In this document: positions 1 through 64,000 of the stretch, one piece after another | How positions within the stretch are numbered: the first letter of the stretch is position 1 | How the letters are laid out: every line of letters starts with the position of its first letter | Origin: Escherichia phage F13 | Direction: 5' to 3' (one strand) | DNA: 64,000 nucleotides | Sequence record: OP745617 | Translations under genes and position numbers: made by a program | Notes under the pieces: model-generated | What the model was told of the DNA's origin: nothing | The model's input: the letters and a program-made list of their open reading frames with translations, nothing else | Databases searched by the model: none

Positions 1-20
1 TCTTTATAAGGTACTCGACC

Positions 21-368
21 ATGGCTCATGTTAAAGACGAAGTGTTGTTTGGCGCAGAGATTAAGAAACGTGTCAGAGAAATGGCAGGAGAAGAAAGAGT
101 GAAGTCGCTGCGAAAAGGTTTTGATCACATCAATGGTGTATCCGGCACGAAGGAGATGGGCGTGTTGGTAAAAGACATTCGCATTGGCGATGTCATGGTC
201 ATCGACCGACAAGCACGAGTCGTTATCCAGGTGCAACCGAACGATGATGAAGGATGTGTCCTATTGAAGCTGAAGAAGCTTTCATCCAGCCCAGCAAAAG
301 CCGTCATCAAGAAGGTCTGGCCCGAAGGATTACGCAAACTCATTCGTCGACCCGTGGAGAATGTATAA
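21..368 (+). CDS. hypothetical early protein (115 aa)
   Basis: ORF in a tightly packed plus-strand array; stop overlaps the next start (TAATG). Confidence 0.4.
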   Translation: MAHVKDEVLFGAEIKKRVREMAGEERVKSLRKGFDHINGVSGTKEMGVLVKDIRIGDVMVIDRQARVVIQVQPNDDEGCVLLKLKKLSSSPAKAVIKKVWPEGLRKLIRRPVENV

Positions 369-604
369 TGGAAGATTATATCAATGCGATGTACATGGCA
401 TTCTATGTCGTGCAACTTCCCAATGGCGCGGTATTTTATGGCGAGTATACCTTTGACGTTCAATATGACGTTTCAGAGCGTACAGTGTTAACAAGGGAGT
501 TGATTGCGGACCTTAAGGACGACATAAAACGCGTCGCGCGGCAGCAGTTCAATTTGGATGACACCGTCATCGTTCGAATTACCGGAATAACAGAGGTGCA
601 GTGA
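368..604 (+). CDS. hypothetical early protein (78 aa)
   Basis: Internal ATG of ORF 254..604 placed at the stop of the upstream gene; translationally coupled. Confidence 0.35.
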   Translation: MEDYINAMYMAFYVVQLPNGAVFYGEYTFDVQYDVSERTVLTRELIADLKDDIKRVARQQFNLDDTVIVRITGITEVQ

Positions 605-933
605 TGACCCGTGATCAGATACTCGCCGCGCATGAGCGTGAGAAGGTGAAAGAGATTTGTAAAAGGCACGCATTATTTGCTGACTCTTATGTGTTCTTAA
701 AGTCTTGCATCAAACAAAACGCAAGGATGGATAACACTGTATTGACATTCAACCTTTTGTCTAACGGAGCAAAGCTTGATGCAATATGCGGGTGCAGAAT
801 TGCCAGCATGACGTTTGAACGAGGTGCTCACAAAGACTCTTTCTTCTATCAATTCTCCCACCGGACGGGTGATACAAAGATAACAAGGACAAGGCACGAG
901 ATAGAGATTGACCTACTCCACTATGTAAAATGA
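601..933 (+). CDS. hypothetical early protein (110 aa)
   Basis: ATGA overlap with upstream gene; several Cys residues. Confidence 0.4.
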   Translation: MMTRDQILAAHEREKVKEICKRHALFADSYVFLKSCIKQNARMDNTVLTFNLLSNGAKLDAICGCRIASMTFERGAHKDSFFYQFSHRTGDTKITRTRHEIEIDLLHYVK

Positions 934-949
934 ATGTCAAAGGTGATTT

Positions 950-1144
950 ATGAGTGTTAAACTAGACATACAGAAAACTCTTGATAAGGCCGCTGCAATA
1001 AAGAACTTCATGGATTGTTATGCCAGTTGCACGCTTTATGGAAGCGTGCCAAACGGCGACGTAAGGCCGGAAAGCATGCTTGAGTGGCTTGTTGAACATC
1101 GTTACATCATCGACATAGTTGATGAATACATAAAGCAGAAATGA
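950..1144 (+). CDS. hypothetical early protein (64 aa)
   Basis: ORF in the early gene array. Confidence 0.35.
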   Translation: MSVKLDIQKTLDKAAAIKNFMDCYASCTLYGSVPNGDVRPESMLEWLVEHRYIIDIVDEYIKQK

Positions 1145-1168
1145 ATATCAAAAAGGTGAGCTAAATGC

Positions 1169-1197
1169 TTGCCTTTTCTTTTATCAATACTTATACT
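1169..1197 (+). promoter_or_regulatory. sigma70-like promoter (-35 TTGCCT, 17-bp spacer, -10 TATACT)
   Basis: Hexamers read directly; part of a conserved ~80-bp block also present at 2399-2476; followed by GAGGTG RBS and ATG at 1229. Confidence 0.5.
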
Positions 1198-1228
1198 CTT
1201 TTCATCAAGACGAAAAGTGAGGTGAATT

Positions 1229-1546
1229 ATGATTTACTTAGGCATCGACAAGGAACAAGACGAGCGGTTAGGAAGCGTGTTAAACGTAGACTTGAACACA
1301 GCTGTACACATCAAGCCTTGGCCAGATGGCCACCCCGACGTAGTTGTACCCGTTGCGCCTTGGACGCGTTACGTTGCCATTGACAATAACGGCCTTGTTC
1401 ATTGTTATTCAGAAAGGCCAACGTATTTCGAGATGTACCGCGAATGGCTCATGACTGGATGGGCAAAGGTGCGCTGTTGCGGCGAAGTCGGTCTGGATGG
1501 CTGGAGCTTCGAGGCTAGTGAATCGTGTGTCGAGGTGCAATTATGA
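1229..1546 (+). CDS. hypothetical early protein (105 aa)
   Basis: ORF with GAGGTG RBS immediately downstream of the promoter block. Confidence 0.45.
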   Translation: MIYLGIDKEQDERLGSVLNVDLNTAVHIKPWPDGHPDVVVPVAPWTRYVAIDNNGLVHCYSERPTYFEMYREWLMTGWAKVRCCGEVGLDGWSFEASESCVEVQL

Positions 1547-1761
1547 ATGGCGCGCTGGGTAAGTTGTCTTTCAACAAGCGTAATGAGCTGCGCATGGTGT
1601 CGCGCTTTCAGTTTGTATTGAACGCAATGTCGAATATTGCCATCACGATGCTTCGCGCTGATTGCCCTGCTGAAAAGCGTGAGACTTTATTTGAACGTCA
1701 CAACCAATTACGAAAGGCTGCTTATAAGCTGCAGCAATATGCTATGGAGTATGCAAAATGA
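1543..1761 (+). CDS. hypothetical early protein (72 aa)
   Basis: Internal ATG overlapping upstream stop (ATGA). Confidence 0.4.
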   Translation: MNGALGKLSFNKRNELRMVSRFQFVLNAMSNIAITMLRADCPAEKRETLFERHNQLRKAAYKLQQYAMEYAK

Positions 1762-2141
1762 GAATGAAGCGTTGCCCTTACTGCCACGATGTGATGCACC
1801 TTCCACACGAAGAGTTTGTGCAGCACATGACTAACTGTGATAAGAATCCTAATAGCGAAAGCCAGCTTGAAGAAAGAATGTTCTTGGTGTCATTCAAAGC
1901 TTCTGCTTATGAAGTGCAACGTTCTTACGGCGCACCAAGTACGATTTACTGTCCAACAACATTGAGAAGTGATATCGACTCAATTCAGCTTGCTGCCTGG
2001 ATTAACGTTAAGGAAGGAATCACGCCGCACTTTATTGCGCGCATCCAATCTCAGATTCTACAAATGAAGCGCGAATACAACCGTGACATCACTGAAGTGA
2101 AGGTGTTGTCCATCACGCCAATGAATAAGGAGTTGCCGTGA
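1758..2141 (+). CDS. hypothetical protein with Cys/His cluster (127 aa)
   Basis: ATGA overlap; N-terminal CPYCHDVMHLPHEEFVQHMTNC suggests a zinc-binding motif. Confidence 0.45.
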   Translation: MRMKRCPYCHDVMHLPHEEFVQHMTNCDKNPNSESQLEERMFLVSFKASAYEVQRSYGAPSTIYCPTTLRSDIDSIQLAAWINVKEGITPHFIARIQSQILQMKREYNRDITEVKVLSITPMNKELP

Positions 2142-2398
2142 ACAAGGGTCCGATGACTAAGTTAGCCGTTGCCGCGCGGAAGCTTCGACAAGCCGTTAAT
2201 GGGTCGCGCCCCGTGGTGTTAACACTCGACGACGCAAAGGCACTGGTAGAGCTACTCGACGAGCACAACCGACGCAAGAATCTGGAGAACACATTACGCT
2301 GGCGCGTTACTCCGAAAGGGCGGGAGAGTGAAAAGAAAGCTTACTTGCGACGCAAACTAAGGTCGGTCGGCCTCCACGAAGAGGCGAAGAATATTTAA
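2138..2398 (+). CDS. hypothetical basic protein (86 aa, GTG start)
   Basis: GTG start overlapping upstream stop; Arg/Lys-rich C-terminus. Confidence 0.4.
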   Translation: MNKGPMTKLAVAARKLRQAVNGSRPVVLTLDDAKALVELLDEHNRRKNLENTLRWRVTPKGRESEKKAYLRRKLRSVGLHEEAKNI

Positions 2399-2420
2399 TT
2401 CAAAAAGGTGATCTAAATGC

Positions 2421-2448
2421 TTGCCTTTTTATTTGCCTGTATTATACT
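2421..2448 (+). promoter_or_regulatory. sigma70-like promoter (-35 TTGCCT, 16-bp spacer, -10 TATACT)
   Basis: Second copy of the conserved promoter block; followed by AAGGAG RBS and ATG at 2477. Confidence 0.5.
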
Positions 2449-2476
2449 TAGTTCATCAAGCAAAGGAGATTTGATT

Positions 2477-2779
2477 ATGAGTTACGACGAAAGGTTTGGC
2501 AGAAGTGGATTATTTCACGATGCTGTATGTAAGGACAGCCAAGATGTTGTCTGCGTATTCAACGTTGATTCTTACGGCGTGCTCAAACCGTTTAAAATCG
2601 GTGAGACATACGAATTGTTTCACGGATGGTTGACGCGTCGCAACAACCTTCCTGATATGGAAGTCTGGTGGATAGAATATAAGGGCCAGGCCCATCGCTG
2701 CAAGGTTGTAGAGGTGCGCGGCGTGAACTACTATCAATCTGTTATCAGCGGCTTTGTTTTTAAAGAGGGTGAGCTATGA
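2477..2779 (+). CDS. hypothetical early protein (100 aa)
   Basis: ATG with AAGGAG RBS; the longer ORF start at 2417 lies inside the promoter and is rejected. Confidence 0.45.
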   Translation: MSYDERFGRSGLFHDAVCKDSQDVVCVFNVDSYGVLKPFKIGETYELFHGWLTRRNNLPDMEVWWIEYKGQAHRCKVVEVRGVNYYQSVISGFVFKEGEL

Positions 2780-3081
2780 GTACCGAAGCAATGAAGAAAA
2801 AGATTTTGAACGCTTTGCAAGAAGCCGTGAACTGTGGTGCAATTAAAGAGTTCAAGGAGACGCAAGAAGGCGGTGAGCCAGTATTCTTCTTTAAGAATAA
2901 AAAGGACGGTGTAGCGGCAATCATGCTATTAAAGAATAGTGATGATACATTTATTCTTTGCGTCGGCGGTTACGACCTTGTCACTGATGATGCATTCATC
3001 ACTTGTGTCGACGGCCTTAATCCTATGTTGACATTTGAGCGTCGCGCCATCCGTGTTGCAACGTTTGGAGGGAATTTATGA
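2776..3081 (+). CDS. hypothetical early protein (101 aa)
   Basis: ATGA overlap. Confidence 0.45.
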   Translation: MSTEAMKKKILNALQEAVNCGAIKEFKETQEGGEPVFFFKNKKDGVAAIMLLKNSDDTFILCVGGYDLVTDDAFITCVDGLNPMLTFERRAIRVATFGGNL

Positions 3082-3263
3082 GTACCGAAGTCCATAACGC
3101 TTCAGCAATGGTAAGCTTTTACCGTAACAAAGGCGTGTCACTCGTTAAAACGCCGCAAGGCATGATGTTCTTTGGCACGCGATTCCTTAAGGCTTCGGAG
3201 CGTGAAACGCTGTCCAAGTTTGACCAGAAAACATTGCACGCAGTTTGGAGAAGACAACAATGA
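3078..3263 (+). CDS. hypothetical early protein (61 aa)
   Basis: ATGA overlap. Confidence 0.35.
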   Translation: MSTEVHNASAMVSFYRNKGVSLVKTPQGMMFFGTRFLKASERETLSKFDQKTLHAVWRRQQ

Positions 3264-3553
3264 GATTAAGCCTAGCTCAGATTCAGACATTATATCGCAT
3301 GGAAGACGGCACATCATACATGTTGCGCGGCGACCGCAAGAAGGCTTATGAGAAACGGCCTTCATTGTTTCACGACGTTAACGCGCCATCAATCCCTGTC
3401 TTATTCCGGCTGGGCCTTGTTGACTGGAAAGTGCCAGGAGAGAAAGACCCAACTCGATATTCACCGGTTGTGATGACAAAGAAAGGTCGTGCAGCATTAA
3501 AAGAAATTAAAGAGCATATGGCTGGAGAAAAATACTATGACATCAAATCTTAA
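3260..3553 (+). CDS. hypothetical early protein (97 aa)
   Basis: ATGA overlap; motif GAGAAGACAACAATG also precedes the gene at 3718. Confidence 0.4.
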   Translation: MRLSLAQIQTLYRMEDGTSYMLRGDRKKAYEKRPSLFHDVNAPSIPVLFRLGLVDWKVPGEKDPTRYSPVVMTKKGRAALKEIKEHMAGEKYYDIKS

Positions 3554-3717
3554 GGCCCGTTTGTTATTCATCAAGCCGCATGTGCCATATAAGATTAGTA
3601 AGCGCACCTGGCTTAACATTTACAACCGCAGCGGCGACCGTTGTCTGTACAAGGCGAAGCGACGCAAGAAGGTATATTCTTACACAACATCTATCAAATA
3701 AATAGGAGAAGACAACA

Positions 3718-4221
3718 ATGAAAATAGAACAACTCGAAGCAGTATTGGAAATGGCCGTAAAAGCTGGCGCAATCAGAAGCTATCGCCGCGAGAAGTCGGA
3801 AAACGATATGGTGTTTTGTCGCAACTTCTATATCGTCGGCAACCTTAATGACCACTACACCATCGAGTGGTATACTAACATGATGACGCTTAAGTCGCGC
3901 ACCATGGAGCTTTGGTGTGATGACATCTGCTTATCCAACACCCATCCATCCTACGACGTTGCATTGGCATTCTATTACGGAAGCCGTCAACCTGTCGCCC
4001 ACATCGGTGAGAAGCATGAGCATCTTAAGGCGCGACCAGAGGAATCAATGGAAGGTTGGATTGAATGGGCTGGCGGCAAGAATCCGGTGCCTGGTAAGAA
4101 GGTCATGTTGATGTGGAGGAATGAAGGGAAGTCTTCTTATTCATCCAATTCAGAAGGATGGCTATGGCAGCACAACGGAAGCGTTTATGACATCATTGCT
4201 TATCGCGTCGTGGAGGAATAA
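3718..4221 (+). CDS. hypothetical protein (167 aa) sharing a C-terminal domain with 5103..5528
   Basis: RBS GGAG; C-terminus WIEWAGGKNPVPGK...DIIAYRVVEE parallels the 5103..5528 product. Confidence 0.5.
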   Translation: MKIEQLEAVLEMAVKAGAIRSYRREKSENDMVFCRNFYIVGNLNDHYTIEWYTNMMTLKSRTMELWCDDICLSNTHPSYDVALAFYYGSRQPVAHIGEKHEHLKARPEESMEGWIEWAGGKNPVPGKKVMLMWRNEGKSSYSSNSEGWLWQHNGSVYDIIAYRVVEE

Positions 4222-4562
4222 TGGAAGAGCAAGAAGGCCGTGAGCTAACATTTGACGAGCAGATGCAAGAGCTTCAGCGCACATCGCCGCTGCGCGGTAA
4301 GGTTGTTGACATTGAGGCGAGCGAATCCAATCTCACCCAGTGGCGACTCAAGTGCACCAGCACAAGCAAGGATATGTTAAGCTTCAAAGTCGGTCAAACC
4401 TATTTGCTTTATGAGGCAAAAGGACTTATTATTGATGGAAGGCAAATCGTCTTCACGGTAGTCAGCGGAATGCGTTGGTTCGTGAAGCGTGATGTCGAGG
4501 GCCGTGATATGTTTGTCGCAGGCTTTCCAGAAACAAGATTCCAATTGGAGAAGGTTAAATGA
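4221..4562 (+). CDS. hypothetical protein (113 aa)
   Basis: Start overlaps upstream stop. Confidence 0.45.
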   Translation: MEEQEGRELTFDEQMQELQRTSPLRGKVVDIEASESNLTQWRLKCTSTSKDMLSFKVGQTYLLYEAKGLIIDGRQIVFTVVSGMRWFVKRDVEGRDMFVAGFPETRFQLEKVK

Positions 4563-4888
4563 AATTGAAATGGTACGTGGACCCTGAGCCGACAGGCCAA
4601 TACAGGTCATTCCAACGTCGCGGCTGGCCGATTTGTTACAGCGGCAATCCCGATAAAGAAGATTGCGAGATGCTCGCCGCGATAGTAAGTCTTAACCATG
4701 ACGGCTATGAAGGCCACTACGCGAGAGCAACCAACCTTCGGCTCAAGGTGCGCATCCATTTCAAGGTCGCAGGCGAGGACCGCACCGGACTCTCCAAAGA
4801 AGAGTTCAGCAGCATTGCCGAAGCAAAGGCATGGCTAAAGGCATTCTACAAGGCCAATCCTAAATTTTATCCAACTAAGGGTGCATAA
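4559..4888 (+). CDS. hypothetical protein (109 aa)
   Basis: ATGA overlap. Confidence 0.45.
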   Translation: MKLKWYVDPEPTGQYRSFQRRGWPICYSGNPDKEDCEMLAAIVSLNHDGYEGHYARATNLRLKVRIHFKVAGEDRTGLSKEEFSSIAEAKAWLKAFYKANPKFYPTKGA

Positions 4889-5106
4889 TGACCGATAAAC
4901 AATACGCAGTCGGGCAACGTGACATCGAGCAACTCGACGAGGGCGGTTATTATACACGCCACATCTATGCTATGACTCAAGAAGGACTTTACAGCAAGTC
5001 GGACATCGCCGCTGAACTGGCCCATCGCGACTTGCAAATTGATCTTCTCAAGATAGAAGTGCAGAACTTACGAAACACCCTGTTAAACACCTGGAGCTTA
5101 AAATGA
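4888..5106 (+). CDS. hypothetical protein (72 aa)
   Basis: Start overlaps upstream stop. Confidence 0.4.
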   Translation: MTDKQYAVGQRDIEQLDEGGYYTRHIYAMTQEGLYSKSDIAAELAHRDLQIDLLKIEVQNLRNTLLNTWSLK

Positions 5107-5528
5107 TACAGCGTTACGACCTGACATATGATGTGGCATCGGACGATTTCGCCGTCACTCCCGTTCCAGAAAGTCATGAAGGACGTTTTGTTGCATATGA
5201 GGACTATGAATCACTGCTCAAGCTTAATGAGTCGCTAACAAAAGAGATTGAGCAATACCACGAGCGCATCAAAGTCGCTGAAGATGTTATCAAGCTTTTT
5301 AGCGAGGCTGTTGAGAAATACAAGGAGCGCAACGTACCGATTAAGGAGGAAGCGTGGACCGTGTGGCTTGGTGGTGAGAATCCTGCACCTGGCGAGATTG
5401 TTGAATACAAGCTGCGCAATGGAGGTGATAAAGTATTGTCGAGACTTTCTGACCATCTTCACTGGGGTCATATAGGAGCACTCAAAGGCAGCGACATCAT
5501 TGCTTATCGGGTCGTTAAGGAGGGGTGA
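5103..5528 (+). CDS. hypothetical protein (141 aa), paralogous C-terminal domain
   Basis: C-terminus WTVWLGGENPAPGE...DIIAYRVVKEG similar to the 3718..4221 product. Confidence 0.5.
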   Translation: MIQRYDLTYDVASDDFAVTPVPESHEGRFVAYEDYESLLKLNESLTKEIEQYHERIKVAEDVIKLFSEAVEKYKERNVPIKEEAWTVWLGGENPAPGEIVEYKLRNGGDKVLSRLSDHLHWGHIGALKGSDIIAYRVVKEG

Positions 5529-6061
5529 TGGGTAACGATGCAGGATGGGGCAAGCCGCGATACTCAAAACTTGCCCACTACTTTGACGACGGCGAGCAAA
5601 TCAGCTTGTGCGGTAAATTCAACAAAGGCAATACAGAGTTGACCGATGCTCAAGAAATGGAATCAAGTCTGACAATTGGTGATTGCTCTAAGTGCAGAAA
5701 GGCATTATATGAGTTATTGACTCTAAGGGGATTGAAAGCGGCAAAATCAAGGGATGAATGGGTCATCAACGTCTGTGAAGGGAATCCAGAATTGATGGAT
5801 GAATTGCTGAAAACAGATGCCGTTAATGCCATTTTCAAAAGGCATTATAAAACTTGTATGCGTTACAAGATGAATGATGATATTATTTTTATGGTATTAT
5901 CTTATTCAAGGAGCACAATGGACGTCAAAAAGCTTCGACAATATCGCCACAAGGTCATGTGTGAATTGCGCCGTTTAGGAGTTATTGTGGATAATAATGT
6001 CATTAAAACGGAGTTAAAGAAGCGTGATAAAAGGAATGGTGACTGGAAGGTCAGCGGATAA
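5525..6061 (+). CDS. hypothetical protein (178 aa) with possible Cys cluster
   Basis: ATGA overlap; SLCGKF...DCSKCRK spacing suggests metal binding. Confidence 0.5.
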   Translation: MMGNDAGWGKPRYSKLAHYFDDGEQISLCGKFNKGNTELTDAQEMESSLTIGDCSKCRKALYELLTLRGLKAAKSRDEWVINVCEGNPELMDELLKTDAVNAIFKRHYKTCMRYKMNDDIIFMVLSYSRSTMDVKKLRQYRHKVMCELRRLGVIVDNNVIKTELKKRDKRNGDWKVSG

Positions 6062-6319
6062 ATAAACACTGTTTACGTGTTTTGAAGAATGGAATGTGTG
6101 CAATGGGTCGCTTTATGCGGCCTTTTGTCGTTTGGGTCATGTTTTGCTATGGAATAATTATGAGGTTGTGTTTTATTTATTAATTGTGCGGAAATATTTA
6201 GAAATATATATAAACAGGATTGTTAATATTTTAATAGTTTATGGCTATTGGTCCGTGGTGTTTGTTAGATTCTATCTATGGATTGGATTTTCTTGGGTCG
6301 TGAAACGTGGTTTTGAACA

Positions 6320-6690
6320 CATTTGATACGCCTAAAATACGGTTAAAAATTAAGCGTATCATGGCTGCAGGCCGCGCCGTTCCTGGATTCCTCTTTTCCA
6401 AATTGGTACACCCTTACGTCATGATACGTCATGGTTTTTTATCCGTATCAGTGTACAACCCTTGCCGCGCCTGGCTTGTACATTAATCTTACGGATGATA
6501 CGGATAAAACTGAGCATCGTTATATATAGAATTCGAAAAATTAATTAACTCCATTTTAAAAACATTTATATTAATTTTTTTCATATCCTCATACTTATGT
6601 TAATTTATATATTTAACGTATCATCCGTAAGATATAAGTAAAAACAAAGACTTGCGGCAATACGGATGATACGTCATGATACGCTTCAAC
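6320..6690. repeat. iteron-like module: direct and inverted ATCCGTATC / GATACGGAT 9-mers flanking an AT-rich core (copy 1)
   Basis: Repeats read directly (tatccgtatca, ttacggatgatacggat, cgtatcatccgtaag, tacggatgatacgtcatgatacg); AT-rich core 6530-6615; homologous module at 22845-23135. Confidence 0.7.
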
Positions 6691-6874
6691 CAGCCAGCAG
6701 CGGCTAAGTCGTTGATTTGCATAACAAGCGGCAAAAGGGATGGATTTCTTTTATACGTATCAAACAGTACACCACGCACCACGGTCCGTTATCCATTCAG
6801 CAATATGATTTGTGTACGTTTATAGCCATAATGAACATCAATCTGCACTTGAATATAATGTCCATCCATTGTAT

Positions 6875-8095
6875 AATTCACACTATTAATTTGCACTATG
6901 GGATTTTGCACTATGAGTCAAGATTATGTAGCGATGCCTGAAGACTTTGAAGACCCGCGATTCGCAGAGCACAATCAGGCTTTATTCGATGAGTTCATTG
7001 ACCTTGTTATTCAGGGTCATGACATGCGCGCAGCTTTTGCACTAGTATTTGGAATGGAAGTTGCAACGGATAACTACACTGGCCAGCGAATCCTTTGCAC
7101 GCAACGCAATCCATACTACAAGATGCGCTTCAAAAAGCGTATGGAAGAGATGCCACTCAAGGATTTGTGGAGCGTAAAAGGTGCAATTCACAATTTGGTT
7201 AAGCTTGTTCGTGATCCAGAAGTCGCGGCGTCAGCCAAGCTTAATGCTATTCGTGAACTGAATATCATCTACGGCATCACGATGATTGATGAAAACGGCA
7301 ATAGTAAAATGGGCCGTTCCATGGACGATTTCTACAAGGATTTTGGAGAGGCGGCCAAAGAAGGTGAGCAATTCTCCCGCCACTAGCCAATTTGCACTAT
7401 AAAACGGCCCTAGAACACATTTTCTCCAATTCTAGGGCCATCGGTAATACGACGGGGAAGGTTACAAACATAAACGCGTTAGAAAGTGTATTATTATAAG
7501 TCATCTTTTAGTCACCTTACGTAACAATTTACGACCTTCAACCGTCCAATCGAACGACTCCACCAGCAGATTCGCACTATAACCTAAGACGATGCGTCCC
7601 TTCTCGTTATCGACCCGCCAACAAGTCTCGAATAGCATTCGATTTGCACTATTAACTATTGCCGCAACTCGCGTAGGATAAGCGCAATTTGAACTATGGT
7701 CGTAAAGGGATAAGGTGCGACCACTTCCGATGGACAACGTAGCGATGAGAATGAGCGTATTCATAAGCCACCAATTTGCACTATGAAAAGCGACCCCGAA
7801 GGGCCGCCATTCGATTAGATAATCTGGAAGGTATAGGATTTGTTGCCGAACTCAAAGTTCAAGCGCCCAGCTTCCTTAAGCTTCATGCGGAAGCGAATGT
7901 GCTTGCTATCCGGCAAGCCCAGCACGGCGAACGCTACGCGGACCGATTTGAACTCGCCTACACCCTCGACCATAACGCCGTTACGGGTGAGACGCTTTTG
8001 CGCCACTTCCTTATTATCCCAACTTTTTGCAATACCTTCGCTATTCGAACGGCGATGGGAAGGAGTTCCATTTTGCACTACGCAATTTGCACTAT
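6875..8095 (+). repeat. array of about 10 copies of the 12-bp motif (A/G)ATTTGCACTAT, all on the plus strand
   Basis: Copies at 6875, 6888, 6903, 7389, 7569, 7641, 7686, 7773, 8071, 8083 (some with one mismatch). Confidence 0.7.
6898..7386 (+). CDS. hypothetical protein (157-162 aa); speculative small terminase or DNA-binding protein
   Basis: ORF starting inside the first motif copies (alternative ATG at 6913); the terminase idea is only from size and the adjacent repeat array. Confidence 0.4.
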   Translation: MGFCTMSQDYVAMPEDFEDPRFAEHNQALFDEFIDLVIQGHDMRAAFALVFGMEVATDNYTGQRILCTQRNPYYKMRFKKRMEEMPLKDLWSVKGAIHNLVKLVRDPEVAASAKLNAIRELNIIYGITMIDENGNSKMGRSMDDFYKDFGEAAKEGEQFSRH

Positions 8096-8441
8096 CGTTT
8101 AGACCGCTCTTAACGAAGGCTTCATACTCTTCGTCGGTCATCGCGTCGAGTTCTTCCTGGGTCGGCTCGGCCTTTTTAACGACCGCACGCGCCTTATGCG
8201 TTTTTACATCGCTGGACACTTCCTCGCGCGACTTCGCTTCGGGGATGGGCGATTCGTTGGACGGCTCATCGAGCGCGTTTAAGGACTCGATTAACGCGAT
8301 TACGCGAGTCTCGGCGGTACGGCGGTCCGCAAATTTCTTAATCGGCTTCGAACCGGAATTTGCATTATAAAATGCAACGAGGTCGGCGGTCTTAGTTGCG
8401 ATAACGTCGCCGCTAGTCGAGAAACGATTTAAGCTAACCAT
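7815..8441 (-). CDS. hypothetical protein (208 aa)
   Basis: Protein-like composition (acidic stretch EEELDAMTDEEYEAF); the antisense plus-strand ORF looks like a shadow. Confidence 0.45.
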   Translation of the reverse strand: MVSLNRFSTSGDVIATKTADLVAFYNANSGSKPIKKFADRRTAETRVIALIESLNALDEPSNESPIPEAKSREEVSSDVKTHKARAVVKKAEPTQEELDAMTDEEYEAFVKSGLNDSANCVVQNGTPSHRRSNSEGIAKSWDNKEVAQKRLTRNGVMVEGVGEFKSVRVAFAVLGLPDSKHIRFRMKLKEAGRLNFEFGNKSYTFQII

Positions 8442-8521
8442 AATGAACTCCTATTTGTTAGGGCGCTAGGCGCGAAAGAATTTTATTAAAGCGCCGCGCA
8501 CGACGCTCTAAAAATCCTCTC

Positions 8522-8806
8522 TTACGCTTCGACGAGGGAGAAGGTCTCAAATTCTTCTTCGCCCATAACGAGTAAGATGTTACCGATTTCGACCGCTTCG
8601 AAGAAGTATCCGTTAACGTTTACTTCGAAGGCTTCGCGGTCCGATTCCGGTAACGCCGCGTAAAGTTTAAAAGCCTCGGCGACCGTTACCCCACCCGCCT
8701 CGATGGTCTGGTCTACGTTCGCGGCGTAGACTTCGGATAAAATTTGTTTTACGCCGTAGTTCTCGACGATAGCGTTACGGATGGAAGAAACGTTAAGAAT
8801 AGCCAT
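8522..8806 (-). CDS. small protein (94 aa), paralog family member
   Basis: Aligns with the 9744..10034 product (SxIR, VY..NVD..IE, NG[YF].[FY]..EIG); own promoter upstream. Confidence 0.5.
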   Translation of the reverse strand: MAILNVSSIRNAIVENYGVKQILSEVYAANVDQTIEAGGVTVAEAFKLYAALPESDREAFEVNVNGYFFEAVEIGNILLVMGEEEFETFSLVEA

Positions 8807-8874
8807 TTTAAACTCCTAGTTGGGAGAGGCGTTAACGACCTATTCGCTAACTCATCCCGTCCCGATATGAGTAC

Positions 8875-8902
8875 ATTATAATATAGTGTAGAAAAAAGTA
8901 AA
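8875..8902 (-). promoter_or_regulatory. sigma70-like promoter on minus strand (-35 TTTACT, 16-bp spacer, -10 TATAAT)
   Basis: Reverse complement of 8875-8902; inverted copy of the promoter module at 9345-9373. Confidence 0.5.
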
Positions 8903-8946
8903 GCACTTTTTCGATAAAAATGCGATAAATTATTTTATCTTTTTTC

Positions 8947-8974
8947 TTTACTTCTTCGTACACTCGCGTATACT
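8947..8974 (+). promoter_or_regulatory. sigma70-like promoter (-35 TTTACT, 16-bp spacer, -10 TATACT)
   Basis: Diverges from the minus-strand promoter; drives the gene at 9031. Confidence 0.45.
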
Positions 8975-9030
8975 TGTTTATATCGAGACGGGCGATGGCC
9001 CTTCCTTCTACTAGCATCGGGAGCTTTATT

Positions 9031-9333
9031 ATGACTACTTTAATCTCTTCCATCCTTACTTACGACGAAGACCGTTTAACCGTTCGCTCTCTTATCGCCG
9101 CCGTTAACGCCGAACTAGAATCTAGCGCCATTAAGGTCCGCGCGGTTGCCTTCGTCGGTCTTTCCTTCGACGATATCAAGTACGCCGAACGTAGCGCCAT
9201 CCGCTTCGCGAAGACCGACGACGAAGCCGTTACCCTTATCGAGACGGTTACTCCGCGCGGCGAAACGTTAATTATCGTCGAGTATATCGACGTAGAAGGC
9301 GATAAGGCTTATAAATATTTTATCGCAAAATAA
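9031..9333 (+). CDS. small protein (100 aa), probable distant member of the same paralog family
   Basis: ATG with GGGAG RBS; 3' 200 bp of this gene is duplicated in the tandem repeat. Confidence 0.5.
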   Translation: MTTLISSILTYDEDRLTVRSLIAAVNAELESSAIKVRAVAFVGLSFDDIKYAERSAIRFAKTDDEAVTLIETVTPRGETLIIVEYIDVEGDKAYKYFIAK

Positions 9334-9744
9334 CGAAAAAGTGCTTTACTTCTTAGTACACTAAGACTATAATGTTTTATATCGAGAGGGGATGAGGTAG
9401 CGAATAGGTCGCTACCCTCCCGACTAACTAGGAGAATATTACGCGCGGTTGCCTTCGTCGGTCTTTCCTTCGACGATATCAAGTACGCCGAACGTAGCGC
9501 CATCCGCTTCGCGAAGACCGACGACGAAGCCGTTACCCTTATCGAGACGGTTACTCCGCGCGGCGAAACGTTAATTATCGTCGAGTATATCGACGTAGAA
9601 GGCGATAAGGCTTATAAATATTTTATCGCAAAATAACGAAAAAGTGCTTTACTTCTTAGTACACTAAGACTATAATGTTTTATATCGAGAGGGGATGAGG
9701 TAGCGAATAGGTCGCTACCCTCCCGACTAACTAGGAGAATATTA
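9139..9744. repeat. tandem direct duplication, 2 x 303 bp (9139-9441 and 9442-9744)
   Basis: Near-identical units read directly; each carries the gene 3' end, promoter (TTTACT-17-TATAAT at 9345-9373 and 9648-9676), leader hairpin and RBS. Confidence 0.85.
9442..9639 (+). pseudogene. promoter-less 3' fragment of gene 9031..9333 created by the tandem duplication
   Basis: Copy of the C-terminal coding part; at the junction the RBS is followed by ACG rather than ATG. Confidence 0.5.
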
Positions 9745-10034
9745 TGATCACTTTATCCGCTATCCGTGCCGCTCGCGTCGAAACTTCCGAAAACTCTAAC
9801 GTATTTGGCGAAACCTTAGAGAGCGTTTATCTCTCTAACGTTGACGCGATTATCGAGTCTATTTATGAGCCGATCAACTTCCTCGACCTTTACAAGTATC
9901 GCGATGAGGACATCGTGTCCTACCGCGTAACGATTAACGGCTTCGTTTATACGATTACCGAAATCGGCGGCGAATATCTCGCTGTACCGCAACTCGGCGG
10001 CGAAGTAACTTACTTTAAAATCGTAAGCCTTTAA
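9744..10034 (+). CDS. small protein (96 aa), paralog of 8522..8806
   Basis: AGGAG RBS; clear alignment to the 8522..8806 product. Confidence 0.55.
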   Translation: MITLSAIRAARVETSENSNVFGETLESVYLSNVDAIIESIYEPINFLDLYKYRDEDIVSYRVTINGFVYTITEIGGEYLAVPQLGGEVTYFKIVSL

Positions 10035-10045
10035 GGAGAAGAAAA

Positions 10046-10255
10046 ATGATTAATATGAATAACTCTCTTAACGCGCGCGCCCATCGCACCGCCGTCATCG
10101 ATATGTTCCGTGAGCTTAAGGACTTATGCGATAATATGAACGCGATGTTATCCATCGGCGGCTGGGGATACGAAGAAGAAGTTAAATATGCGGTTATGCG
10201 TCGCCGTCGCGATAACGTCCTTGGGCAAATTAAACGCGCCGGATTATTCCTTTAA
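10046..10255 (+). CDS. hypothetical small basic protein (69 aa)
   Basis: ORF with AAGGAG RBS; RRRRD motif. Confidence 0.4.
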   Translation: MINMNNSLNARAHRTAVIDMFRELKDLCDNMNAMLSIGGWGYEEEVKYAVMRRRRDNVLGQIKRAGLFL

Positions 10256-10281
10256 TTATAATCAACCACCGTTACTAATAG

Positions 10282-10306
10282 GCCGCGCTTAGTCGCGGCT
10301 TTTCTT
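10282..10306 (+). terminator. Rho-independent terminator
   Basis: GCCGCG-cttagt-CGCGGC stem-loop followed by TTTTCTT. Confidence 0.6.
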
Positions 10307-10419
10307 CGTCCCTATCTCGGTGCGCTCCTACGCGAAAACTCCTTTATCCTTCCCTTCGTCGTCGCATAATCTTCGTCGATATGCGCCTTAGTTCGCATAA
10401 CAGGTATTACGTTAAATGG

Positions 10420-10960
10420 AGAACATCGCGTAAGTCCTTGTTTTATATAGACACCTATATCGGACCGTTAGGGCGGGTCGCGTAAGTCGTTGTTTTATAA
10501 AGGCGCAAAACTTTCCCTTCGTTCCGAACTAAAACGAGGAATATGCCGACCCTTCGTCCGAAAATAGTACGCATGCGAAATTACATGCATCTAGAATAAT
10601 CCCCACAGATATTATCCTACACGCAATCATTCGCTTTCGAATCATTATGCTTCATATTATTATGCGTCGAATCATTCGCTTTCGAATTGTAACGCTGGAA
10701 ACTGTAACGGCGATTGATTATTGCGTTCGTGTGGTTTTTATGGCATGGGTCTTTTGGTGCGTTTTGCTACTTGATGGAATTTGCGGTACACTAATCAAAA
10801 TACGACACATTTAGTCTACTAACTTTTCAAAGAAAAAGTCCTGGACAGTACCGTACTATTTTGTACCCACAGGAAATTTGCAGTACACTCCTGCGCGCGG
10901 CAGGCAAAATAAAGGGCCGCACCAAGCGACCCACGATTCACGATTCACGGTTAAAGCAAC
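10420..10960. repeat. noncoding region with several short direct repeats
   Basis: cgcgtaagtc(c/g)ttgttttata x2 (10425-10500), aatcattcgctttcgaat x2 (10628-10700), ggaa(a)tttgc(g/a)gtacact x2 (10774, 10872), cacgattcacgattcacgg (10934). Confidence 0.6.
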
Positions 10961-10969
10961 ATCCACCCA

Positions 10970-11416
10970 CTATTCACTCTTATGGGCATCACCAAATCCA
11001 TCAGCAATCTGGCTGATCAACGACTCAATGGACACAGTTTTACCAATTGATCGAGCGGTTATGGCGAGCATATTATCAATCAAACCATGATTGACACAAT
11101 ACTCTGGAGATTTAGAATCATCTTCAGAACAACCAAAAAGCTGGTCGCGCAGACTTTCAAGAGAACGCTCAATATTTTCCAACTTCTCTTCTAAATCGGA
11201 TTGGCGACGTAAAACCCATGTTAAGTCTCGGTTGCCGACTTCCAACCCATCAGAATAGCAAGGTGGAGCGTCAATTTTGATGCTGGAACCAAAAGCAGTG
11301 CCGCTGCCTTTAGTATAAGTATGGCTCATAGAATCATTTTTATTTGACATATCATTACCTTTAATATTTGGGTGATTAACAATAACTATAATAAAGCCGC
11401 ATAGCGCGGCATTCAA
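10970..11416 (-). CDS. hypothetical protein (148 aa)
   Basis: ORF; coiled-coil-like central region. Confidence 0.4.
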   Translation of the reverse strand: MNAALCGFIIVIVNHPNIKGNDMSNKNDSMSHTYTKGSGTAFGSSIKIDAPPCYSDGLEVGNRDLTWVLRRQSDLEEKLENIERSLESLRDQLFGCSEDDSKSPEYCVNHGLIDNMLAITARSIGKTVSIESLISQIADGFGDAHKSE

Positions 11417-11447
11417 ATCGATTTATTAATTGTGACGATTGGATTCA

Positions 11448-11642
11448 TCAATCGATACCAACTGAGCCGATGTGCTGAAAGAACTCTGAATAAACTTCCT
11501 TCCAGTACTTACGCGCTGCTTTCTGGGCTTGTCCTTTGCGCTTGAAGCTTTTGCCTTGAAAGATGAAACGGTCGCTTGTCGCGCGATACTCCACCACACC
11601 TTCCAGCCATTGTAAGAATGCTACTGATTCATTTTTATTCAT
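11448..11642 (-). CDS. hypothetical protein (64 aa)
   Basis: ORF. Confidence 0.35.
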   Translation of the reverse strand: MNKNESVAFLQWLEGVVEYRATSDRFIFQGKSFKRKGQAQKAARKYWKEVYSEFFQHIGSVGID

Positions 11643-11649
11643 TTCAACC

Positions 11650-12117
11650 TCAATATTTTAATAAGAAAGCACCCAACCAACTTTCCTCAACCTCGCGGCC
11701 AGTAGCCACACGGTCGGTCTTGGCTATGGGTCTGGATTCGCCGCAGGGCAACCCGTCTTGTAGTTGTGTACTATTGCCAATTCTCACCAGAACCTTTCCA
11801 TCAGGGTCGATATAAGCGCGACAACCCATGATTTCGAGTCGTTGTAGACACTGGCGAATCGTTTTCAGCTTCTCACCGGACCGGATAGAGCGCGGTCGCG
11901 ACCGCTGACCGTTCTTATTTACTGTACGCTTGAAGACCGGAATATCATTGGTGCGTTGCGGCTTGGGTCGGTAGTAGGCTTCTTCGCCAGGAGTCGCACC
12001 TGGCGTCAATTCGCGCTTGAGCGCCTTTTCAATATCAATGATCATAATTATGCCGCAGCAGCGTGAATTATTGCGTAAACAATTCCTAACAGGGCGACAA
12101 CGCAAACAGTGCCCCAA
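11650..12117 (-). CDS. hypothetical basic protein (155 aa)
   Basis: ORF; Arg/Lys-rich with several Cys; function not recognised. Confidence 0.4.
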   Translation of the reverse strand: MGHCLRCRPVRNCLRNNSRCCGIIMIIDIEKALKRELTPGATPGEEAYYRPKPQRTNDIPVFKRTVNKNGQRSRPRSIRSGEKLKTIRQCLQRLEIMGCRAYIDPDGKVLVRIGNSTQLQDGLPCGESRPIAKTDRVATGREVEESWLGAFLLKY

Positions 12118-12138
12118 AATGCAAAGCGTCGTGCCTCT

Positions 12139-12438
12139 TTATCCATTGTCCACCGCCCCAATATCCATGAAATTAAAAACCAATTTCGCCATTTCATCTT
12201 GTGAAATGACATTATAGTGCTTAGGCAAATCGCTTTCTGATAATACCTTCTGGGCTTCTTCTTTTGTCTCAAAGAGAGGGATGCACCAGTTTACTGCTTC
12301 ACCAGATTCATTACTGTCTACTTGCTTTAAAAAGACCAAGCGGTTATCTTCAGGATCAATGCCGCAGATGACGTATTTTGGCAATGCTTTTGCTTTTTGA
12401 GTCTTATCAATATCTTCAAATTTCATAATACACCTCAC
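12139..12438 (-). CDS. hypothetical protein (99 aa)
   Basis: ORF. Confidence 0.4.
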   Translation of the reverse strand: MRCIMKFEDIDKTQKAKALPKYVICGIDPEDNRLVFLKQVDSNESGEAVNWCIPLFETKEEAQKVLSESDLPKHYNVISQDEMAKLVFNFMDIGAVDNG

Positions 12439-12507
12439 TTGTTAACGTATAATGAGTATAACTTAATAGCGCATAAAGTAAAGGCGCTTTTCAGCGCCTT
12501 GAGTGAA

Positions 12508-14817
12508 TTATTTTGCTGATTTCAGCGCGGCTATCTCTGCCTTGAGTTCACCTATCTGATCCATGAGTGCAAGAATAGCCTCGTGGTGCAATGCCGCTGC
12601 CACTCCGTAAGTGTCGACTGATTTGACATCCTTGACCACGGTCCCATCAGCCAGTTCCATATCACCTGAAACAGAAACGGCTTCTGGGAAATCAACCTCA
12701 ACATCTTGAGCCACGAATCCAAAACCTACTTTCGCGCCGTCAGTTTTCAATCGCCATGACACGCCATTAATCCTTTTCATCTTGGTCAATGGGTCTTGAA
12801 TCTTGACAATCTCATCCTTGATTCTGACGTCTGAAGAAGTACCCCAACCGCCAGCGCAAACAGCATTACCTGCTTGCAGGAATTGGAAATACTTGTTGGT
12901 GCCTACACCGCCAGCAGTAGTGGTCATTATGGTCACATCGCCATTACGCTCAGAATATACCCGACCATACGTTGCTGTGTTGGCACTGTTCTTAAAATCG
13001 ATGAACGATTGGTTGTTGGTGTTTCCAATGAACGTCGCTTGACCGCCGCGAGTTATCAACTGGCCTTTTGCATCAACGTTCCCAGAGCTGGTGATCAAGT
13101 TATTTGGCACAAGCAAGTTGCCGTTGTCGACAAAATCGAATGCCTGGCTGGCGGCAGTCGTCAAATTGGTAACGGTCAATCGCATGTAATAAGCGCCACC
13201 GATAACAGCGCGAATGCGCATGCGACCTTCAGCCTCAACAGCAGTCCCCACTCGATACTCCGACATGACGCTGCCGCCGTCAGCGGTCGTGCCTGGACCT
13301 GGCATTGCCGTATCGCCGTTTATAACAGACCATTGCGTATTCGCCGCTGTGAATCCACCGGATGCACGAATCACCCAAACGCCTGAAAAGTTGCGCGGCA
13401 ATACTTCATCTGTTGCAAGGTTGTTACGACCGTAAGCTGGGCTTGAGTTAGAAGCTCTTAGCGCAACGCTTCCCAAAGAGTTCGCACCAGAACTTAAAAG
13501 CGAAACACCTCTTACATATCGCGGAATGGTGAATCCTTCTCCATTGATGAATGCGCCGCCAGCACCTGCGACAACCGTTCCTGATGCTGGTTCACTTGCA
13601 GGGCCGGACCCGTGGAAGTTGATGTTGCCAGTGATGTTTGGCAGGAAGGATTCCATTATCATTCCGTCATTTGACGAGTTGCCGCCATCGCCACGGGCAA
13701 AAAGTGCACGAACACTTCCTGTCTGAACGCCGTTACGGTCTGGAACACGGAATGTTGTTGTTCCGTTGCCTAAAGAATACTTTCCGCGCTTCAGCGGGTC
13801 AGCCAACCAATCTGCATCAGCAATAGGCGTAAGCATTTGCGCATAAGCCCAAAGCTCAGGCCAGTCTGCACGGTTAAGCAATTGTCCGTCGGCAACAACT
13901 TCATACGACTGAATATAGGCGCGACTGTCGCGCAGGTGAAAGTCACCAACGCCATAGTTCATTACGCCGTTCATGCTTGGGCCAACGGTGCCAGTATTTA
14001 CTAAGTTCTCAACCCAACGCTTCGTCGCGGCATCATAATCATTGACGGGGTCGCCAGCCAGTGGTGTTGAGCCTTGTGGACGAATATTCAACCATGCTTG
14101 CGCATTGTCTGCTGATCCTGTGCCGCCCATGGAAGTTGGAACGATGCTCTGATCAGCAACAGGGCCAAATCCAAAGGCATCTTTCATTCCCTGAATAGTC
14201 GTTTGACCTGTGCCGCCGTTTGCAATTGGAATTGTGCTTTGTGAACTATAAATTTGCGCCCAAGGCGACCATGAAGATGTTTCAGCATTGTACCTTCTTT
14301 GGTACAAGTTATTTGAGTTGAATGTGGTGTATCTTTGAATGCAACTTTCCAAAGATATGGCAGTCTGCAGGACTTCCAATATCCCAGCTTCCAAGGCTAC
14401 TGGATAGTTGAGGGATGTCTGCGCAGCAGCATTTGAATATTGGTAATATTGCCCAAACCAAGTTCCAGTCAAAGAGTTCAGATTTATCCCCGACGGCAAA
14501 AGTCCAAAATTCCTGACAGTATTGGTCAAAGATGCGGCAGTTGTTCGAATGGAAAGCATGTCGCCTGCCGCCCATGCGCGCGCTGCAGTTCCTTCCTGTG
14601 CACGCTGCACAGTCAGGACGTTCCCAACCACGGCTGTTACAGTGATGATTTCAAATTGGAGGCCTGTTGCAGCGTCGACGATTGTCGCCACTACACGCTC
14701 GTTTGCACCCAAGGTCGGAAAGCCCGACCCTGAGCGGATTGTGATTGTGGTGTCTGAAGTCGTCGCTGGCTGAGCGAGCGCGACCTCAAAGTTGTTTTTG
14801 AATATTAGCCTTGGCAT
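12508..14817 (-). CDS. tail fiber or tailspike with C-terminal intramolecular chaperone (peptidase S74-like) domain
   Basis: 769 aa; C-terminus SSDVRIKDEI...GVSWRLK...GFVAQDV...LKAEIAALK is typical of the self-cleaving chaperone domain of fibers and endosialidases. Confidence 0.8.
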   Translation of the reverse strand: MPRLIFKNNFEVALAQPATTSDTTITIRSGSGFPTLGANERVVATIVDAATGLQFEIITVTAVVGNVLTVQRAQEGTAARAWAAGDMLSIRTTAASLTNTVRNFGLLPSGINLNSLTGTWFGQYYQYSNAAAQTSLNYPVALEAGILEVLQTAISLESCIQRYTTFNSNNLYQRRYNAETSSWSPWAQIYSSQSTIPIANGGTGQTTIQGMKDAFGFGPVADQSIVPTSMGGTGSADNAQAWLNIRPQGSTPLAGDPVNDYDAATKRWVENLVNTGTVGPSMNGVMNYGVGDFHLRDSRAYIQSYEVVADGQLLNRADWPELWAYAQMLTPIADADWLADPLKRGKYSLGNGTTTFRVPDRNGVQTGSVRALFARGDGGNSSNDGMIMESFLPNITGNINFHGSGPASEPASGTVVAGAGGAFINGEGFTIPRYVRGVSLLSSGANSLGSVALRASNSSPAYGRNNLATDEVLPRNFSGVWVIRASGGFTAANTQWSVINGDTAMPGPGTTADGGSVMSEYRVGTAVEAEGRMRIRAVIGGAYYMRLTVTNLTTAASQAFDFVDNGNLLVPNNLITSSGNVDAKGQLITRGGQATFIGNTNNQSFIDFKNSANTATYGRVYSERNGDVTIMTTTAGGVGTNKYFQFLQAGNAVCAGGWGTSSDVRIKDEIVKIQDPLTKMKRINGVSWRLKTDGAKVGFGFVAQDVEVDFPEAVSVSGDMELADGTVVKDVKSVDTYGVAAALHHEAILALMDQIGELKAEIAALKSAK

Positions 14818-14855
14818 TTTACGGTCCTCGTTTTGTCGACAACCGTATTATAACC

Positions 14856-15197
14856 TTAATTTCTTTTGAGAGGAATATGACGGTGGCTGCCATTATTTGG
14901 TTTAATAATGAGCATAAAAACGATTAGAAAGATGATGGCTGATATACTTAATTCAATCAGCGCGGCTTGAGATATAGATTGATCTTCGTGATACTGCTTT
15001 TGCATTTCTGCTTTCTTCTGAGCGCAAACTTCAGGTGATATGTAATCGCCTTTTGAGTTGCCATAATAAATTTCGCCGTTTTCAGAAATCAGTCTGCCGC
15101 AAATATCCGTTTCAGCCTTTGCACTTGACATCATAATAACGGTGCCGATAATAGCGGCGATAGTCCAGATTAACAGTTGTGATAAAGTGTTGTTCAT
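14856..15197 (-). CDS. membrane protein with N-terminal signal peptide and C-terminal TM anchor (113 aa)
   Basis: Start at internal ATG with AAAGAGG RBS; signal-like MNNTLSQLLIWTIAAIIGTVIMMSSAKA and C-terminal hydrophobic segment. Confidence 0.5.
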   Translation of the reverse strand: MNNTLSQLLIWTIAAIIGTVIMMSSAKAETDICGRLISENGEIYYGNSKGDYISPEVCAQKKAEMQKQYHEDQSISQAALIELSISAIIFLIVFMLIIKPNNGSHRHIPLKRN

Positions 15198-15393
15198 GAT
15201 AACCTCTTTAAATTCCCTTCCCATATCGGGAAGGGTGATAATTATTTTACGCGAAAGAATAGGCGCGTGCCACACAGCGAGTCCCAACGGCCTTCACCAT
15301 CCCATACCGACCCAACGCCAGCGGTGATGACACCAGCAGAATTGGCGGCATTGGCCCAGGCGAGTCGTTTCAGCTTCCAACTACACCAACGAT

Positions 15394-15645
15394 TCACAGT
15401 TCATCTCCAGATTGCAGAACAAGTCCCGCATAGAGGATTGCCAAGGCCAAAGGTGCACCACCACCAGCCTCTCTATTCTCTTTGATTTGAAGAGTATCCT
15501 TAAGGAATTGCAGCTGAACGTTGAATTCACTTTCAATTCCAAGCACTCTAGCCAATTCTTTTACAGAATCTGCATATGCCTTGTCTAGCACTTCTTTTGG
15601 TACTGTTAAGGTTAATTCATTTGCCATTTTCTTTCCACTCCACAA
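15394..15645 (-). CDS. hypothetical protein (83 aa)
   Basis: ORF. Confidence 0.4.
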   Translation of the reverse strand: MWSGKKMANELTLTVPKEVLDKAYADSVKELARVLGIESEFNVQLQFLKDTLQIKENREAGGGAPLALAILYAGLVLQSGDEL

Positions 15646-15838
15646 ATGTGTTGCCGCTTGTTTCTCTGTTTAGCAGGTATCTGCCGCGCATCCCATGAAG
15701 GCTGAACTCAACCGTCGATGGATTAGATTTTGAAAGCCATATAGGCTGCCCGTCGAATGGACCGCCTACGCATGTATATTTCGCTTTTGGCTCACTCCTT
15801 TTGGGCCGTTTTGCCCGCTCTTTGATTGATAGTCTCAT
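15617..15838 (-). CDS. hypothetical basic protein (73 aa)
   Basis: ORF. Confidence 0.35.
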   Translation of the reverse strand: MRLSIKERAKRPKRSEPKAKYTCVGGPFDGQPIWLSKSNPSTVEFSLHGMRGRYLLNRETSGNTFVEWKENGK

Positions 15839-16053
15839 CAGTCTTCACCTTGAGATTCCAGACAAGTAAGGACAAGCCAAGTCATCGGAAGAATCAAAAC
15901 CAGAGAAATGAGGGACCAGATAGACCAGCACAGGATGACAGACTTGAATGTGTGAACGTCGCCAAACGCAGCAGTAAAACAGAATCCCATTACAAATGCA
16001 ATAGCGGTGGAATGGTTGTCTATGGCTTTGATGGCACGGTCGATGAGTTTCAT
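15838..16053 (-). CDS. small two-TM membrane protein (71 aa), holin-like
   Basis: Two hydrophobic segments and charged C-terminus; assignment from topology only. Confidence 0.4.
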   Translation of the reverse strand: MKLIDRAIKAIDNHSTAIAFVMGFCFTAAFGDVHTFKSVILCWSIWSLISLVLILPMTWLVLTCLESQGED

Positions 16054-16125
16054 ATTACCTCCGGTTTTGAGTTAATATGATTATAACGCAGAGTCTCAGA
16101 AAGGCAAACTTTTTGTGAATTTTAA

Positions 16126-16156
16126 TCAAAAAAAATGGCCAGAAAAAAATCTGGCC
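16126..16156 (-). terminator. stem-loop GGCCAGA-loop-TCTGGCC with T-tract on minus strand
   Basis: Inverted repeat read directly, at the junction of divergent modules; role uncertain. Confidence 0.3.
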
Positions 16157-16232
16157 GAAAGATCACCCTTTATCCACTACTAAGCTGGAATCATAATTTT
16201 ACTTGATATAGCTTGTACAAGCAAACTATAAT

Positions 16233-17693
16233 ATGAATAAAATATTAACACATAATTGGAAATTCATGTACCAGTTGAATCCTGCTTTAAAAGAAGTCTG
16301 GAAGACAAAAGCGCGATACAAAGTAATATACGGCGGTCGTGCATCTTCCAAATCGCACGATGCCGCTGGTTTTGCTATTTATTTGGCGGCAAACTTCAAA
16401 TTAAAATTCCTTTGCGTTCGACAATTCCAGAACAAAATTTCTGAATCTGTATATACTCTATTAAAAGACAAAATAGAGATTTCTGATTTCAAAGATGAGT
16501 TCAATTTATTAAAGAACTCTATTGAACATAAAAGAACTAAATCTGAATTTCTATTTTACGGTATCGCACGTAACGTTGATGAAATTAAATCAACAGAAGG
16601 TGTTGACGTCCTTTGGCTGGAAGAAGCGCACGCGCTTACTGAAGAACAGTGGGACATTATTGAGCCGACAATCCGTAAAGAAGGGTCCGAAATATGGATC
16701 ATCTTTAACCCCGATGAAGAGGCCGATTTTGTCTACCAAAACTTTGTTATGCGACCGCCGAAGAATGCCATTGTTAAAAAGATAAACTGGCAAGACAATC
16801 CATTTTTGTCGCAAACGATGCTGGACGTTATTGCAGGCATGTACGAGCGCGACCCGAAAAAGGCAGAGCACGTTTATGGCGGCGTGCCGAAGACTGGCGG
16901 CGATAAATCTGTAATCAACCGCGCATTCGTTAAGGCCGCGCTTAATCTCCACAAACACCCTACGCTGGGATGGAGTTTGTCAGGGTCTAACCGTATAGGC
17001 TTTGACGTAGCGGACGATGGCGACGACCTTAACGCCACTGCATTCGTTACAGGAAACGTATTGCGCGGCATCAAGACATGGGAAGGTCTGGAAGATGAAT
17101 TGTTAAAATCGGCAAGCGGAGTTTGGAAAGATGCGCTTACATTTGGCGCTTCTATAACTTATGACGCCATCGGTGTCGGCGCTTTTGCTGGTTCAAAATT
17201 TGATGAACTGAACGAGTATGCAATACATGAAAATCCATCATTTCCAAGAATCGAATTTAATGCGTTCAATGCGCAAGGGTCTGTTGATGATCCTGATGAC
17301 GTTTTTCTTGAATTACCACACGTTGAAATACTCAATAAAGACCATTTCGCAAACATAAAAGCGCAAAAGTGGACTGAAATTGCAGAGAGATTCAGAAAGA
17401 CATACGAATATGCAACTGGGCAAGCCGTATATCCGACTGATGAGTTGATTTCAATCGACACCGATGGCATACCAGAACTTGGAATTCCAGCTTGGACTAC
17501 TGAAGAGATTGAGACGTTTCTTTTTGAGATGTCAGCGCCGCGCAAAGATACGTCTGTTCTTGGCAAGTTCAAAGTTGAATCTAAAAAGGATATGGCAAAG
17601 CGTGGAGTCAAATCACCTAACAAAGCGGACGCGGCAATCATGGCATTAATGAAACCAATCGTTGCAGCATCCGGCTTCTTCTCTAACCTTTAA
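16233..17693 (+). CDS. terminase large subunit
   Basis: 486 aa; N-terminal ATPase motif KVIYGGRASSKSHDAAGF; position upstream of portal. Confidence 0.85.
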   Translation: MNKILTHNWKFMYQLNPALKEVWKTKARYKVIYGGRASSKSHDAAGFAIYLAANFKLKFLCVRQFQNKISESVYTLLKDKIEISDFKDEFNLLKNSIEHKRTKSEFLFYGIARNVDEIKSTEGVDVLWLEEAHALTEEQWDIIEPTIRKEGSEIWIIFNPDEEADFVYQNFVMRPPKNAIVKKINWQDNPFLSQTMLDVIAGMYERDPKKAEHVYGGVPKTGGDKSVINRAFVKAALNLHKHPTLGWSLSGSNRIGFDVADDGDDLNATAFVTGNVLRGIKTWEGLEDELLKSASGVWKDALTFGASITYDAIGVGAFAGSKFDELNEYAIHENPSFPRIEFNAFNAQGSVDDPDDVFLELPHVEILNKDHFANIKAQKWTEIAERFRKTYEYATGQAVYPTDELISIDTDGIPELGIPAWTTEEIETFLFEMSAPRKDTSVLGKFKVESKKDMAKRGVKSPNKADAAIMALMKPIVAASGFFSNL

Positions 17694-17696
17694 CAA

Positions 17697-17936
17697 TCAA
17701 AGCATTCCGTGCTGAAGGTCTAGTTTTCTTGCAGCAAATGACCTGGCACGGAATCGCTTACCCGCCCTTACTGCCTGCCGAATCTTCTTTTGCATACACT
17801 TACGGTCAAAATCGTTGCGGTCAACGGCTTCGAGTAAATCCCGACGCAAAGCACCTAGTGTCGCCTTTTCGGATAATTCTACGCCCAGCGCGGCTGCAAC
17901 GTCTTTCAAAACATCGAGTTCGGTTAACGTTCTCAT
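17697..17936 (-). CDS. hypothetical protein (79 aa), possible Rho-N-like domain
   Basis: LTELDVLKDVAAALGVELSEKATLGALRRDLLEAV resembles Rho N-terminal/SAP-like motifs. Confidence 0.35.
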   Translation of the reverse strand: MRTLTELDVLKDVAAALGVELSEKATLGALRRDLLEAVDRNDFDRKCMQKKIRQAVRAGKRFRARSFAARKLDLQHGML

Positions 17937-18349
17937 TTGATAATCCCCTTGATGTCTGATTCTGCCATAAAGATTGGAGTGCCGCCGCCAGGAACAATCG
18001 AGCGCGTTACTTTGTCGAACATATCGTTTTCTTCAACTTGAATACGATAAAATTTATTCTTGGATGAAGATGGGCACAATTCCATAAATTTACCAATGCC
18101 GCGAACGCATTCATCTTCAAAGTATACTGTTTCACCTTGAATGGATTCGATGTTTTCAACCGGATACACCTTGCGACCTAAAAGCCATTCATCCATGGTC
18201 GCCTGCAACACGCTTCTCGCATCCAAAATCCAAGGGTCAACTGTGGCACCTTCATATCGCGCAGCAGTGGCTTTTGCCAGCTCTTCATATTCGCATACGT
18301 TTACTACTTCGCCTTGATGAAGGACGACAAATACAATTGTTGTGCTCAT
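17933..18349 (-). CDS. hypothetical protein (138 aa)
   Basis: ORF between terminase and portal on the opposite strand. Confidence 0.45.
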   Translation of the reverse strand: MSTTIVFVVLHQGEVVNVCEYEELAKATAARYEGATVDPWILDARSVLQATMDEWLLGRKVYPVENIESIQGETVYFEDECVRGIGKFMELCPSSSKNKFYRIQVEENDMFDKVTRSIVPGGGTPIFMAESDIKGIIK

Positions 18350-18511
18350 TTCAATCTCCTTTCGTTTGGTTAACTAAAATATAACTCAAAATGATACAAA
18401 AGCAAAATATTTTATGAACTATTTATGATTACTATACATATCATTTGCTTACAAACACATGAATATTTATAATATAGATTGATTCCCTTTCACTGTCAGG
18501 TGGCGTTAACA

Positions 18512-20887
18512 ATGAAAATTCTTGGCATAAAACTCTGGGAGAAGACGCGACCAGAAGCCGAACCAGCGGAGATGCCGCCAGGCGACCCATTGGCACCGTT
18601 TGAACGCCTTGAAAGGCGCGGCAGCGGTCAACGCTGGGAAAAGACTGAAAGCAATCGACCGACCTTTAAAACGGTTGATGACTTCCCTTTATATGAGCCT
18701 GATATTAACGGGGACGGTGTTGCAATCATCAAAGGTCGCTCAGTAGATTCAGCAACCGTATCCAAAAAAGTTATGGATAATGCCTTAAAGAACATCAGTT
18801 CAGAAGGGCAGGTGAATCCATACACAGTGCCTATTCAGTTGCAAAACTGGTACTTATCGCAATCATTTATCGGATATCAAGCTTGCGCCATCATCGCGCA
18901 GCACTGGCTAGTGAACAAGGCTTGTTCCATGGTAGGCCGCGATGCGGTCCGTAAAGGCTGGGAAGTCAAATCCAGTTCTGAGTCGGAATTGTCAGTACAG
19001 GCCAGCGAACGCTTAAAGCAAATTGATAAAGAATTTAACATCAAAGAGCACTTAGTTGAAGCCGAACGATTCAAGAATATTTTTGGCATCCGCGTCATCA
19101 TATTTGATGTGCGCAGTGATGACCCAGAATATTATAGCAAACCTTTTAACATCGATGGTGTGACAAAAGGGTCTTATAAGGGAATCATTCAGGTTGACCC
19201 TTATTGGATGATGCCATTCTTGACGTCTGAAAACACTGCAGACCCTGCGTCACAGCATTTCTATGATCCAGAATACTGGGTGATCAGCGGACAGCGTTAT
19301 CATCGCAGCCACCTAATCATCTTGCGCAACGATGAGCCAGCTGATATTCTCAAGCCGACTTATATCTACGGCGGCATTCCTCTGACTCAGCAGATTTATG
19401 AACGTATCTATGCCGCTGAACGTACCGCTAACGAAGCGCCATTGCTGGCGATGTCTAAGCGTACAACCACGCTTCGGACCGACGTTGACAAGGCGATTGC
19501 CAATGAGCGGTCGTTTGCCGAACGTCTGATGATGTGGATTAAGTACCGCGACAACTATGCAGTCAAAGTGCTTGGTCAGAAAGAAGAGATGGACCAGTTC
19601 GACATCAACTTGTCAGACTTCGACAGCATCATCATGAACCAGTACCAGCTGGTGGCCGCAATCGCAAAAGTTCCGTCGACAAAACTGTTAGGGACGTCAC
19701 CTAAAGGCTTTAACGCCACTGGTGAGTTCGAAATGGTCAGCTATCACGAAGAATTGGAGACTTGTCAACAGCACGATTTGACGAAGATTCTTGACCGCCA
19801 CTATAAAATCCTTTTGAAGTCTGAAGGCGTGGAAGTCGACGTTAAAGTGGCATGGGAGCCAGTTGGTTCACTTACTGCTACTCAGCTTGCAGAGATTAAC
19901 GACAAACGAGCGAATACTGGCAAGACTCTCATTGATGCTGGCGTAATCTCCCCTGATGAAGAGCGCGACCGCATCAAGGACGACAAAAACAGCGGCTACA
20001 ACCGTTTGCCGGAAGATGCAGCAGAAGAAACCCCAGGGATGTCTCCAGAGAATATGGCACTGCTTGGCAAGTCTGCTGGTGAAGTTCTGCAAGGCAAGGC
20101 CGATATTGAACAGGCCAAAGCTGATGTTGTCAAGATGGGCGGCCAGTTCTATAGCGAGACTGGTATTATGCCGGAAGGTGCCGCGCGTGGTGAGTTGGCG
20201 GAAAACCCTGACAGGGCACCAGTTGAGATTAACATGGATGATACCGATGACGAATCAAGCCATCACGTTGATGTCCTAACGCAACTGAAAGAAGGTCTGG
20301 AGGGTATTGCTGACTATTACCTTAAAGAAGGTCAGGACGTGGATTTTGACCCTCAAAAAGATGCAAGGTCGGTGCAACCGTCTACGCTTCCAAGCGTAAA
20401 AGGAAATGTCGTGAACTTGCGACACAATGTAGGGAAGATGGATGCTGCATCGCTGCCTAAGATGAAGTTGCACGGGATGATTCTTGGTATTGAGAATCCT
20501 CGCAACAGCATTCGCAGGGGTAACAGCCTTGATGGTGAATGGGCAGTTAAGATGCCGCACCATTACGGATTTATCAAAGGCACCAAGGGCGCTGATGGTG
20601 ATGAAGTCGACTGCTTTGTTGGACCAAACATGAAGTCGCCTAAAGTATTCATCATTAACCAAAATGATAATTATTCTGGCGAATTTGATGAACACAAGTG
20701 TATGCTTGGATTTGATTCAGCAGAAGAAGCGAAAGAAGCTTATCAGGCGTCATTTGGTAACGGTTGGAACGGATTTGACTCAATCCACGAATTGGATGTA
20801 AACTCATTCAAGGAGTGGTTGAAGGGTGATTGCTCTCAAGCATATGGAGCACTCAACAATCCTACTAATTCACCGAAGCAAGGTTGA
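18512..20887 (+). CDS. portal protein with C-terminal inorganic-pyrophosphatase-like domain
   Basis: 791 aa from ATG 18512; synteny terminase-portal-head morphogenesis; C-terminus YGFIKGTKGADGDEVDCFVGP matches the family I PPase signature and context. Confidence 0.65.
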   Translation: MKILGIKLWEKTRPEAEPAEMPPGDPLAPFERLERRGSGQRWEKTESNRPTFKTVDDFPLYEPDINGDGVAIIKGRSVDSATVSKKVMDNALKNISSEGQVNPYTVPIQLQNWYLSQSFIGYQACAIIAQHWLVNKACSMVGRDAVRKGWEVKSSSESELSVQASERLKQIDKEFNIKEHLVEAERFKNIFGIRVIIFDVRSDDPEYYSKPFNIDGVTKGSYKGIIQVDPYWMMPFLTSENTADPASQHFYDPEYWVISGQRYHRSHLIILRNDEPADILKPTYIYGGIPLTQQIYERIYAAERTANEAPLLAMSKRTTTLRTDVDKAIANERSFAERLMMWIKYRDNYAVKVLGQKEEMDQFDINLSDFDSIIMNQYQLVAAIAKVPSTKLLGTSPKGFNATGEFEMVSYHEELETCQQHDLTKILDRHYKILLKSEGVEVDVKVAWEPVGSLTATQLAEINDKRANTGKTLIDAGVISPDEERDRIKDDKNSGYNRLPEDAAEETPGMSPENMALLGKSAGEVLQGKADIEQAKADVVKMGGQFYSETGIMPEGAARGELAENPDRAPVEINMDDTDDESSHHVDVLTQLKEGLEGIADYYLKEGQDVDFDPQKDARSVQPSTLPSVKGNVVNLRHNVGKMDAASLPKMKLHGMILGIENPRNSIRRGNSLDGEWAVKMPHHYGFIKGTKGADGDEVDCFVGPNMKSPKVFIINQNDNYSGEFDEHKCMLGFDSAEEAKEAYQASFGNGWNGFDSIHELDVNSFKEWLKGDCSQAYGALNNPTNSPKQG

Positions 20888-20888
20888 T

Positions 20889-21740
20889 ATGGCTTTTAAA
20901 GCTTCGAAAAAACGTGAACGCCGCTCACCCGATAGAATCGGGCGCGGCAGTCCGATAATCCCATCCAACGCAATCGCGATGGCCTATCGTCGTGAGATGA
21001 AAGGTCTTTGCTATGCGATGATTGACGACTATCAAGAAGGAATTGCTGAGTGGCTTGAAAAGAAGCAGGTGAAAAAATTCTTTGCGCAAGACTCTGCTGA
21101 TTCAACTTTTCAAACCTTGATGAAGCGACTGCAACTGAAATGGGCAAAAGCTTTCGCCCGTGTCGGGTCAAAGATTGCCGCAGATTTCATCAAGTCAGTT
21201 GAAAAGGGTGCCACTTCTGCTACATTTGCAAGTCTTAAATCTGCAGGAATAGAAGCGCCAAAAGCCACATATAATAAATTCGTTGAGAACACTCTTAAAA
21301 CAAGCGAGACGTTCAACACGACTTTAGTGACTAAGGTTGGCGAGGATATTCACAACAGGGTGTACGAAGCGGTGATGCTTTCGCTGACTTCGCCAGACCC
21401 AGCGCAACAAGGCACGTCCGGTATTCAGGCGGCATTAAGGAATGTAAAACACTTCTCTGCAAAGCGCGTAGACCTTATTGCAAAAGACCAAACGAGCAAA
21501 CTTTATTGCGTATTAAGTGATGAAAGGATGCGACAGAATGGAGTCGAGGAATTTGAGTGGGCGCATTCAGGAGCAGGCAAAGAGCCGCGAATATCGCATG
21601 AGCATGTCGATGGAATGAGATTCAAGCTTGATGACAAACGCTTATGGGAAGTAGGTGGAGAACTTAAGTTCAAAAAGGGTGACATCGGTCCTCCTGGATG
21701 GGCGATACACTGCAAGTGCAGGAAAATACCAATTATCTGA
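20889..21740 (+). CDS. head morphogenesis protein (SPP1 gp7 / Mu F-like)
   Basis: Position after portal; C-terminal HEHVDG...WAIHCKCRK motif. Confidence 0.7.
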   Translation: MAFKASKKRERRSPDRIGRGSPIIPSNAIAMAYRREMKGLCYAMIDDYQEGIAEWLEKKQVKKFFAQDSADSTFQTLMKRLQLKWAKAFARVGSKIAADFIKSVEKGATSATFASLKSAGIEAPKATYNKFVENTLKTSETFNTTLVTKVGEDIHNRVYEAVMLSLTSPDPAQQGTSGIQAALRNVKHFSAKRVDLIAKDQTSKLYCVLSDERMRQNGVEEFEWAHSGAGKEPRISHEHVDGMRFKLDDKRLWEVGGELKFKKGDIGPPGWAIHCKCRKIPII

Positions 21741-21747
21741 GGTCATT

Positions 21748-22668
21748 ATGACGATACCAATCAACACATTCCCTCTATCTGGACAAACTCCAGTCTTGCC
21801 TGCGGTGTATGCTAATGGCTTGGCAATTGTCTCAGAATTCACTTCTGATAAAAACTTGATTGTTCCACTGAGCCCGCCGCTTTCATCAGGGTATAACTCA
21901 GTAGGCCAGTTCTTTATGATTGGCAATGATGGCGATTCGACCAGCAAGCCTAATCTGACATTGTCTGTACCTAAGATGAACATCACCGACGTTCAAACTG
22001 GCTTGACTGCATCAACAATCACCATTGCTTTTGGAGAAGCAGTGATTATAGGAATGGAGTCTGGAGGGTCCAAGAATGCTGTCGCCGTTAAGGTAGTCAA
22101 ATCCAGCGACAACCAATACACTTTACCAGCTGCGACGGCTTCCGTTCTCGGCGGCGTCAAAATAGGAAGCGGAATAAGCGTCGCAGGTGACGGTACAATT
22201 AGCGTAACTCAATACTCATTGCCGATTGCGTCAGCATCTACTTTAGGCGGCGTAAAGGTCGGTACAACTCTATCAATTGATGGTTCCGGTGTGCTTAACG
22301 CAGCAGCAAGCACCGTCCAGAATGCCACGAACAGTGTTAGCAATCCTCCAACCACTTTGGTTAATCTGGCAACCTTAAACCTTCCTGCAGGAAAGTGGCT
22401 TGTGACGGCAAGCCAATTGACCGTTGCAACTGCAGGCATTCAAGCGAATACCGGAATCACTGTAAAATTATCAACAAGCAATTCAGATATTACGGATGAT
22501 GCATTTACCATGTCAGCGGGTATTCGGGCTTCAGGACGTTTTGGCGGTAACGTCCCAACAAAAATGATTACTCTTGCCGCGCCTGGTAATGTGTATCTAA
22601 ACTATCAGTGCACCGATGCGTTAACATCTACCGTTTACGGACAGATCACCGCAATTAAGCTGAACTAA
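21748..22668 (+). CDS. structural protein with internal tandem repeats (fiber or decoration-like)
   Basis: Repeats TLPAATASVLGGVKIGSGISVAGDGTISV / SLPIASASTLGGVKVGTTLSIDGSGVLNA; start at internal ATG 21748. Confidence 0.5.
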   Translation: MTIPINTFPLSGQTPVLPAVYANGLAIVSEFTSDKNLIVPLSPPLSSGYNSVGQFFMIGNDGDSTSKPNLTLSVPKMNITDVQTGLTASTITIAFGEAVIIGMESGGSKNAVAVKVVKSSDNQYTLPAATASVLGGVKIGSGISVAGDGTISVTQYSLPIASASTLGGVKVGTTLSIDGSGVLNAAASTVQNATNSVSNPPTTLVNLATLNLPAGKWLVTASQLTVATAGIQANTGITVKLSTSNSDITDDAFTMSAGIRASGRFGGNVPTKMITLAAPGNVYLNYQCTDALTSTVYGQITAIKLN

Positions 22669-22678
22669 AGAGGAAGTT

Positions 22679-22816
22679 ATGCAAAAGATTATTCAGTCAC
22701 GTTATGTTAAAGTGCGAAATATTAATTGCAACTCTTTGCTTTCTTGGAAATGGGCTGTTTATGACTCGATGTTGATTGGCGTTTTAGTGGCAGGAGTGCT
22801 ATTTAATATTCACTGA
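22679..22816 (+). CDS. possible small hydrophobic protein (45 aa)
   Basis: Short ORF with GAGGAAG RBS and hydrophobic C-terminus; not in the supplied ORF track (below its length cutoff). Confidence 0.25.
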   Translation: MQKIIQSRYVKVRNINCNSLLSWKWAVYDSMLIGVLVAGVLFNIH

Positions 22817-22844
22817 ATTCATCGGCAAAGGATTGCCGCGAGTT

Positions 22845-23135
22845 TTATACGTATAATGACGTATCATCCGTATCAAGTAAGTTGTTGTTTTCAAAAGAAT
22901 CTTACGGATGATACGGATGATACGCGTTGCCGCCGTACTATATAGGAATTCAAATAAATTAATTTAAAATTATATATCTAATTTAATTTTATTTTTTTAT
23001 AAACTCTTATATATATGAAAAGTATCCGTATCATCCGTATCATCCGTAGCACACCAGTGATAGCGCGGCTTATACACCGATACGGATAAAAATACGCCTC
23101 ATTTTATCCGTATCATCCGTATCACACTAATAAAG
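22845..23135. repeat. iteron-like module (copy 2): GATACGGAT / ATCCGTATC 9-mer arrays flanking an AT-rich core
   Basis: ttacggatgatacggatgatacg (22901-22923), gtatccgtatcatccgtatcatccgta (23021-23047), tatccgtatcatccgtatc (23105-23123); shares the 21-mer aatcttacggatgatacggat with copy 1. Confidence 0.7.
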
Positions 23136-23239
23136 GCGCGGCTATATCGGTTGTTATACATATTCAAACCATAATTATTGTTTGCCTAAGTTTTTTTCAT
23201 TAGATATAATACACAATACTTATTTGAGGGTGGATGCGA

Positions 23240-24655
23240 ATGCAAACGGCACGCGAAATTGACAAAAATGGATTCTTGACGATTATGGGTTGTCCGATTT
23301 CGTCATTTGGCATTTTTGATTATTCTGCTGGTCAAGTTGGTCTTGATGGTGATCCGAATCGCATCGTAAAAGTCTATCGCCCTGAGTCAGCGGTGAAAGA
23401 CCCCGAAGCGATAGATTCATTCAAAAATATCCCTTTCATCGACAATCACGAAATGCTTTCTGGATTTGAAGGTGATGAGGATAACACAGCACCCGAAGAG
23501 TATGGCGTTGATGGCGTTCTGACTGGCAATGTTTATTATGACAAGCCATGGATGCGCGGCGACCTTAAAGTGTTTAGCCGTCGTCTGAAGAAGGCCATTG
23601 ATTCTGGAAAGGTTGACTTGTCTTTGGGCTATGACTGTGAATTCATCATACAGTCTGGAGAGTTTGACGGGCAGCCGTATGAAGTGGTGCAGACAACTCT
23701 TCGCGGCAACCACATTGCTCTCGTGGACGTTGGTCGAGTACCAGGTGCACGGGTGCTGGATGGTCGTTGCTTTGACCATCTTTGTTTGACGACTGTAACA
23801 CCATCCAACGAGGATTTAGACATGCCAAAACCGTTAAAAGGTAAAGCGCGTGATAATGCTGTTGAACAGCTGAAATCACTGATCCCTGCGCTCGAACAAT
23901 TTCTGAACGAAGAGAGTACTGAAGCTGCTCATCAGGACGAAGTTGAAGTGAAAGCAGAAGAGAAGGACTCAACCGAAAATCGTGAAGAAGTAATGGTTGA
24001 TCCAGAAGTCAAGGCAGAAGCAGAAGAAACCCCAGAAGGTGAAGAGAAGTTTGAAGTTGAAACTGAATCTCACGCTGGCGGCGAACTTCCGCAATTGATC
24101 AGCCAAATCGAAGCACTTATTGCAAAACTGAAAGGTGGCGCGGTAGGTGATGAAGAAGAAGTTGAAGCCGAAGTCAAAGACGAAGAAGAAGTTGAAGTCA
24201 AGGCTGAAGATGTATCACCTTGCGACAAAGCTGAAGATGTGGTTAGCGGCCTGCAAAACAGCAACGTAAAGGGGGCTTCGGTCGAAAAAGATGACAAACC
24301 GACAAAAGCGGCGAAAGCGTCGCCAGGTCCAGCAAAAGGGGAACACTCAATGGCATCTGATTCAGCAGTTGCTGCTTTCTACGCTGATTCTGCTCGTAAG
24401 AATAGCCTCTACCAGCGCCTGTCTAAAGTTGTTGGTGCCTTTGATCATGCAACTATGGACTCCAAGTCCGTAGCGAAATATGGCGCTAAAAAGTTAGGCT
24501 TGAAGTGCGTTGATGGTGCTGAGTTTGACGTGGTGGATAATTATCTGCGCGGCGTTGAGCACGGTCAGAAACAGCGTGTAGTCGCAAAACAAAAGGCCGC
24601 TGCGGATTCTGCAGCAACTGACGAAGCATTTGAAGCTTGGTTGAAAGGGGAATAA
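23240..24655 (+). CDS. scaffolding / prohead protease-like protein with acidic region
   Basis: Position between head morphogenesis and capsid; long Glu-rich stretch (EVEVKAEEKD...EEEVEAEVKDEEEVEVKAED). Confidence 0.5.
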   Translation: MQTAREIDKNGFLTIMGCPISSFGIFDYSAGQVGLDGDPNRIVKVYRPESAVKDPEAIDSFKNIPFIDNHEMLSGFEGDEDNTAPEEYGVDGVLTGNVYYDKPWMRGDLKVFSRRLKKAIDSGKVDLSLGYDCEFIIQSGEFDGQPYEVVQTTLRGNHIALVDVGRVPGARVLDGRCFDHLCLTTVTPSNEDLDMPKPLKGKARDNAVEQLKSLIPALEQFLNEESTEAAHQDEVEVKAEEKDSTENREEVMVDPEVKAEAEETPEGEEKFEVETESHAGGELPQLISQIEALIAKLKGGAVGDEEEVEAEVKDEEEVEVKAEDVSPCDKAEDVVSGLQNSNVKGASVEKDDKPTKAAKASPGPAKGEHSMASDSAVAAFYADSARKNSLYQRLSKVVGAFDHATMDSKSVAKYGAKKLGLKCVDGAEFDVVDNYLRGVEHGQKQRVVAKQKAAADSAATDEAFEAWLKGE

Positions 24656-24657
24656 AC

Positions 24658-25275
24658 ATGACTTTCCAAACTAGTGTAGGCCGTCAATATACAACTGGCT
24701 TTCCTGGCGACATCGTTCGCGACGGCCCACAGCGTGGGAAGCCAGGCCGAATCGTTAGCGCCAACGACGGTGCAAACGTAAACGCCATCAGCCGTGTGTT
24801 TGGTTTTAAGGCTGACGTGTCATTAATGGGTACTGGCCAGACCAAAACCTTGGGCGCGCAGGACTTTGAAGTTGAACTGGGCGGCACCAATTACTATGGC
24901 ATCCTTGGCAACAGCAAGCGTTACGCTCTGTATGGCAACTCTACTGGTCCTTTGGGTGCCAGCATGGTTCTGCCTCAATATAGCGAAGGCGAGTTCTACG
25001 ATATGTGCACGGGCCTCGTAGTTGAAGTGTTCAACCCAAGCACCAGTCCGCAGACGCTGAACTACGGCGACCTGCTCGCTTATGTACCTAAAGGCATTTC
25101 CAGCGGTAACAACCCGAACAACTTGCCTATCGGTGCAATTATCGCCTATACTGGCTCACTGCCAACTGGCATGGTTGCCATTCCAGGCGGTATCGTGATT
25201 GACCCGACTGCTATTGCCCTTTCCGGCCCAAGCGTCCAGTCTTCCACTTATACCATTGTACAATTGACTCGTTAA
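24658..25275 (+). CDS. head-associated structural protein (205 aa)
   Basis: ATG after AAAGGGG RBS; Gly/Ser-rich; immediately upstream of capsid. Confidence 0.45.
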   Translation: MTFQTSVGRQYTTGFPGDIVRDGPQRGKPGRIVSANDGANVNAISRVFGFKADVSLMGTGQTKTLGAQDFEVELGGTNYYGILGNSKRYALYGNSTGPLGASMVLPQYSEGEFYDMCTGLVVEVFNPSTSPQTLNYGDLLAYVPKGISSGNNPNNLPIGAIIAYTGSLPTGMVAIPGGIVIDPTAIALSGPSVQSSTYTIVQLTR

Positions 25276-25289
25276 TAGGCAGGTGAATA

Positions 25290-26429
25290 ATGACTCGCAT
25301 TAGCCAAACACACTCTCGCCTCCCAGCGAGCAAGGTGCGCCCTTTTGATATGCAATCTGTTACCGACGCGGCTGTTTCCCAGCTTGCTCGTATCGGTATT
25401 GTGTTTGATTCCGCGATTGTGCGTGATCAGATTGAGCACTTAAACCGTGCAGGCGCTTTCCGCGTAGGTGACGCCGCGTTCACTGCACCGCAGACTACTC
25501 CGTCAATCCCGACCCCGCTGCAGTTCCTGCAGCAGTGGCTGCCTGGCTTCGTCAAAATCATGACCGCTGCTCGTAAAATCGACGAGCTGGTTGGTATTGA
25601 TACCGTTGGTCAGTGGGAAGATGCAGAAATCGTTCAGGGTATCGTTGAACCAGCTGGCACCGCAGTTGAATATGGTGATTTCACCTCTATTCCTCTGGCA
25701 AGCTGGAACGTAAACTTTGAACGTCGTTCTATCGTTCGTGGCGAAATGGGCATGGCAGTTGGTATGCTGGAAGAAGGCCGCGCGTCTGCTATGCGTCTGA
25801 ACTCCGCAGAAACCAAGCGCCAGCAGGCTGCTGTATCTCTGGAAATCATGCGTAACGCAATCGGCTTCTATGGCTGGTACAACGGGAACAACCGCACATT
25901 CGGCTTCCTGAATGATCCAAACCTGCCAGCGGCGATGACTTCCAACACCACTTCCGGCTGGGCTACTGCGACTTTCCAACAGGTAACTGCAGACATCCGT
26001 TTGATGGTTCGTCAAATTCGTGTGAACTCTCAGGACCAGATTGATCCAGAGAAAGTTGACATGACTCTGGCGCTGCCGACTAACTCTATCGATTGGCTGT
26101 CCAACACCACTGACTTCGGTATTTCTGTACGTGACTGGATCACCCAGACCTATCCGAAGATGAAGATCAAATCTGCACCGGAACTCAACGGCGCACTTGG
26201 CAGTGACCCGACTTTCTTGAACGTGGCATACCTGTACGCTGATCACATCGATTCCTCAATCGATGGTTCAAGCGATGATGGTTCCGTATTCAGTCAGCTG
26301 GTTCAAACCAAGTTCATGACTCTGGGCGTTGAAAAGCGTGCTAAGAGCTACGTTGAAGACTACGCAAACGCAACAGCAGGCGTTCTGCTCAAGCGTCCGT
26401 TCGCAGTCGTCCGTATGACTGGCATTTAA
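25290..26429 (+). CDS. major capsid protein
   Basis: 379 aa; position after scaffold; codon usage typical of a highly expressed gene. Confidence 0.65.
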
Positions 26430-26454
26430 TTGCTGTGATTACACAGTAAAACAC

Positions 26455-26484
26455 ATGGGGCGTGGTCGAAAGGCTTCGCCCCAT
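26455..26484 (+). terminator. stem-loop downstream of the capsid gene
   Basis: ATGGGGCG-14 nt-CGCCCCAT with no T-tract; may be a stabilising hairpin rather than a terminator. Confidence 0.25.
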
Positions 26485-26544
26485 ATCAATAGACCTCAAG
26501 GGCTGTAGGGGCTTATCTGAGGCTTATATAAATAGGACTACAAA

Positions 26545-27009
26545 ATGTCAAAATACATCGTTTCAACTATGTCTATGTCAGTTAACTACACTTTCTATAC
26601 GGAAGTGAAAGAAAACCCGAATGCAAAAGCTGGTTCAGGCGCTCTTCCAAATATTCGCAAACAGATTCTAATCAAGGGCGGCGCTGGTCTTACTTCAGCA
26701 ACTTCCGGCTTTGGTGAAATGGCAAAAGGCGCTGACGGTGCACCTTTGTGGACTCCTGAAGGAATCGTCACCGTTGTAAGCGATGCAGATTTTGAGCATC
26801 TGAAAGATCATCACGTGTTTAAGCAGCATCTTGAAAAAGGTTTGGTGAAAGTCGTAAATCACGACATTGTTGGCAATCACAAAGCCGTCGCTAAAGAAGT
26901 TCGCAGCATGTCAGACGACCCGTTTGCGCCTATGACGCGCGAAACTGCTGACAAGCGCATCAAGGTAAAATTGAGCGGCGACCAAGAAGATGATTTGTTC
27001 CGCGTTTAA
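26545..27009 (+). CDS. structural protein (154 aa)
   Basis: ORF after capsid. Confidence 0.45.
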   Translation: MSKYIVSTMSMSVNYTFYTEVKENPNAKAGSGALPNIRKQILIKGGAGLTSATSGFGEMAKGADGAPLWTPEGIVTVVSDADFEHLKDHHVFKQHLEKGLVKVVNHDIVGNHKAVAKEVRSMSDDPFAPMTRETADKRIKVKLSGDQEDDLFRV

Positions 27010-27023
27010 ATAAGGTGAATGCC

Positions 27024-27479
27024 ATGTCATTAGATTACGAAAAGTTCAGAATTAAATTTCCACAGTTTGCTGATCAGGTTAAATTCCCTGACACAACACT
27101 TCAAGTATTCTATGACATGGCATGTGAATTTATTGAATCACAAGACAGTCCTTGTCGTGTTTTAAATGGCAGTAAATTGGAGCTGGCATTGGAATATATG
27201 ACGGCTCATCTTTTATGCATAGCCGCAGACCAACAAGTGTCTGTGTCTTCTGGTGACGGAGTTGAACAAGGCGGCTTCGTGACTGGCGCAACAATTGGTG
27301 ACATCACAGTGAACAAAGTCGCGCCGCCTGCGAGTGATGGCTGGGAATACTGGCTATCAAGCACTCCATATGGCATGGCGCTGTGGGCGCTTCTTCAAGC
27401 ACTGGCCGTTGGCGGCTTGTCATTCGGCGGTCTTCCAGAGCGTGAAGGATTCCGTAAAATTGGTGGGGTATTCTGGTGA
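27024..27479 (+). CDS. head-tail connector or head completion protein candidate
   Basis: ATG 27024 with AAGGTGA RBS; position in the connector region. Confidence 0.45.
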   Translation: MSLDYEKFRIKFPQFADQVKFPDTTLQVFYDMACEFIESQDSPCRVLNGSKLELALEYMTAHLLCIAADQQVSVSSGDGVEQGGFVTGATIGDITVNKVAPPASDGWEYWLSSTPYGMALWALLQALAVGGLSFGGLPEREGFRKIGGVFW

Positions 27480-27862
27480 GGATTCCTGGCGTAAACTTAT
27501 ATCGAGTTGCGACAAAGGTTATCGGTCGCCAACCGATTCAATATTACATGTACAAGGGGCGCACCCTTGATAAGATGCGCAACTATGTCACTACATATGA
27601 AGAACCAATCACCTTACTTGCTTCGGTGCAGGCTGTACTTCGAAACCAATACGTTGAGCTTGGTTTAGAGCTTCAAAAGAACTATGTCAAAATCTGGGTG
27701 GACAAAGACATTGTTGACCTTGACCGCGACGCTTCCGGCGACTATTTTGTGTTTGGTGGCAAAACATACAAGATGGAAGATGAAACGACATGGTTTGACC
27801 AAGATGGTTGGACGTCTTGCCTTGCCGTGGAAGTAAAACAAAGCTTTCCAGTGTCTACTTGA
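27476..27862 (+). CDS. neck / head-tail joining protein candidate (128 aa)
   Basis: ATGA overlap in the structural operon. Confidence 0.45.
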   Translation: MRIPGVNLYRVATKVIGRQPIQYYMYKGRTLDKMRNYVTTYEEPITLLASVQAVLRNQYVELGLELQKNYVKIWVDKDIVDLDRDASGDYFVFGGKTYKMEDETTWFDQDGWTSCLAVEVKQSFPVST

Positions 27863-27863
27863 G

Positions 27864-28445
27864 GTGTATATGACAGATGTCGACCTGATTGACATGCTGG
27901 CAACGCGAATTGAAGAAGGTCTGGCGGCGTATAGTCGTGCAGACCTTTCTGCTGTTCCGGTCCAGAAAAAATACCAACCGACTCAACAGGGCATTCCGAC
28001 TGGTGATCAGATTTGGTTTAACCTTTTATTCTCAGTCCCATTCGGTTGGTCAATGAGAAAGAATGAATTTGTCAATGATGAATCTCAATTCGTTAATGGC
28101 AAATTTAAAGATATTGAAGATCAGATATACGCAACACGTTTTCAAATTAGCGGCTTATTTCCAGAAGTTCCTGGCAATCCAGAAAAGCCTACGGCTAATG
28201 ACGTTTTGACTTATTTAGCAAGATTCATAACCCACAAGGCTAATTTGAGGGATTGGTTTAAAAGGCATCAAGCTTCAGTATATAGAGTCGACATGAACAA
28301 CAATGAAAAGTTCTATGACGACATGTCTCAGTTTGAATCGTTTCCTTCTTTTGATTTGGTAATCCTTCACAGAAACGCAATTTCAATTGACACGCCTGCT
28401 GTTGCAAGAGCTGTTAATAACGATTTAGGCGATATTCCGGTGTGA
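27864..28445 (+). CDS. neck / tail completion protein candidate (193 aa)
   Basis: ORF in the structural operon. Confidence 0.45.
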   Translation: MYMTDVDLIDMLATRIEEGLAAYSRADLSAVPVQKKYQPTQQGIPTGDQIWFNLLFSVPFGWSMRKNEFVNDESQFVNGKFKDIEDQIYATRFQISGLFPEVPGNPEKPTANDVLTYLARFITHKANLRDWFKRHQASVYRVDMNNNEKFYDDMSQFESFPSFDLVILHRNAISIDTPAVARAVNNDLGDIPV

Positions 28446-28446
28446 T

Positions 28447-28932
28447 ATGACAAAATCAAAAATGATAGAAAAACAGATAAAGGCGCTTCAATCGATGAAG
28501 GGTCTTACTGTTGAAGCAGGATGGTTTGATTCTACCAGATACCCTTCAGAAACTGGTGGGGAAGGCATGTTGGTGTCAGAAGTCGCGCGACTGAATGAAT
28601 TTGGTCACATAGCCGTTTTGAACTTTGGGCAAGGGCCAGTCAGGGTAGAAGTGCCACCCAGACCATTCATGAGATATGCCTATGAATTATTCGTTAGTGA
28701 GCGCAGTGAAATAGAGAATAAAATTGCTAAAAAGATTTTTTCCGGTAAAATAGACGCTAGACAGGCATTAGGTCAGATTGGGCTTGCGATGGAAGCAAAG
28801 ATTGTCGAATCAATTAAAAACGGACCTTGGCAAAGAAACGCCAGATATACCGTGCGTGTGAAAGGATTCGACAAACCTTTAATTCACAGCAGCCTTATGT
28901 GGCAATCTGTCAACAGCCAAGTCATTAAATAA
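28447..28932 (+). CDS. tail completion / terminator protein candidate (161 aa)
   Basis: ORF immediately upstream of the sheath candidate. Confidence 0.45.
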   Translation: MTKSKMIEKQIKALQSMKGLTVEAGWFDSTRYPSETGGEGMLVSEVARLNEFGHIAVLNFGQGPVRVEVPPRPFMRYAYELFVSERSEIENKIAKKIFSGKIDARQALGQIGLAMEAKIVESIKNGPWQRNARYTVRVKGFDKPLIHSSLMWQSVNSQVIK

Positions 28933-28944
28933 GAGGACACCGAC

Positions 28945-30483
28945 GTGATCAGTCAATCTCGTTATATTAAAATTGTATCAGGGGTCGGAGCAGGCGCGGC
29001 TGTTGCAGTTCGCAAACTGTCGCTTCGCATCATGACTTCCAATACAGTTCTGCCGCCAGGCATTGTAGCAGAATTTTCAACTGCTGATGCCGTTGGATCA
29101 TATTTCGGTTTTTCTTCCGAAGAATACAAGCGTGCAGCACTGTATTTCGGATTCATCAGCAAGCAAATCAACTCGCCTGATTCAATCAGCTTTTCTCGCG
29201 TTGTATCCACGGCGATTCCTGCAATGGTTATCGGCGACACTGAGCCTAAAACGCTTGCTACTTTCCAGGCATTCACTGGCGCTATCTTAAGCATCACTTA
29301 TGACGGCACAGACTACCTGACTGACGCCATCAACCTTTCAGCGGCAACAAGTCTTGCCAACGTAGCGGAACTTTTGGAAACGGCAATCAACACCAAGTTT
29401 GCAGCAGAAGGTGGCACGTCGGTGCCTGCACTTGCTGATGCAGAAGTGTATTGGAATGCCAACACCCAGCAGTTCACTTTGGAAGCCGCTCCGTCGACCG
29501 CTGGTGCTGGAAACCTTTCGATTAACGTCACAGGTCAACCGACAGACCCATCTCAGGCGCTTGGTTGGACGACTACTGGCACCGTTACGGTTGCTGGACA
29601 GGGTGTAGCAAGTCCGGTAGAAGCCATCGCGGCATCTGTGGAGATTTCCAACAACTTTGGCTCATTCCTTTTCGCTGGAGCAGACCGAACGCTGGAAGAA
29701 ATCACAGCCGTTGCAGCTTGGACTCACTCGCAGAACAACATGTACATGTATCTGTTCTCGACTGCATTCGCCAACATCGGCTCATACTATACCGCGTTGA
29801 AAGGTTACTCAGGCGTTGGTATGATGATCCGTGCAACTAACCTCGCGAATGATTACATCGACCAGGCGCCTGCTGAAATTCTTGCGGCGACAAACTATAA
29901 CACTGTAAATGCAACTCAAAACTACATGTATTATCAGTTTGAAACGCGAAATGTAACCGTATCGACTGATTCACGCGCAGATACTGCTGATCAAAACCGT
30001 GCAAACTATATCGGTGCGACTCAGCAAGCTGGTCAAACTCTCGCGTTCTTCCAGCGTGGTGTTCTGATGGGCGGGTCTACCGCAGCAGTTGACATGAACA
30101 CTTATGCCAACGAGATGTGGCTTAAATCTGCTATCACTTCTCAGCTGTTCAGCATGTTCTTGAATCTTGGTCGCGTGCCTGCAAACGAAGAAGGCAAAGC
30201 GACTGTCCAAGCCATGATTCAAGTTGCTGTTGACAATGCGAAGGTTAACGGCACCATCTCTGTCGGTAAGGCGCTGACGGAAATTCAGAAACAGTACATC
30301 ACGCAAACCTCCGGTGACAACACTGCTTGGCGGCAGGTTGAGACTATCGGTTATTGGTTGACTGTCGATTTTGACACTGAAACCACTTCCGATAACCGCA
30401 CCGAATACTATGCAACATACACGCTAATCTACTCTAAAGATGATGCTGTGCGTCGCGTTGAAGGTCGTGACGTTCTTATTTAA
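28945..30483 (+). CDS. tail sheath protein candidate (512 aa, GTG start)
   Basis: Size and position before small tube-like proteins; AAGAGGA RBS; no motif confirmed. Confidence 0.5.
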   Translation: MISQSRYIKIVSGVGAGAAVAVRKLSLRIMTSNTVLPPGIVAEFSTADAVGSYFGFSSEEYKRAALYFGFISKQINSPDSISFSRVVSTAIPAMVIGDTEPKTLATFQAFTGAILSITYDGTDYLTDAINLSAATSLANVAELLETAINTKFAAEGGTSVPALADAEVYWNANTQQFTLEAAPSTAGAGNLSINVTGQPTDPSQALGWTTTGTVTVAGQGVASPVEAIAASVEISNNFGSFLFAGADRTLEEITAVAAWTHSQNNMYMYLFSTAFANIGSYYTALKGYSGVGMMIRATNLANDYIDQAPAEILAATNYNTVNATQNYMYYQFETRNVTVSTDSRADTADQNRANYIGATQQAGQTLAFFQRGVLMGGSTAAVDMNTYANEMWLKSAITSQLFSMFLNLGRVPANEEGKATVQAMIQVAVDNAKVNGTISVGKALTEIQKQYITQTSGDNTAWRQVETIGYWLTVDFDTETTSDNRTEYYATYTLIYSKDDAVRRVEGRDVLI

Positions 30484-30530
30484 ATAATTGCCGCCGTAAA
30501 TGGCGGCCATCTCTCTGAGAGGAATCTGTA

Positions 30531-30998
30531 ATGATTAACGTTTCCGGTTTTGGCGCTTCGATTCGTTTGGTAGCATCAAACACTTTTCCGAATGGTGTGA
30601 CTCTTTCTGATTTTGCAGATGATGCTGATCCGATTGACGCGCCGGACCTGCAAATCTCTGAGGCTGCAATGGGCCTTAACGGTGACTTAGTAGTATGGAA
30701 CCGTGCAAACCCGCTTGAAGTAGGTGTGAACATCATCCCTACTTCTGAAAGTGATGTCAACTTGGACGTTCTTGCAGCTGCAAACCGCGTAGGCAAGCGT
30801 AAGAACTCTGCAAAAGACGTGATCACACTTGTGCTGACTTATCCTTCTGGAATGGTTATCACGCTAAACAAAGGCACCTTGACAACTGGTTCAGTAATTC
30901 CTGGCATCCAGTCTCAAGGTCGTGTGAAAACACGTCAATATCGCTTCAAGTTTGAGAACGTAGTCAAAACTGGCGTGAGCAACCAAGAGATTTTATAA
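30531..30998 (+). CDS. tail tube protein candidate (155 aa)
   Basis: Position after sheath; paralog of 31949..32446. Confidence 0.5.
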   Translation: MINVSGFGASIRLVASNTFPNGVTLSDFADDADPIDAPDLQISEAAMGLNGDLVVWNRANPLEVGVNIIPTSESDVNLDVLAAANRVGKRKNSAKDVITLVLTYPSGMVITLNKGTLTTGSVIPGIQSQGRVKTRQYRFKFENVVKTGVSNQEIL

Positions 30999-31327
30999 TG
31001 TATCAAATACCACTTGACAGCGTACCTAACCAGAATATCAGCTTTAACGTTGACGGTGCATATTGGCAGTTGCACATTTTTGCCGCTATCGAGCACATGT
31101 GCGCCGACGTATACCGCAACGGTGAACTTTTGATTCAAGGGGTGCGCTGTTTTGGTGGTATCCCAATGGTGCCTTATAAGTATCTCATGATTGGGTACGG
31201 TAATTTCATTTTCGACAGCGTACCTGATTATGAAAGTTTTAACTCTGGCGGCTGTAATCTATATTACATGTCAGAATCTGAGTTGGCTGAATTCCAGGCA
31301 ACTGCTGAAGCGGAGTTTGCAATTTGA
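30998..31327 (+). CDS. structural protein (109 aa)
   Basis: Start overlaps upstream stop. Confidence 0.45.
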   Translation: MYQIPLDSVPNQNISFNVDGAYWQLHIFAAIEHMCADVYRNGELLIQGVRCFGGIPMVPYKYLMIGYGNFIFDSVPDYESFNSGGCNLYYMSESELAEFQATAEAEFAI

Positions 31328-31680
31328 CAACTCTAACAATTGAAGTTAACGAAAATAATGACCTTTTTCTGCCTGATGGAAGAAACTTAAATATTCTTTC
31401 AGGAGAAAAAGCGATGGTGCAAGTAATCAAGGCCGCGCACCAGATGCGACTTGGTGAAGACTTGTACGATATAGAAAACGGTGTCGATTATTTGGGGACC
31501 GTTTTCAAGTCGCCCGTTGACGAAGACGGTGCGCGAAAGTCGATTGCAGATGCTATTCTGAAGAAAGCAGACGTTGCCGGAATCGACTCGTTGACTGTCA
31601 CCATCCAAAACGGTATCCTTGGATTCACTGCAGAAGTGGTGACTATTTATGGCGAACGTATAAAGGTGAGTAATCAATAA
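31324..31680 (+). CDS. structural protein (118 aa)
   Basis: Overlapping start. Confidence 0.45.
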   Translation: MTTLTIEVNENNDLFLPDGRNLNILSGEKAMVQVIKAAHQMRLGEDLYDIENGVDYLGTVFKSPVDEDGARKSIADAILKKADVAGIDSLTVTIQNGILGFTAEVVTIYGERIKVSNQ

Positions 31681-31946
31681 TGGCACAAGTAATTCATTTT
31701 GCAAATGGCGTCATGAAATTTGGCGAAAAATTTGAAGACGCATCAGAGCTGTTTAATAAGAAGGTTGATCCTGTTGCAGAAATCAAAGAGCAGGTCGAAG
31801 AAAAATCCGTTGAACAAAAACTAGATTTTGATTCCATGAGCGTTTCAGAATTGAAGTCTTATGCTAAAGAAAATGGCATTGACATCAAGGGTCTTTCTTA
31901 TAAGGATGAAATTCTTGCTGCAGTTAAATCTGCATCTGCGGAGTAA
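31680..31946 (+). CDS. structural protein (88 aa)
   Basis: Overlapping start. Confidence 0.4.
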   Translation: MAQVIHFANGVMKFGEKFEDASELFNKKVDPVAEIKEQVEEKSVEQKLDFDSMSVSELKSYAKENGIDIKGLSYKDEILAAVKSASAE

Positions 31947-31948
31947 AC

Positions 31949-32446
31949 ATGGTCAATATTAGTGGATTTGGCACAAGCATTAGAATTGTCGCTCTTCAAT
32001 CTTTTCCTGTTGGGCTGAATATCAGTTCTTTGTCTGATGACCAGGATTCGCTAATCATTGAGGAAGTTGAATCAGTAGGTTATCAACTTACTTACGACGG
32101 CGGCATTTGCATATACGACAAAGCCGCCGTCGTTCGCGTATCCATTGCGGTCATTCCAAACACTGAAGACGACATAAATCTTAAGCTTTTATTATCTGCC
32201 CGTAAAGGTGGATTCAAGTGGTTGCCAATTCAGGATGTGACATCGATGCTCATTACATATCCTGACGGTGGAAGGGTGGCATTCTCTAACGGAACGATAA
32301 TCAGCGGTCCGCTTGGTGACTCCATAGAGCAATCAGGCCGTCGCAAGACAAACCGATACACATTTGTGTTTGCCAGCTACGGTGGCGCACAGAGCACGTC
32401 TCAAATTGCCAAGGGCGTGGTGCAGAGCATATTGGGGTCCATTTAA
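31949..32446 (+). CDS. tail tube-like paralog (165 aa)
   Basis: Aligns with the 30531..30998 product (M[IV]N[VI]SGFG[AT]SIR[LI]VA...[LM][VI][LI]TYP[SD]G...G[TS]...G...QS[QG]R.KT..Y.F.F). Confidence 0.5.
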   Translation: MVNISGFGTSIRIVALQSFPVGLNISSLSDDQDSLIIEEVESVGYQLTYDGGICIYDKAAVVRVSIAVIPNTEDDINLKLLLSARKGGFKWLPIQDVTSMLITYPDGGRVAFSNGTIISGPLGDSIEQSGRRKTNRYTFVFASYGGAQSTSQIAKGVVQSILGSI

Positions 32447-32979
32447 TGGCTATCGATTTACTGTCATATAGTCTATCAAACAGAAGCTTCACGATAAAGA
32501 GCTTCAACCTTGGAGAAGTATCCACGCTTGGATGGGCCATAGTCAACGTCAAAATAAGACTCCAAGCAAAGATATTCAAAAACCAAAGGGAAGACGGCAG
32601 CTATATTGTCGATGGCAGAGTAAAGATGCCGCGAATACTCACTGTCACCGTGATAGCTCAGACGAAAAGCGCATCAGATGCAATAGCTAAGATGTTGCAA
32701 AACAGGTCGACTATATACACAATTAATTCCCGTGGTCTAATATTCGAACGTATGGTGCTGCAAAATAACAACTTCAGCCAGGACGCTGACAATATAACGT
32801 CTCAGCCCATACAATTGGTCTTCCATGAGATATTAACACAGCAGGATGTGTCTATTCAAACAGCGCAGGCAGGCGACTCAACAGTAATAGAGCGCGGCAT
32901 TGCATACATAAAAGAAACTTCTGCCAGCGTCACCGGCGTCGCTACAAAGGTGATGAATGGTATCAAGGGGATGTTCTGA
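32446..32979 (+). CDS. tail structural protein (177 aa)
   Basis: ORF in the tail operon. Confidence 0.45.
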   Translation: MAIDLLSYSLSNRSFTIKSFNLGEVSTLGWAIVNVKIRLQAKIFKNQREDGSYIVDGRVKMPRILTVTVIAQTKSASDAIAKMLQNRSTIYTINSRGLIFERMVLQNNNFSQDADNITSQPIQLVFHEILTQQDVSIQTAQAGDSTVIERGIAYIKETSASVTGVATKVMNGIKGMF

Positions 32980-33539
32980 TGGACTTCGTTTCGATTCTGC
33001 TTTCTGGTCAATCTTTGACCATAACGAATGAGTCAACAGGTCTTCCTGTCTGGACAAGGCTTTCACCTGTTTCTGCAGAAATAACATCCCCAGCAGAAAC
33101 AACTCAATTCCCTCTTGCTGGCACAGCCATGCAGGTTGTCGAAGTATCAAGCACGTCATCAGTAAGCAATTTACAGGCAGCAAAGGTTGTAATGCCAGCC
33201 CATATGGCGTTAAACGTAATTTGCAATGACCAGTCTACAATTGAAAATATCATAAATTCATTTGATGATGACGAAGTCACATTTTCAATAACTTCTCGAA
33301 GCATCATTGCCAGTAAAATGTCGATGTCCGACGTTGAAATAACCCAGTCAGAAGAAAACTTGAATGGAGTCTCAATAGTAATAACTTTCGAGCAAACGTC
33401 ATTTAGCATTCAAGGAAGCTTCGACCCTAAACAATCTGCAGACGAATCATCAAATGGTGTTGCTATTAAAGAACCAGTCAGTTTGACTACAACTGTGAGT
33501 TCGTTATATAATAAAATAAAATCAACAGTAGGAATATAA
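32979..33539 (+). CDS. tail structural protein (186 aa)
   Basis: ORF in the tail operon. Confidence 0.45.
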   Translation: MDFVSILLSGQSLTITNESTGLPVWTRLSPVSAEITSPAETTQFPLAGTAMQVVEVSSTSSVSNLQAAKVVMPAHMALNVICNDQSTIENIINSFDDDEVTFSITSRSIIASKMSMSDVEITQSEENLNGVSIVITFEQTSFSIQGSFDPKQSADESSNGVAIKEPVSLTTTVSSLYNKIKSTVGI

Positions 33540-33540
33540 A

Positions 33541-33957
33541 ATGAAGATCACCAACAAACAAACTGGTCGTACAGTAGAAATTAAAATCAGCAAAATGACT
33601 GCGATGGAAGGCTGGAATATTCAGCGTCGCTTTGTCGAATTTGCAATGTCGAAAGACCCTGCGTTTCGTTCAGAGTATACGATGGAAGTGTTGAGCTTCG
33701 CAAAAGTCGAGCTTGATGTGGGTCAAGAAATCCCATTAAGCACTGGTGCACTAATTGACAACCATCTTGGTGACTGGGAAAACCTTAAAGAAGTCTTCGA
33801 AGCAGTCCTCATGGAGAACGGTATAAACCCAGATACTCACGCCGAGCGTGAAGGCTACTGGGAACAAGCTGGCGGCGAAATGGCTGCAGCATTCATCGGC
33901 GAATCGATGCGATTAATCGCGCCATTCCTCAGCGGCGAGACTCCAAACAAGGGGTAA
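33541..33957 (+). CDS. tail assembly chaperone candidate (138 aa)
   Basis: Position immediately upstream of tape measure. Confidence 0.4.
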   Translation: MKITNKQTGRTVEIKISKMTAMEGWNIQRRFVEFAMSKDPAFRSEYTMEVLSFAKVELDVGQEIPLSTGALIDNHLGDWENLKEVFEAVLMENGINPDTHAEREGYWEQAGGEMAAAFIGESMRLIAPFLSGETPNKG

Positions 33958-33960
33958 ACT

Positions 33961-36141
33961 GTGTCTGACTCATTAGAAAAATTTGTGCTTCAATATACGG
34001 TGGACTTGAAAGAGTCCATCAATCGTCTTGAGCAATTGCAAGATAAAGTTGATCAGACAAACAAAAAGGCGAAATCCGCTGGAAAAGATTTCTCTGGAGC
34101 ATTCAAAGATGTTTTTGGCGAGCTAAAGCCGCTCACTGGTGAGCTAGGGTCAATCGACGGAATACTTGCGCGGCTGACATATCGTTTTGCCGCGCTTGTT
34201 CCTGTGGTAGCAGGATTGGCTGTCGTTGTCAAATCCATCGTTGATGTTCGAAAAGAATACGAAGCGCAAAGAAAGCTTGGTTTTGAAGCCGGACTCTCTC
34301 CAATGGGTGTCGAACAACTACAACGACAGTTGAATGAAAGTTCAGGTGGCATCCTTGGCGCACAGGGGTCGCGCGATTTAATCAGCAAAGCTTCTAATTT
34401 GGCATTCAATGCATACACCAACCCTGATGTGATGAACAAGGACAACTTGTTGCTGAACAAGATGGGGACAAGTCCTTTCAATAGTAACGGCGGCATCAAA
34501 GACACGAATCAGCTGCTTGATGAAATTGGAACAAAGCTGAGAAGTGTTAATGAGCAAACCGCTCGTGCCATTGGTGCTCTGGCAGGATTCACGGCTGATG
34601 AAGTCCGCGCCCTTCGTGAGCGCAACCAGTCTGTGAAAGAAAGCACGCGCATAAGTGACGAAGAAACCGCGAAGCTGCAAAGACAGCAAGCTGCTCTTGA
34701 GACTATACGAAATAGTATGGGGCAAATTCAAGAAGATTGGCGGCGTATTGAACTGGTCATCGGTGAAAACGTTATGCCTGCATTCTCGACGCTTGTCAGC
34801 AAAACCGCCGATACAGTCGAAGGATTCCAGATGATGTTCCAAAGAATGTCCGATGGGTGGTCTGAATTCGTCGACAATTTCATCGCTGACTTGAAACATC
34901 CGTTCGACAAGCAGGCCGCTGTCAACGAGCGTCACGAGCGTGCCGTTGATAGATGGATCACGCAGATGGCAGACGGCGATGTGAAACGCCAGAGGAACCA
35001 GGAGCAAAACGCTGCTGAACAACGCTCTGCACAGGCTCTTTTTACTCGCGATATCAACCTGTTTTCAAGTGCCGTTTCAACCTTTGCTGGCGTGATTGAT
35101 GAGCGTCAAGCTTGGGCGGCATGGGCAGGTGAAATCGGGCGCAGCGCAGGGCAATCCGCGATGCCTGGAACACCAGCATTGAATACTGGCGCGACCGTAG
35201 GGAATAATCTTGGGTCAGGGAATCCGACAGCATACGACTCAATATATGAGGAAGCTTCAAAACGCTATGGTATACCTGTTGCGATGATGAAGGCCGTAAC
35301 AGAAGTCGAATCTGGATTCAACCCCAATGCCGTAAGCGGAGCAGGTGCGACCGGACTGATGCAAATCATGCCTTCCAACTTCAAGGGTCTTGGTATCACA
35401 GACGGCAACGACCCTAGACAAAACATTATGGGCGGCGCTCAACTGTTGAAAGAGTATTTAAACGCTGCCAACGGCGATTGGAATCTTGCGCTGACGATGT
35501 ATCACGGTGGCTACGACCGCAGCGGCTGGGGCAAGAATACACGCGCTTATCCTGGAAAGGTCATGGCAGCTCTCGACCGACAATCCAATGGTGAGTATGC
35601 CACGGCAGCGCCGCAAGGTGCACCAGTTACTCCAGTACTTAGCGGTAGCGGAGCGGAAGCACCAAAGGGCCGTTATGCACCAGTACAAGGTCAATCGCGC
35701 CAAACGGTGCAATACAGGCAATTGCAAGAAGCCATTGCAGGATACCTGAACGTACCAGTTGAGCAGTTGATGCAGGGACAAGTCAACAAAGGTGATATTG
35801 ACTTTGCTCAAACTTACCTTAAGCTTGGAACGCAAAGGGATTATATTAAAAACATGCAACTGGCTTCAACTCCAGGTGTAAGACCGAACATTCAAGCCGA
35901 AGCGATGAAAAACGCTCGTCTTGCTGCATTCCAACTTGAAGCATTCCAGAAATACGGCGGCGACCTTTCCGCGAATAGTCGACCTGGTGGGCGTGATATT
36001 ACTATGGGTCAGAAAAACGTTGTCATCAACGTCAACGGCGCTCAAGACCCACGCAGCACGGCATTCGAAACGAAACGAGTGCTTGAACAAGATGATATCA
36101 ACGACATAAACAACCTTACTGCTACACCTTTGAAGTGGTGA
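33961..36141 (+). CDS. tape measure protein with lytic transglycosylase (SLT) domain
   Basis: 726 aa; helical N-terminus; SLT motifs EVESGFNPNAVSGAGATGLMQIMP...GGAQLLKEYL. Confidence 0.7.
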   Translation: MSDSLEKFVLQYTVDLKESINRLEQLQDKVDQTNKKAKSAGKDFSGAFKDVFGELKPLTGELGSIDGILARLTYRFAALVPVVAGLAVVVKSIVDVRKEYEAQRKLGFEAGLSPMGVEQLQRQLNESSGGILGAQGSRDLISKASNLAFNAYTNPDVMNKDNLLLNKMGTSPFNSNGGIKDTNQLLDEIGTKLRSVNEQTARAIGALAGFTADEVRALRERNQSVKESTRISDEETAKLQRQQAALETIRNSMGQIQEDWRRIELVIGENVMPAFSTLVSKTADTVEGFQMMFQRMSDGWSEFVDNFIADLKHPFDKQAAVNERHERAVDRWITQMADGDVKRQRNQEQNAAEQRSAQALFTRDINLFSSAVSTFAGVIDERQAWAAWAGEIGRSAGQSAMPGTPALNTGATVGNNLGSGNPTAYDSIYEEASKRYGIPVAMMKAVTEVESGFNPNAVSGAGATGLMQIMPSNFKGLGITDGNDPRQNIMGGAQLLKEYLNAANGDWNLALTMYHGGYDRSGWGKNTRAYPGKVMAALDRQSNGEYATAAPQGAPVTPVLSGSGAEAPKGRYAPVQGQSRQTVQYRQLQEAIAGYLNVPVEQLMQGQVNKGDIDFAQTYLKLGTQRDYIKNMQLASTPGVRPNIQAEAMKNARLAAFQLEAFQKYGGDLSANSRPGGRDITMGQKNVVINVNGAQDPRSTAFETKRVLEQDDINDINNLTATPLKW

Positions 36142-36145
36142 TAAT

Positions 36146-37018
36146 TTGAAAAAGAGAATCCTTAAAGTCACCTTATCTATGCCGGATGGCACAAGCCAAG
36201 TGCTTGATGAAGGATTGATGCTTAGATGCCGAATCAAAAAGGCAGCACTTTCCGTGCAAAATAAGGCCACAATCGAAGTCGCAGGATTGACAGGGTACTT
36301 GAGAGAGTACCTGCTTTCCAACTTCACCGCATTCAACAAACGTCTGCGTGATCAAGGTCAATTGGCGGCGAATTATGTCAACGTAACAATTGAAGCTGGA
36401 TATAGAGAAGGCAACGTTGTTAGTAGCAACTTAGTCTACAAGGGGCAAGTCACAACGGTCGAGATAACAGCGCCGCCGCCGAACATCGTCATACGCATCA
36501 CTTGCTACACCAACCAGATAAACAGGACTAAGTTTATCACTCAAGCTGCACCGTCAAACCCAACATTCAAAGAGTTTGTGGAGTGGTCGGCAAAGCAAAT
36601 GGATATTGATACTGTTATATGCGATACTTCGATTAACAATCAGCGCCTTGTTAACCCAGGCCGCACAACATATGTTGCAGCCGCCTTGTTGCTTGAGATT
36701 CAGAACTATCAAAGGAACTCTATTGCGGCATATATCGATGATGATACGCTCATCGTCAAGGATAAAGACAAAATTCTGAATCCAGAACAGATAACGGTGA
36801 TTGAGGAATTTGTCGGAATACCGATGTGGAACGAGTGGGGCGCTGACTTCACTTGCATGTATAACGCGGATTTGAAGCTTGCCCAAGGTGTGAAATTCAA
36901 ATCAGTCTTAAACCCAAGCTTGAACGACACCACATTCGTCATCATGCAACTTGAATATGATTTAGCAAGTCGTGATGACATATTTACGGTGACGGGCGGC
37001 GTTGCACCATCGGCCTAA
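36146..37018 (+). CDS. distal tail / baseplate protein (290 aa, TTG start)
   Basis: ORF after tape measure. Confidence 0.45.
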   Translation: MKKRILKVTLSMPDGTSQVLDEGLMLRCRIKKAALSVQNKATIEVAGLTGYLREYLLSNFTAFNKRLRDQGQLAANYVNVTIEAGYREGNVVSSNLVYKGQVTTVEITAPPPNIVIRITCYTNQINRTKFITQAAPSNPTFKEFVEWSAKQMDIDTVICDTSINNQRLVNPGRTTYVAAALLLEIQNYQRNSIAAYIDDDTLIVKDKDKILNPEQITVIEEFVGIPMWNEWGADFTCMYNADLKLAQGVKFKSVLNPSLNDTTFVIMQLEYDLASRDDIFTVTGGVAPSA

Positions 37019-37020
37019 AT

Positions 37021-37542
37021 ATGAGAAAGAATAAAGTAATTGATTTGTTTGGAGTTACTTATGAAATACATCAATTCAGCGCAATAGATGCGTTTGAAAT
37101 GGTTGATGCGATAAGCATATTAACTCCACTTGAATTATTAAGTGAATGTCATGTTATTAAATATGACGGAACTAAAGTCAGATTAAATTCTGAGAAGGCC
37201 ATCAGTGAAGAAGTGAAAAGTGTGCCAAATCACTTGCCGCCCAACCTTGTATTGAAAGTTCTAATGGAAGCGGTAAAGAAGCACAATTTTGGATTCCTCA
37301 GTGATTGGAAAGGCACTAAGATTCCAAATAGATTCTTGGCTGACGTTCCGACCGTGGAGCCTAATTATCTTGAGCCGATGGTTGCAAGCCTAATAAACAA
37401 TGGTCTTGCTTCGTTAAAAGAATTGGAAGAATATTATTCATTGCGTGATGCATTCGCTATGTTTGATGGACTAATAGCAAAATCACTTAATGAAGCCTAC
37501 TCAAACGAAGCTGCCATTAAAGAATCAAAGTCAAATCGCTAA
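37021..37542 (+). CDS. baseplate-associated protein (173 aa)
   Basis: ORF. Confidence 0.4.
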   Translation: MRKNKVIDLFGVTYEIHQFSAIDAFEMVDAISILTPLELLSECHVIKYDGTKVRLNSEKAISEEVKSVPNHLPPNLVLKVLMEAVKKHNFGFLSDWKGTKIPNRFLADVPTVEPNYLEPMVASLINNGLASLKELEEYYSLRDAFAMFDGLIAKSLNEAYSNEAAIKESKSNR

Positions 37543-37599
37543 AATATTGCTTATAGACTCCTTATAGATTATAATTTGTTGATCAGATATAAGGAGTCT

Positions 37600-38328
37600 A
37601 TGATGGCAGAAAAGTTAACCCAACTTACAAGCCCCAACCAAACTGACAAATCAAGTATGTTTGCCGCGCTGCAGGGAATGCTGGACCGTGGCAAGTATAC
37701 CACTGACGGCATGATTCCTGCACAAGTAATATCTTATGACCGCAAACAGAATTTAGCAGTCATAAAGCCTGTTATTCATTTCGTAAGTCTTGATGATAAA
37801 CCAGTGGAGCGTCAACCCCTGGTGTCAATTCCTGTGTTGGCAATCGGCGGCGGCGGCTTTGTAATCAACTTTCCTCTGAAAGAGGGTGATTTGGGCTGGA
37901 TATTCGCTGGCGACCGCGAGTTGTCGACATTCCTTGAAGAATTGAAGCCGACCGCGCCTACCAATGGTCGCGCGAAAACTTTCGCTGATGGACTGTTCAT
38001 ACCGGATGTATTTCGAAAATACACCATAAGCGGAGAGGATGCAGGCTCAATGGTAATCCAGTCACTCAGCGGCGCTGTCCGCATTGCATTAAGTGATGAC
38101 TCGATAAACATAACTGCATCCGCTGGAGTAAATGTGAAAACACCAATAACCACTATCGACCAACAATTGATAGTTAATGGAAAGGCAACGTTCAATGGTG
38201 GTATAGAAGGGAAAGAAGGAACGACGGCAACGCTTCCGACTGGCACAACAATCGGCGGCATAAATGTATCCACTCACGGTCACATAGGTAACGGACCTGG
38301 AAACAGAACTGGGGATATGATAGAATGA
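37600..38328 (+). CDS. baseplate hub / spike-like protein
   Basis: AAGGAG RBS; Gly-rich segments (IGGGGFVINFPLKEGDLGWIFAGD); assignment by position and composition. Confidence 0.4.
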   Translation: MMAEKLTQLTSPNQTDKSSMFAALQGMLDRGKYTTDGMIPAQVISYDRKQNLAVIKPVIHFVSLDDKPVERQPLVSIPVLAIGGGGFVINFPLKEGDLGWIFAGDRELSTFLEELKPTAPTNGRAKTFADGLFIPDVFRKYTISGEDAGSMVIQSLSGAVRIALSDDSINITASAGVNVKTPITTIDQQLIVNGKATFNGGIEGKEGTTATLPTGTTIGGINVSTHGHIGNGPGNRTGDMIE

Positions 38329-39596
38329 GTGCACAATATTCTTACATAGTAAGCACTGGTGTAATAACCATCGACACAGCCGATTTGCTGGCTGACGTTC
38401 AAAGTGAATGGATTGAGTCATTAGGGGTCGGGCTTGACGTTGATGCATCGACACCGCAAGGCACCCTAATCGCGACAGAGACTTTGGCAAGAACTTCAGT
38501 CATGAAGAACAACGCCGAGCTGGGAAGTCTCATCAACCCTAATTATTCATATGGCGTATACCTTGATGCCATCGCGGCATTGCTTGGTATTGAGCGAACG
38601 AAAAACATCAGCACGATGTTGAAAGGAATTACCGCAGAAGGAACGCCGCTGTTGGAAATTCCTGCTGGAAGTTTGCTGACGGATTCAAACGGCACATACT
38701 GGTATGTTCTTGAAGACGTTCAAATCACTTCGACTGGCAAGACAAGCAACATGACTCTTGCATCAAAAGATTATGGCTCATTTACTGTTGCCCCTGATGA
38801 AGAGTTTACAGTGGTGCAAGGATATGACGTCATCGGATGGTCAAGAACGTATTCAACATCAGCAACGACGACCGTACCAGGTACGCAATACATGGGCGAC
38901 GGAGCGTTAAAGGCCGCTCGCGTAAAGCGCCTTTACCAGCAGGGAATTGCATCGCTTGGTGCTATTCGCGCTCGCGCCATGTCGGTCGACGGCGTGGAAT
39001 CGGTGATGGTCGTGGAGAACGACACGGGATTGCCTGGAACGGTGCGCGGCATCACCTTTTCAACGCCTAACGGTGTCTGGGTGTGCGCAAGCGGAACGTT
39101 CGATAAGCAAGTTTTTGCTGAGACTATTTTCAAGGCAAAGATGGGCGGCCAGCCGTGGGACTTTGGTGCTACCAACCAGGGTGATCCAGTCAACTCGCCT
39201 GATGGAATAGAAGTTGTCGACGAAGAATCGCAACTGTCTTATTTCGTAAAGTTCAACACTGCTGTCATATATGACTTGTATGTCGATATTACTGTTGTAA
39301 GAGGCACCGCAACCGCCGATGCCGAATCTATTATTGCCGCTGTGTTGAATTACGGTAATGGAAATTTTAACGGCGAGCAAGGATATGCAGTGGGCCAATC
39401 TCAATCTTCTTTTGAGATTGCTTCAGCAGTGTCTTGCGAGTATCCAGGTCTGTACATTAAAGATTGCAAAATTGCAGCAGTAAAAAGCGGACAGGCAGCG
39501 CCAAATTATCCATCCGATTACGGCAGCGAGTGGATTGCCAATCCTTGGGATAAGGCTAATACTATGCGCGGCTTCATCAACGTTAAATTTGTGTGA
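38325..39596 (+). CDS. baseplate wedge-like protein (423 aa)
   Basis: ATGA overlap; position. Confidence 0.4.
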   Translation: MSAQYSYIVSTGVITIDTADLLADVQSEWIESLGVGLDVDASTPQGTLIATETLARTSVMKNNAELGSLINPNYSYGVYLDAIAALLGIERTKNISTMLKGITAEGTPLLEIPAGSLLTDSNGTYWYVLEDVQITSTGKTSNMTLASKDYGSFTVAPDEEFTVVQGYDVIGWSRTYSTSATTTVPGTQYMGDGALKAARVKRLYQQGIASLGAIRARAMSVDGVESVMVVENDTGLPGTVRGITFSTPNGVWVCASGTFDKQVFAETIFKAKMGGQPWDFGATNQGDPVNSPDGIEVVDEESQLSYFVKFNTAVIYDLYVDITVVRGTATADAESIIAAVLNYGNGNFNGEQGYAVGQSQSSFEIASAVSCEYPGLYIKDCKIAAVKSGQAAPNYPSDYGSEWIANPWDKANTMRGFINVKFV

Positions 39597-39602
39597 GGAA
39601 CT

Positions 39603-42341
39603 ATGCAAAAGTTTGACACAAACCTGTTGCAAAACCTTAAGTGGATGCAGAACAATGCGCCAAACATTACATCTTTGGTGCAAAAGAAAAGTGACTGGTA
39701 TGAAAGATACCAAGATCAGTTTTGGACTGACTGGTACAATAACATTTTTAACATTGACACTTGTGATGCAATGGGCATTTATATTTGGTGCGACATTCTT
39801 TGCATACCAAGAGACTTTGTGGACTTAAGCAATTATGAGCACAACTGGGCGTTTGGACCGACGCGCGACAACTTTGAAGGTGCGGACAACATCGGCGGCA
39901 ACTTCTTTGGTGCTGGCGGGAAGGTTGTAAAGAATATCGAAGAAGCGCGCATACTTCTTAAGCTTCGTTATCTGACGCTTACAAGTGATGGCCGCATCGA
40001 AAGTATCAATCGCATGCTTAAGTGGATTTTCAACCGTGGAGAGGCTTGGGATTACTCTTCATCACGCTACGCATATGTGACCGACAATACTCAAGGCGCA
40101 GTGTCTTCGTCTGAATCAACCAATGGCTCATTCCTTCTGTACGACTGGCAAGGGTCAACTGAGATTCAGCACGATTATAAGCAGATACTTTTAAGCCATG
40201 GCAACAACGCCGGACTGACCATCAGCGGAGTATCAGGCACCGTGTCACGGATGGCGCATCCAGATTGGTACTCATGGGGGAATGGCTCCGGCACAGGTCT
40301 TGTCGGCGGCGACACCAGACAGTATGGCGGCCCTGATTACTATGGACAGTTGTGTGGTGATTACCCAGGCGAGGCCATAGAGAATTTTGCCAACGCAGTA
40401 AGGGTAGTCAAGACTGCTTCAAGCGGTGAGCCTGTGTATTCTTTGGCAGATAATCCAAGCGCCCAATCCATTGCGCTTCCTTCGCAGGCTGGCGTTAACG
40501 TTTGTTATAGCTTCTACATAAAGGTGCTTTCTGAAAATGTCGCTTCTGTTTCGGTTACAGAGAATAGTGATGCATCTAGTAATGGAAAGTTGTTTGACCC
40601 AGTCACTGGGCAGTTCAACTTGGACCCGTATTTGAGCTATTTCATCACAGGCAAATTCGATGGAGTAAGAAGGGAATCAAGCCGTGGTGGCATCAAAGCA
40701 ATCGGCGGCGATTGGTATCGAATCTGGATTGTAGAGCAGACGGCAACCGCTGCGTCTGGAGTAAGTACCAGCTTTTCAATAGAGTTGAAGGCGACTGCCG
40801 CTGGATCAACTCAAACTCGTGAATTGCCTGAAGGGTCTGATGCACTTCTTTTTGGATACTCGATTTGCGTCTGCGACCCTGTTCAGAATCCAAATGGACC
40901 TGAGCCTTATTTTTATGGAACGCAAAACCCTCCTTCTGACGGAACAGCAATACTGTCTGTAACGGCGGGAACGCTCAACAACATCTCCTGTGCAAACGGA
41001 CCGCTGACGACAAGAAACGGTGTGGTTGGCGAGTCATTCATGCAACCTGGCTCATCACTTGCATACTCTGGCTCAATCGGCGGCTACCCGTACCCAGGGA
41101 ACGCCACATTGATTGCAGAGACTGACGGCATCAGACGCTCATGGAACGTTAGCAGGCTTGATGGAGTACCGCCGCCGCCGACCGCTGACTATTACATGGA
41201 ATACGTCATCGGACCTTATTTCGCCAACAACCTGTCAGACAACTTTAAGACGCTAGTTGGCGACAGGGATGAAGGATTCTTGCCAGCAAATGCCGGAATA
41301 CGCTGGCAGCGTTACCAAGAAGTCGCAGACTTATCTGATATTGATTTGACTGTCAGCAACATAACAGACACGCGAGTAGGATTTGAAACGGAAGGTGTTG
41401 CTTGGATTAACACTGACGGTATCATCAGAGTTGGCGGCATTAACGAGTGGCCGCTGAACAACTTCAACGGTGTGATACGCCAGCTTGAATCTTTGAAAGG
41501 TGTAAACCAGGTCATCGACGGCGCGCTTGTCAACGACTATTCAATCTCAAAAGCATCAAGAGATGACTTTGGTCGTGAAATCCCACGTGCCGCAATCACT
41601 AACTACTGGAGATACACACAGCCCAATGACGGCACATCTTTTGGCAATATCATTGAGGATGGCGCAAACACGGTCACAGCGACGCCAATCAGCGGTGTAC
41701 CCAACCAGTTCCCATCATTCAAGCTTTCCGCTACAATAGGGACTGTGCCAGCGTCCGGTTATGCACGCGCTGTACTTGCTACTAAATACACTGGCACCCT
41801 GACTGGTCCTTTATCATTCATTGCGGTAGTCAAAAACAACACGGTTAACGGTCAAAAACTTTTTGTAACTGTACCGGATGGGATGGGTGGCTATATCCCT
41901 AAATTCTACAACATAGGCGCAGGTGATTTGCAACGTATCGAAATTGACCTTGCCGCTGAGATTGTTGAAGGCGCTACCTGGGATGGATCAACAGGCGGCA
42001 TCAGCATCGGTTTGATATCAGGGAAAGACTTGCCGACCGAAGTTGGTACGACTCTTGAACTTGATATTTTAAGCTTGATGCTTGTGTCTGGTAATACGAT
42101 GAATGCGCTTGCAATTTCAACAAGCGAAGATTTCGCAAAGAAGACTGCGACTTCTATATACATCAAAAACCCAGGATCACTTGCCACTGGAGTTCAATTG
42201 ATTGCTTCTAATGGTGATGTTGTAGCAACAGTAAACTTTCCGAGAAGTGCTGCTGGTGGTTATGTTTCAAGCATGAACATAACTGACTTAACTGGTGATT
42301 GGGCATCAACCCTTTTATCAAAAATTAAATACATCGTGTAG
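39603..42341 (+). CDS. large tail fiber / baseplate-associated structural protein (912 aa)
   Basis: Size, Gly/Ser/Thr-rich composition, position before the fiber gene. Confidence 0.5.
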   Translation: MQKFDTNLLQNLKWMQNNAPNITSLVQKKSDWYERYQDQFWTDWYNNIFNIDTCDAMGIYIWCDILCIPRDFVDLSNYEHNWAFGPTRDNFEGADNIGGNFFGAGGKVVKNIEEARILLKLRYLTLTSDGRIESINRMLKWIFNRGEAWDYSSSRYAYVTDNTQGAVSSSESTNGSFLLYDWQGSTEIQHDYKQILLSHGNNAGLTISGVSGTVSRMAHPDWYSWGNGSGTGLVGGDTRQYGGPDYYGQLCGDYPGEAIENFANAVRVVKTASSGEPVYSLADNPSAQSIALPSQAGVNVCYSFYIKVLSENVASVSVTENSDASSNGKLFDPVTGQFNLDPYLSYFITGKFDGVRRESSRGGIKAIGGDWYRIWIVEQTATAASGVSTSFSIELKATAAGSTQTRELPEGSDALLFGYSICVCDPVQNPNGPEPYFYGTQNPPSDGTAILSVTAGTLNNISCANGPLTTRNGVVGESFMQPGSSLAYSGSIGGYPYPGNATLIAETDGIRRSWNVSRLDGVPPPPTADYYMEYVIGPYFANNLSDNFKTLVGDRDEGFLPANAGIRWQRYQEVADLSDIDLTVSNITDTRVGFETEGVAWINTDGIIRVGGINEWPLNNFNGVIRQLESLKGVNQVIDGALVNDYSISKASRDDFGREIPRAAITNYWRYTQPNDGTSFGNIIEDGANTVTATPISGVPNQFPSFKLSATIGTVPASGYARAVLATKYTGTLTGPLSFIAVVKNNTVNGQKLFVTVPDGMGGYIPKFYNIGAGDLQRIEIDLAAEIVEGATWDGSTGGISIGLISGKDLPTEVGTTLELDILSLMLVSGNTMNALAISTSEDFAKKTATSIYIKNPGSLATGVQLIASNGDVVATVNFPRSAAGGYVSSMNITDLTGDWASTLLSKIKYIV

Positions 42342-42351
42342 AGGAACGGCA

Positions 42352-44136
42352 ATGCCAACACTTATTAACAGACCTTTCGCGCAAAGCGGTGATGTATCCG
42401 TGGTGCCGGATGCAAGTCCAAGCGGTTATGTGAACTTCCAGCGCGGCTACACCCCTGACTATGCACTTGCGCTGGAAGCCGGAAACGTCGCCGCGAAAGC
42501 AGTTGAACGTGAGTCGATGAACTGGTTGCTGAATCTGATCACCGACAACCTTATGTTCATCCAGGACCACGGCGCTCAACAGTATTTCTCGTCTGACTTG
42601 AAGCCAGATGGATACCCGAAAAATGCCATCGTTGTCAGCAACTCTGGCACCCCTTCAGCGCCTGAATGGCGCATTTTCCAGAGTGTGGTAGACGGCAACA
42701 CCAGCGCAGTCCCAGCTAACGGCGAAACGGAATCTTGGCAGGAATTGACGCTGCCTAGCGAAGCGAGAAAATATATTCCTATGCCTGCTGGCGGCGATGC
42801 GCAAAACCCGTATTTTGTTCGCGGACTGATTTCAAACTTTGTGGACTTTGATAATATCACGACTTCCACAACTATTGTCATTCAATCTGATGCCGTTGCC
42901 GCTCTCTGCTCTAACATCCCGAACGCGGTTGGTGCGACGAAGGTTGCAGGTCGTCTCCAGGTTTGCGCTTGGCAGGTTGATGCGCAGACTTTCGCCCTGC
43001 AACAATACACGTCAATGAACGGATATGTTTTCACCCGCTCTTATACTTCTGGTGCTTGGAGTGCTTGGATTCAAAATGCAACTGTTCAAGACGTGCAAAT
43101 CGGCACGCCGAATCTTGCATCAGGTAAAGGCGCACAAGATATAATCCTTACCGTTCCGGCAGGTTATGCATGGCCGCCGTCAGCAGGTAGTCGCCTGACA
43201 ATTGTCAATGATGTAACGACTACCGGACCTGTTACCGTGACCATTGGTGCAAACAAAGTTGCAGTCCTTGGATTCGACGGCGGCGAGCTGCCAGCAGGGT
43301 CCATCGTCGGTCTTCTTCCTTTTACTATTATTTATGACGGCACCGTTTGGCGTCTTCTTCAAGCATTCGGCGCGGCGCAAATCGGTGTCGATGCTAGTGA
43401 GCCGCAACAGTTTGTTACAAAGCGCCAACTCGATGCTTTGGCTGCGAAATTGATAACTATGGGTGATGTATTCGAAGTCGGTGAGACTCGATTCTTGACT
43501 AATGGCACTAACCCAAATACTAAACTGGGCGCTTATGGACAGGTTTGGACCAGATTGCCTGACAACATGGTCATCAGGACATCTGGCACAGCAAGAAACG
43601 GCCTTGCCACTGGCGGCGCGGACTCTGTTACTCTTACCGCCGCCATGCTTCCTCTGCACAATCACAGCGTGAACATAACTACGCGACAGAGCGGTCCATG
43701 GTCCAATACCACTGGAGGCGCAGGCAACCATAACCACACAGGCGATACCAGTCAAAACGGCGCTCACGTGCACGGAATGGATGCTGCTGGTAATCATCAT
43801 CACGACAGTGGCTGGGGTGAGGCTTATGCAGACCAGGCTAGATACGGGGTGTATGATGGCACGCACAATAACCTTGGAAGTGCAAGGTCTGATTATGACA
43901 ACTACAAATACAACACCTCGACTAACGGTAGCCACGTCCACAATATTCAATCTTCTGGGTCACACACCCATGGGTTGAATATAAATTTCGCTGGCAATCA
44001 CAGCCATAGCTATACCCTTCCCGCTCACACTCACGATGTGGTCGGTAACACTGGCAATGCAGGGCAGTCCGTCCCAACGGCTGTTTCAACTCTGCCGCGA
44101 TATGTCGTCTTGAACGGCTGGTACAGAAGCGCATAA
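42352..44136 (+). CDS. tail fiber protein with His-rich HxH C-terminal tip
   Basis: 594 aa from ATG 42352 (GAGGAA RBS); C-terminal HNHS..NHNHTGD..HVHG..NHHHD..HVHN..HTHG..NHSHS..HTHD repeats. Confidence 0.6.
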   Translation: MPTLINRPFAQSGDVSVVPDASPSGYVNFQRGYTPDYALALEAGNVAAKAVERESMNWLLNLITDNLMFIQDHGAQQYFSSDLKPDGYPKNAIVVSNSGTPSAPEWRIFQSVVDGNTSAVPANGETESWQELTLPSEARKYIPMPAGGDAQNPYFVRGLISNFVDFDNITTSTTIVIQSDAVAALCSNIPNAVGATKVAGRLQVCAWQVDAQTFALQQYTSMNGYVFTRSYTSGAWSAWIQNATVQDVQIGTPNLASGKGAQDIILTVPAGYAWPPSAGSRLTIVNDVTTTGPVTVTIGANKVAVLGFDGGELPAGSIVGLLPFTIIYDGTVWRLLQAFGAAQIGVDASEPQQFVTKRQLDALAAKLITMGDVFEVGETRFLTNGTNPNTKLGAYGQVWTRLPDNMVIRTSGTARNGLATGGADSVTLTAAMLPLHNHSVNITTRQSGPWSNTTGGAGNHNHTGDTSQNGAHVHGMDAAGNHHHDSGWGEAYADQARYGVYDGTHNNLGSARSDYDNYKYNTSTNGSHVHNIQSSGSHTHGLNINFAGNHSHSYTLPAHTHDVVGNTGNAGQSVPTAVSTLPRYVVLNGWYRSA

Positions 44137-44144
44137 GGTGATTT

Positions 44145-44789
44145 ATGATTAATGCAAACGTAATATCTAAAGGGACCGGATGCAGCATGGATGTTGCTGA
44201 AAAATGGGTCGACCCCTTCAAGCAGGCTTGTGAGCACTACGGAATCAAAAGCAAGAATGCCATCGCGGCGTTGCTTGCAAACGTAGGAGTAGAAACAGGC
44301 AGTATGAAGACTTTTGTGGAGAACTTGAATTACTCCGCTCAAGGTCTTGCGAATACATGGCCTAGCCGTTACAGCGCCAGCGGTCGTTTCGGTGGCGCAC
44401 CAAACTCCTTGGCATTGTCTATTGCCCGTAAACCAATGGAAATCGCCAATAATACATATGCAAACCGAATGGGCAATGGTTCGGTAGCATCTGGCGACGG
44501 TTGGAAGTACCGTGGCCGTGGTGCCATTCAGCTGACTGGAAAGGCTAACTATGCAGAGTATTCAAAGCAATCAGGGTATGATGCATTGAATAACCCTGAC
44601 ATTTTGACTGAGCCGAAACACATCGCTGACAGCGCGGCATGGTTCTTCAAGAACAGCGGTTGCATCCCACTTGCTGATGCTGGCGCATTTGATTCGACTG
44701 TGAAGCGGATTAACGGGGCCGCGCCGAATACGGCTAACCATGGAGATTTGCGACGGAAGCGTTACAAGGATGCACTAGCAGTTATGTAA
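44145..44789 (+). CDS. endolysin, glycoside hydrolase family 19-like
   Basis: 214 aa; motifs YANRMGNG...GWKYRGRGAIQLTGKANY typical of GH19 lysozymes. Confidence 0.7.
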   Translation: MINANVISKGTGCSMDVAEKWVDPFKQACEHYGIKSKNAIAALLANVGVETGSMKTFVENLNYSAQGLANTWPSRYSASGRFGGAPNSLALSIARKPMEIANNTYANRMGNGSVASGDGWKYRGRGAIQLTGKANYAEYSKQSGYDALNNPDILTEPKHIADSAAWFFKNSGCIPLADAGAFDSTVKRINGAAPNTANHGDLRRKRYKDALAVM

Positions 44790-44792
44790 GAA

Positions 44793-44820
44793 AAAGGCCC
44801 ATATGGGCCTTTGTTTATTT
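44793..44820. terminator. bidirectional Rho-independent terminator
   Basis: Palindrome AAAGGCCCATATGGGCCTTT flanked by T-tracts on both strands, between convergent genes. Confidence 0.75.
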
Positions 44821-45045
44821 TACGGCTTCAACCTGGACGGGCGGCGCGGAACTTGTATCAATGTCTGGCAAGTCGAAGTAATACCCCGCCATGCCAATCA
44901 CGCCAACAATCGCGGCCCGTGCCACCTTGTTGCTGATTGACTCCCCAATAAGCTTTACCAACAGGGACAAGATTTGAGACGTCAAAGCCTTTTTCAGCCT
45001 TTTGTTTTCTTCCAAATCTTTCTGCATAACTACCACCCATGTCAA
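44815..45045 (-). CDS. small membrane protein (76 aa)
   Basis: One hydrophobic segment (AAIVGVIGMAGYYF). Confidence 0.35.
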   Translation of the reverse strand: MTWVVVMQKDLEENKRLKKALTSQILSLLVKLIGESISNKVARAAIVGVIGMAGYYFDLPDIDTSSAPPVQVEAVK

Positions 45046-45584
45046 CGCACTTCCTGTGTCTTAACATTACCTGAAGCATCTCTTAAGGGCAGTGGATAGT
45101 AGGCCATTTGGTAGTCTGATACGCCTTCAACATGATAAAACACGATTACGTCTTTGCTGTTGATGAGCATGTTAACGACATCTGATTTATCTTCTGGAGT
45201 GAGTATGAGTGCGCCGCCTGTCCTGCTGTCTACTGCAACAGGGTATGTCTTATCGACAAGGCCGCTGTCCAATGTATTATACCTGACAACGATTTCAGGG
45301 GCATCAACTTTTGCAATTGACATTCCGAACACAAACGACACGACTTGGCGACCGCGATCATTCATTACGCACATCTTTTCCTTATCAAACCTTTCCTTTA
45401 TCACATCATATTTGTTCCAACAAAATTCGAACGATTGGCCGTTGTTAAAATATCTCGTTAATACTTTTGCATTGCTGTTTGGCGGCGTAAACATACTTTC
45501 AGCCGCTGCACTTTTGGTGAAGAACAAAACTGTCAGCATAGCCATGATGATGATCAAAACAATCTTTAAGTTTTTCGATTTCAT
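45042..45584 (-). CDS. secreted or periplasmic protein (180 aa)
   Basis: N-terminal signal-like MKSKNLKIVLIIIMAMLTVLFFTKSAAA. Confidence 0.45.
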   Translation of the reverse strand: MKSKNLKIVLIIIMAMLTVLFFTKSAAAESMFTPPNSNAKVLTRYFNNGQSFEFCWNKYDVIKERFDKEKMCVMNDRGRQVVSFVFGMSIAKVDAPEIVVRYNTLDSGLVDKTYPVAVDSRTGGALILTPEDKSDVVNMLINSKDVIVFYHVEGVSDYQMAYYPLPLRDASGNVKTQEVR

Positions 45585-45654
45585 TATAATTCACCTTTTG
45601 ATTACGAATATTAATAGTATAGGCCGAAGGTTTTGAAAGTAAATAAGGCGAAAG

Positions 45655-45686
45655 GTAAATAAAAGAAAAGCCGGAGATTTCCGGCT
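45655..45686 (-). terminator. Rho-independent terminator (minus strand)
   Basis: AGCCGGA-gatt-TCCGGCT hairpin followed on the minus strand by TTTTCTTTTATT; downstream of the ligase gene. Confidence 0.6.
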
Positions 45687-45760
45687 TTATGTATACACTG
45701 TATATTAAATTCTATAAAACGACGAGATAGATTATCCGCACCAATTATTTATCTAGTGTC

Positions 45761-46738
45761 TTAGAAATACTCCATATCGGTAATATCACGGAAGCATTTA
45801 TACAAAGCAGAGCGCGGCACGTCAACGATGCCAAAGTTAAAGAATTTATACGTAAGGTATTTATCGCGATAGTTTTCGCGATTCTCCCAAAGCATTTTAC
45901 GCTCTGCCATAGGCATTGAACCAGCGGAGACGCGGAAAGGAATCATTTCACCTTTCTCATCCACATATTTTGGATTGACGACTACGAATGAGCCAAGGTA
46001 TCCTTTCGCAACTAAACCTTCAGCCTCTTTTGAACGCTTGGTGCGACCCAATTCGTCAATGAATGCTTCGTTGTTGTTCTCCATCATCTCAACGAAGTCT
46101 ATGATCAATCCTTCTTCATCGGTCCACGGCTTGTCCTTCCACACATCACGTGACTTCGGCGTCGCGCGGCCATGCTTGTATTTGCCCGTCCAAGACTTGC
46201 CATACAAGCCTTCATATCCAAGCTGGTCCGCTTCGATTTGCATCGCCGCGTACTGTTCCATATTTTCGATGTTTCGATATTCGAGAGCGCGAAGGAATGG
46301 GCGTCGACCATGGTTGATGAGATGTTGATTAACTTCAGCAACTCTAGCTCGATAGTTCGCATAACGCTTTTCAAAAGGCAAATCAGGGTCGCTGAAGTCA
46401 TCAAACACCCACCATGTAAAGTTAGTGATTGCATCAGTATTCATGCACGCAGTATAGGCCTGTTGCATGACGTTCTTGTCATTTGGATTGCCGTCGATTA
46501 GCTCTCCATCAAGTCCGTGAATTAGTTCACCCAAAAAGAGGAATTCTTTTTTGATTTGAACGTTTCTCAGCGCCATGCCGGACGTGCCCATTGGCAAGTT
46601 GTCATACGCCATTGCGCGTATTCCATCGACCTTGAATGACAATCCGCAAGGCAGCGGCACGTCTTCGCCGCGCTCGATTATTTGCTTACGCTGGCAACCC
46701 TTCATTGGTTTTAATGCTTTGATTTCTCCTGCCATCAC
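45761..46738 (-). CDS. ATP-dependent DNA ligase-like protein
   Basis: 325 aa; adenylation motif KVDGIR and EG..K-type motifs (EGLYGK, AEGLVAKG). Confidence 0.55.
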   Translation of the reverse strand: MMAGEIKALKPMKGCQRKQIIERGEDVPLPCGLSFKVDGIRAMAYDNLPMGTSGMALRNVQIKKEFLFLGELIHGLDGELIDGNPNDKNVMQQAYTACMNTDAITNFTWWVFDDFSDPDLPFEKRYANYRARVAEVNQHLINHGRRPFLRALEYRNIENMEQYAAMQIEADQLGYEGLYGKSWTGKYKHGRATPKSRDVWKDKPWTDEEGLIIDFVEMMENNNEAFIDELGRTKRSKEAEGLVAKGYLGSFVVVNPKYVDEKGEMIPFRVSAGSMPMAERKMLWENRENYRDKYLTYKFFNFGIVDVPRSALYKCFRDITDMEYF

Positions 46739-47328
46739 TCAAACTCCTTATTCATCACTTGTTCCAGCGCATAGGCGTAAGCCTGATCAGTAGATTTGAT
46801 GAACGTTCCGTTGTACATGACACCTTTGCGGTCCTTGATGTCTTCGTAGGCCGCTTGCGCACAGTCGGATAAGCGAAGGCCATAATCATGAGCTACGCCG
46901 GAAAGGTAATCGACTGCGGCCATGATGGTGACGTCAATATCCATGGTCTGATTCTTAGCAATAGCATCACCAAGCCGTCCAAGGGTCTTTGCCAGGCGAA
47001 GGATGAATGAATGAGGGTGAGCGCCTTTATCAGCACAACCGCCGCCATTAATGTTTTCGATTTCAGTACCGTTTTGCGCCGCCAGGATGGTCAACACAAC
47101 AAGACAATCGCCAATGTCGTCCTTGATTGCAGCTTGCAAGTCACAGATGGCCTGCTCTGTATATCCAATTTCAGGGTCGAAGAACACAAGGTCATGGAGT
47201 TGATCAACGTGGTCGGTTAACTCCCCAAACTCGCTGATAAGCTTCGGGTATTGGTCCTTAAGGTCGCAACCTTGGATGATGTTACGGTCAGAAGCCCACT
47301 GGCGAATGTTTGCATAAATCTGTTTCAT
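46735..47328 (-). CDS. MazG-like nucleotide pyrophosphohydrolase candidate
   Basis: 197 aa; acidic helix motifs (LISEFGELTDHVDQL, DDIGDCLVVLTILA). Confidence 0.4.
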   Translation of the reverse strand: MKQIYANIRQWASDRNIIQGCDLKDQYPKLISEFGELTDHVDQLHDLVFFDPEIGYTEQAICDLQAAIKDDIGDCLVVLTILAAQNGTEIENINGGGCADKGAHPHSFILRLAKTLGRLGDAIAKNQTMDIDVTIMAAVDYLSGVAHDYGLRLSDCAQAAYEDIKDRKGVMYNGTFIKSTDQAYAYALEQVMNKEFE

Positions 47329-47844
47329 TTATTTTTCCTTTGATGCATTGAATTGATCGATTTTTATTTTAGCCTGATTATAAGTATCAATCAAGCTATT
47401 AACTTTCTCTTTTAATCGATTTGTTTCTGCGGCGAACTGAACAAGAAATCTGACATCCTCTTCTGATAGTCCACAGTTTCCTTCTGGGATAGAGAGGCGT
47501 CCAGTGGTCGCAGAGTCGGGCACACTCCTGAGTAACTCACGGGAGCAGCTGAGTTGCTCGCGCAACTTGACATTCCCAGACTTGTAACGAGCAATAGTGT
47601 CATCAGCAACCAGTTGCGCTTCCTGGCGACCCTTCTCATATGCCGATGCCGATTCAACCTGTAAAGTTGCAATTTGCTCTTCGAGTGCATTTATCTTGTC
47701 CTTACGCTCATTAAGCGATGTCAGATATTGATTATCCTTGGCCAGTGATGCGTTGGTTTGCTGCAGGTCTTCAACGTATGATCCAGCGGCAAACGCGCCA
47801 ACAAGGGCCAGAATCTTCAGGAGCGGTACAATTCTTTCTATCAT
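47329..47844 (-). CDS. i-spanin (Rz-like) candidate: N-terminal TM plus coiled coil
   Basis: 171 aa; TM IVPLLKILALVGAFAAGSYV then heptad-rich sequence; embedded out-of-frame ORF with lipoprotein-like signal. Confidence 0.4.
   Translation of the reverse strand: MIERIVPLLKILALVGAFAAGSYVEDLQQTNASLAKDNQYLTSLNERKDKINALEEQIATLQVESASAYEKGRQEAQLVADDTIARYKSGNVKLREQLSCSRELLRSVPDSATTGRLSIPEGNCGLSEEDVRFLVQFAAETNRLKEKVNSLIDTYNQAKIKIDQFNASKEK
47412..47603 (-). CDS. embedded o-spanin (Rz1-like) candidate
   Basis: Out-of-frame ORF inside 47329..47844; MTLLLVTSLGMSSCAS resembles a lipoprotein signal but the lipobox is non-canonical. Confidence 0.25.
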   Translation of the reverse strand: MTLLLVTSLGMSSCASNSAAPVSYSGVCPTLRPLDASLSQKETVDYQKRMSDFLFSSPQKQID

Positions 47845-47901
47845 GATGCACCAGATAAATAAAAGGCCGCCAATCGGCAGCCTTGTTGATTTGATTGTCG
47901 A

Positions 47902-48762
47902 TTAAAACTCTTCTGCGTCGGTCGGAGTTTCATTGACAGGGCCAGCGGCACCGCTTGCTTCTTCCTGCTTGCTGCGGTCAATGTTAACGTTGCCGCCAAC
48001 TACGTCGTTGTGGAATGCCTTGGCGACTTCGTACAGACCTTTGTCCTGCACCAGACCTTCCAGCTCAAACTTCAGAACTGACCATGTATTGCCGTCTTTG
48101 GACTGGGATGCAGTGCCCATGCGAACGATGTTCATAAAGGTCGGCGGCGTTTTCAGACCCTGCGGAGTCTGAACTTTCTTCTGCTGCAGAGCTGTCATCA
48201 GCATGCGAGACGGCTTGATCATGGAAGAAGTCAGAGACAGCATTGCGCTACCAAATTCACCAGTTTCTTCGTTCAACAGAATTACGAAGTGGTTACGTGT
48301 ATCTGCGTAGTAAGGCGATTTCTTCTCGTGCACCTTGCCGTTTTCGTCCGGCACAAACACTTTACCGTTGATCTCAACAGCGCGCCCTGCCGCGACTTCT
48401 GCATCAACGTGCTCTTTGGTGAATTCACCTTTAAAGCCTTTATCGTCGGACTCGCGACCGCCCCAAAGGATGAAGGTGCGTTTGAATGCACAAGGGATGA
48501 TCTGCACGCCTTTCTTGCCGTCATACAACTCACCAGTGACGGTGTTGTAAAGCATGCCAGCTTTTGCGCCAGGAACGTGTTTCGGATCATCTTCGTCGAC
48601 CATAGGTGACATCTTCTGCAGGACGACGATAAAAGGAATGGCATACGCATCGGCATCGGCACCTTCAAAACCAGCGCCAAAATCGGTCATGTCGACAAAA
48701 TCGGCCATAGCGGACATCTGGGTGTTTTTCACTGCAACTTCGGTGGTTTCTTTCTTAGACAT
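47902..48762 (-). CDS. single-stranded DNA-binding protein candidate (T7 gp2.5-like)
   Basis: 286 aa; acidic C-terminal tail ending in Phe (TDAEEF); position in the replication module. Confidence 0.35.
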   Translation of the reverse strand: MSKKETTEVAVKNTQMSAMADFVDMTDFGAGFEGADADAYAIPFIVVLQKMSPMVDEDDPKHVPGAKAGMLYNTVTGELYDGKKGVQIIPCAFKRTFILWGGRESDDKGFKGEFTKEHVDAEVAAGRAVEINGKVFVPDENGKVHEKKSPYYADTRNHFVILLNEETGEFGSAMLSLTSSMIKPSRMLMTALQQKKVQTPQGLKTPPTFMNIVRMGTASQSKDGNTWSVLKFELEGLVQDKGLYEVAKAFHNDVVGGNVNIDRSKQEEASGAAGPVNETPTDAEEF

Positions 48763-48821
48763 TTGATATTTTCCTATAGTATCAAGTTTCGTGGCAACCT
48801 GATTTCAAGATAAAGGTTAAA

Positions 48822-49379
48822 TTACTTTTTGCTTTTAGGCAAGGTTATTTTAGCTTCTTTGTATTCAAAAACGCTAATATCTTCACTAACTGGATTGCCT
48901 GCTTCCAGCTGTTCTTTTACAAATGACTTCAGTGTAGCAGAATGAACGCCTTGTTTCAATGTGGCTTCAACGCCATCTTCACGCAGCGCGGCAACAATCT
49001 CTTGCGCCTGTTCGATTTCTTCGCGACCGAACTCAGCCGTGACGCTGGACTTGATCAAGCCGCCGTAACCGTTGTTGACAAGCCAATCGAAAACTTTTAA
49101 TTCGTTTTCTTTCTTGATTGAAGCATTCACCTTGGACTCGACCTTGATTTTGGTCTTGTCCTCAAGCTTGATTTCAGACACACCAAGCTCATCCATTACG
49201 CCAGGAAGCAAAACAGTTTTGATTTCACTGATGCGCTGCTTTTGCATATCAGCTTCATCTTCAAGCTCTGTCAAAGCTTCTTGACGTTCTGCAAGTTCAG
49301 ATACTAAGCGCGCAAGGCGCTCTTGAATGCTCTCAGGAGCGACCTGCGGCAAATCATCTTCCCAATTAATATTGCTCAT
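48822..49379 (-). CDS. hypothetical protein (185 aa), coiled-coil N-terminus
   Basis: ORF in the replication or recombination neighbourhood. Confidence 0.4.
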   Translation of the reverse strand: MSNINWEDDLPQVAPESIQERLARLVSELAERQEALTELEDEADMQKQRISEIKTVLLPGVMDELGVSEIKLEDKTKIKVESKVNASIKKENELKVFDWLVNNGYGGLIKSSVTAEFGREEIEQAQEIVAALREDGVEATLKQGVHSATLKSFVKEQLEAGNPVSEDISVFEYKEAKITLPKSKK

Positions 49380-49639
49380 ATTTTACCTTCTTGCATTAGC
49401 CCTTCAACACGGGTCATTTGATAACGTTCAGGTTTCCAAGCCGCCAAAGCCTTCTCAGCGCCTTTTAAGGTTTTATATGCCTTGATGCCAGGCACAATAA
49501 CGGTATTCACCCCAGCGCCGTTGCCATAATCAAACTCTTTAACAACGCGGAACATCCCGTCAATTTCTTTGACCAAAAGACGTTTGAAAGCGATTGCGCC
49601 AGTAGCTTCATTTTTGTAACGTTCAAGGATGCGTACCAT
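49376..49639 (-). CDS. hypothetical protein (87 aa)
   Basis: ORF with overlapping stop/start. Confidence 0.4.
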   Translation of the reverse strand: MVRILERYKNEATGAIAFKRLLVKEIDGMFRVVKEFDYGNGAGVNTVIVPGIKAYKTLKGAEKALAAWKPERYQMTRVEGLMQEGKI

Positions 49640-49713
49640 TTTGTGTTCCTCTGTTTCGTTTCGATGAAGTAATTATGACTCATCTTCCATGACAAGTCAA
49701 ATTATTTTTGATA

Positions 49714-51237
49714 TTAATTCATCTTTTTGCCGTCGAGGATGTGATCAGCAAGCATAGATTTCATGCTCAGTGAACGCTGAATTTCTTCATCGATGGTATC
49801 AACACCAATAAAATCAACATACAACACACTTGATTTGGTGCCGATGCGGTGATTTCGGTCTTCGGATTGCTTGCGCAGCTCGTTGTCATAGTTGCAAGAA
49901 TAATAGATTGCCAAGTCGGCGGCGGTAAGCGTGATTCCGATGCCTGCCGCTGCAGCGTGGCAAACCAAAACTTGTGTTCCACCGTTCTCGACTGTGTTTT
50001 TCTGGAAGTCATCAATCAAGAACTCTCGCTGCTCTTTCGACGTTTCACCGTTGTATACACCAGTGACCACGCCTTCAGACTCAAGCCAATCCTTAATCTG
50101 GTTCATCTCTTCCTTAAAGATGGCCCACACAATGAATTTGCGCTCTGGGTCGTCTTCCAGCACCCCTTCCACATAGTCCTTAAAGGCCGTGAATCGTGGG
50201 TTGTCTTCCATGTAGACCATCTCATCATACACCTTAACAAAGCCTGATGTCACCTGCTTCATCTTGGTGCGAGATGCGATCATCTCAAACTTAACGTTTT
50301 CTTCTTCGCCTTTGTACTCCATCAGATAGTTGTACTCATTCTTGAGTTCATCATATACATCGCGCTGCTTAGGCGACAACTCGAAGTCGATAAACTTGTA
50401 CACCTTCTCTGGAAGGTCCGGCAAGTATTCCGCTTTTGTCGCGCGGAAATAGTGCGGTTCCATCAGCCGGATAAGCTTGTCAAGGTTCTTGTACATCGGT
50501 CGGCCAAACTGGTCTTTGCGAGGCACTTGCGGAATGCCATAACCGTTGCCGCCGATTTTCTTGAGAATGGCCTGCATCTCTGGGTCGTGCGCTTCAAGCA
50601 GGACTGTAAATTCAGAGTTGAATGCACGGAACGATTTGGTGCCAAGCAAGCCAGCTTCAAGGAAGTGATATTGCATGTAAATATCAGCAGGCGAGCGCGG
50701 CAGCGGCGTACCGGAAAGGATTCGACGGGCCTTTGCCAGCCGTCCCAATTCCACAACCTTGATGGAGCGTTTGGCTGTGTTATTTTTGATACGCGTCGAT
50801 TCATCAATGATCATCAAACAGCGGTATTTCTTCAAGACCGACTCAATGTGTTGATAACCGACTGGTGTGTTGACGGTATCAATGTTGAATGAGAAGATGC
50901 GCGCAGGCACTTCGCCTTCAGGGTAGTGATCAGCAAACATCTTCTCCCAAATCGCCTTGCCCTTTTTAGTCTTCATCTTGTCATTGCCGCGCCAGTAATG
51001 CCCAATCCACTTGATGGAAAGGTGTTCTGGTGCTTCACGACGAATCCAGTTTGAGTGCACACCGTTAGGAGCGATGACAACCATGGCATCAAATGCGCCA
51101 GCGGCGAAGTGTTTTTCAAACTCTGCCAAAGCAGTCCAGGTTTTGCCAAGACCCTGCTCCATAAAATAAGCAAAGTATTTTCTGCGGCCTGCTTTATCAA
51201 GCGCCAATAATTGGTGGCGCATTCCTTGTGTTTTCAT
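49714..51237 (-). CDS. SNF2-family helicase
   Basis: 507 aa; GLGKT Walker A, DESTRIKN (DExx box), C-terminal helicase motifs. Confidence 0.8.
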   Translation of the reverse strand: MKTQGMRHQLLALDKAGRRKYFAYFMEQGLGKTWTALAEFEKHFAAGAFDAMVVIAPNGVHSNWIRREAPEHLSIKWIGHYWRGNDKMKTKKGKAIWEKMFADHYPEGEVPARIFSFNIDTVNTPVGYQHIESVLKKYRCLMIIDESTRIKNNTAKRSIKVVELGRLAKARRILSGTPLPRSPADIYMQYHFLEAGLLGTKSFRAFNSEFTVLLEAHDPEMQAILKKIGGNGYGIPQVPRKDQFGRPMYKNLDKLIRLMEPHYFRATKAEYLPDLPEKVYKFIDFELSPKQRDVYDELKNEYNYLMEYKGEEENVKFEMIASRTKMKQVTSGFVKVYDEMVYMEDNPRFTAFKDYVEGVLEDDPERKFIVWAIFKEEMNQIKDWLESEGVVTGVYNGETSKEQREFLIDDFQKNTVENGGTQVLVCHAAAAGIGITLTAADLAIYYSCNYDNELRKQSEDRNHRIGTKSSVLYVDFIGVDTIDEEIQRSLSMKSMLADHILDGKKMN

Positions 51238-51656
51238 GACAATTCCTCTAAATACTTGATGATGTGATGAATAGTTCCCTTCACGATTATCTCACGTTGA
51301 ACGTCTGCAGTATTATAACGCTTTAATTCAATAGAAGGGTGGACTAAATAAAACATCTTCTCAGAATCAACCTTAAGCAGAACAAATGATGGGTATTTCC
51401 AATCATTCCACGAAGAAAGAAAGCTGCATTGGCCTTTCTCAAATGCATTTCTGAAAGGTGCAGTGGTGGCCCTTGCAGGCCACGATTCAAAGAACTTCAT
51501 TTCAAGCCAAAAGCCGCGCCCTTTCCGGTTGGTGCCGATTACGTCCGGCACGCCATCACCAGTCATCGACTCGATTCGTTGAAGCTTCAATACCGATTCT
51601 GAATGCTTCTTCAAAGGCACGAATATGTATTTCTGCTCACGGTTATTTGTTGCCAT
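51234..51656 (-). CDS. VRR-NUC-like nuclease (PD-(D/E)xK)
   Basis: 140 aa; GDGVPDVIG...GFWLEMKF motif; commonly paired with SNF2 helicases in phages. Confidence 0.5.
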   Translation of the reverse strand: MATNNREQKYIFVPLKKHSESVLKLQRIESMTGDGVPDVIGTNRKGRGFWLEMKFFESWPARATTAPFRNAFEKGQCSFLSSWNDWKYPSFVLLKVDSEKMFYLVHPSIELKRYNTADVQREIIVKGTIHHIIKYLEELS

Positions 51657-54540
51657 CTGGATACACCTGTTTGATCACGTCAACGATGAACATGTCAATG
51701 CCTTCAAGCTTACGACCTTTCATCAGGAAGAATGCGCCGTTCCCGACGTTTTCAGCGATGTACTTCCCGTACTTCTGGAATTTCTCTGGACGAATCCTGA
51801 AGCGCATTGGCGAGTCGGTCGAGTCATCCTTGCACATAAGGTCGATGAACTGAGTCTCAAGCTTGTTCCCGTACTGGTCAAACTCTGCGTAGCGGCCATC
51901 AGCTTGAAGACCCTTTTTAAGCTTGCCGTGCTTTGTATAGATGCCGCGCTCAAGTCGTTTACGGATGCGTGTTGCTTCGTTCTCGTCCGCAAGCACTTTC
52001 TTTGTCAACTTGCCGATTACTATTGCGCGCTCGTCATCACCGACTTCCTTCATCTGGCGTATTGAAGCGCCGGACGTCACGCCAATCAGATAAGGGTCAT
52101 TATATGCCCATCCGAACTTTGTGTGCATCTCTGTCAGGTCGCCATATTTAACTTCAGCATTGGCCAATGCATCCTTCTGCTTTTGCGTTAAGGTTCCGGC
52201 TTCACGCGCTTCGATATATTTCATCGCCTTCACCATGCCGTACCCTTTCGCGTTCATGATGCCGCCGATTAGCTTTCCGTTCGCGATGGTCCAGTTCATT
52301 GAAGAGTGATCAGGGTCGATTGGCACATAATCCACGCCTTCCTTCGCAAGTTCACGTAATATCGCAATCGTCTGGTCTTCGTCCTTAGCAGCGCGTAAGC
52401 AGGCTGCGGCAAATTCCAACGGGTAGTGTCGCTTAAGCCACAAGGTCCAGTAGGTCACGACCGCGTATGACACGGAGTGTGACTTGTTAAAGCCCCATGA
52501 CCCGAACGTGGCCATCGCTTGCCAAAGCTTTCTTGCATCCGCTTCCGGTACGCCATTATTTATTGCGCCTGCAACAAAGTCCTCTCCAAGCTTGTTAAAG
52601 TATTCTTCACCCTTACGGCCTGACATTGCCTTACGTACAGCGGATGTTTTCGCCCAGTCGAATGAACCAATCTCTTTAACCACGGCCATGATTTGCTCTT
52701 GGTAAAGAAACACGCCGTAAGTCTCTTTTAGGTACGGCTCAATCTGCGGCACGTCGTACTCAATCGGCGCACGCCCTGCCGCGCGTTCAATGTATTTCTG
52801 GGCCATACCGGATGACAACGGGCCAGGTCGACCCAAAGCCGTCAGGTTGTCGATTTTGTTAAAGTTATCGACGTGCACAAAGTTTGTTACTGAGCGTACA
52901 GCGTCGCCTTCAAACTGGAAGATGCCTGACATCTTGTTTTCGTTAAGAATGTCAAGGACGCTTTGATCATCAAGCTTGATGCCGTAGAGCGTTTCAGCAT
53001 CAATAACGCCTGTATCAGAAATAATTCCGAGAGTACGAAGGCCCAACGCATCAAGCTTCAAAAGGTTAAGGTATTCGCTGTCAGGCTTATCAATTTGTGC
53101 AATCCCTTCTGCAGTTACAGTACAGTAATCAGAGATTGGGTCATTACACACAATGATTCCCGCTGCGTGAACACCTGTGTGGGACGGGTGAATCTCAAGG
53201 TCGCCCATGCAACGCGCGGCATCAGGATATTTGGCCACGAACTCTTGACCCGTGGTTGTTGTTGCAAAGGTATCCTCCAGGCCGTGACCATAACGGGCGT
53301 CACCGGATGAGTATTCAAGCAGTGCGTTTTTAATGTTGGCCGTTTCGTGGTATCCAATGTTGAACTTCTTACCAACCTGCGCCATTACTGAGTTGGCCTT
53401 AAGCGTGTTGATGTTGCCAAGCTTTGCAACGTTCATTTCGCCGTATTTCTCTTTAAGGTAATCAAACACCATGTAGCGTTTGGTATCTTCAAAGTCGATG
53501 TCGATGTCAGGAAGGTCGGCGCGGCTTACGTCGATGAATCGGGCAAACAGCAGCTTATACGGGATTGGGTCCACTTCCGTGATGCCAAGGCAATAGCAAA
53601 CAAGTGAACCAGCCGATGAGCCGCGAGCAGGACCGACGAGCATTTTTGTTTTTGCGAATCGTACAAGGTCCGCTACTACCAGAAAGTATGAGTCGAAATC
53701 TTTCAGCTGAATCTGGTGAATTTCTTCGTTGAAGCGGTCCTCATATTCCTGAGTCCATTCTTTGATGTGACCTGCTTTGAGACGGTACTCCATCCCCTCA
53801 CGCGCAAGCTTTACCATATCACCAGCAAGGTGAATAATCGGTGCCTTGCGTAATTTCAGGTCAAGTCCGACTATGCCGTTTGCTATGTCAACAGCATTGG
53901 CCGTTGCCTGATTCAGCTCATCTTCCGTCAAGATGCCTTTAAGCTGTTTGCGCAAGTCTTCCGCGTCAACGATGCAGTGCGGCTTGACCGTGTCGCGCAC
54001 TTCCCAAGCATAAGCAAAGTCAACGTGCTCAGGTGAAGGCATGTGGTTGTATCCGGTTAAAACCAGCGGCCTTCCGTTGCTGCGGTGAGCCAACACCTGG
54101 CGCTTAGCCAAAAGGAACGATGATGGGTTGACGTCTATATAATCGTAGTCCTCTGGCCGCAGCAACTCCACGGCACCGCCACAGAATTTAACGACGCCAT
54201 CGAGCGCACCGAACTCTGCACGGGTAAGCCCGCCGCGCTGCGTTGAAAGTGTTGTAGCGTTGTAAAAAGATTTTAAGTCAAGGGCCAATATCCAAGCCTT
54301 CGGTTTGAATCCCTTTTTCGGGTCCGCATCAGGGTCGATGATTGGAATCTCCATCCCAAACATAGGCTTAATATCATTTTTCTGGCATTCCTTTTCCCAG
54401 CGAACGTGACCCCATGTATTGTTATCAACTAATGCCGCGACTTCGCAGCCCAACTCTTTGAGCCGTGCTATAATTTCAGGATGCCGTCCATAAACTTCTT
54501 TGAACGTGTAACCGCTGCGAACTCTCAATTGTGGAAACAT
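51643..54540 (-). CDS. DNA polymerase III alpha-like (DnaE-type, PHP domain)
   Basis: 965 aa; N-terminal PHP; catalytic motif GPARGSSAGSLVCYCLGITEVDP...FIDVSRADLPDIDIDF. Confidence 0.9.
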   Translation of the reverse strand: MFPQLRVRSGYTFKEVYGRHPEIIARLKELGCEVAALVDNNTWGHVRWEKECQKNDIKPMFGMEIPIIDPDADPKKGFKPKAWILALDLKSFYNATTLSTQRGGLTRAEFGALDGVVKFCGGAVELLRPEDYDYIDVNPSSFLLAKRQVLAHRSNGRPLVLTGYNHMPSPEHVDFAYAWEVRDTVKPHCIVDAEDLRKQLKGILTEDELNQATANAVDIANGIVGLDLKLRKAPIIHLAGDMVKLAREGMEYRLKAGHIKEWTQEYEDRFNEEIHQIQLKDFDSYFLVVADLVRFAKTKMLVGPARGSSAGSLVCYCLGITEVDPIPYKLLFARFIDVSRADLPDIDIDFEDTKRYMVFDYLKEKYGEMNVAKLGNINTLKANSVMAQVGKKFNIGYHETANIKNALLEYSSGDARYGHGLEDTFATTTTGQEFVAKYPDAARCMGDLEIHPSHTGVHAAGIIVCNDPISDYCTVTAEGIAQIDKPDSEYLNLLKLDALGLRTLGIISDTGVIDAETLYGIKLDDQSVLDILNENKMSGIFQFEGDAVRSVTNFVHVDNFNKIDNLTALGRPGPLSSGMAQKYIERAAGRAPIEYDVPQIEPYLKETYGVFLYQEQIMAVVKEIGSFDWAKTSAVRKAMSGRKGEEYFNKLGEDFVAGAINNGVPEADARKLWQAMATFGSWGFNKSHSVSYAVVTYWTLWLKRHYPLEFAAACLRAAKDEDQTIAILRELAKEGVDYVPIDPDHSSMNWTIANGKLIGGIMNAKGYGMVKAMKYIEAREAGTLTQKQKDALANAEVKYGDLTEMHTKFGWAYNDPYLIGVTSGASIRQMKEVGDDERAIVIGKLTKKVLADENEATRIRKRLERGIYTKHGKLKKGLQADGRYAEFDQYGNKLETQFIDLMCKDDSTDSPMRFRIRPEKFQKYGKYIAENVGNGAFFLMKGRKLEGIDMFIVDVIKQVYPDGNK

Positions 54541-55082
54541 TATTTACTCCAGATGTCATATACGCCAATTTGTTGGCAGACTTTGTGCAGTAATATTACG
54601 TCGTCTAATGCACGGTGCTTCTGTTCATATTTTCCGAAATATAATTCATACAACTCTTGAAGCTTAACTCTTCGGCCAAAAATAGGCAAGGTTTGCTCAA
54701 CTGTACATATGTTTATTTCTGGAAAATTAACATCATCAAGCGTAAGTCCTTCGCGCTGTAGTGCATAATCAAGAATGTTTTTATCGAACGCATGGTTGTG
54801 CGCGATAGTTGCATCAGTCTTCTTGAAGATTTCTTTTAGCTGCGGGACGAAATTGATGAACGGTGGATTGCACTCAAGGTCTTCATTTGTTAATCCGGTA
54901 ATCTTTGTGATGATTTCTTCGATCACAATTTCAGGATTAATTATGAATTCAAAAGTTTCAAGAATCTCTTTGCCGTCTGTCAACAGACCTGCAAATTCAA
55001 TAGGGCGCGGCTGCATCCCAAGCGGCGCTTTCGGGTGCACTGTCAATCCGGTTGTTTCGAAGTCATAAGGGAGAAATAACAC
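54540..55082 (-). CDS. DnaQ-like 3'-5' exonuclease (DEDDh)
   Basis: 180 aa; Exo I YDFETTG, Exo II HNHAFD, Exo III HRALDD. Confidence 0.7.
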   Translation of the reverse strand: MLFLPYDFETTGLTVHPKAPLGMQPRPIEFAGLLTDGKEILETFEFIINPEIVIEEIITKITGLTNEDLECNPPFINFVPQLKEIFKKTDATIAHNHAFDKNILDYALQREGLTLDDVNFPEINICTVEQTLPIFGRRVKLQELYELYFGKYEQKHRALDDVILLHKVCQQIGVYDIWSK

Positions 55083-55136
55083 ATTAGCCTCCTACAAAAA
55101 GGCCGCCCATTAGGACGGCCACAGATTCACGATTCG

Positions 55137-55688
55137 TTATACAGTGTACGGAGTACCGTCTTGATTCAAGCGCACGATAAACTTCAAATCAACGCCGATG
55201 ATTTCACGCGTATCAAAGATCACATAGTTGTAACGACGTTGACCAGCAATGTTCGGGTTGGTATGAGAGTCAGTTACAACTTCCTGTGCAACCTGAATAC
55301 CTTCTTCTTTAAAGAACTTACGCCATTCAGCAAGTTCAGCGGCAGTCACGTGCATGCCAAGGTGGCTGACCTGATTGTCATGCGCATCGATATATTCGAT
55401 GTTTTCGTTAATCCAGTTGCAGCCCATTGTGTAGTCAAGGATTTCAAGCTCAAGAGGCTTACCAGCGCCGCCATCAGTACCGTTGCCAGCCTGATAGTTG
55501 AAGCGCAAGTCAGCTTCATTGGTGCAATCGTCGCGACGACCTTTAAAGTCATCAGCTTCAAATACGCGACCAGTAGCAACAACATGATCATGGAACCATT
55601 CTGTCAGGCCGATTTTAGCCAAGAAATCCTGTGCGCGCTGAGCATCTGGAATTGACAGGGCGATTTGTTCAATTTTAAAATGTGGCAT
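55137..55688 (-). CDS. VOC (glyoxalase/bleomycin-resistance-like) family candidate
   Basis: 183 aa; two beta-alpha-beta-like modules; low-confidence fold guess. Confidence 0.3.
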   Translation of the reverse strand: MPHFKIEQIALSIPDAQRAQDFLAKIGLTEWFHDHVVATGRVFEADDFKGRRDDCTNEADLRFNYQAGNGTDGGAGKPLELEILDYTMGCNWINENIEYIDAHDNQVSHLGMHVTAAELAEWRKFFKEEGIQVAQEVVTDSHTNPNIAGQRRYNYVIFDTREIIGVDLKFIVRLNQDGTPYTV

Positions 55689-55784
55689 TTTGTTTCCTTA
55701 ATTAAATATTATTGATTAATTACTGCGTTGTCTTCGTCCTGTTTCTTTTCAGGAGCGGGTGTGACAACTTCAAGTGTTCGTGAT

Positions 55785-56468
55785 TTATTTACCAAATGGA
55801 ATATCAGTGCCAGACATAAAGCGCCATGCGCCCGTAATTAAGATATGGCGAATGAAGTCAGCAATTACTTGCGGCTCAGTCTCCAATCCATTCATCAGTG
55901 CCTTTTTCTGGTATTCAGCGGCGTATTCAGGAGTCCAGCCGCGAGTCGCGCAAACGGCATCTTCAATCTGTTTAGACATGCCAGTGCCGCGCAACTTGTT
56001 AGGACTAATAGAGAATACCGTGATGCCGTACTTAGGCGTAAGTTCGTGAGCCATCTGCTTGCTGATCATAAGCGCAGCGGCCTTGGATGCATTATAACAC
56101 AAGCTGGACGTCATAGGAATATGCGCAGCATTTGAAACGATGTTGATCACAAAACCTTTGTTTTCGATAAGACCTTTCAGCGCGGCCTGAGTCGTGTTAA
56201 CGAAAGAGAATGCATTGGTGTGCATAACGCGGTTAAACTCTTCATAGTTTACATCTTCAAACCAATTGTTAGAGTTGACACCAGCACAGTTGATCAAGCC
56301 TTCAACATCATATGGGCTTAAAATTTCTTTCATCTGTTTAGCATCGCGGACGTCATATCCGTATGCTGAATCGATGCCAAGCACGTTATGACCGTAAGCG
56401 CCAAGGGTGTCAAAAATAGATTTACCAAGACCGGAATTGGAACCTGTTACAACAATTACTTTTTTCAT
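55785..56468 (-). CDS. short-chain dehydrogenase/reductase (SDR)
   Basis: 227 aa; cofactor motif VTGSNSGLGK (TGxxxGxG) and catalytic YNASK. Confidence 0.75.
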   Translation of the reverse strand: MKKVIVVTGSNSGLGKSIFDTLGAYGHNVLGIDSAYGYDVRDAKQMKEILSPYDVEGLINCAGVNSNNWFEDVNYEEFNRVMHTNAFSFVNTTQAALKGLIENKGFVINIVSNAAHIPMTSSLCYNASKAAALMISKQMAHELTPKYGITVFSISPNKLRGTGMSKQIEDAVCATRGWTPEYAAEYQKKALMNGLETEPQVIADFIRHILITGAWRFMSGTDIPFGK

Positions 56469-56533
56469 TTATTTATCCTTTTTGGACTTCGTTTCGATGA
56501 GGTAAATATAACTCATCGAAACGAACAAGTAAA

Positions 56534-57406
56534 CTATTTATTGAAATTAATATTATGGGTGTTTACAAGACGTTCACACATGGCGCTATAAACACCATCG
56601 TCGTGTATTGAGTCTTCGTGCTTCAGGCCGCTGATTGCGAAGCGTGTAAGCTTGACAATCTTAAGCTCGAACAGATGCCACATGTGGTAGTCTTCCGGCG
56701 TTTTCAACGTTACGCCATTAGGGAAAAGCACCTGCATAACCTGACCTACCATCACAGCGTTATCGCCATAGACAGCGTTGCGCTCACGGAAGGTCGCTGC
56801 CATTGCATCAAGAATATCGGCGGCAGTTGCCGGAGATTGTTCAACTTCCACAGCCTTAGTCTCTTCTTGCCCTGTTGCGCTTGGATCAATTGCTAATTGT
56901 TGCACCACTTCACCTGCTTTGCAAAGATTAAATGTAAAAGCGATTTTATTTTGAGCAACGGAGTTATAATACAATGCTTCATCTTGCATCCGCGCGAGTA
57001 CGTCTTGTCGGTCGTCGAATACATTGATGATTCGATAATCGCCGTGCCGCAAAGCGTGCGATAGCCATGCAGATTTCATAATAGTTGATGGACGTTTGTC
57101 GCCATAGTCTCTCATCTTGATTGTAAATTCATCAAAAGGGAAAACATTGTCCAGACGTTCAAAAGTCACTTGTCTGTATTTTTCTGGCCTTGCAGTCCAA
57201 TATTCAACCGCCTCACCGCGAAGAGATGCCGACTCTACTGCTGATGCAATGTGAGGATAGAACTGATCATAACCAATACCGCTGTGATAGTCATCATAGT
57301 CTGACAACGGACCTGCCACCTTGATGCGGTCTAAGCGCCAACGGTCATCAAACAGAGTTCCGTCAAGGTCGAATACGTTTAAGATTTGGTTATTTTTGAT
57401 ACTCAT
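56534..57406 (-). CDS. HAD-family phosphatase domain fused to a C-terminal domain of unknown function
   Basis: 290 aa; HAD motif I FDLDGTL, WTARP, K, NVFDD; about 120 aa of unassigned C-terminus. Confidence 0.5.
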   Translation of the reverse strand: MSIKNNQILNVFDLDGTLFDDRWRLDRIKVAGPLSDYDDYHSGIGYDQFYPHIASAVESASLRGEAVEYWTARPEKYRQVTFERLDNVFPFDEFTIKMRDYGDKRPSTIMKSAWLSHALRHGDYRIINVFDDRQDVLARMQDEALYYNSVAQNKIAFTFNLCKAGEVVQQLAIDPSATGQEETKAVEVEQSPATAADILDAMAATFRERNAVYGDNAVMVGQVMQVLFPNGVTLKTPEDYHMWHLFELKIVKLTRFAISGLKHEDSIHDDGVYSAMCERLVNTHNINFNK

Positions 57407-58206
57407 CCTTTTGATACTCCATCTTTGGCAACCGGATTATTGGTGATTGGCATCGCATCCCAAAACTGGATGCGCAACTCTTCTTGCTGTGCAGTGGTAT
57501 CCATCCAATCACGATACCAAGGGCAATGGGCCTTGCCATGGCGAGGGAATGCGCACTTGCCCATACCGATGCATTGCGGCTGTAGTAAAGGATTAGCCCA
57601 CGGGTGCACCTTGAGGACTTCCGCTACCATCGCACGGAAAACTTCCTGATACTCGCCTTGAGTACGCGTGCACAAGCGGTTAGAGGCCATTTGTTGTAGA
57701 GTGCGCAAGTTGAACTTTGCCATGATATGCGTTTGCATATTAGAAGGCAACACGGCACGTGCATCTTGAATCTCTGCGCCAGCCGCGCGAAGTTCTTGGT
57801 ATAGGGCGTCAATGGTTGCCATTGCATCATCCCATTTCTCTGCCAGTTCAGCAGCCTTCTCGTCATGACGAGTCCATCCCTTTGGATCATCCTCTGGGTA
57901 AGTGAATTTGGCAGGACGAATCGCATCAAACGCTGACGACTCCTGAGCGCGGCTTGTTCGTTCTTGATATGCACCTGTTCGTGTGCGCACCATCTGATGA
58001 GTCATATTCTTTGATACATCAGTGATGTCAAAGATATAGTCAACAAAGTCGAAAGGTGACTTTATGGTGTCAAGCATGTAGCGCCAGTGCTCTTGCTTCT
58101 CTGATTCTGTCATCTCAGAGACTGGCTTACCAGCCATGCGCGTATTCTTTGTTTCCAGCAGAAGGTCAAGTGCATCTTGGGTGTATCGAATTAATTCAAC
58201 TTTCAT
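57403..58206 (-). CDS. divergent flavin-dependent thymidylate synthase (ThyX)-like protein
   Basis: 267 aa; N-terminus and core align with ThyX (PFDFVDYIFDI...HQMVRTRTGAYQERTSR; ARAVLPSN) but RHR is RTR; Cys-rich C-terminal extension. Confidence 0.55.
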   Translation of the reverse strand: MKVELIRYTQDALDLLLETKNTRMAGKPVSEMTESEKQEHWRYMLDTIKSPFDFVDYIFDITDVSKNMTHQMVRTRTGAYQERTSRAQESSAFDAIRPAKFTYPEDDPKGWTRHDEKAAELAEKWDDAMATIDALYQELRAAGAEIQDARAVLPSNMQTHIMAKFNLRTLQQMASNRLCTRTQGEYQEVFRAMVAEVLKVHPWANPLLQPQCIGMGKCAFPRHGKAHCPWYRDWMDTTAQQEELRIQFWDAMPITNNPVAKDGVSKG

Positions 58207-58219
58207 TTTAATTATCCTA

Positions 58220-58666
58220 TTAACGGTAGTTAACTAGTTGCTGATCACCAGAGAAGGTGCAATGATAAACGAATTGTGCGTTATAAAGCAACTGAAAACT
58301 TTTCTTTGGTTCATTATTAGAACTCATTGATGTAAAGATTTCTGCACCAGAACGGTTTTCACCAATCAGGTTGATAAAGCCGCCAGTTGAACGAGGCTGA
58401 ACGAAAGTGAAACGTTGCATCCACGGAGTGCGGTTGGCACCTTTCCCTGTGAATCCTTGAATCTGAATATTCAGGCCTTCTTGCTCGTTCACACCGATGT
58501 AAGTGGTAATTGTTGCGCCAGTCGTTGCTGCAGTCTTGCCGTCCATCGCTTCGCAATCGTAAACAGCGATTGAATCGGAAGTACGGACAGCGGCTTCAGT
58601 CGCTTCCATATACATGGTTCCGAGAATAGCAGTTGCGGCAAGCGCGATTCCAGTGATTCGTTTCAT
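58220..58666 (-). CDS. small secreted protein (148 aa)
   Basis: Signal peptide MKRITGIALAATAILGTMYMEATEAA; two Cys. Confidence 0.45.
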   Translation of the reverse strand: MKRITGIALAATAILGTMYMEATEAAVRTSDSIAVYDCEAMDGKTAATTGATITTYIGVNEQEGLNIQIQGFTGKGANRTPWMQRFTFVQPRSTGGFINLIGENRSGAEIFTSMSSNNEPKKSFQLLYNAQFVYHCTFSGDQQLVNYR

Positions 58667-58731
58667 TTTCGTTTCCTCTATGAGTTCTGCTTCAATGATT
58701 AAAGTATACGCCCATTGAAGCAGAAAGCAAA

Positions 58732-59727
58732 TTATTTATTAGCAATATAAGCAAATTTTTGATAGTTATTTGCTTTGATGAGTTTTTCAACTTCAACAAG
58801 GTCATGAGCAACGTCATCAAGCAAAATGTTTCGCCAAGTAGCAAAGCGACCGACACTAAATACGTTCAAATCCATGGTCAGCTGTAGGAGTAGAGCGTGT
58901 CGCAAGTCTTTCGGAATGTCGACAATCTTGCCATACTTCTGGTCGACCTTTTCAACTTCTTCGAGATCGATGTCACTCCATGATAGGCCAAAGGCTGTCA
59001 ATACTTCGTCAACTTCTGCACGCAACTTAATGTCACGGTAACGAGTAATGCCGCCAGCGGCTTCAACTGCGGCTTCACTTACGCTAACCAAAGGAATTGT
59101 TTCAATGATCAGTGTGTCACCAGTGATTGATGCGCGGTAAGTTCTGACGGAGTAGTCAGGAAAGTAAATGGTTTGATACAGTGCACACTTGCGCTTAATC
59201 TTAAAGCGGTAAACACGAATGTTTGCCTTATCGAATGAGAAATCAATCTTTTGATCAATCCCAGCAAGCTTCATCATGACTGGCAGCGGCGACGTGTTGA
59301 TGATTGGCGTCTCGCTATAGCCGCAAAGAGTATCAACAGGAGTATTAAAGAATATGCGGTCACCCAGTTTGTCGACAAGCTGATCATAAAAGTCATCAGG
59401 CGCAATATAACGCGTTGCAGTTTTAAGCTTCATGATTGAGCGGCTACCGAATTGATTAGTGACCTTCATGGAATACATATTGGCAAGGTTGATTGGGCAA
59501 TGGTCGTGGTAGTAGTTGCCGCGAAAATACACAGCCTTGTCAACTGTCACGGCCTTAAAAGGGATTCCGGTAATACGGCTTACTTCTTCGCCGCGAAATC
59601 GTAGCAAAGCCTTGTGCTGTGGCGCTCGTTCCCCTGCTTCGTACACAATGGAGTTCGGGAAGTGACACGCGGTAATAAGTCCTGCCAAACCGCCGCCGAT
59701 AATCATTACAGGTTGTTTCATGTTCAT
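58732..59727 (-). CDS. FAD/NAD(P)-binding oxidoreductase
   Basis: 331 aa; N-terminal Rossmann motif VMIIGGGLAGLITA. Confidence 0.55.
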   Translation of the reverse strand: MNMKQPVMIIGGGLAGLITACHFPNSIVYEAGERAPQHKALLRFRGEEVSRITGIPFKAVTVDKAVYFRGNYYHDHCPINLANMYSMKVTNQFGSRSIMKLKTATRYIAPDDFYDQLVDKLGDRIFFNTPVDTLCGYSETPIINTSPLPVMMKLAGIDQKIDFSFDKANIRVYRFKIKRKCALYQTIYFPDYSVRTYRASITGDTLIIETIPLVSVSEAAVEAAGGITRYRDIKLRAEVDEVLTAFGLSWSDIDLEEVEKVDQKYGKIVDIPKDLRHALLLQLTMDLNVFSVGRFATWRNILLDDVAHDLVEVEKLIKANNYQKFAYIANK

Positions 59728-59860
59728 TTGTCCTTTGTGGGTGATATGAGAAGTATAATAGCTAAATTATTTTACAGCAACAAGTCATTTCTATTTAGTA
59801 CAGACGAAAAAGACCCACAACAAGTGTGGGTCAATTACCGCTATATAACCGTCCTACAGG

Positions 59861-60706
59861 TTATTCCGCTTGATCACCGTCTTCGGCATTGTCGTTGGAT
59901 TCAACATCGACAAACTCGATGTGGCCCATCTCTTCCAGCTTGCTCAGGTAGGAGCGAACGGAAGCGCCAAACAGTTGATCTTTAACTTTTTCGCCCAGCT
60001 CATCGATAGACTGCGCCACGCCAACTTCGCCTTCTTTGATCGCCGCCAGAACGCGTCCACGGGTGGAATGCTCTTGCGGCTGGCTCAGGCCATTGCCGGT
60101 GTAGATGAAGTGAGTGGCTTTTGCACGACGCTGACCGTTTGCCTTTTTAGCAGCCTTGCGCTCTGCGATGGCTTTGCGACGTTCTTCAGCTTCTTTCTTA
60201 CGCTGTTCTTTCTGCTGTTCTGCAGCTTCTTTAGCCGCAATCTTAGCAGCTTCACGCTCTGCCTTGCGTTTCGCTTTAGCTTCTTCTTTGGCCTTCTCTT
60301 TTTCGGCCTTCGCTGCAGCACGGGCTTGATCACGCTCTGCTTTCTTGGCCGCAGCCTGCTCAGCTTTCAGGCGCTTGGCTTCTTCTTTAGCCTTTGCCTT
60401 TTCGATTTCTTTTGCTGCTTTAGCGGCTTCACGCTCTGCTTTCTTAGCAGCAGCCTTTTCTGCACGCTCTTTAGCTTTCTTAGCTGCTTCTTCAGCACGC
60501 TTCTGCGCCTTCTCATCAGCAGCCTGCTTGCGTTTCAGCGCAGCTTCTTCACGCTTGGCTTGTTTTTCCTGCTCACGCTTCTGGCGCTTCTCTTCGGCTT
60601 CTTTCTTTTTAGCCAGGCGTTTTTCTTCAGCCACGCGACGACGTTCTGCTGCGGCTGCTTGTTTTTCTTCTTTAGATAATACTTTGATTGCTTCGGCCAT
60701 ATTCAC
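59861..60706 (-). CDS. Lys/Ala/Glu-rich low-complexity protein with C-terminal globular domain
   Basis: 281 aa; about 190 aa of KEA-rich helix then about 80 aa of ordinary sequence; opposite-strand ORF is a shadow. Confidence 0.5.
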   Translation of the reverse strand: MNMAEAIKVLSKEEKQAAAAERRRVAEEKRLAKKKEAEEKRQKREQEKQAKREEAALKRKQAADEKAQKRAEEAAKKAKERAEKAAAKKAEREAAKAAKEIEKAKAKEEAKRLKAEQAAAKKAERDQARAAAKAEKEKAKEEAKAKRKAEREAAKIAAKEAAEQQKEQRKKEAEERRKAIAERKAAKKANGQRRAKATHFIYTGNGLSQPQEHSTRGRVLAAIKEGEVGVAQSIDELGEKVKDQLFGASVRSYLSKLEEMGHIEFVDVESNDNAEDGDQAE

Positions 60707-60859
60707 AGTCCTTAAATAAATTAGTTTATTTTATATTCCCCGTTTGGGATAACTTAATTATGCCTTCAGTTGCCGCCAGTAGCAACTAAAAACTATGGCG
60801 GCAATGCCACTTTAATTAAACTGATTTTCAGTTTTATTTTTCGTAAATTTACGTCAACA

Positions 60860-62044
60860 TTAACGCGCTTTCAAATCACGGTACACGGTCAGATTCTTCT
60901 TAGCACGGGTGATAGCGGTGTACATCATCTTGGAGTACGGAACGCCGCGCAAGATTTCTTCCAGCACGCACACATTATCCCACTCGCTGCCTTGCGATTT
61001 GTGCACCGTGATGACATAGCCATAGTCCATCCCGCCAACAGCGCGTTGCGCTTCTTTGCGCACTTCCTGATCAGTAGAGAAGGAAAGAGGATTGATCTTC
61101 ACCTTTATATCTTTACCATCAGTTAATGAACGCAAGTTGACATACATTATTTCATTCGACTCATCTTCATCCCTTTCAAAGTCCGGCACTGGCTCATAGC
61201 TAATAACAATCCCTTGCTCGCCATTACAGAATCCTGGACCGTGTTGGTTGAATGTGCAAATAACCTTCTCGCCGATTCCTGGCATTGGCGTTATACGTCC
61301 GCTCACTTGCCGTAATAATGAATTCCATTTATCTTTGGTGCTATTATAGGAGCAAATAATTTGATCATCTTCGCCCATGAATTTCTTCAATGCAGTAACG
61401 CGCGGCGATTCTGCCAATACTTTGACGTCATCGTATTCACGCGGGGGAAGGCGGTTGCCTTGGCGCACGAAGAAGGAGGCGCGGATTATATTGGACTCTT
61501 TCCCTTGCCGCATGATTTCGGTTAACAGCACGTCAACGGCATCTTCAGTAAAGTAGGCGGCGGCTTTTACCGGAGGGACTTGTCCAATGTCGCCTAATGC
61601 CAGGACAGGGATGCGGTGATCAAGAAGGCGCTCTGTGTCCCACTCGCCAACCATCGACGCTTCATCGAGTACAACAAGGTGCGGCCTTTCATCCAGCTTT
61701 GACTTTCTCGAAAAGATTGGCTCATTGTCGTCATTTACGCCGCGCACGTTATAGATGAACTGGTGAAGGGTCTTAGCGCCACGACAGCCTTTTTGCTTTA
61801 ATCGGCTTGCAGCCTTTCCGGTCGGCGCAATATAGATAGCTCCATACTCACCGACACAACGGCGCACAATCTCGCGAGCAATAGAGGTTTTACCAGTCCC
61901 TGCATAGCCAGCGATGAAAAACACGCGCTTCGTCGTTTTACCGTCCTGCAATCGCTTGTACCATGCAACGGCTTTCTCGATGGCGTCGATTTGTTGCGCG
62001 TTAAACTGAATCACTGGCTCATCATTAAATTCTGGAATGTTCAT
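60860..62044 (-). CDS. Dda/RecD-like SF1 DNA helicase
   Basis: 394 aa; Walker A GYAGTGKTS, Walker B LVVLDEASMV, C-terminal VITVHKSQGSEWD...YTAITRAK. Confidence 0.7.
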   Translation of the reverse strand: MNIPEFNDEPVIQFNAQQIDAIEKAVAWYKRLQDGKTTKRVFFIAGYAGTGKTSIAREIVRRCVGEYGAIYIAPTGKAASRLKQKGCRGAKTLHQFIYNVRGVNDDNEPIFSRKSKLDERPHLVVLDEASMVGEWDTERLLDHRIPVLALGDIGQVPPVKAAAYFTEDAVDVLLTEIMRQGKESNIIRASFFVRQGNRLPPREYDDVKVLAESPRVTALKKFMGEDDQIICSYNSTKDKWNSLLRQVSGRITPMPGIGEKVICTFNQHGPGFCNGEQGIVISYEPVPDFERDEDESNEIMYVNLRSLTDGKDIKVKINPLSFSTDQEVRKEAQRAVGGMDYGYVITVHKSQGSEWDNVCVLEEILRGVPYSKMMYTAITRAKKNLTVYRDLKAR

Positions 62045-62370
62045 TATAACTCCACTACGCTTTCAAGGTCCAGATATACTGGAATAAAATGGCAATCTTC
62101 TTTTCGTTCAAACATCTCACCATCAACATGGCTGAAGAAAACAGTTGTGTTTGGTATCTTCCATCCTTTCTCGTCGCGCACTAAGTACGCCATGGATTCA
62201 ACAGGGATGTACAGCGATACCGGATTTGCGGCAAAAATAAATTTGATTCTGTCTGGTTGGCCCAGAAATCGCATGATTGTTAGGCTTGAATTCAATCTTG
62301 TATTAAGGAAGGACTCAACGATTCCGACGTGTGTTGCACGTTCGCGTTGCTTCGTCTCTTTTTCGTTCAT
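62044..62370 (-). CDS. hypothetical protein (108 aa)
   Basis: ORF overlapping the helicase start. Confidence 0.4.
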   Translation of the reverse strand: MNEKETKQRERATHVGIVESFLNTRLNSSLTIMRFLGQPDRIKFIFAANPVSLYIPVESMAYLVRDEKGWKIPNTTVFFSHVDGEMFERKEDCHFIPVYLDLESVVEL

Positions 62371-62530
62371 TTCAGGCGACCTTTGTTAGTGCGGAAATAT
62401 TTTCTGATAGTATAATTGCAGATATAGTATAAAGCAAAGTAAATCGAAATTGTGAACTAAATGGTAAATATTGTTGACTTTGTATCACTCAATATTATAC
62501 TGCAGGTATTGATCACCAAAGGAAAGAAAG

Positions 62531-63613
62531 ATGGCTAGTTTAAGAGAAGAAGCAAAAATAATTGAAGAGTTTTTAACAGAACTCCAGAGAGGCATCCCAG
62601 AAGATGAGCGCGTCATGACGGTGTTTGCTCCTGAAGCAACGGTGCAGACTGACGAGCGCGGAAAGAAGATTAACAGCAGCTTCTGGCCTAAGCCTTGGAA
62701 GTTGGGCAAGCCGCTCATGCAGCACCAAAACGGCTATGCTTGCATCAGTTCAATGCGTAAGTCTCCCAACCCAAAGACGGGTGAGATGCGATACTGGCGT
62801 ACAGAGTCGGCCTTTGGTCACGGTATGGCGATGATGGTCGACGACATCGGTCACGGTAAAGGGTCCAAAGGCGATTTAGATTTGGAATTCTTTTTTGAGC
62901 GACTGAAGCCGACTGTCATCGTCGAGACTTCACCGAACAACCACCAGCTTTGGTACTTCTTTAAAGAACCGATTGACCATCTTATTCAGTTCAAAGCGTT
63001 CCTTGGGTCTTTCGTTAACATGGTACTCAAGAAGGGCGGCGACAACACGATTAAAGACGTAACGCGCGTGGGCCGTGTTCCTGGGTGCATCAATAACAAG
63101 CGTGTGACTCACGACGGCCCCTATAAATATGTCGATGAGAACGGCGACCCGTTCCGCTGCCGACTTGTCCATGCAGACTACTCCTTGCGCTACACCATCG
63201 AAGACATTTGTCACGCATTTGGCTTTCACGTCGTCATGCCGCAAAAGCGTGAGATTCAAATTGACGTCGATGAATACAAGTATGATGCCGTTTGGTATAA
63301 AATAGCCCAGCAGATTCTGGCGCGCAACAAGATGGGTGAAGGGTCTGATGGCGACGTCATCGAGAATATGTCAGGCAAGTGCCGCATAATCTGTCCTTGG
63401 GGTGAAGAGCACACCAACGGCGACCCGTATGGCGCGTACTTTCGCGGCCCTATCCCTGGTGCAGAACATGAATTTGTGTTCGGTTGCGCCCACGACTGTC
63501 ACCGGAAAGGGGAAGGCAAGAAAGGTTGGACTGCTTTTGTTGAAGCAATCGTCATGCCTTATATTGAGAATCAACTTGACATGATAAATCGTCGTGCAGG
63601 TGGCATAAAATAG
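62531..63613 (+). CDS. primase-like protein (AEP / prim-pol-like core with C-terminal Cys/His cluster)
   Basis: 360 aa; acidic MMVDDIG, ETSPNNHQLWYFF, RVGRVPGCINNK, and CPWGEEH...CAHDCH. Confidence 0.45.
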   Translation: MASLREEAKIIEEFLTELQRGIPEDERVMTVFAPEATVQTDERGKKINSSFWPKPWKLGKPLMQHQNGYACISSMRKSPNPKTGEMRYWRTESAFGHGMAMMVDDIGHGKGSKGDLDLEFFFERLKPTVIVETSPNNHQLWYFFKEPIDHLIQFKAFLGSFVNMVLKKGGDNTIKDVTRVGRVPGCINNKRVTHDGPYKYVDENGDPFRCRLVHADYSLRYTIEDICHAFGFHVVMPQKREIQIDVDEYKYDAVWYKIAQQILARNKMGEGSDGDVIENMSGKCRIICPWGEEHTNGDPYGAYFRGPIPGAEHEFVFGCAHDCHRKGEGKKGWTAFVEAIVMPYIENQLDMINRRAGGIK

Positions 63614-63671
63614 TTTGCTTTTATTTTCATAGCAACTATAATCATTTTATGAACTGAAGCAGAGGTGATTT

Positions 63672-63818
63672 ATGCAAAGCGAAGAATTGAACATCGAGGT
63701 TGAAGGACTGTTAAAGTCGTTAGAACCTAAACCAGTAGAGCTTCCGACCCTTCAAGGCGTCATGGCTCACCATCAATCGGCTGCGGCCCAACACTACTCT
63801 GAATTTGTTAAGGAATAA
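63672..63818 (+). CDS. possible small protein (48 aa)
   Basis: Short ORF after GAGGTGA RBS; below the ORF-track cutoff. Confidence 0.25.
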   Translation: MQSEELNIEVEGLLKSLEPKPVELPTLQGVMAHHQSAAAQHYSEFVKE

Positions 63819-63820
63819 AA

Positions 63821-64000
63821 ATGAACGAACCAAAAATGATGACCGTTGAAGAAGCACAAAAGCTTCGTGTTGAAAACGAGCTTAAGCTTGTCAACCAGAT
63901 TCTTCCTTTGTTTGCAGGCTACGCAGTGGAGGAAGTTGTTGGGGCAATCCTTAACGTATCCACGCATGTCGCTATGAATCTTCAGGCCGAGCGATTCAAC
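63821..64000 (+). CDS. hypothetical protein, 5' partial (continues beyond window)
   Basis: ATG after AAGGAA; open to the window end. Confidence 0.3.
   Translation, partial: MNEPKMMTVEEAQKLRVENELKLVNQILPLFAGYAVEEVVGAILNVSTHVAMNLQAERFN

Follow-up and report, generated by a model that had tools for sequence, protein, structure and literature searches.

Two conserved intergenic cassettes of the phage vB_EcoM_SP13 probably combine a terminator and a promoter in the same DNA

The 64-kb stretch of DNA analysed here (the window) belongs to Escherichia phage vB_EcoM_SP13, of the genus Wifcevirus, which the lineage line of the kaset record places in Lindbergviridae. It carries an array of about 9 kb in which some 30 small ORFan genes are tightly packed on the + strand. 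In well-annotated relatives, the only gaps longer than 40 nt from the P-loop primase gene to the end of the array are two blocks, which an initial annotation of the sequence had described as near-identical promoter blocks at 1145-1228 and 2399-2476. We found both at these positions, and their full extent, as used below, is:

1141-1228, + strand: cassette A, which overlaps the preceding stop codon (TGA, 1142-1144) and runs up to the start codon (ATG) of gene 1229-1546.
2399-2476, + strand: cassette B, which begins right behind the preceding stop codon (TAA, 2396-2398) and runs up to the start codon (ATG) of gene 2477-2779.

The similarity of the blocks had been put at about 75%, and a global alignment of 1145-1228 with 2399-2476 indeed gives 64 identical columns out of 84 (76.2%), against a mean of 50% (sd 3%, maximum 61%) in shuffled controls. 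The description as near-identical applies to the first ~35 nt only, where ungapped identity is 91% (family D17); beyond them identity is patchy, with TTATACT (7/7) and TTCATCAAG (9/9) shared and the spacer and leader diverged. The 30-nt core TCAAAAAGGTGAnCTAAATGCTTGCCTTTT occurs twice in the 64 kb, where 0 occurrences are expected, and is identical at 29 of 30 positions between A and B. The motifs listed earlier (CAAAAAGGTGA, TTGCCT, TATACT and TTCATCAAG) are each present in both blocks, and the last has just two perfect copies in the window, one per block. The genome-wide search for the block that the initial annotation had suggested returned two full copies and, besides these, only two promoter-like relatives (sites C and D, below). 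We rejected the idea that the extended motif belongs to a larger family of promoters, as it is found at two sites only; a third TTGCCT-N18-TATACT, at 25123, is intragenic and lacks all other cassette features. All 28 sequenced members of Wifcevirus carry exactly two full copies.

The cassettes are far better conserved than the coding DNA beside them. Among 19 genomes, 77 of the 88 columns of cassette A are invariant (88%) versus 69 of 318 (22%) in the adjacent gene, and 63 of the 78 columns of cassette B (81%) versus 78 of 261 (30%) in the upstream gene; the longest invariant runs are 27 and 17 nt in the cassettes versus 3 and 5 nt in the flanking coding DNA. The flanking genes themselves have no match in PHROG, or matches of 'unknown function' only. 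An ancient duplication of a cassette together with a gene was rejected because neither the genes before A and B nor those after them are related to each other. We found no match to the cassette among 5,426 E. coli genomes that would indicate a host origin, and a homologous cassette is absent from Pantoea phage PA1 (Kylevirus), whose primase gene is 70% identical.

The best-conserved segment of the blocks, overlooked in the initial annotation, is a hairpin of the intrinsic-terminator kind followed by a T-run, with the -35 hexamer in its 3' arm:

1151-1177, + strand: putative terminator hairpin A, with the 5' arm AAAAGGTGAGC (1151-1161), the loop TAAAT (1162-1166) and the 3' arm GCTTGCCTTTT (1167-1177).
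1174-1182, + strand: T-tract TTTTCTTTT of terminator A (8/9 T, tail score 4.48), also the first half of the promoter spacer.
2403-2429, + strand: putative terminator hairpin B, AAAAGGTGATC / TAAAT / GCTTGCCTTTT.
2426-2434, + strand: T-tract TTTTTATTT of terminator B (8/9 T), also promoter spacer.

Both blocks thus have the two sequence features expected of intrinsic terminators, a stem-loop containing G/C on the transcribed strand and a U-rich tract right after the stem. Hairpin A has 11 pairs and folds at -14.2 kcal/mol (z = -4.1), a value matched by 0 of 200 shuffles. Its G/C core (1155-1161 / 1167-1173) is short, 7 bp including two G.U, and gives -8.7 kcal/mol alone, so that termination may be partial. 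Hairpin B reaches -8.0 kcal/mol in SP13 (z = -1.55), weakened by T2412, which breaks one G-C pair; this T is specific to SP13, with G in the B copy of the 18 other genomes compared (18/18) and in every A copy. SP13 is evidently viable with this stem mutation, hence a strong terminator at B is not essential. Folding is more stable on the + strand than on the - strand (-14.2 vs -11.8 kcal/mol for A, -8.0 vs -4.1 for B), and the two pairs that are not Watson-Crick read G.U on the former and A.C on the latter, which points to an element acting at the RNA level and read from left to right. A terminator discriminant, of which only the ranking is trustworthy, places block A above any other + strand position of the 64-kb window and the genus-typical B higher still (+11.4 with G and -22.7 with T at 2412).

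The stem shows no change in 37 of the 38 copies of the 19 genomes, nor in further copies from IMG/VR and metagenomes, where only the loop varies. A scan of IMG/VR and metagenomes that left the inner stem free gave identical stems only, and no diverged homologue of the hairpin turned up in the collections searched; with a stem so uniform, the hairpin draws no support from covariation. Rfam gave nothing near a gathering score for the block. The records of the phages WFC and WFH carry an ARNold-based 'putative transcriptional terminator, -10.10' at both sites, which corresponds to the 19-nt core GGTGAGCTAAATGCTTGCC plus the T-run. As annotated there, these are ordinary intrinsic terminators with the core and T-run that we see in both blocks, and the annotations mention neither the promoter that overlaps the terminator nor the fact that the two sites are paralogous and exceptionally conserved.

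The elements of a promoter and of a gene start overlap or follow the hairpin in both cassettes:

1169-1174, + strand: -35 hexamer TTGCCT of candidate promoter A, within the 3' arm of the hairpin; invariant in 19 genomes.
1192-1197, + strand: -10 hexamer TATACT of candidate promoter A, after a 17-nt spacer; 6/6 columns invariant.
1201-1209, + strand: TTCATCAAG motif A, with a predicted +1 at A1204, 7 nt past the -10 and preceded by C.
1219-1231, + strand: Shine-Dalgarno (SD) sequence GAGGTGA (1219-1225) and ATG of gene 1229-1546.
2421-2448, + strand: candidate promoter B, with -35 TTGCCT (2421-2426), 16-nt spacer and -10 TATACT (2443-2448); hexamers invariant in 19 genomes.
2452-2460, + strand: TTCATCAAG motif B, with a predicted +1 at A2455.
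2463-2479, + strand: SD AAGGAG (2463-2468) and ATG of gene 2477-2779.

That each block holds a promoter, as the initial annotation proposed, is plausible, and the data agree with one of the sigma70 type, as the hexamers and the start motif are invariant in the 38 copies of the 19 genomes. TTGCCT matches 4 of 6 consensus positions and TATACT 5 of 6, or 9/12 in all, with a spacing of 17 (A) and 16 (B) inside the 16-18-nt range. Chance alone often produces matches this good (34 found vs 21.5 expected in 12 kb), so hexamers and spacing alone are weak evidence for a promoter. A and B have different spacers and leaders, yet within each site these are fixed across the 19 genomes; fixed hexamers amid site-specific spacers and leaders are the pattern expected if hexamers and spacing matter. 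Two other sites of the array resemble the cassettes in part:

62474-62501, + strand: site C, a promoter at the head of the array (TTGACT-16-TATACT), upstream of its first gene (62531).
63614-63642, + strand: site D, a candidate promoter with TTTGCT-17-TATAAT that lies in the gap downstream of gene 62531-63613.

Site C has GTGAnCTAAATG, ATTATACT and CAAAGGA in common with the cassettes and lacks the hairpin. It matches the cassette profile (nhmmer E = 0.007), its hexamers score 10/12, and the 161 nt shown for 7 genomes contain one variable column. This is a place where a promoter must exist, and the fact that it has the ATTATACT context and matches the profile favours the cassette promoters. 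Site D aligns weakly to the promoter half of cassette A (E = 0.011), with a degenerate hairpin region; it is nearly invariant in 7 genomes and falls under the hexamer threshold of the scan.

Taken together, these features suggest that each block is probably a composite terminator-promoter cassette, of a known kind and unusually well conserved. The earlier proposal that conservation beyond the hexamers marks a shared regulatory or leader element holds in spirit, the element being probably such a composite and not an extended promoter. We propose that 1) + strand transcripts arriving from upstream would fold GGUGAGC-UAAAU-GCUUGCC, lengthened by A/U pairs; 2) they would be released in the U-run, with predicted 3' ends at ~1180-1182 (A) and ~2432-2434 (B); 3) the same DNA would serve as a promoter for the host sigma70 polymerase, the 3' arm providing the -35 TTGCCT, the T-run filling the 16-17-nt spacer and TATACT acting as -10; 4) transcription would restart ~22-24 bp beyond the stop point, at the A of TTCATCAAG; and 5) the new transcript would have a leader of 22-25 nt with an SD ahead of the next gene. 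If the terminators work, the 5 and ~12 genes downstream of them need a promoter. The array would thereby be cut into three units (...933/1144, 1229-2398 and 2477-6061), each with its own expression level and insulated from read-through, the last one being closed by a further element:

6105-6123, + strand: terminator-like hairpin GGGTCGC-TTTAT-GCGGCCT followed by a T-run, beyond the last gene of the array, which ends at 6061.

The blocks might instead be a recombination module, with near-identity kept mainly to provide homology anchors for swaps of gene cassettes in co-infection and regulation being secondary. A third, partial copy bears on this possibility:

928-946, + strand: partial third copy of the 5' edge of the cassette (AAATGAATGTCAAAGGTGA).

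Together with 1139-1159, it forms a direct repeat of ~20 nt of the block's 5' edge on either side of gene 950-1144. Of 18 relatives, 15 lack this gene, and in 15 genomes homology breaks off at 946 and picks up again at 1139. In some relatives gene content varies at each of the four block edges, several genomes show a jump in identity to SP13 across block A (e.g. from 95% to 83% in FEC19 and from 86% to 94% in Eco4M-7), and the flanking genes are ORFans, as in the regions of the promoter-early stem-loops (PeSLs) of T4-type phages (PMC2839356; PMC4122927). However, breakpoints occur at ~15 of the 19 gene junctions in 1-6100, mostly without a block, and block edges are not enriched; a recombination hotspot peculiar to the blocks finds no specific support and was set aside, breakpoints being found at most gene boundaries of the array. 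The deletion predicted from A x B recombination is seen in 0 of 28 genomes, all of which keep two copies (versus ~50 PeSLs), and the differences between A and B are fixed genus-wide with no sign of homogenisation. We consider this explanation unlikely.

Another possibility is that the blocks are terminators or attenuators only, the hexamers being fortuitous, the downstream genes being expressed by read-through of a leaky hairpin, and the conserved downstream part being a leader, an RBS or an RNA-processing signal. The hexamer match of just 9/12, the modest core of the hairpin (-8.7 kcal/mol) and the tolerance of SP13 to a weakened B hairpin are compatible with it. Yet TATACT and the C-A start motif are identical in A and B, at 16-17-nt spacing, amid diverged surrounding bases, the context of the -10 is common to the cassettes and the head-of-array promoter, and a leader-only model leaves the conservation of TTATACT unexplained. 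We consider this reading rather improbable.

In the alternative that comes nearest to the initial annotation, the inverted repeat over the -35 could be the DNA site of a dimeric phage or host regulator that would switch both promoters together, with no termination. The palindrome overlaps the -35, a classic position for a repressor, identical sites at two promoters would permit co-regulation, and the extreme conservation also suits a protein-binding site. But the half-sites match at 9 of 11 positions as DNA, and both mismatches still pair (G.U) in the + strand RNA; the 8/9 T-run after the repeat and the A-run before it are unneeded for a protein site; the palindrome is missing from sites C and D, which belong to the same array; and no candidate regulator was identified for it. 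A site of this kind in place of a terminator is thus quite improbable; given the bacterial precedent of a terminator palindrome doubling as a LexA site, an operator role could be additional instead of exclusive. Finally, a short peptide (MLAF...) read from the ATG of the hairpin loop is very hard to sustain. This ATG does follow an SD-like AAGGTGA in the 5' arm at a spacing well suited to an RBS (AAGGTGA-N5-ATG), and several depositors called ORFs at the block (2299-2661 in vB_Eco4M-7, small ones in Bas98 and Bas99). But 1-nt indels in the leader put the loop ATG in a different frame, so that the ORF varies in length, with 18 aa in most genomes as against 72 aa or a 120-aa fusion in SP13; the hairpin would sequester both SD and ATG; and the ATG is absent from transcripts starting at the predicted +1.

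The composite terminator-promoter reading has close parallels in two known systems. For the PeSLs of T4-type phages, both termination at the stem-loop and activity of the promoter were demonstrated (Arbiol et al. 2010, PMC2839356; Comeau et al. 2014, PMC4122927). Like them, our cassettes are intergenic elements of ~80-100 bp in which the stop codon of the gene before, set in an A/T-rich stretch, is combined with a sigma70-like promoter, a stem-loop and the SD and start codon of the gene behind, and both have this composite architecture within ~100 bp (PMC2839356). The PeSL stem-loop may overlap the -35 and has G-T pairs, as here, and both types of element stay conserved in a hyperplastic region whose ORFan genes are otherwise unrelated. 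Yet Wifcevirus is not T4-like, and the cassettes have no sequence similarity to PeSLs; there are two full copies (plus two weak promoter-only relatives) instead of ~50 per genome, short of the PeSL copy number; the promoter is weaker (9/12, not a consensus match); and rearrangement breakpoints are not specifically enriched at the cassettes, nor is there a sign of excision between copies.

The second parallel is with bacterial promoter-coupled terminators, for which termination and initiation were shown, with the DNA of the stem-loop providing the -35 and the T-tract lying in the spacer, and for which promoter occupancy is reported to raise termination efficiency (Fletcher et al., bioRxiv 10.64898/2026.08.19.745784). 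The sequence features of our cassettes show the same dual use of DNA (Fletcher et al. 2026): terminator and promoter of tandem units overlap, the -10 comes next, a pyrimidine-purine step lies at the start and an A-tract upstream. In the coupled terminators, the stop lies within 35 bp upstream of a start on the same strand, with a mode of ~10 bp, and for the cassettes we predict ~22-24 bp between tandem genes. Those elements are from cellular genomes with mapped ends, whereas ours are in a phage and all their positions are predicted.

This study extends to another phage family the often observed fusion of a promoter and a terminator in one conserved element and changes no concept. It provides a testable map of transcription units for the least understood part of Wifcevirus genomes, which is of use as these phages are under development for biocontrol and detection of O157 and were recently added to the BASEL collection. 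The cassettes would be compact stop/restart parts depending on the host polymerase and could be reused in phage engineering, and the natural G-to-T stem variant of SP13 is a ready-made control for the importance of termination. One could go further and regard the cassettes as the Wifcevirus counterpart of PeSLs, the first outside T4-like phages, acting at once as coupled terminator/promoter, as target of a phage regulator at the -35 palindrome and as homology anchor for exchanges of ORFan cassettes between co-infecting phages; these combined roles would maintain a near-perfect conservation that exceeds that of every neighbouring gene. We see this broader reading as unlikely; if it holds, the regulator might have a share in the very rapid infection programme reported for Wifcevirus. 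The label 'early' in the initial annotation is unsupported for the cassette promoters: another and stronger promoter family (TTTACT-17-TATAAT) is found near the terminal repeat and is the better candidate for immediate-early expression.

The window is 100% identical to Escherichia phage vB_EcoM_SP13 (OP352608; genus Wifcevirus) and is a circular permutation of that deposited linear record: window 1 is record 61933, window 62380 is record 55526, and record 57147-61932, part of the gene array bearing the blocks, is absent. The two look-alike blocks of the initial annotation are indeed present at 1145-1228 (A; whole cassette 1141-1228) and 2399-2476 (B), with 64/84 identical alignment columns (76.2%) against 50 ± 3%, and a maximum of 61%, in shuffled controls. 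They had been called near-identical, which is accurate for their first 30 nt (29/30), a stretch that a search finds only twice in the 64 kb, with no occurrence expected by chance; further on, the two agree only in places, sharing TTATACT, TTCATCAAG and the final bases before the ATG but diverging in spacer and leader. The suggested regulatory or leader element beyond the hexamers holds as to strong regulatory constraint, but what is best conserved is a hairpin with its T-run, the -35 lying inside the 3' arm. Each block is a real regulatory element, most likely a composite terminator-promoter cassette.

Predicted promoter elements of the cassettes and related features
1169-1174 (A) and 2421-2426 (B), + strand: -35 hexamer TTGCCT, inside the 3' arm of the hairpin
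1192-1197 (A) and 2443-2448 (B), + strand: -10 hexamer TATACT, after a spacer of 17 nt (A) or 16 nt (B)
62474-62501, + strand: site C, TTGACT-16-TATACT, directly 5' of the array's first gene
63614-63642, + strand: site D, TTTGCT-17-TATAAT, aligning with the promoter half of A
6105: terminator-like hairpin after the end of the array
8947-8974, 9345-9373 and 9648-9676, + strand; 8902-8875, - strand; L028 12535, 14874 and 15283: TTTACT-family promoters

Exactly two copies of the block occur in 28/28 Wifcevirus records and none in the other phages, E. coli genomes or other metagenomic lineages searched; Pantoea phage PA1, the nearest outgroup, lacks a homologous cassette. In a base-by-base comparison of blocks and adjoining genes across 19 genomes, block A has 77/88 invariant columns (longest invariant run 27 nt) and block B 63/78 (17 nt), against 69/318 (32/106 at second codon positions; 3 nt) in the gene 3' of A (1229-1546) and 78/261 (5 nt) in the gene 5' of B (2138-2398). 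Neither hexamer varies, nor does TTCATCAAG. The hairpin stem is identical in 37/38 copies, the exception being SP13 copy B, and hairpin variation is confined to the loop (TAAAT, TAAGT, TATAT); because the stem otherwise never varies, covariation is uninformative about the hairpin either way. Where A and B differ, the difference is fixed genus-wide, which argues that the duplication is old and that selection, rather than A-B homogenisation, keeps each site. Some depositors called ORFs from the ATG in the loop, which are not credible because 1-nt leader indels shift their frame.

The architecture matches two known kinds of element, and the cassettes may work like both. Promoter-early stem-loops (PeSLs) of T4-type phages are ~100-bp cassettes of a stop codon/AT-rich stretch, sigma70 promoter, stem-loop, SD and start codon, which sit between ORFans and whose stem-loop has G-T pairs and can overlap the -35 (PMC2839356, PMC4122927); their termination and promoter activities have both been shown experimentally (PMC2839356). 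In bacterial promoter-coupled terminators, the stem-loop DNA doubles as the -35, with the T-tract in the spacer and the -10 next, the termination site is ≤35 bp from the start site, and promoter occupancy raises termination efficiency (bioRxiv 10.64898/2026.08.19.745784). The Wifcevirus cassettes fall outside the strict PeSL family, being of a different lineage, without sequence similarity, and present in 2 rather than ~50 copies. We infer that each block would stop transcripts coming from upstream and that host RNA polymerase would restart transcription ~22-24 bp past the stop point, cutting the array into three units whose levels would be insulated from one another. Host-type promoters are plausible in Wifcevirus because phage 14-1, of the sister genus Pbunavirus, depends on host polymerase, and 26 sigma70-like promoters have been mapped in it.

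The blocks lie within a long + strand array. A divergent promoter region near 62.4 kb opens it, two primase genes and the 4.8 kb of genome that the window lacks come next, and its last gene ends at 6061. Onward from the P-loop primase gene, the array consists of ~25-30 small genes, overlapping or abutting, and in well-annotated relatives the two blocks are the only gaps >40 nt. The array genes are ORFans, and since those flanking A are unrelated to those flanking B, the resemblance does not extend beyond the intergenic cassette. PeSL-style shuffling by the blocks is possible: gene content differs at 4/4 block edges, each in some relative, and a ~20-nt direct repeat of the 5' edge of the block (928-946, 1139-1159) lies on either side of a 195-nt gene (950-1144) that only SP13, WFC and Bas100 have. 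However, the points at which homology between SP13 and 18 relatives breaks off coincide with ~15/19 gene junctions in 1-6100, most of them without any block, so that such a role is not specifically supported; the array is mosaic throughout, with the blocks not special as breakpoints. The 28 records, all with two copies, give no evidence of excision between A and B. Three consecutive genes 3' of block B (2477, 2776, 3078) have nearly the same starting nucleotides (ATGAGTACCGAAG at 2776 and 3078, ATGAGTTACGACG at 2477), and relatives differ in which of them directly adjoins block B, as if through deletions between common gene starts.

The terminator half is the inverted repeat AAAAGGTGAGC-TAAAT-GCTTGCCTTTT (1151-1177), with an A-run 5' and a T-run 3' (TTTTCTTTT in A, TTTTTATTT in B), in which a terminator scan detects a T-tailed hairpin of 11 pairs. 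The folding energy of copy A as + strand RNA is -14.2 kcal/mol (z = -4.1; 0/200 shuffles as good). Two of its pairs are not Watson-Crick: on the + strand they are G·U, whereas the – strand has A·C in their place and folds more poorly, an asymmetry that argues for an RNA-level element read from left to right over a DNA palindrome. A promoter with an operator palindrome is disfavoured by this G·U asymmetry and by the T-run after the repeat, but could be an additional role beside the terminator; in bacterial promoter-coupled terminators the palindrome can double as a regulator-binding site. By a discriminant of the d'Aubenton-Carafa type, to be read for its ranking alone, copy A comes first among the + strand terminator candidates of the window and is itself outscored by the genus-typical copy B. 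SP13 copy B carries a G-to-T change in the stem at 2412, where the other 37 copies compared have G (a sequencing error is possible). It breaks one G-C pair (copy B folds at -8.0 kcal/mol), lowers the score, on the same ranking-only scale, from +11.4 to -22.7, and is predicted to strongly weaken termination.

The terminator half had been annotated before: the depositors of two GenBank records, WFC and WFH, independently marked the 19-nt core of each site as a putative terminator (ARNold predictions). A terminator without a promoter is disfavoured, TATACT, its spacing and the start motif being selectively retained between the paralogues. The first half of the promoter spacer (17 or 16 nt) is the T-run; the A of TTCATCAAG, 7 nt past the -10 and preceded by C, has a typical start-site context, and a 22-25-nt leader with an SD separates this predicted start from the ATG. 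A profile built from every A and B copy has two weak + strand matches, sites C and D; across seven genomes these hardly vary, and both lack an intact hairpin. Their E-values are marginal (~0.01), yet their intergenic positions in the same array make chance less likely. Site C, which has GTGAnCTAAATG, ATTATACT and CAAAGGA in common with the cassettes, lies where a promoter must exist, and both sites support the promoter reading of the blocks' downstream half. The overlapping promoter, the A/B paralogy and the exceptional conservation appear to have no earlier description in the literature searched. The divergent-promoter region 5' of site C (62386-62440; L028 604-676; GTTAGTGCGGA ... ATAGTATAAT ... 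TATAAAGCAAAG) is conserved in Wifcevirus and PA1 alike, against only ~70% identity in the flanking DNA.

A separate, stronger sigma70-like family, TTTACT-16/17-TATAAT (TATACT at 8947) with conserved downstream sequence, lies near the terminal repeat and is common to Wifcevirus and PA1 (Kylevirus); it is a better immediate-early candidate than the cassette promoters, which the initial annotation called early, and likely the true immediate-early set. Positions 9139-9438 and 9442-9741 are identical 300-nt tandem units spaced 303 apart, and each holds a strong promoter TTTACT-17-TATAAT, the downstream motif GTTTTATATCGAGAGGGG and a hairpin. Against the 901 nt of this region, the second terminal-repeat copy in the deposited SP13 record has only ~598 nt, as does each relative listed (most of the query is covered by all 28 matching records); the extra unit is thus a very recent duplication or else an artefact of assembly at the terminal repeat. 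The 13-mer TACGGATGATACG occurs perfectly nine times, in both orientations, in two non-coding clusters (6490-6673, 22860-23121), against ~1 match expected by chance even with 2 mismatches allowed. The clusters look like iterons or protein-binding repeats, and the first falls close to the expected start of the ~3.7-kb terminal repeat.

What the first reader, a model, noticed from the sequence alone, without database searches (positions are those of the whole stretch)
3718..5528. Two early proteins share a conserved C-terminal domain
The 3718..4221 and 5103..5528 products have unrelated N-termini but similar C-termini (W.[EV]W.GG.NP.PG ... DIIAYRVV[EK]E), suggesting a shared targeting or interaction module on different effector domains, as seen in host-takeover proteins.
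Basis: seen in the sequence. Interest (0 to 1): 0.4.

Follow-up and report, generated by a model that had tools for sequence, protein, structure and literature searches.

The report
Swappable small domain on two phage proteins
Two small proteins of an E. coli phage (Wifcevirus) do share a ~57-residue C-terminal domain; it belongs to a very large, uncatalogued family of phage domains of unknown function, and related phages swap its central ~30 residues like a cassette, which hints at a binding role that has not been tested.

Summary
The products of 3718-4221 (SP13_098, 167 aa) and 5103-5528 (SP13_102, 141 aa) share a C-terminal module (27/58 identical, E=6e-13). Their N-termini are unrelated, and this is the only strong paralog pair in the 31-gene array.

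- **Family:** the module is an autonomous, acidic, all-beta domain (AlphaFold pLDDT 86). It has at least 2,265 cluster representatives. It occurs alone (57-78 aa), in tandem arrays of 2-4, or fused to more than 100 unrelated partners.
- **Cassette exchange:** all 14 Wifcevirus genomes compared carry it at the same two loci. The edge motifs (GW.xW.GG.NPVPG and DIIAYRVV) are conserved. The ~30-aa core falls into about 12 discrete types that are reassorted between phages and shared between the loci, with sharp breakpoints.
- **Function:** inferred only. The likeliest role is a protein-binding adaptor of early accessory or host-interference proteins.

This is a moderately interesting, uncharacterised domain family.

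The parts
3718..4221 (+). gp098 (SP13_098), 167 aa: N-terminal alpha+beta domain, disordered linker, C-terminal module
   Evidence: ORF and annotation; two-domain AlphaFold model, pLDDT 85
3718..4017 (+). gp098 N-terminal domain (residues 1-100; one helix and eight strands); equals phrog_21861; confined to Wifcevirus; nearly invariant among orthologs
4024..4047 (+). Disordered interdomain linker of gp098 (residues 103-110, pLDDT<50)
4054..4098 (+). gp098 module, conserved 5' edge motif GWIEWAGGKNPVPGK (residues 113-127)
   Evidence: pN 0.08 among 14 genomes
4099..4188 (+). gp098 module, swappable core (residues 128-157, KVMLMWRNEGKSSYSSNSEGWLWQHNGSVY; 'type 7')
   Evidence: DNA identity dip to 0.69; pS 0.63, pN 0.37; breakpoints; about 12 core types
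4189..4218 (+). gp098 module, conserved 3' edge DIIAYRVVEE; its last codons hold a GGAGGA Shine-Dalgarno-like sequence for gp099, whose ATG overlaps the stop (TAATG)
   Evidence: 29-nt repeat 4189-4217 / 5493-5521, 90% identical; junction sequence
5103..5528 (+). gp102 (SP13_102), 141 aa: acidic N-terminal part plus C-terminal module
5103..5330 (+). gp102 N-terminal part (residues 1-76; pI 4.6; heptad-like charged sequence, helical by inference); highly variable among Wifcevirus
   Evidence: pI; aligned in only 46-49% of 13 genomes at 5205-5340; orthologs down to 33% identity
5352..5396 (+). gp102 module, conserved 5' edge AWTVWLGGENPAPGE (residues 84-98)
5397..5492 (+). gp102 module, swappable core (residues 99-130, IVEYKLRNGGDKVLSRLSDHLHWGHIGALKGS; 'type 1')
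   Evidence: the same core type occurs in the gp098 ortholog P0233
5493..5525 (+). gp102 module, conserved 3' edge DIIAYRVVKEG; holds an AGGAGG Shine-Dalgarno-like sequence for gp103 (TGATG overlap)
6105..6133 (+). Terminator-like hairpin plus T-run closing the same-strand array of small, translationally coupled genes
   Evidence: a terminator is annotated at the equivalent place in phage WFH

Best explanation
The shared C-terminus is one copy each of an autonomous ~55-60-residue, acidic, all-beta domain that is widespread in phages and prophages of Proteobacteria. It has two conserved end motifs: an N-terminal G-W-I-x-W-x-G-G-x-x-P-V and a C-terminal D-I-[IV]-A-Y-R-V. These enclose a central beta-hairpin region that varies in sequence and length but keeps R29, G31, W45 and usually H47.

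My best reading is that the domain is a non-enzymatic protein-binding (adaptor or inhibitor) module of accessory, probably early-expressed, phage proteins. It would act alone, in tandem arrays, or tethered to other small domains. In gp098 the partner is a Wifcevirus-specific alpha+beta domain on a flexible linker. In gp102 it is an acidic, probably helical segment.

In Wifcevirus the two genes are fixed 'slots'. The conserved edges provide the DNA homology through which old, diverged core alleles are exchanged between phages and occasionally between the two slots. This changes whatever the central surface recognises.

Shown: homology, autonomy, promiscuity, absence from curated families and PDB, the predicted fold, cassette exchange with breakpoints at the edges, and the genomic context. 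Inferred: protein binding, the core as the specificity determinant, early expression, and a host or defence target.
For: - Homology: E=6e-13; both copies match the family profile at 1e-22 and 5e-21.
- Size of family: 2,265 representative clusters at E<=1e-3.
- Architectures: 46 of 64 word-index hits are stand-alone proteins of <=78 aa. The 147 representatives in which the profile found the module carry 1-4 modules at N-terminal, internal or C-terminal positions. Partner segments fall into 129 clusters, 107 of them singletons.
- Structure: confident all-beta model, pLDDT 86. In gp098 it is a separate domain behind a disordered linker. The same fold is found in 28 BFVD viral proteins at E<=1e-3, including FV3, Cronus, phiM12 and Atu_ph07.
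- Not enzymatic, not basic: no catalytic family or fold matched. Median pI is 4.8, and 92% of members are below pI 6.
- Recurrent partners are phage early-protein domains: dGTP_diPhyd_N x5, DUF3310 (SaV) x4, DUF6378 x3, Lar x1. SaV is an early, toxic protein that binds AbiV (PMC8306868 and PMC11373665).
- Context: stand-alone copies lie in same-strand arrays of small genes beside CI-like repressors, Rad52, YqaJ, RusA, Dam, HNH and Lar-like genes.
- Cassette exchange in Wifcevirus: all 14 genomes carry the module at both loci. About 12 core types exist, and two occur at both loci. Eco4M-7 versus EC150 is 97-100% identical over codons 1-110, 43-50% in the core, and 93% at the 3' edge. Core pS is 0.63 and pN 0.37, against 0.32 and 0.06 in the N-domain. 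The EC150 gp098 core and the WFH gp102 core are 78% identical at the nucleotide level. The gp098 ortholog P0233 carries the gp102-type core.
Against: - There is no direct evidence of binding, of a target, of toxicity or of expression timing.
- Core pN/pS is 0.58, below 1, so positive selection is not demonstrated. The whole region is mosaic, so the exchange could be neutral flux.
- The strongest conservation is in the edge motifs and in polar residues R29, H47, D55 and R60. This could mean that the conserved face, not the variable core, is the functional site.
- Some gp098 orthologs lack the module or have it frameshifted (P0258, P0261, P0254, P0260), so it is dispensable at that locus in some phages.
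- The conservation profiles come from the best-scoring family members and are biased towards the motifs.
Confidence: 0.4

Rival explanations
1. The conserved face is the functional site. The invariant 'clasp' (W8, W11, G13-G14, P17 ... D55, I56, A58, Y59, R60, with R29, W45 and H47) binds one conserved ligand or host hub common to all carriers. The variable middle is merely tolerant, and its exchange is a by-product of phage mosaicism. The module would then bring every carrier to the same place.
For: Across 242 modules from 141 non-Wifcevirus proteins, the conserved positions include polar residues: R29 0.82, H47 0.74, D55 0.85, R60 0.89, Y59 0.95. Core pN/pS is below 1. Neighbouring genes are also mosaic. 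Tandem arrays keep the edges and vary the middles.
Against: Trp, Gly, Pro, Ile and Val conservation is what a 55-residue fold needs for its core. H47 and the Cys of GGxCP are not kept in Wifcevirus. Discrete core types persist and are reassorted among phages that are 97-100% identical in the flanks, which is more than drift gives. The conservation profile is biased by how the members were collected.
Confidence: 0.25
2. It is a nucleotide- or nucleic-acid-binding accessory domain, for example one that positions carriers on DNA, RNA or dNTP-metabolising enzymes.
For: Recurrent fusions to the N-terminal domain of dATP/dGTP diphosphohydrolases, DUF6378, dATP-dGTP_PPHyd and an HTH domain. Conserved aromatic residues plus Arg and His.
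Against: The family is acidic (median pI 4.8; gp098 module 5.3, gp102 module 6.3). There is no match to any nucleic-acid-binding fold or family. Such fusions are about 9% of the representatives scanned. The 'polynucleotide kinase' annotation of the Acidovorax phage ACF1 carrier has no Pfam support.
Confidence: 0.1
3. It is a passive structural module (folding, solubility, spacer or oligomerisation unit) with no specific target. The variation is neutral.
For: It tolerates any position and copy number, and it is dispensable in some gp098 orthologs.
Against: Stand-alone 57-78-aa versions are maintained as separate genes in many phages and prophages. Both Wifcevirus loci keep an intact module in all 14 genomes compared. 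Strong purifying selection acts on the edges (pN 0.08-0.10).
Confidence: 0.12
4. The similarity is chance, low complexity, or an artefact of ORF calling.
For: None found.
Against: E=6e-13 pairwise; profile E-values of 1e-22 and 5e-21; thousands of homologs; both ORFs are annotated and conserved in 14 genomes.
Confidence: 0.01

Closest known systems
PHROGs 9174, 11995, 16943 and 26870 (phage protein families, function unknown)
   Same: Both window proteins match all four through the module only, at different positions in the profiles: E from 2e-13 to 6e-5 for gp098 and from 1e-10 to 3e-5 for gp102.
   Different: These are whole-protein clusters, not a domain definition. None has a function, a structure or a name. 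The N-domain of gp098 is a separate PHROG (21861).
SaV / DUF3310-type small early phage proteins, with the related PF18909 and PF19905 domains, and Lar-like restriction-alleviation domains
   Same: They are small, early, host-interfering or defence-interacting phage protein domains that are shuffled among phages. The module is repeatedly fused to them. SaV is early, toxic and binds AbiV.
   Different: gp098 and gp102 do not contain these domains. The module is all-beta and unrelated in sequence. The link is co-occurrence only.
Hypervariable segments flanked by conserved glycine-rich motifs in T-even phage adhesin gp38 (from my own knowledge, not tested here)
   Same: Short conserved Gly-rich edges bracket divergent segments, and recombination at the edges swaps the segments between related phages. 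Here the edges are GG-x-NP-x-PG and DIIAYRVV, with breakpoints at the edges.
   Different: gp38 is a virion receptor-binding protein. These are small non-structural proteins in an accessory gene array, with no sequence or fold relation.
Polyvalent or modular anti-defence proteins of phages and conjugative elements (Iyer et al. 2017, from my own knowledge), and small promiscuous phage C-terminal domains such as DUF551
   Same: They follow the same logic of combining small mobile domains in proteins made early in infection. One carrier of the module has a KfrB domain and one a Lar domain.
   Different: The window proteins are small two-part proteins without enzymatic domains. No Pfam family, DUF551 included, matches the module even at E<=10.

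Membership tests
Module family defined here (profile from alignment A2; overlaps PHROGs 9174, 11995, 16943, 26870) | Significant match to the family profile over its whole length, with the signature W-x2-W-x-GG-x2-P ... R-x-G ... W ... D-I-[IV]-A-Y-R | tested here: met
   gp098 E=1.2e-22 and gp102 E=5.2e-21, near full-length on the 65-position profile. PHROG matches. Signature from 242 modules. Caveat: both window modules are themselves rows of A2, so their profile E-values are partly circular. The PHROG matches and the 64 independent hits are not.
Module family defined here | Independent folding unit (occurs alone and in any position or copy number) | tested here: met
   Stand-alone 57-78-aa proteins; 1-4 copies per protein; separate domain behind a disordered linker in the gp098 model.
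Any curated family (Pfam-A 2025 copy, NCBIfam 20, PADLOC 2.0) or solved structure | Profile or sequence match above threshold | tested here: not met
   No Pfam family for the module even at E<=10 across 48 members. No NCBIfam match and no PADLOC match. PDB sequence search: best E=0.63, an antibody chain.
SaV-like (DUF3310 / dGTP_diPhyd_N / DUF6378) early proteins | Pfam match to one of these domains | tested here: not met
   gp098 and gp102 have no such match. The domains occur only as fusion partners in other carriers.
Diversity-generating retroelement (DGR) variable protein | A near-identical template repeat of the variable region nearby, differing mainly at adenines, plus a reverse transcriptase | tested here: not met
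   The only repeat between or around the two genes is the 29-nt 3' edge. The cores of the two loci are 44% identical at the nucleotide level on average. The variants are discrete old alleles with high pS. I did not search specifically for a reverse transcriptase.
Early (host-takeover) phage genes | Transcription in the first minutes of infection | not testable with these tools
   Only organisation supports it. The array is same-strand and tightly coupled (TAATG, ATGA and TGATG junctions) and ends at a terminator-like hairpin. Stand-alone homologs show analogous contexts. The papers read hold no transcript data.

The most novel reading that the evidence does not exclude
The module is a natural hypervariable binder scaffold. 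A fixed two-motif clasp presents an exchangeable ~30-residue hairpin surface. Phages draw on a shared pool of 'specificity cassettes' to neutralise different host defence or takeover targets. In Wifcevirus, two expression slots (gp098 and gp102) would hold different cassettes, which could contribute to the unexplained resistance of these phages to nearly all defence systems tested in the BASEL study (PMC11990801).
Probability: 0.12. Interest if true: 0.8.

Novelty: new variant of a known kind. Interest (0 to 1): 0.45.

Why it matters
Domain shuffling among small early phage proteins is ordinary. This module is unusual in four ways:

- It is very abundant, with at least 2,265 clusters at 50% identity.
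- It is missing from every curated family library searched and from the PDB.
- Its predicted fold has no detectable PDB neighbour.
- Its central half behaves as an exchangeable cassette among near-identical phages.

If the core sets binding specificity, the family would be a large unexplored reservoir of small host- or defence-targeting binders. It would also offer a compact natural scaffold. Wifceviruses now grow on engineered E. coli K-12 (Bas98-101 carry four different combinations of core types), so this can be tested directly. If the conserved face is the active part, the family would point to a host hub that many proteobacterial phages target.

Tried and rejected
- **Third copy in the phage:** gp082, just upstream of the window, gave a weak BLASTP hit to the GG-NP-PG motif (E=0.05). 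It fails the profile (E=0.83), so I rejected it.
- **DGR or site-specific shuffling:** rejected. There is no template-like repeat, and the alleles are old with high pS.
- **Polynucleotide-kinase fusion in Acidovorax phage ACF1:** the module lies inside that CDS, but the PNK annotation has no Pfam support. I did not use it.
- **PF26207 flag on P0028:** not reproduced by hmmscan. It probably concerns that protein's N-terminal part. I left it open.
- **AFDB fold search:** the library was unavailable.
- **Genome-contig scan:** it returned only 2 loci because of the narrow peptide pattern, so it was of no use for taxonomy.
- **Clustering of gp102 N-terminal types:** collapsed by single linkage, so I do not report it.
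- **Literature:** full-text searches for the motif strings found nothing. The Wifcevirus papers do not mention these genes.
- **Downstream genes gp099 and gp103:** they are unrelated to each other (E=1.5).

Full report
Window 3000-7000 is 100% identical to Escherichia phage vB_EcoM_SP13 (genus Wifcevirus), and 27 other phage records, almost all from Escherichia hosts, match at 80-99%. BLASTP aligns residues 112-167 of gp098 with residues 83-140 of gp102: 27/58 identical, E=6e-13. The N-terminal parts are unrelated (E=0.086). Among the 31 annotated small genes of this part of the genome, this is the only strong paralog pair (E=1.3e-11; next best 3e-4). Six-frame profile searches find no further copy in the 64-kb window.

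**Anatomy of the two proteins.** AlphaFold (47-sequence alignment, pLDDT 85) predicts gp098 in three parts:
- an N-terminal alpha+beta domain (residues 1-100, one helix and eight strands);
- a disordered linker (residues 103-110, pLDDT<50);
- the C-terminal module.

**The module belongs to a large, uncatalogued family.** A profile of the two copies finds 2,265 cluster representatives at E<=1e-3 among 1.84 billion (134 at E<=1e-10).
- In the word-indexed search, 46 of 64 hits are stand-alone proteins of 59-78 aa. Others carry unrelated N-terminal extensions.
- The 147 top representatives in which the profile found the module carry 1-4 copies at N-terminal, internal or C-terminal positions. This list is biased towards multi-copy proteins because it ranks by total score.
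- Their 162 non-module segments fall into 129 unrelated clusters, 107 of them singletons.
- From 242 modules of 141 non-Wifcevirus proteins the signature is G-W-I-x-W-x-G-G-x-x-P-V ... V ... R-x-G ... W-x-H ... D-I-[VI]-A-Y-R-V. W45 (0.99) and P17 (0.98) are almost invariant. The segment between the two end motifs is 24-51 residues long.
- The family is acidic: median pI 4.8, and 92% of members are below pI 6.
- Hosts named in the matching phage records are all Proteobacteria: Escherichia, Klebsiella, Salmonella, Edwardsiella, Aeromonas, Pantoea, Sinorhizobium, Caulobacter and Acidovorax, plus Xanthomonas, Erwinia, Agrobacterium and Rhizobium in BFVD.
- No curated library holds it: Pfam, NCBIfam, PADLOC, PDB sequences.
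- Four PHROGs of unknown function cover it.
- Full-text searches for the motif strings returned no paper.

**Partners and neighbourhoods.**
- Only about one in ten representatives has a recognisable partner domain. The recurrent partners are the N-terminal domain of phage dATP/dGTP diphosphohydrolases (5), DUF3310 (4), DUF6378 (3) and Lar (1).
- BFVD likewise shows the module fold in 'SaV-like', 'DUF6378' and 'diphosphohydrolase N-terminal domain' proteins.
- DUF3310 is the domain of lactococcal SaV, an early, toxic phage protein that binds the abortive-infection protein AbiV. A mycobacteriophage DUF3310 protein is highly cytotoxic (PMC8306868 and PMC11373665).
- Stand-alone members sit in same-strand arrays of small unannotated genes of prophages and phage-like contigs. 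Their neighbours include CI-like repressors, Rad52/YqaJ/RusA recombination genes, Dam methylases, HNH and Lar-like genes.
- In the window, gp098 to gp103 are translationally coupled (TAATG, ATGA, TAATG, ATGA, TGATG junctions). The array ends at a terminator-like hairpin at 6105-6133.
- All of this fits an accessory, probably early, gene set. I found no transcript data for any Wifcevirus, so 'early' is an inference.

**What related phages show: a cassette.** I fetched the syntenic region of 13 other Wifcevirus genomes. Every genome has the module at the same two loci. In the wider collection some gp102-like proteins carry two modules (190-222 aa).
- Among gp098 orthologs, the N-domain and the two edge motifs are nearly invariant. 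The ~30-residue core falls into discrete, very different types.
- Over 165 Wifcevirus modules there are about 12 core types at >=60% identity. Two of them occur at both loci; one has 19 cluster representatives at the gp098 locus and 13 at the gp102 locus.
- One gp098 ortholog (P0233) carries the core of the window's gp102.
- The combinations are reassorted. SP13 and Ro157lw carry the window's own pair of core types. WFC and Bas99 keep the gp098 core but carry a different gp102 core. Bas100, Eco4M-7, EC150, RCIP0319 and WFH each carry a further combination.
- At the DNA level the breakpoints are sharp. Eco4M-7 versus EC150 is 97-100% identical over codons 1-110, 43-50% over the core, and 93% in the last ten codons.
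- Nei-Gojobori proportions over 14 genomes:

| Region of gp098 | pS | pN |
|---|---|---|
| N-domain | 0.32 | 0.06 |
| Edge motifs | 0.35-0.41 | 0.08-0.10 |
| Core | 0.63 | 0.37 |

- The variation is therefore an exchange of old, diverged alleles by recombination at the conserved edges, not recent point-mutation hypervariation. Core pN/pS is 0.58, so positive selection is not demonstrated.
- The 3' edges of the two copies share a 29-nt repeat (4189-4217 and 5493-5521, 90% identical, 17 nt exact).
- The last codons of each module also hold the Shine-Dalgarno-like sequence of the next gene. This may add a DNA-level constraint there.
- The whole region is mosaic: gp095/096, the middle of gp102 and gp103 align in only 38-54% of the genomes. 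Even so, the dip inside gp098 is local to the core. Identity is 0.69 at 4125-4170, against 0.89-0.94 upstream and 0.93-0.97 in gp099.
- A DGR is excluded, because there is no template-like repeat.

**How it most likely works.**
- Shown: the module is an autonomous, non-enzymatic, acidic small domain, kept as a gene of its own in many phages. It is combined freely with other small domains and multiplied in tandem. In Wifcevirus it is held at two fixed loci whose central segment is exchanged.
- Inferred: it is a protein-binding unit (an inhibitor when alone, an adaptor when fused). The central hairpin region carries the specificity, and the conserved end motifs build the fold and provide the recombination anchors. 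I give this reading about 0.4.
- Main rival (0.25): the invariant clasp and the conserved polar residues (R29, H47, D55, R60) form the working surface for one common target, and the core is a passenger.
- Other rivals: a nucleotide or nucleic-acid role (0.1) is suggested by the diphosphohydrolase-domain fusions but is opposed by the acidic charge. A passive structural role (0.12) is opposed by the many stand-alone genes and by the purifying selection on the edges.
[quoted passage not shown] This makes unassigned variable accessory genes worth testing, but it is not evidence for these two.

**Verdict.** Novelty is a new variant of a known kind: an uncharacterised, very widespread phage domain with a cassette-like core, within the familiar theme of shuffled small phage proteins. 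Interest is 0.45.

Noticed in passing
window 8523-8807 (-) and 9442-9732 (+) (SP13_108 and SP13_111): A second, weaker paralog pair among the small genes: 28% identity over 81 aa, E=3e-4 in the 31-protein all-against-all. Both are 'hypothetical protein'.
   Followed up: partly
window 4207-4223 and 5517-5530: The last codons of both modules (VVEE*, VKEG*) contain GGAGG-type Shine-Dalgarno-like sequences for the next gene, whose ATG overlaps the stop codon (TAATG, TGATG). All junctions from gp098 to gp103 overlap by 1 or 4 nt. This suggests translational coupling and a dual constraint on the 3' edge.
   Followed up: partly
window 3078-3553, 5205-5340, 5528-6061 and 6061-6465: Presence/absence mosaicism among 13 other Wifcevirus genomes. 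gp095/gp096 align in about 54% of genomes, the middle of gp102 in about 46%, gp103 in about 38% (others carry a shorter 450-nt gene there), and the downstream intergenic region in about 55-60%.
   Followed up: partly
window 6105-6133 and 6832-6877: A terminator-like hairpin with a T-run lies right after gp103. Two overlapping sigma-70-like promoter matches (10/12 each) lie upstream of the ORF at 6898-7386. Between them is an ~800-nt region without convincing genes.
   Followed up: no
P0258 (Escherichia phage AV128), P0261, P0254, P0260, P0259 and P0005 (gp098 orthologs): Some Wifcevirus gp098 orthologs end right after the N-domain (108 aa). Others are frameshifted or split, so that the module is a separate 59-aa ORF. 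The module is therefore dispensable or decaying at this locus in some phages.
   Followed up: partly
P0003 (70 aa, on a 67,257-nt Wifcevirus-size contig): This product starts with MKLKWY, like gp100 of the window (4559-4888), and continues directly into a gp102-type module. It looks like a deletion that fused the gp100 start to the gp102 module.
   Followed up: no
L022:2297-3112 (Acidovorax phage ACF1, Acf1_00042): This CDS is annotated '3'-phosphatase, 5'-polynucleotide kinase' and contains the module at about residues 69-125. It has no Pfam match at E<=0.01, so the annotation looks unsupported.
   Followed up: yes
L023:5422-5706, L025:5503-5823 and L026:3330-3644: A gene of family PF27050 (Phage_P22_Y8K6) lies a few genes from a stand-alone module in 3 of the 4 contigs sampled. 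This may be a conserved neighbourhood in temperate-phage early operons.
   Followed up: no
window 2477-2779 and 4221-4562 (SP13_093 and SP13_099): The two products share a 12-residue motif, FK[IV]G[EQ]TY.L[FY] (BLASTP E=0.009 pairwise but 0.25 in the all-against-all). This is too weak to call homology.
   Followed up: partly
P0089 (915 aa) and P0103 (1031 aa): Two large proteins, apparently from high-GC organisms, carry three modules at the C-terminus behind a long region with no Pfam, NCBIfam or PADLOC match. The module is therefore not restricted to small phage proteins.
   Followed up: no

Follow-up and report, generated by a model that had tools for sequence, protein, structure and literature searches.

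The centre of module 1, a repeat-flanked AT-rich element of Escherichia phage F13, corresponds to the left physical end of virion DNA in related phages, and the cut site lies 360 bp upstream of the start of the gene for the small terminase (TerS); an uncut, colinear paralogue (module 2) stands in the same window (the whole stretch of OP745617 analysed, 64,000 nucleotides). An initial annotation that offered a choice between a replication origin and an activator-dependent promoter missed this end and its nearness to TerS. Since the left end falls in the core at this distance from TerS, a role in terminus formation and packaging is the best-supported one for copy 1, and left-end formation in the module 1 core beside TerS, in three genera, is the only function tied directly to sequence. 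The fuller reading, in which a phage protein, probably TerS, binds module 1 as the recognition site for terminus formation and packaging and module 2 is its uncut paralogue, is put forward tentatively. For the pair as a whole, terminus, origin and regulatory readings are all in play.

Phage and locus

The window is from a Wifcevirus (myovirus of E. coli/Shigella; distant kin of the Pseudomonas Pbunavirus) and has ~99.9% identity with vB_EcoM_SP13 (SP13); region 6000–7000: 99.9% identity to SP13, 90–97% to about 27 further records. Features of module 1 and its surroundings are as follows (window coordinates; strand given where there is one):

6105..6133, + strand: terminator-like hairpin with T-run, at the end of the block of + strand genes upstream.
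6322..6363: outer-left site pair TGATACGCCTAA and TTAAGCGTATCA, inverted, 14 bp apart.
6415..6434, + strand: tandem TACGTCATGA, two copies with a 10-bp period, including a TGATACG site.
6437..6509: left-arm unit, 14-bp perfect inverted repeat TTTTATCCGTATCA and TGATACGGATAAAA around the GC island TTGCCGCGCC.
6486..6502, + strand: inner-left arm ATCTTACGGATGATACG, kept in both Wifcevirus subgroups and also present in module 2.
6510..6616: AT-rich core, 85–87.5% A+T; of all 100-bp segments of the window, only the module 2 core is less stable.
6552..6553: physical end of the genome on the left and, with it, left boundary of the direct terminal repeat (...AATTAACTCC / ATTTTAAAAAC..., the slash marking the cut).
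6553..10754: direct terminal repeat according to the SP13 and Mansfield records; in WFC it ends at 10835.
6616..6684: right-arm unit ACGTATCATCCGTA ... TACGGATGATACGT, a 14-bp perfect inverted repeat with a 31-bp spacer, then CATGATACG; includes CGTATCATCCGTAAGAT.
6749..6764: outer-right site TTTTATACGTATCAAA.
6832..6877, + strand: two overlapping sigma-70-like promoters before TerS, 10/12 matches each; the homologue in phage 14-1 has a mapped start (P041).
6913..7386, + strand: TerS gene, 157 aa, homologue of E217 TerS (PDB 7UXE, E 7e-34).
6371, 6464, 6654, 6700 and 6728, with 22835, 22929, 23065 and 23138 at module 2: GC islands of the window that contain GCGGC.

The hairpin at 6105..6133 ends the upstream gene block, so that module 1 is insulated on its left side. 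The PDB entry matched by TerS is the solved E217 structure, with 10 chains; the gene of the large terminase (TerL) lies 9 kb from the TerS gene.

Small ORFs annotated across 6621–6835, over the right arm of module 1, differ by record (SP13_001 on the minus strand, Mansfield_001 on the plus strand, none in WFC) and are probably not genes. The left flank of the module (6100–6420) is G+T-rich; the right flank, which is the TerS 5' leader (6690–6900), is C+A-rich and G-poor. This contrast is stronger in 14-1 and MyoSmar (14-1: G+T 0.65 on the left vs 0.32 on the right), and we read the leader as rut-like in composition.

Left genome end and direct terminal repeat

The GenBank records of Mansfield, WFC and SP13, independent of one another, share the start ATTTTAAAA..., which is window position 6553 in the middle of the module 1 core; this core is therefore taken as the left end of virion DNA. 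These termini are the depositors' determinations (Mansfield by PhageTerm), as given in the records. The Mansfield record was opened at a PhageTerm-predicted terminal repeat of 3,673 bp; self-identical repeats are present at both record ends of WFC (3,784 bp) and SP13 (3,899 bp), and terminal repeats of about 3.7 kb were reported for WFC and WFH. The terminal repeat itself is already known; its left boundary in these related records (3.7–3.9 kb) is the module 1 core. The pentamer ACTCC stands exactly at the cut and is specific to module 1, falling in a gap when this is aligned with module 2, in both Wifcevirus subgroups.

At the right boundary of the terminal repeat no module-like sequence was found, nor any homology to module 1 beyond a terminator-like 23-mer. 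This region (10560–10900) has repeats of its own, namely a AATCATTCGCTTTCG-like 15-mer array at 10625–10687. A GTACACTAATCA element is located ~30–45 nt outside the boundary (10754/10755 by SP13 and Mansfield; 10835 by WFC) and at the same offset in phage Kyle (compared over 3480–3660); it is a candidate for an early promoter or for a signal of the right end.

Repeats and AT-rich core of module 1

The 9-bp repeats described in the initial annotation were confirmed: the 64 kb contain 9 perfect matches to ATCCGTATC, against an expectation of 0.39 (9 reached in 0 of 100 shuffles), and every one of them falls in one of two clusters, 6441–6505 and 22866–23123. The unit is better described as the heptamer TGATACG, the core of the 9-mer, often extended to TGATACGGAT and partly arranged in 9-bp tandems (TACGGATGA TACGGATGA TACG); counts: 9 in module 1 (6322–6764), 8 in module 2 (22856–23125), 5 in the other 63 kb. 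The statement that 9-mers flank the core of copy 1 holds for the wider motif TGATACG/TACGGAT, which is found on both sides, and fails for the exact 9-mers (6441, + strand; 6497, − strand), both of which lie to the left. The span first assigned to the module, 6320–6690, is too short: motif sites extend over 6322–6764 and outer inverted repeats over 6241–6796.

The AT-rich core is real (6537–6616, 87.5% A+T; 6521–6620, 85%) and lies between two perfect inverted arms of 17 bp with 114 bp between them: ATCTTACGGATGATACG (6486–6502) and CGTATCATCCGTAAGAT (6617–6633). The cores of the two modules are the most AT-rich and least stable 60–100 bp segments in the window, exceeding the mean by ~4.6 sd; the modules themselves are its strongest short-repeat clusters, and the only non-coding ones among the 64 kb.

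Single-stranded, the left-arm unit 6437..6509 would form a strong hairpin (z −6.8); over the four main arm units of both modules the hairpin z ranges between −3.6 and −6.8, and the short outer-left pair has −2.8. Hairpins were rejected as the conserved feature: they are strong in Wifcevirus, but by eye the arms of Kyle and 14-1 are short or direct repeats, so that arrays of binding sites are the putative common denominator.

The GCGGC islands are mirrored about the core, those to its left always reading TGCCGC (18 cases) and those to its right GCGGCA (24 cases), over 8 modules (both of the window and those of Kyle, 14-1, MyoSmar and L024). As a second cross-genus motif GCGGCA was discarded; it is among the commonest hexamers genome-wide, is unpolarised there and is no denser in the modules, and the mirrored orientation is therefore not counted as evidence. 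The 14-mer CTTGCCGCGCCTGG of the module 1 left arm (6462–6475) recurs at 22575–22588, inside the head-fibre gene and ~280 bp upstream of module 2. No IHF consensus was found in either core (one site at 6717, outside the core; 9 across the window), and no Rfam covariance model gave a match at E of 1 or better within 6000–7000.

Module 2

The homologous copy already noted proved to be a true colinear paralogue of module 1, about 16.4 kb away at 22856–23125; its features and surroundings are:

22823..22846, + strand: terminator-like hairpin upstream of module 2.
22856..22926: left arm CGTATCATCCGTATCA ... TGATACGGATGATACG, a 16-bp perfect inverted repeat, with the 9-bp tandem TACGGATGA.
22927..23022: AT-rich core; 22946–23025 is 91% A+T, and this is the least stable 100-bp segment of the window.
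23023..23125: right arm with three and two tandem 9-bp ATCCGTATC units, inverted GATACGGAT and GCGCGGC islands.
23182..23210, + strand: sigma-70-like promoter TTGCCT-17-TATAAT before the DUF2213 gene; the 14-1 homologue has a mapped start (P014).
23234–24655: DUF2213 gene, annotated as head maturation protease.

The inner inverted arms are 22 bp each and 102 bp apart; over 22936–23035 the core is 86% A+T. No genome end falls there in any record examined. In five Wifcevirus genomes 96–98% of the module 2 columns are invariant, spacers and core included; neighbours in the same five genomes: head-fibre coding sequence 81%, terminator just upstream 69%. The module was found in 28/28 Wifcevirus records (identity at least 95.6%) and is annotated in none; module 1 is looser than module 2 across the genus.

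Comparison across subgroups and genera

In the ECML-117/FEC19/Mansfield subgroup the sequence to the left of about 6487 is unrelated, yet TACG-type sites are present there again; the inner arms and the cut-site sequence TTAACTCC/ATTTT are kept. TerS homologues at 32–43% identity were found in Pantoea phage Kyle, Serratia phage MyoSmar, Pbunaviruses and Xanthomonas phage XcP1. Kyle has an exact terminal repeat of 3,603 bp, the left boundary of which (...AAATTC/ACTTAAAAAAAA) is in an AT core 356 nt upstream of TerS; in MyoSmar the PhageTerm boundary is in an AT-rich stretch 387 nt upstream of the TerS homologue. A second colinear module occupies the module 2 position, across genera a large intergenic gap upstream of the DUF2213 gene, in Kyle, in Pbunavirus (PS44, 14-1) and in a MyoSmar-like contig; in Kyle it is nearly identical to module 1 around the cut position.

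The heptamers of the other genera are: Kyle – GGTTATT (7+6 in the modules vs 0 in 26 kb); 14-1 – GGTAATT (4+4 vs 1 in 23 kb); MyoSmar group – ACTTTTC/CTTTTCG, enriched more weakly. Each genus has its own heptamer in both modules, and no heptamer is common to two genera. The two modules have been gained, kept and changed together, the pattern left when cis sites co-evolve with a single trans-acting protein. XcP1, a more distant relative, has neither module, though TerS and VapE helicase homologues are present. As a discriminator between these two candidates for the binding protein it was set aside as uninformative, because it has both proteins and neither module.

No similarity was found in plasmids or E. 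coli chromosomes, searched in case the element had been borrowed from a plasmid origin or a prophage, and a distant search of the phage collection returned Wifcevirus only. These comparisons bear on the proposal that the pair is a palindromic repeat of selfish or neutral kind, for instance a recombination scar or a MITE-like insertion, that does nothing for the phage. In its favour are the large imperfect palindromes with hairpin-forming arms and their presence in two copies; non-syntenic copies or copies on other replicons, the mark of a mobile element, were not found. The same two positions are occupied in four genera with fully diverged sequence and copies that change in step, no copies were found in plasmids or E. 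coli genomes, and module 2, present in every Wifcevirus record, is more invariant (96–98%) than the adjacent coding sequence (81%). The proposal is very improbable and close to refuted.

Proposed role in terminus formation and packaging

Repeats on either side of the cut are the design of SPP1 and P1 pac and of lambda cosB, and module 1 is therefore read as a packaging site. As expected of a terminase site, it contains a physical virion end (three record starts, self-identical repeats) and is near the TerS gene (360 bp here; 356 nt in Kyle, 387 nt in MyoSmar); it is not unique in the genome, the colinear paralogue being at 22856–23125.

The following course is proposed. A sequence-specific protein encoded by the phage, most likely the ring-shaped TerS (decameric in E217), would bind the arrays of both arms and bend or wrap the easily melted core; this would present one position (AACTCC/ATTTT) to the nuclease of the large terminase, and cutting or nicking there may start packaging and/or duplication of the terminal repeat on the concatemer. 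The 9-bp tandem would fit DNA wrapped on a decameric ring, a subunit being met roughly every 9 bp. Module 2 would be bound by the same protein and, since in Wifcevirus it has no ACTCC at the cut position and is not an end, would have an auxiliary role: it may pair with module 1, control the operon of head genes next to it, or take part in replication.

Several facts stand against the packaging reading. Pac sites are normally unique; this genome has two copies, the second under no less constraint than the first, and module 2 of Kyle keeps nearly identical sequence at the cut position. Pbunaviruses, reported as headful, circularly permuted packagers without a pac peak, keep both modules. According to a review, E217 TerS shows no appreciable DNA binding in vitro, and XcP1 has a TerS homologue with no module.

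Replication origin as an alternative reading

The anatomy pointed out at first is confirmed: dense repeats in both orientations, an AT core and a second copy are present, but a unit of 7–9 bp is not of the usual iteron length and no skew signal accompanies it. In the corresponding reading the modules are two replication origins, or an origin and a second cis site like ori and crr of P4. A phage initiator would recognise the TGATACG arrays as its iterons; the most plausible candidate is the origin-binding part of a VapE-type SF3 primase-helicase. Two rings of this helicase, placed head-to-head on the inverted arms, would open the AT core. The end would then sit in the module 1 core because rightward synthesis duplicates the repeat and terminase resolves it there. 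This is the main rival of the packaging reading, possible if on the doubtful side.

Inverted site arrays surround the two least stable 100-bp segments of the window, as an AT-rich unwinding element requires, and the modules being its only non-coding short-repeat clusters, any iteron-type origin in the window would have to be one of the two. That origins should come as a pair is natural, and the element is mirror-symmetric throughout (GCGGC islands of all 8 modules included). In MyoSmar and 14-1 the gene just upstream of module 1 encodes a VapE-like (PF05272) helicase, and both modules are kept in headful-packaging Pbunaviruses. In 14-1 a transcript starts in the module 1 core; T4 and T7 origins are transcription-primed. 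Against this, nothing computed marks replication, and the unit of 7–9 bp in both orientations differs from the usual directly repeated iterons of 17–22 bp. The helicase gene is not adjacent in Wifcevirus (where it is outside the window) or in Kyle, whereas TerS is always adjacent; XcP1 has a VapE homologue and no module, and an origin alone does not explain a precise DNA end conserved in three genera.

Two other candidate origin signals were rejected. The GC and AT skew profile follows gene orientation only, and a third repeat cluster at 60.1–60.6 kb is coding sequence of a low-complexity protein rich in K, E and A. That protein (281 aa; 59861–60706, − strand) gives the strongest AT skew of the window (−0.39); a PS44 gene at about the same position is labelled 'IgA FC receptor precursor'.

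A combination of the origin and terminus readings was also considered: across Pbunavirus-like myoviruses the two modules would form one two-site system, in which a single phage protein bridges modules 14–18 kb apart, so that the first cut by terminase is coupled to the firing of an origin and to the duplication of the terminal repeat. Bridging would be by stacked TerS rings or by P4-like ori–crr looping through the SF3 helicase. Such a system is unlikely; if true, it would be a combined origin and terminus element undescribed for any direct-terminal-repeat phage.

Transcription

For the activator-dependent promoter of the initial annotation, Pbunavirus 14-1 offers partial support: its published ONT-cappable-seq tables place a start, P040 (59399, + strand), at the right edge of the module 1 core, from where it reads into TerS, and report no start in the core of module 2. 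The same tables list P041 (59807) and P014 (13257), which are the promoters downstream of the modules. In the window, sigma-70-like matches within the module 1 core reach only 9/12, no more than chance; the better sigma-70-like promoters are 60–90 bp beyond the outermost right-hand sites.

From these data the modules might be regarded as transcription-control arrays, at which a phage regulator activates, represses or insulates the sigma-70-like promoters that drive TerS and the operon of head protease and scaffold-capsid, the AT core serving as an UP-like or bent element. Each module has a terminator on one side and a sigma-70-like promoter on the other, late morphogenesis genes lie downstream of both, and the homologous promoters of 14-1 have mapped starts (P041 and P014), with P040 in the module 1 core itself. 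The JG024 paper (PMC3008698) describes 'AT-rich boxes and conserved intergenic motifs' of unclear function in PB1-like phages and suggests that they might be recognition sequences of a phage sigma factor; these boxes probably are the Pbunavirus versions of the modules. In the text consulted no mention was found of their pairing, of co-variation by genus or of a coincidence with the end of the terminal repeat in sister genera. Most sites and the core are 150–440 bp upstream of the mapped or predicted promoters, at a distance that varies by genus; other late operons (TerL, portal, tail) have no module, the module 2 core of 14-1 has no reported start, and the DNA end within the core is left unexplained. 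Control of transcription as the function of the pair is accordingly held to be quite unlikely.

Relation to known systems

In P1 pac hexamer repeats stand on both sides of the cut, and lambda cosB has repeats likewise; in SPP1 pac (pacL-pacC-pacR) repeats flank the terminase cut. Module 1 resembles SPP1 and P1 pac in a cut between two sets of short repeats, in bendable AT-rich DNA and in a position at or near the TerS gene. It differs from them in that theirs are unique and serve headful packaging; here the cut is the exact boundary of a direct terminal repeat of 3.7–3.9 kb, a second, uncut copy is located 16 kb away, and binding of TerS is putative.

The concatemer junction of T7 and T3 contains pacB, the SRL and SRR arrays beside the terminal repeat, and the replication promoters phiOL and phiOR followed by AT-rich DNA; end formation at this junction is coupled to local DNA synthesis. 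Direct terminal repeats, with short-repeat arrays and origin-like AT-rich DNA at the repeat boundary, are shared with the present phages. In T7, in contrast, the repeat is 160 bp, a phage RNA polymerase (absent here) is needed, the motifs are unrelated and the junction has no internal paralogue.

P4 carries both ori and crr, several kb apart, with the same short repeat recognised by the SF3 primase-helicase alpha. Paired cis elements are common to both cases, and the Wifcevirus lineage encodes a VapE-type SF3 helicase, the binding of which to the modules is hypothetical; unlike module 1, ori and crr of P4 are not genome ends (P4 has a cos site instead). For a pair of terminase-recognition sequences the 'twin-ring pac synapsis' of T4 is a precedent: homologous TerS-binding sequences in genes 16 and 19, separated by a few kb, were proposed to be paired by TerS rings; these sites, however, are within genes, with no AT core and no exact end, and the model is debated. 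In the literature searched, no description was found of a palindromic module at the repeat boundary, of an uncut sister or of co-variation across four genera.

Exact end recognition, cutting and repeat duplication are poorly understood in long direct-terminal-repeat phages outside T7/T3. The present element combines a precisely mapped end, a genus-specific site array and a natural control, the uncut sister; as every genome supplies a cut and an uncut copy of one element, the system is unusually testable. Pbunavirus, which shares the design, is among the groups most used in Pseudomonas phage therapy; its packaging mode is disputed, and its genomes are now rebuilt synthetically. For phage engineering it is directly relevant which cis elements have to be left intact or may be exchanged from one genus to another. 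If the modules are origins, they would be the first mapped for the whole lineage.

Other features of the terminal repeat

A perfect 303-bp tandem duplication (9139–9744; 2.0 copies, 100% match) is found within the terminal repeat and is absent from the near-identical SP13; it could be a true variant or an assembly artefact. Chi sites are not enriched in the window, and its terminal repeat has one CCACCAGC site only (7560). In Kyle nine copies of CCACCAGC (E. coli Chi, minus strand) are found at 255–1972, within the first 2 kb, and none in the opposite orientation; their orientation is the one active for RecBCD entering at the left end.

Follow-up and report, generated by a model that had tools for sequence, protein, structure and literature searches.

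Pac and cos sites commonly lie in or beside terS, the gene for the small terminase subunit (TerS). This is the case for lambda (cosB-Nu1), for P22 and Sf6, whose pac sites are inside terS, and for SPP1 (pacL and pacR). The known pac and cosB sites are compact, at about 300 bp or less. Phage T7 reportedly has runs of short direct repeats beside its terminal repeat (SRL and SRR, said to have been described by Dunn and Studier in 1983), and their function is said to be unsettled. For phages with a long direct terminal repeat (DTR), it is poorly understood how the DNA is recognized, how the two cut sites are chosen, and how the repeat is duplicated. The PB1/Wifcevirus group includes widely used therapeutic Pseudomonas phages; a small terminase structure from this group has been solved, and we know of no DNA target for it.

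We analyzed a 64,000-nt stretch of Escherichia phage F13 (OP745617; hereafter, the window), which is ~100% identical to the E. coli phage SP13 (Wifcevirus). The original prediction, made from the letters alone, was that about ten copies of a 12-bp motif lie on the same strand at 6875-8095, at a density far above chance. We confirmed this observation. Across the 64 kb, AATTTGCACTAT has eight matches with at most one mismatch (starting at 6888, 6903, 7389, 7641, 7686, 7773, 8084, and 8357), all of them on the plus strand. In 100 dinucleotide-preserving shuffles, there were 0.61 such matches on average and at most 3, and none of the 100 reached eight. If two mismatches are allowed, then 6875, 7569, and 8070 are added, for a total of 11 copies, again all on the plus strand. 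(Five other two-mismatch matches are scattered across the 64 kb on both strands, which is consistent with chance.) A twelfth, weak copy at 7034, CTTTTGCACTAG, has the core TTTGCACTA. With this looser matching, the array has about 11-12 copies and extends from 6875 to 8368, so the predicted clustering stands, but the array ends slightly past 8095. The two predicted pairs of adjacent copies are present as well, at 6888/6903 and at 8070/8084 (not 8071/8083). On both strands of the window, we found no comparable match elsewhere. The copies are:

6875..6886, plus strand: copy 1, AATTCACACTAT, with two mismatches; unchanged in seven Wifcevirus genomes
6888..6899, plus strand: copy 2, exactly AATTTGCACTAT, in the leader of terS
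6903..6914, plus strand: copy 3, ATTTTGCACTAT, whose last two bases are the first two of the terS ATG (6913)
7034..7045, plus strand: the weak copy inside terS, which encodes F-A-L of TerS
7389..7400, plus strand: exact copy, 3 bp past the terS stop and just ahead of a hairpin (7406-7439)
7569..7580, plus strand: GATTCGCACTAT, within a minus-strand gene for an 87-aa protein
7641..7652, plus strand: GATTTGCACTAT, within the same minus-strand gene, at codons N-S-A-N
7686..7697, plus strand: AATTTGAACTAT, within the same minus-strand gene
7773..7784, plus strand: exact copy in intergenic DNA, with the start of the 87-aa gene on one side and a hairpin (7790-7807) on the other
8070..8081, plus strand: ATTTTGCACTAC, within a minus-strand gene for a 208-aa protein
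8084..8095, plus strand: exact copy, within the 208-aa gene (minus strand)
8357..8368, plus strand: AATTTGCATTAT, the weakest member, within the 208-aa gene (minus strand), at codons Y-N-A-N of a conserved protein motif

In sister Wifcevirus genomes, variant copies of the window match the consensus exactly. The copy at 7686 is the exact consensus in 5/7 of these genomes, and the copy at 7569 is GATTTGCACTAT in three other Wifcevirus genomes. The copy at 7034 may have been kept through constraint on the protein; its position relative to the terS start (+126) is also occupied in L024, one of the related lineages that are described below. Within Wifcevirus, purifying selection on the motif was not significant (21/132 motif columns are variable, versus 248/1868; p = 0.43). 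(In ECML-117, a divergent segment lies across 8070-8368.)

The array spans ~1.5 kb with spacings of 12 to ~500 bp, so it is not compact. We found no helical phasing of the copies at 10, 10.5, or 11 bp, and across the copies from six lineages, there is no sequence information outside of the 12 bp. Copies occur in the plus-strand terS, in minus-strand genes, and between genes, which argues for a constraint on the DNA and not for a protein repeat or an RNA. In particular, copies in three genes on both strands and in intergenic DNA rule out a protein-repeat artefact, and we rejected an RNA-level element because the copies are sense in terS but antisense to the minus-strand genes. (Rfam has no match in 6000-10800.) The first 2.5 kb of the terminal repeat contain 11-13 sites of the best 9-10-mer neighborhood, versus 3-6 in shuffles, and no reverse-complement sites. 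Outside the terminal repeat, the core GCACTA occurs six times on the plus strand and four times on the minus strand, which matches the expectation from a Markov model, so the motif is neither genome-wide nor specifically avoided elsewhere. (GCACTA is depleted outside the array relative to base composition, but this apparent avoidance vanishes under the Markov expectation.) We also compared the word to the DnaA box, the Tus-Ter core, the marbox, the NtrC half-site, and the sigma-54 -12 element; in each case, essential positions are mismatched or the partner element is absent. A literature search for the 12-mer found only primers and unrelated sequences.

The surroundings of the array include a physical end of the genome. 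(This terminal-repeat context, and the Chi arrays that are co-located with it in relatives, go beyond the original prediction.) The main features are:

6415..6683, no strand: repeats that flank the terminus, in both orientations; between them is an AT-rich stretch with the left end inside it
6554..10754, no strand: the DTR, in single copy in the window (the assembly is collapsed or permuted)
6849..6877, plus strand: predicted sigma-70 promoter of terS (TTGAAT, 17-nt spacer, TATAAT; 10/12 consensus matches)
6913..7386, plus strand: terS, small terminase subunit, 157 aa (phmmer against PDB; phrog_4783)
7501..7764, minus strand: gene for the 87-aa protein, whose N-terminus is hydrophobic and resembles a signal peptide; two of its Cys are invariant
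7560..7567, plus strand: CCACCAGC (the E. coli Chi octamer, reverse-complemented), right next to the copy at 7569; the sole such site in the window's array
7815..8441, minus strand: gene for the 208-aa conserved protein (phrog_4730), which is also in Pbunavirus

We placed the left physical end of the DTR at ~6553/6554, using records that were opened at the terminal repeat, a PhageTerm prediction for Mansfield, and contig breakpoints. The records for SP13, WFC, WFH, Ro157lw, and Mansfield open at window positions 6554-6564, and an independent IMG/VR contig (L209) begins at 6553. The right boundary is at ~10754, where both the right end of the SP13 record and position 3673 of Mansfield map. (SP13's record has terS at both ends. 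The Mansfield DTR is the PhageTerm prediction; PMC6753283.) The window's DTR has an extra 303-bp tandem copy. The first motif copy is ~320 bp inside the left end, and the array lies 0.3-1.8 kb inside the terminus. The repeats that flank the terminus have other words (ACGTATCATCCGTA / TACGGATGATACGT, TACGTCATGATACG twice, and TTTTATCCGTATCA / TGATACGGATAAAA), and related repeats of the CGGAT / ATCCG type flank the terminus in three relatives (L025, L026, and Kyle). These repeats could be separate candidates for recognition of the cut site.

The original prediction placed an open reading frame (6898..7386) within the array and proposed checking its product against small terminases. The reading frame is indeed inside the array, although it more likely starts at 6913. 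Using phmmer, residues 3-147 of its product are similar (E = 7.2e-34) to PDB entry 7UXE, "Small terminase" (10 chains), which we take to be the decameric TerS of the Pbunavirus phage E217 (compare PMC9611059). The homologue in Mansfield is annotated as terminase small subunit, and its annotators noted an HHpred similarity to an SF6/SPP1-type protein. Judging from these similarities, the product of 6913..7386 is a true homologue of the E217 small terminase. In front of terS, the last three bases of the predicted -10 hexamer are the first three of copy 1, and copies 1-3 run from the -10 box across the expected transcription start and the leader into the start codon. The layout TATAAT-CT-GCACTAT is also found 29-30 bp upstream of terS in L024 and L149, and the overlap of GCACTATG with the terS start recurs in L024. 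The hairpin after terS (7406-7439) carries a terminator annotation in WFC.

Of the two minus-strand genes, the one for the 87-aa protein is common to all six lineages that bear the motif (the L149 copy is from a gene call, outside the alignment); given its features, the protein seems unlikely to bind DNA. The 208-aa protein is a candidate alternative reader of the motif. Its C-terminal region has a weak Pfam match, in one homologue only, to a NUMOD-like helix-turn-helix (E = 0.039). A profile search of PDB with this protein gave nothing, and its single-sequence AlphaFold2 model has a pLDDT of 41, too low to be of use.

The array is present in six lineages: the window, L024, L149, L025, L026, and Pantoea phage Kyle. 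Their consensus word is RATYYGCACTAY. The TerS proteins of the other five are 69%, 54%, 51%, 47%, and 43% identical to the window's (in the order just given), and most pairs of lineages can be aligned over only 130-630 of 2000 bp, at 70-82% nucleotide identity. Each lineage has 7-14 cores, from about -120 to +1200 bp relative to the start of terS. Summed over the six lineages, there are 60 cores on the strand of terS and 0 on the opposite strand. A copy lies at the 3' end or stop codon of terS in 6/6 lineages (+441 to +481), and the equivalent of the copy at 7773 is found in five of them (+865 to +903). Three of the lineages (the window, L024, and L149) have copies that overlap with the -10 box or with the start codon. 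In Kyle, no motif was found beyond the first 1.5 kb of the terminal repeat (57 kb examined). Among ~200 unrelated viral loci with two adjacent TTGCACTA words, the array is found only in the terS-array family, among the matches listed, which points to a phage-encoded reader. (In pattern scans of viral collections, the matches listed were mostly Ala-Leu coding repeats, and a scan of a genome collection for the array found one contaminant fragment.)

More distant relatives have other words. Pbunavirus has TerS and the 208-aa protein but no such array; it has another same-strand repeat, TAACACTCA, four times upstream of terS. Beside terS, Burkholderia phage Maja has GATAGTTAAC six times on the same strand, and Serratia phage MyoSmar has a same-strand 20-mer three times. 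Different same-strand words beside terS would be the look expected of co-evolving terminase sites. Within the motif-bearing group, on the other hand, the 6-bp core is the same throughout, even with TerS identity down to 43%, and no co-variation of the two can be seen there.

Overall, the array is most likely a DNA signal for the packaging or processing of genome ends. Our leading explanation, which we favor only tentatively, is that it is a packaging recognition signal that is read by the terminase; we infer that TerS is the reader and that packaging is the output. The array would then be a cis-acting and strictly polar set of ~12 protein-recognition sites (RATYYGCACTAY) inside the left end of the ~4-kb repeat. 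Either the terminase holoenzyme or TerS rings (the solved homologue is a decamer) would load on these sites. Loading would identify the phage DNA, fix the polarity of packaging relative to the cut at ~6554, or, when the motor goes by, prime the cut at the other boundary of the repeat. Because the three tandem copies (6875-6914) reach from the predicted terS promoter through the leader to the start codon, the same binding would throttle the expression of terS. (Kyle has a near-consensus terS promoter without motif overlap, so such autoregulation would not be universal.)

Several observations favor packaging. First, the copies bracket and enter terS, in the window and in five other lineages. Second, the array adjoins the left genome end (the first copy is 320 bp inside) and is unique in the 64 kb. 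Third, the Wifcevirus array keeps to terS and the terminus, although the primase-helicase gene is ~9 kb off. The pac site in the original prediction thus gains an enclosed terS, a terminus ~320 bp away, and conservation across six diverged lineages, but the dispersal of the copies over 1.5 kb goes against it: compared to the compact pac and cosB sites, a 1.5-kb array that is irregular and unphased is atypical. Other points also count against packaging. In vitro, the TerS of E217 did not bind DNA to any appreciable extent (PMC9611059). Immediately on either side of the terminus there is another family of repeats, which could be the real signal for the cut. In MyoSmar, the DTR is laid out in the same way and TerS has a homologue, yet there is no such array. 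By analogy, a terminal Chi cluster in the lambda-like phage LLS marks the end without the terminase (PMC12315714).

Terminal Chi clusters also enter into the rival that we rank highest, although we consider it unlikely: the motif could be a Chi-like polar signal, less than fully efficient per copy, that is read by a translocase coming from the left end. The reader could be a RecBCD that is reprogrammed by the phage, a phage helicase-nuclease, or a translocating terminase, as for cosQ; the output would be protection of the end and/or delivery of the terminal repeat into recombination-dependent concatemer formation. The host Chi in enterobacteria is GCTGGTGG. The motif, for its part, is an asymmetric word with one orientation relative to the DNA end, and it is indifferent to coding (60/60 cores in six lineages). 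The Chi arrays of the relatives are alike in this: both elements lie on one strand, irregularly over ~0.25-2 kb, without regard to gene orientation, and in the left half of the terminal repeat. In the same region and polarity, there are 9 copies of CCACCAGC in Kyle, 6 in L025, 5 in L149, 4 in MyoSmar, 2 in L026, and 1 in the window, in the orientation to which RecBCD responds when it enters at the left end of the genome, and there is no GCTGGTGG on that strand in the Chi-array region of any of them. The window's single Chi abuts a motif copy. In the rest of the Kyle sequence that we examined (at least 46 kb), neither the motif array nor the Chi array occurs. Kyle is rich in both elements, so the motif and Chi are not simple substitutes. 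(Pbunavirus has no clusters of the Pseudomonas Chi, GCTGGCGC, near terS.) In LLS and P1, clusters of Chi at the genome end are documented to promote recombination-dependent growth (PMC12315714). On the other hand, the motif is unlike the E. coli Chi octamer (by inspection, its reverse complement ATAGTGCAAATT agrees at 4/8 positions at best), and the annotation of the relative Bas100 has no Chi-specificity factor or phage helicase-nuclease. A Chi-like signal also leaves the conserved placement at the promoter, start, and stop of terS unexplained.

Another possibility is that the array is a set of operators for a phage regulator (TerS acting as a repressor only, or the 208-aa protein) that controls terS and the leftward early genes of the terminal repeat. 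We consider this unlikely. The coverage of terS by copies 1-3, from the -10 box to the start codon, has the same layout in L024 and L149. The 208-aa gene is always adjacent, and, as mentioned above, one homologue has a weak match to a helix-turn-helix. The dosage of TerS does matter, as over-expression lowers the infectivity of E217 (PMC9611059). But of the operator series in the original prediction, just copies 1-3 lie over a predicted promoter; the other 9 of the 12 are away from predicted promoters, in gene bodies or beside terminator-like hairpins. Operators do not need 60/60 co-orientation, least of all with genes on both strands. Furthermore, the terS promoter of Kyle lacks a motif copy, and Pbunavirus has both proposed regulators without the array.

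An origin element was also among the original suggestions, and the repeats are direct, in one orientation, and unique in the genome, as for replication-origin iterons or for loading or priming sites of a primase-helicase near the genome end. P4-type primase-helicases bind short octamer iterons, and in MyoSmar, Maja, and XcP1, terS is preceded by the primase-helicase gene at a distance of 0.7-3.5 kb. There is an AT-rich stretch at the terminus, ~250 bp from the array, and the neighboring Chi arrays could suggest replication from recombination intermediates at the left end. Nevertheless, we doubt that the array is an origin. Its spacing is irregular (12-500 bp) and unphased, and most of its copies sit in coding DNA, not in a non-coding region that is compact. 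The primase genes of Bas100 (Wifcevirus) lie ~9 kb from terS, yet the array remains with terS and the terminus, and the phages with the primase-helicase close to terS (MyoSmar, Maja, and XcP1) do not have the motif word.

A narrower version of the Chi-like signal seems improbable to us: that the phage has in the 12-mer its own private counterpart of Chi, which a helicase-nuclease that enters from the end would read in one strand. The enzyme may be the host's RecBCD with its target changed by a phage protein, or else a phage enzyme that has gone unrecognised. If this were true, then the terminal repeat would be spared and fed into recombination-dependent replication and concatemers, and sister lineages would use the host Chi, the private word, or both, at the same place and with the same polarity.

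It is very improbable that the copies are a series of phage-specific promoters, or activator sites like MotA boxes, for rightward transcription. The orientation of the motif is uniform, its core TTTGCACTA loosely resembles the MotA box of T4 (tttGCTTtA, by our own comparison), and some copies are followed by a TATAAA-like sequence (family D2). But there is no conserved -10 or -35 partner at a fixed distance; seven copies would yield antisense RNA only, with no downstream open reading frame; 8-9 copies have no plus-strand gene downstream; and one copy is directly before a terminator-like hairpin. Promoter-like predictions coincide with copies only at terS, and the terminal repeat's own sigma-70-type early promoters share a different sequence. 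Bas100, which is a carefully annotated relative, has no annotated phage RNA polymerase, sigma factor, or MotA/AsiA. (A manual check of the motif as a sigma-70 -35 or -10 element found no partner hexamer at any fixed spacing.) The promoter series of the original prediction therefore falls, and nothing supports its centromere-like element, as neither the annotation of Bas100 nor Pfam and PHROG scans of the neighboring reading frames include ParA/ParB or ParM/ParR genes. Its list of candidates is partly supported overall.

Returning to the packaging signal, a conserved and polar 12-bp word that brackets terS beside the terminus is a concrete candidate for the DNA target of the terminase in this group. 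Because relatives have dense Chi arrays there in the proper orientation, the left half of the repeat would be a natural system for studying how signals for packaging and for host recombination are combined at a phage genome end. If the word were read by a translocase instead of TerS, it would be a new kind of signal.

How does the array compare to known systems? Iterons and the centromeres of ParR (such as R1 parC, with 10 direct 11-bp repeats) are alike in having ~10 repeats of 11-12 bp in the same orientation over a promoter, with the binding protein encoded alongside, but they are contiguous, helically phased, and accompanied by Rep or ParM/ParR genes, none of which holds for the F13 array. 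The terminal Chi clusters of LLS, lambdoid phages without a Rec module, and P1 are also many short asymmetric words near one end, nearly all oriented as read from that end, irrespective of genes. They consist, however, of the host Chi sequence with a known enzyme, and the 12-mer is another word. In T7, which is also a DTR phage, SRL and SRR are short same-strand repeats at the boundary of the terminal repeat, but they are tandem heptamers of unrelated sequence that lie outside the 160-bp repeat, whereas the F13 array is dispersed and inside the repeat. The pac sites of SPP1 (pacL/pacC/pacR, with G1P), P22, and Sf6 resemble the array more directly, as a recognition sequence in and around terS; in SPP1, multiple short boxes are repeated before and after the start of the gene. 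These phages package by headful, with signals of about 300 bp or less, whereas F13 has fixed ends and a long terminal repeat, and its array starts 320 bp from the cut. Finally, lambda cosB has three 16-bp R sites for gpNu1 in ~120 bp, an IHF site, and cohesive ends, whereas F13 has ~12 candidate sites of 12 bp over 1.5 kb, through and past terS as far as genes of the opposite strand, and a ~4-kb DTR. Yet cosB, like the array, has repeated short sites (for a terminase subunit) on that side of the terminal cut where the small-terminase gene lies, and ahead of this gene; the cosB sites are polar and set the direction of packaging, and cosQ is a polar signal that is read by the translocating terminase.

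The polar array of 12-mers in the original prediction is real. AATTTGCACTAT has eight matches with at most one mismatch, all on the plus strand (6888, 6903, 7389, 7641, 7686, 7773, 8084, and 8357), versus a mean of 0.61 in dinucleotide-preserving shuffles; none of the 100 shuffles reached eight. With two mismatches, 6875, 7569, and 8070 join the array, and only five other matches occur in the 64 kb, scattered on both strands, so the word is not similarly dense genome-wide. A weak twelfth copy is at 7034, within the ORF of the small-terminase gene, terS (core TTTGCACTA). The array lies where predicted, but its right edge is slightly farther out, at 8368. Counting k-mer neighborhoods over the first 2.5 kb of the repeat gave 11-13 sites versus 3-6 in shuffled sequence, and no reverse-complement sites. 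Outside the repeat region, the 6-bp core occurs at the frequency expected from a Markov model. We found no helical phasing of the copies.

The first copy overlaps the -10 hexamer of the predicted terS promoter:

6849-6877, plus strand: predicted terS promoter (TTGAAT, 17-nt spacer, TATAAT)

The second copy is in the terS leader and the third overlaps the start codon. Another is 3 bp 3' of the stop codon, followed by a hairpin that is annotated as a terminator in the Wifcevirus genome WFC. Two minus-strand genes (87 and 208 amino acids) contain three copies each, and one copy is intergenic. The motif is preserved alike in plus-strand coding, minus-strand coding, and non-coding DNA. A consistent RNA element is ruled out because one transcript would carry the motif in sense and the others in antisense orientation.

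The ORF at 6913..7386 matches PDB 7UXE ("Small terminase"; E=7e-34, residues 3-147), which, in line with PMC9611059, we take to be the decameric small terminase of the Pbunavirus E217. Its counterpart in the Wifcevirus Mansfield is annotated as the terminase small subunit (PMC6753283). The C-terminal tails of TerS differ in length and sequence, yet all end in (K/R/Q)-His-stop (window 7381-7386, the contigs L024, L025, L026, and L149, and the phages Kyle and MyoSmar). In the motif-bearing lineages the underlying DNA is GCAC-TAA or CCAC-TAG, which is the motif core. In MyoSmar, K-H-stop persists although the DNA word is absent, so the terminal histidine may also matter for the protein. To the right of terS are three minus-strand genes with 87-, 208-, and 94-amino-acid products. 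The 87-amino-acid protein (7501-7764, minus strand) has a hydrophobic, signal-peptide-like N terminus, two invariant cysteines, and an invariant N-S-A motif. It was found in the motif-bearing lineages examined; we found no counterpart between terS and the next gene in the Pbunavirus PS44. The 208-amino-acid protein is conserved out to Pbunavirus, and its NUMOD-like HTH signal is weak at best.

Escherichia phage vB_EcoM_SP13 matches the window region at ~100% identity, and about 27 other records of Wifcevirus match it at 93-98%. Wifcevirus phages are myoviruses distantly related to Pseudomonas PB1-like phages (PMC11990801). Across the whole window, GATC is markedly rare (97 observed versus about 247 expected from composition) and the palindromic hexamers AGATCT, CCTAGG, and AGCGCT are absent, as if restriction or Dam sites were being avoided. 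Wifcevirus genomes have a direct terminal repeat of ~3.7 kb (PMC6563267); in Mansfield, the repeat is a PhageTerm prediction (PMC6753283). We derived the genome ends from public records and assembly breakpoints. The records of SP13, WFC, WFH, Ro157lw, and Mansfield all start at positions corresponding to window 6554-6564, SP13 has the array/terS region at both genome ends, and the right boundary of the repeat maps at about 10754. The window is therefore a permuted representation with the terminal repeat collapsed. An unrelated IMG/VR contig begins at window 6553. The array is 0.3-1.8 kb inside the physical left end.

Other repeats occur near these ends. A second family surrounds the physical left end, with the terminus (~6554) in its AT-rich center:

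6415-6683, both orientations: terminus-flanking repeats ACGTATCATCCGTA / TACGGATGATACGT, TACGTCATGATACG (two copies), and TTTTATCCGTATCA / TGATACGGATAAAA

CGGAT / ATCCG-type repeats also surround the terminus in L025, L026, and Kyle, and AATTAACTCCATTTT, at the left end itself, is common to the window and L024. Within the terminal repeat, a perfect 300-nt tandem duplication (9139-9741, period 303) doubles one predicted early promoter and one small ORF; the duplicated unit appears to be single-copy in SP13 and Mansfield, which shifts the right boundary of the terminal repeat to about 10754. That boundary holds a direct repeat of 43 bp, together with three promoter-like sites that lie in tandem and point leftward (10609-10696 and 10611-10746, minus strand). 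L026 has a related repeat, CTTTCGAATCATTAG, in three copies. The terminal repeat also contains sigma-70-like early promoters of its own (near 8900-9680), a family whose members diverge from its middle and sit in long inverted repeats (8804-8868 versus 9379-9434 and 9682-9746). These are likely host-RNAP early promoters:

8875-8974, 9345-9373, and 9648-9676, one leftward and three rightward: near-consensus sigma-70 promoters sharing CTTTACTTCTT(C/A)GTACACT...TATAAT

Through TerS homologues, we reached five further lineages for comparison:

L024, a 72.5-kb Logan contig: TerS 69% identical
L149, L025, and L026, short Logan contigs: TerS 54%, 51%, and 47% identical
Kyle, a Pantoea phage: TerS 43% identical

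The lengths and start points of the short contigs look like terminal repeats that were assembled separately. Most pairs of lineages have only 130-630 alignable bases in 2 kb. Nevertheless, each of the six has 7-14 GCACTA cores, from about -120 to +1200 bp relative to the terS start. All 60 lie on the same strand as terS, although the lineages are related and the sites are not all independent. The motif logo, R-A-T-Y-Y-G-C-A-C-T-A-Y, is asymmetric with twelve informative positions, and we found no conservation flanking them. All six lineages have a copy at the 3' end or stop codon of terS, and five have one near +870; TATAAT-CT-GCACTAT recurs 5' of terS in three. In Kyle, every copy falls within 477-1478 of the 3603-bp repeat, with none elsewhere in the 57 kb examined. 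The window's two off-consensus copies are exact in sister Wifcevirus genomes, but a formal test for reduced variability of the motif within Wifcevirus was not significant. Wifcevirus proteins also appear on hundreds of roughly 68-kb contigs and many 2-4-kb contigs from public E. coli sequencing runs (Logan/ENA), some of them under E. coli or Salmonella protein labels. Phages of this group are therefore common contaminants or passengers when isolates are sequenced.

The word was not found in Pbunavirus PS44, Serratia MyoSmar, Xanthomonas XcP1, or Burkholderia Maja. In three of these four, other same-strand short repeats adjoin terS:

PS44, 304-430, same strand: TAACACTCA, four copies, upstream of terS
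Maja, 4530-4785 and 5736, same strand: GATAGTTAAC, six copies
MyoSmar, 5526-5640, same strand: AAAAATAAGCATGCTTTGTA, three copies

Two adjacent TTGCACTA words occur in at least about 200 unrelated viral loci, and among the matches listed, only this phage family has an array.

The relatives carry strong clusters of the enterobacterial Chi octamer in reverse complement (CCACCAGC), which share both the stretch and the strand of the motif:

Kyle, 255-1972: nine copies
L025, 323-1824: six copies
L149, 411-1836: five copies
MyoSmar, 5653-5993, directly 3' of terS: four copies
L026, 792 and 1272: two copies
Window, 7560-7567: one copy, touching a motif copy

About 0.03 copies are expected per 2 kb, versus the 9, 6, 5, 4, and 2 in relatives; L024 has none in this region. 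These Chi arrays occupy the terminal repeat's left half and are interspersed with the 12-mers.

The facts require that the array act at the DNA level, in an orientation-dependent way, and in connection with the left genome end and terS. As a general rule, pac and cos recognition sites lie in or beside terS. Because the array follows this rule, abuts the mapped cut, is unique in the genome, and stays with terS when other neighbors change, and because relatives carry different terS-adjacent repeats, a terminase recognition signal is the most likely candidate, which we put forward tentatively. The three promoter-proximal copies would add autoregulation of terS, consistent with the sensitivity to dosage that has been reported for E217 TerS (PMC9611059). 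The proposal of a pac site gains from the identity of terS and the nearby end, but no known pac or cosB site is nearly as dispersed as the array, and E217 TerS showed no appreciable DNA binding in vitro (PMC9611059). Also, MyoSmar manages without the word, and the ATCCGTA / TACGGAT-type repeats directly flanking the AT-rich terminus may be the true cut-site signal.

A serious rival, albeit an unlikely one, is a signal read by a translocase, either a helicase-nuclease entering at the end or, as with cosQ, a passing terminase motor, because the motif's distribution (dispersed, unphased, indifferent to coding, and strictly polar) resembles that of the neighboring Chi arrays. We consider an operator array improbable and origin iterons a poorer prospect still. 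A promoter series, also proposed originally, is very unlikely, as the annotation of one carefully annotated relative lists neither a phage RNA polymerase nor a sigma factor.

This group of phages was already known, as were its terminal repeat and TerS; we found no description of the word or array in the searchable literature. We predict that the array is a cis signal associated with the terminase or the genome end; there is a small chance that it is a new kind of polar signal. As for the Chi arrays, their orientation is the one that RecBCD recognizes when it enters from the left genome end. Lying in the repeat's left half, they would leave repeat homology to their right, through which RecA could mediate invasion of the second copy of the repeat. 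Terminal Chi clusters support recombination-dependent growth in the lambdoid phage LLS and in P1 (PMC12315714).
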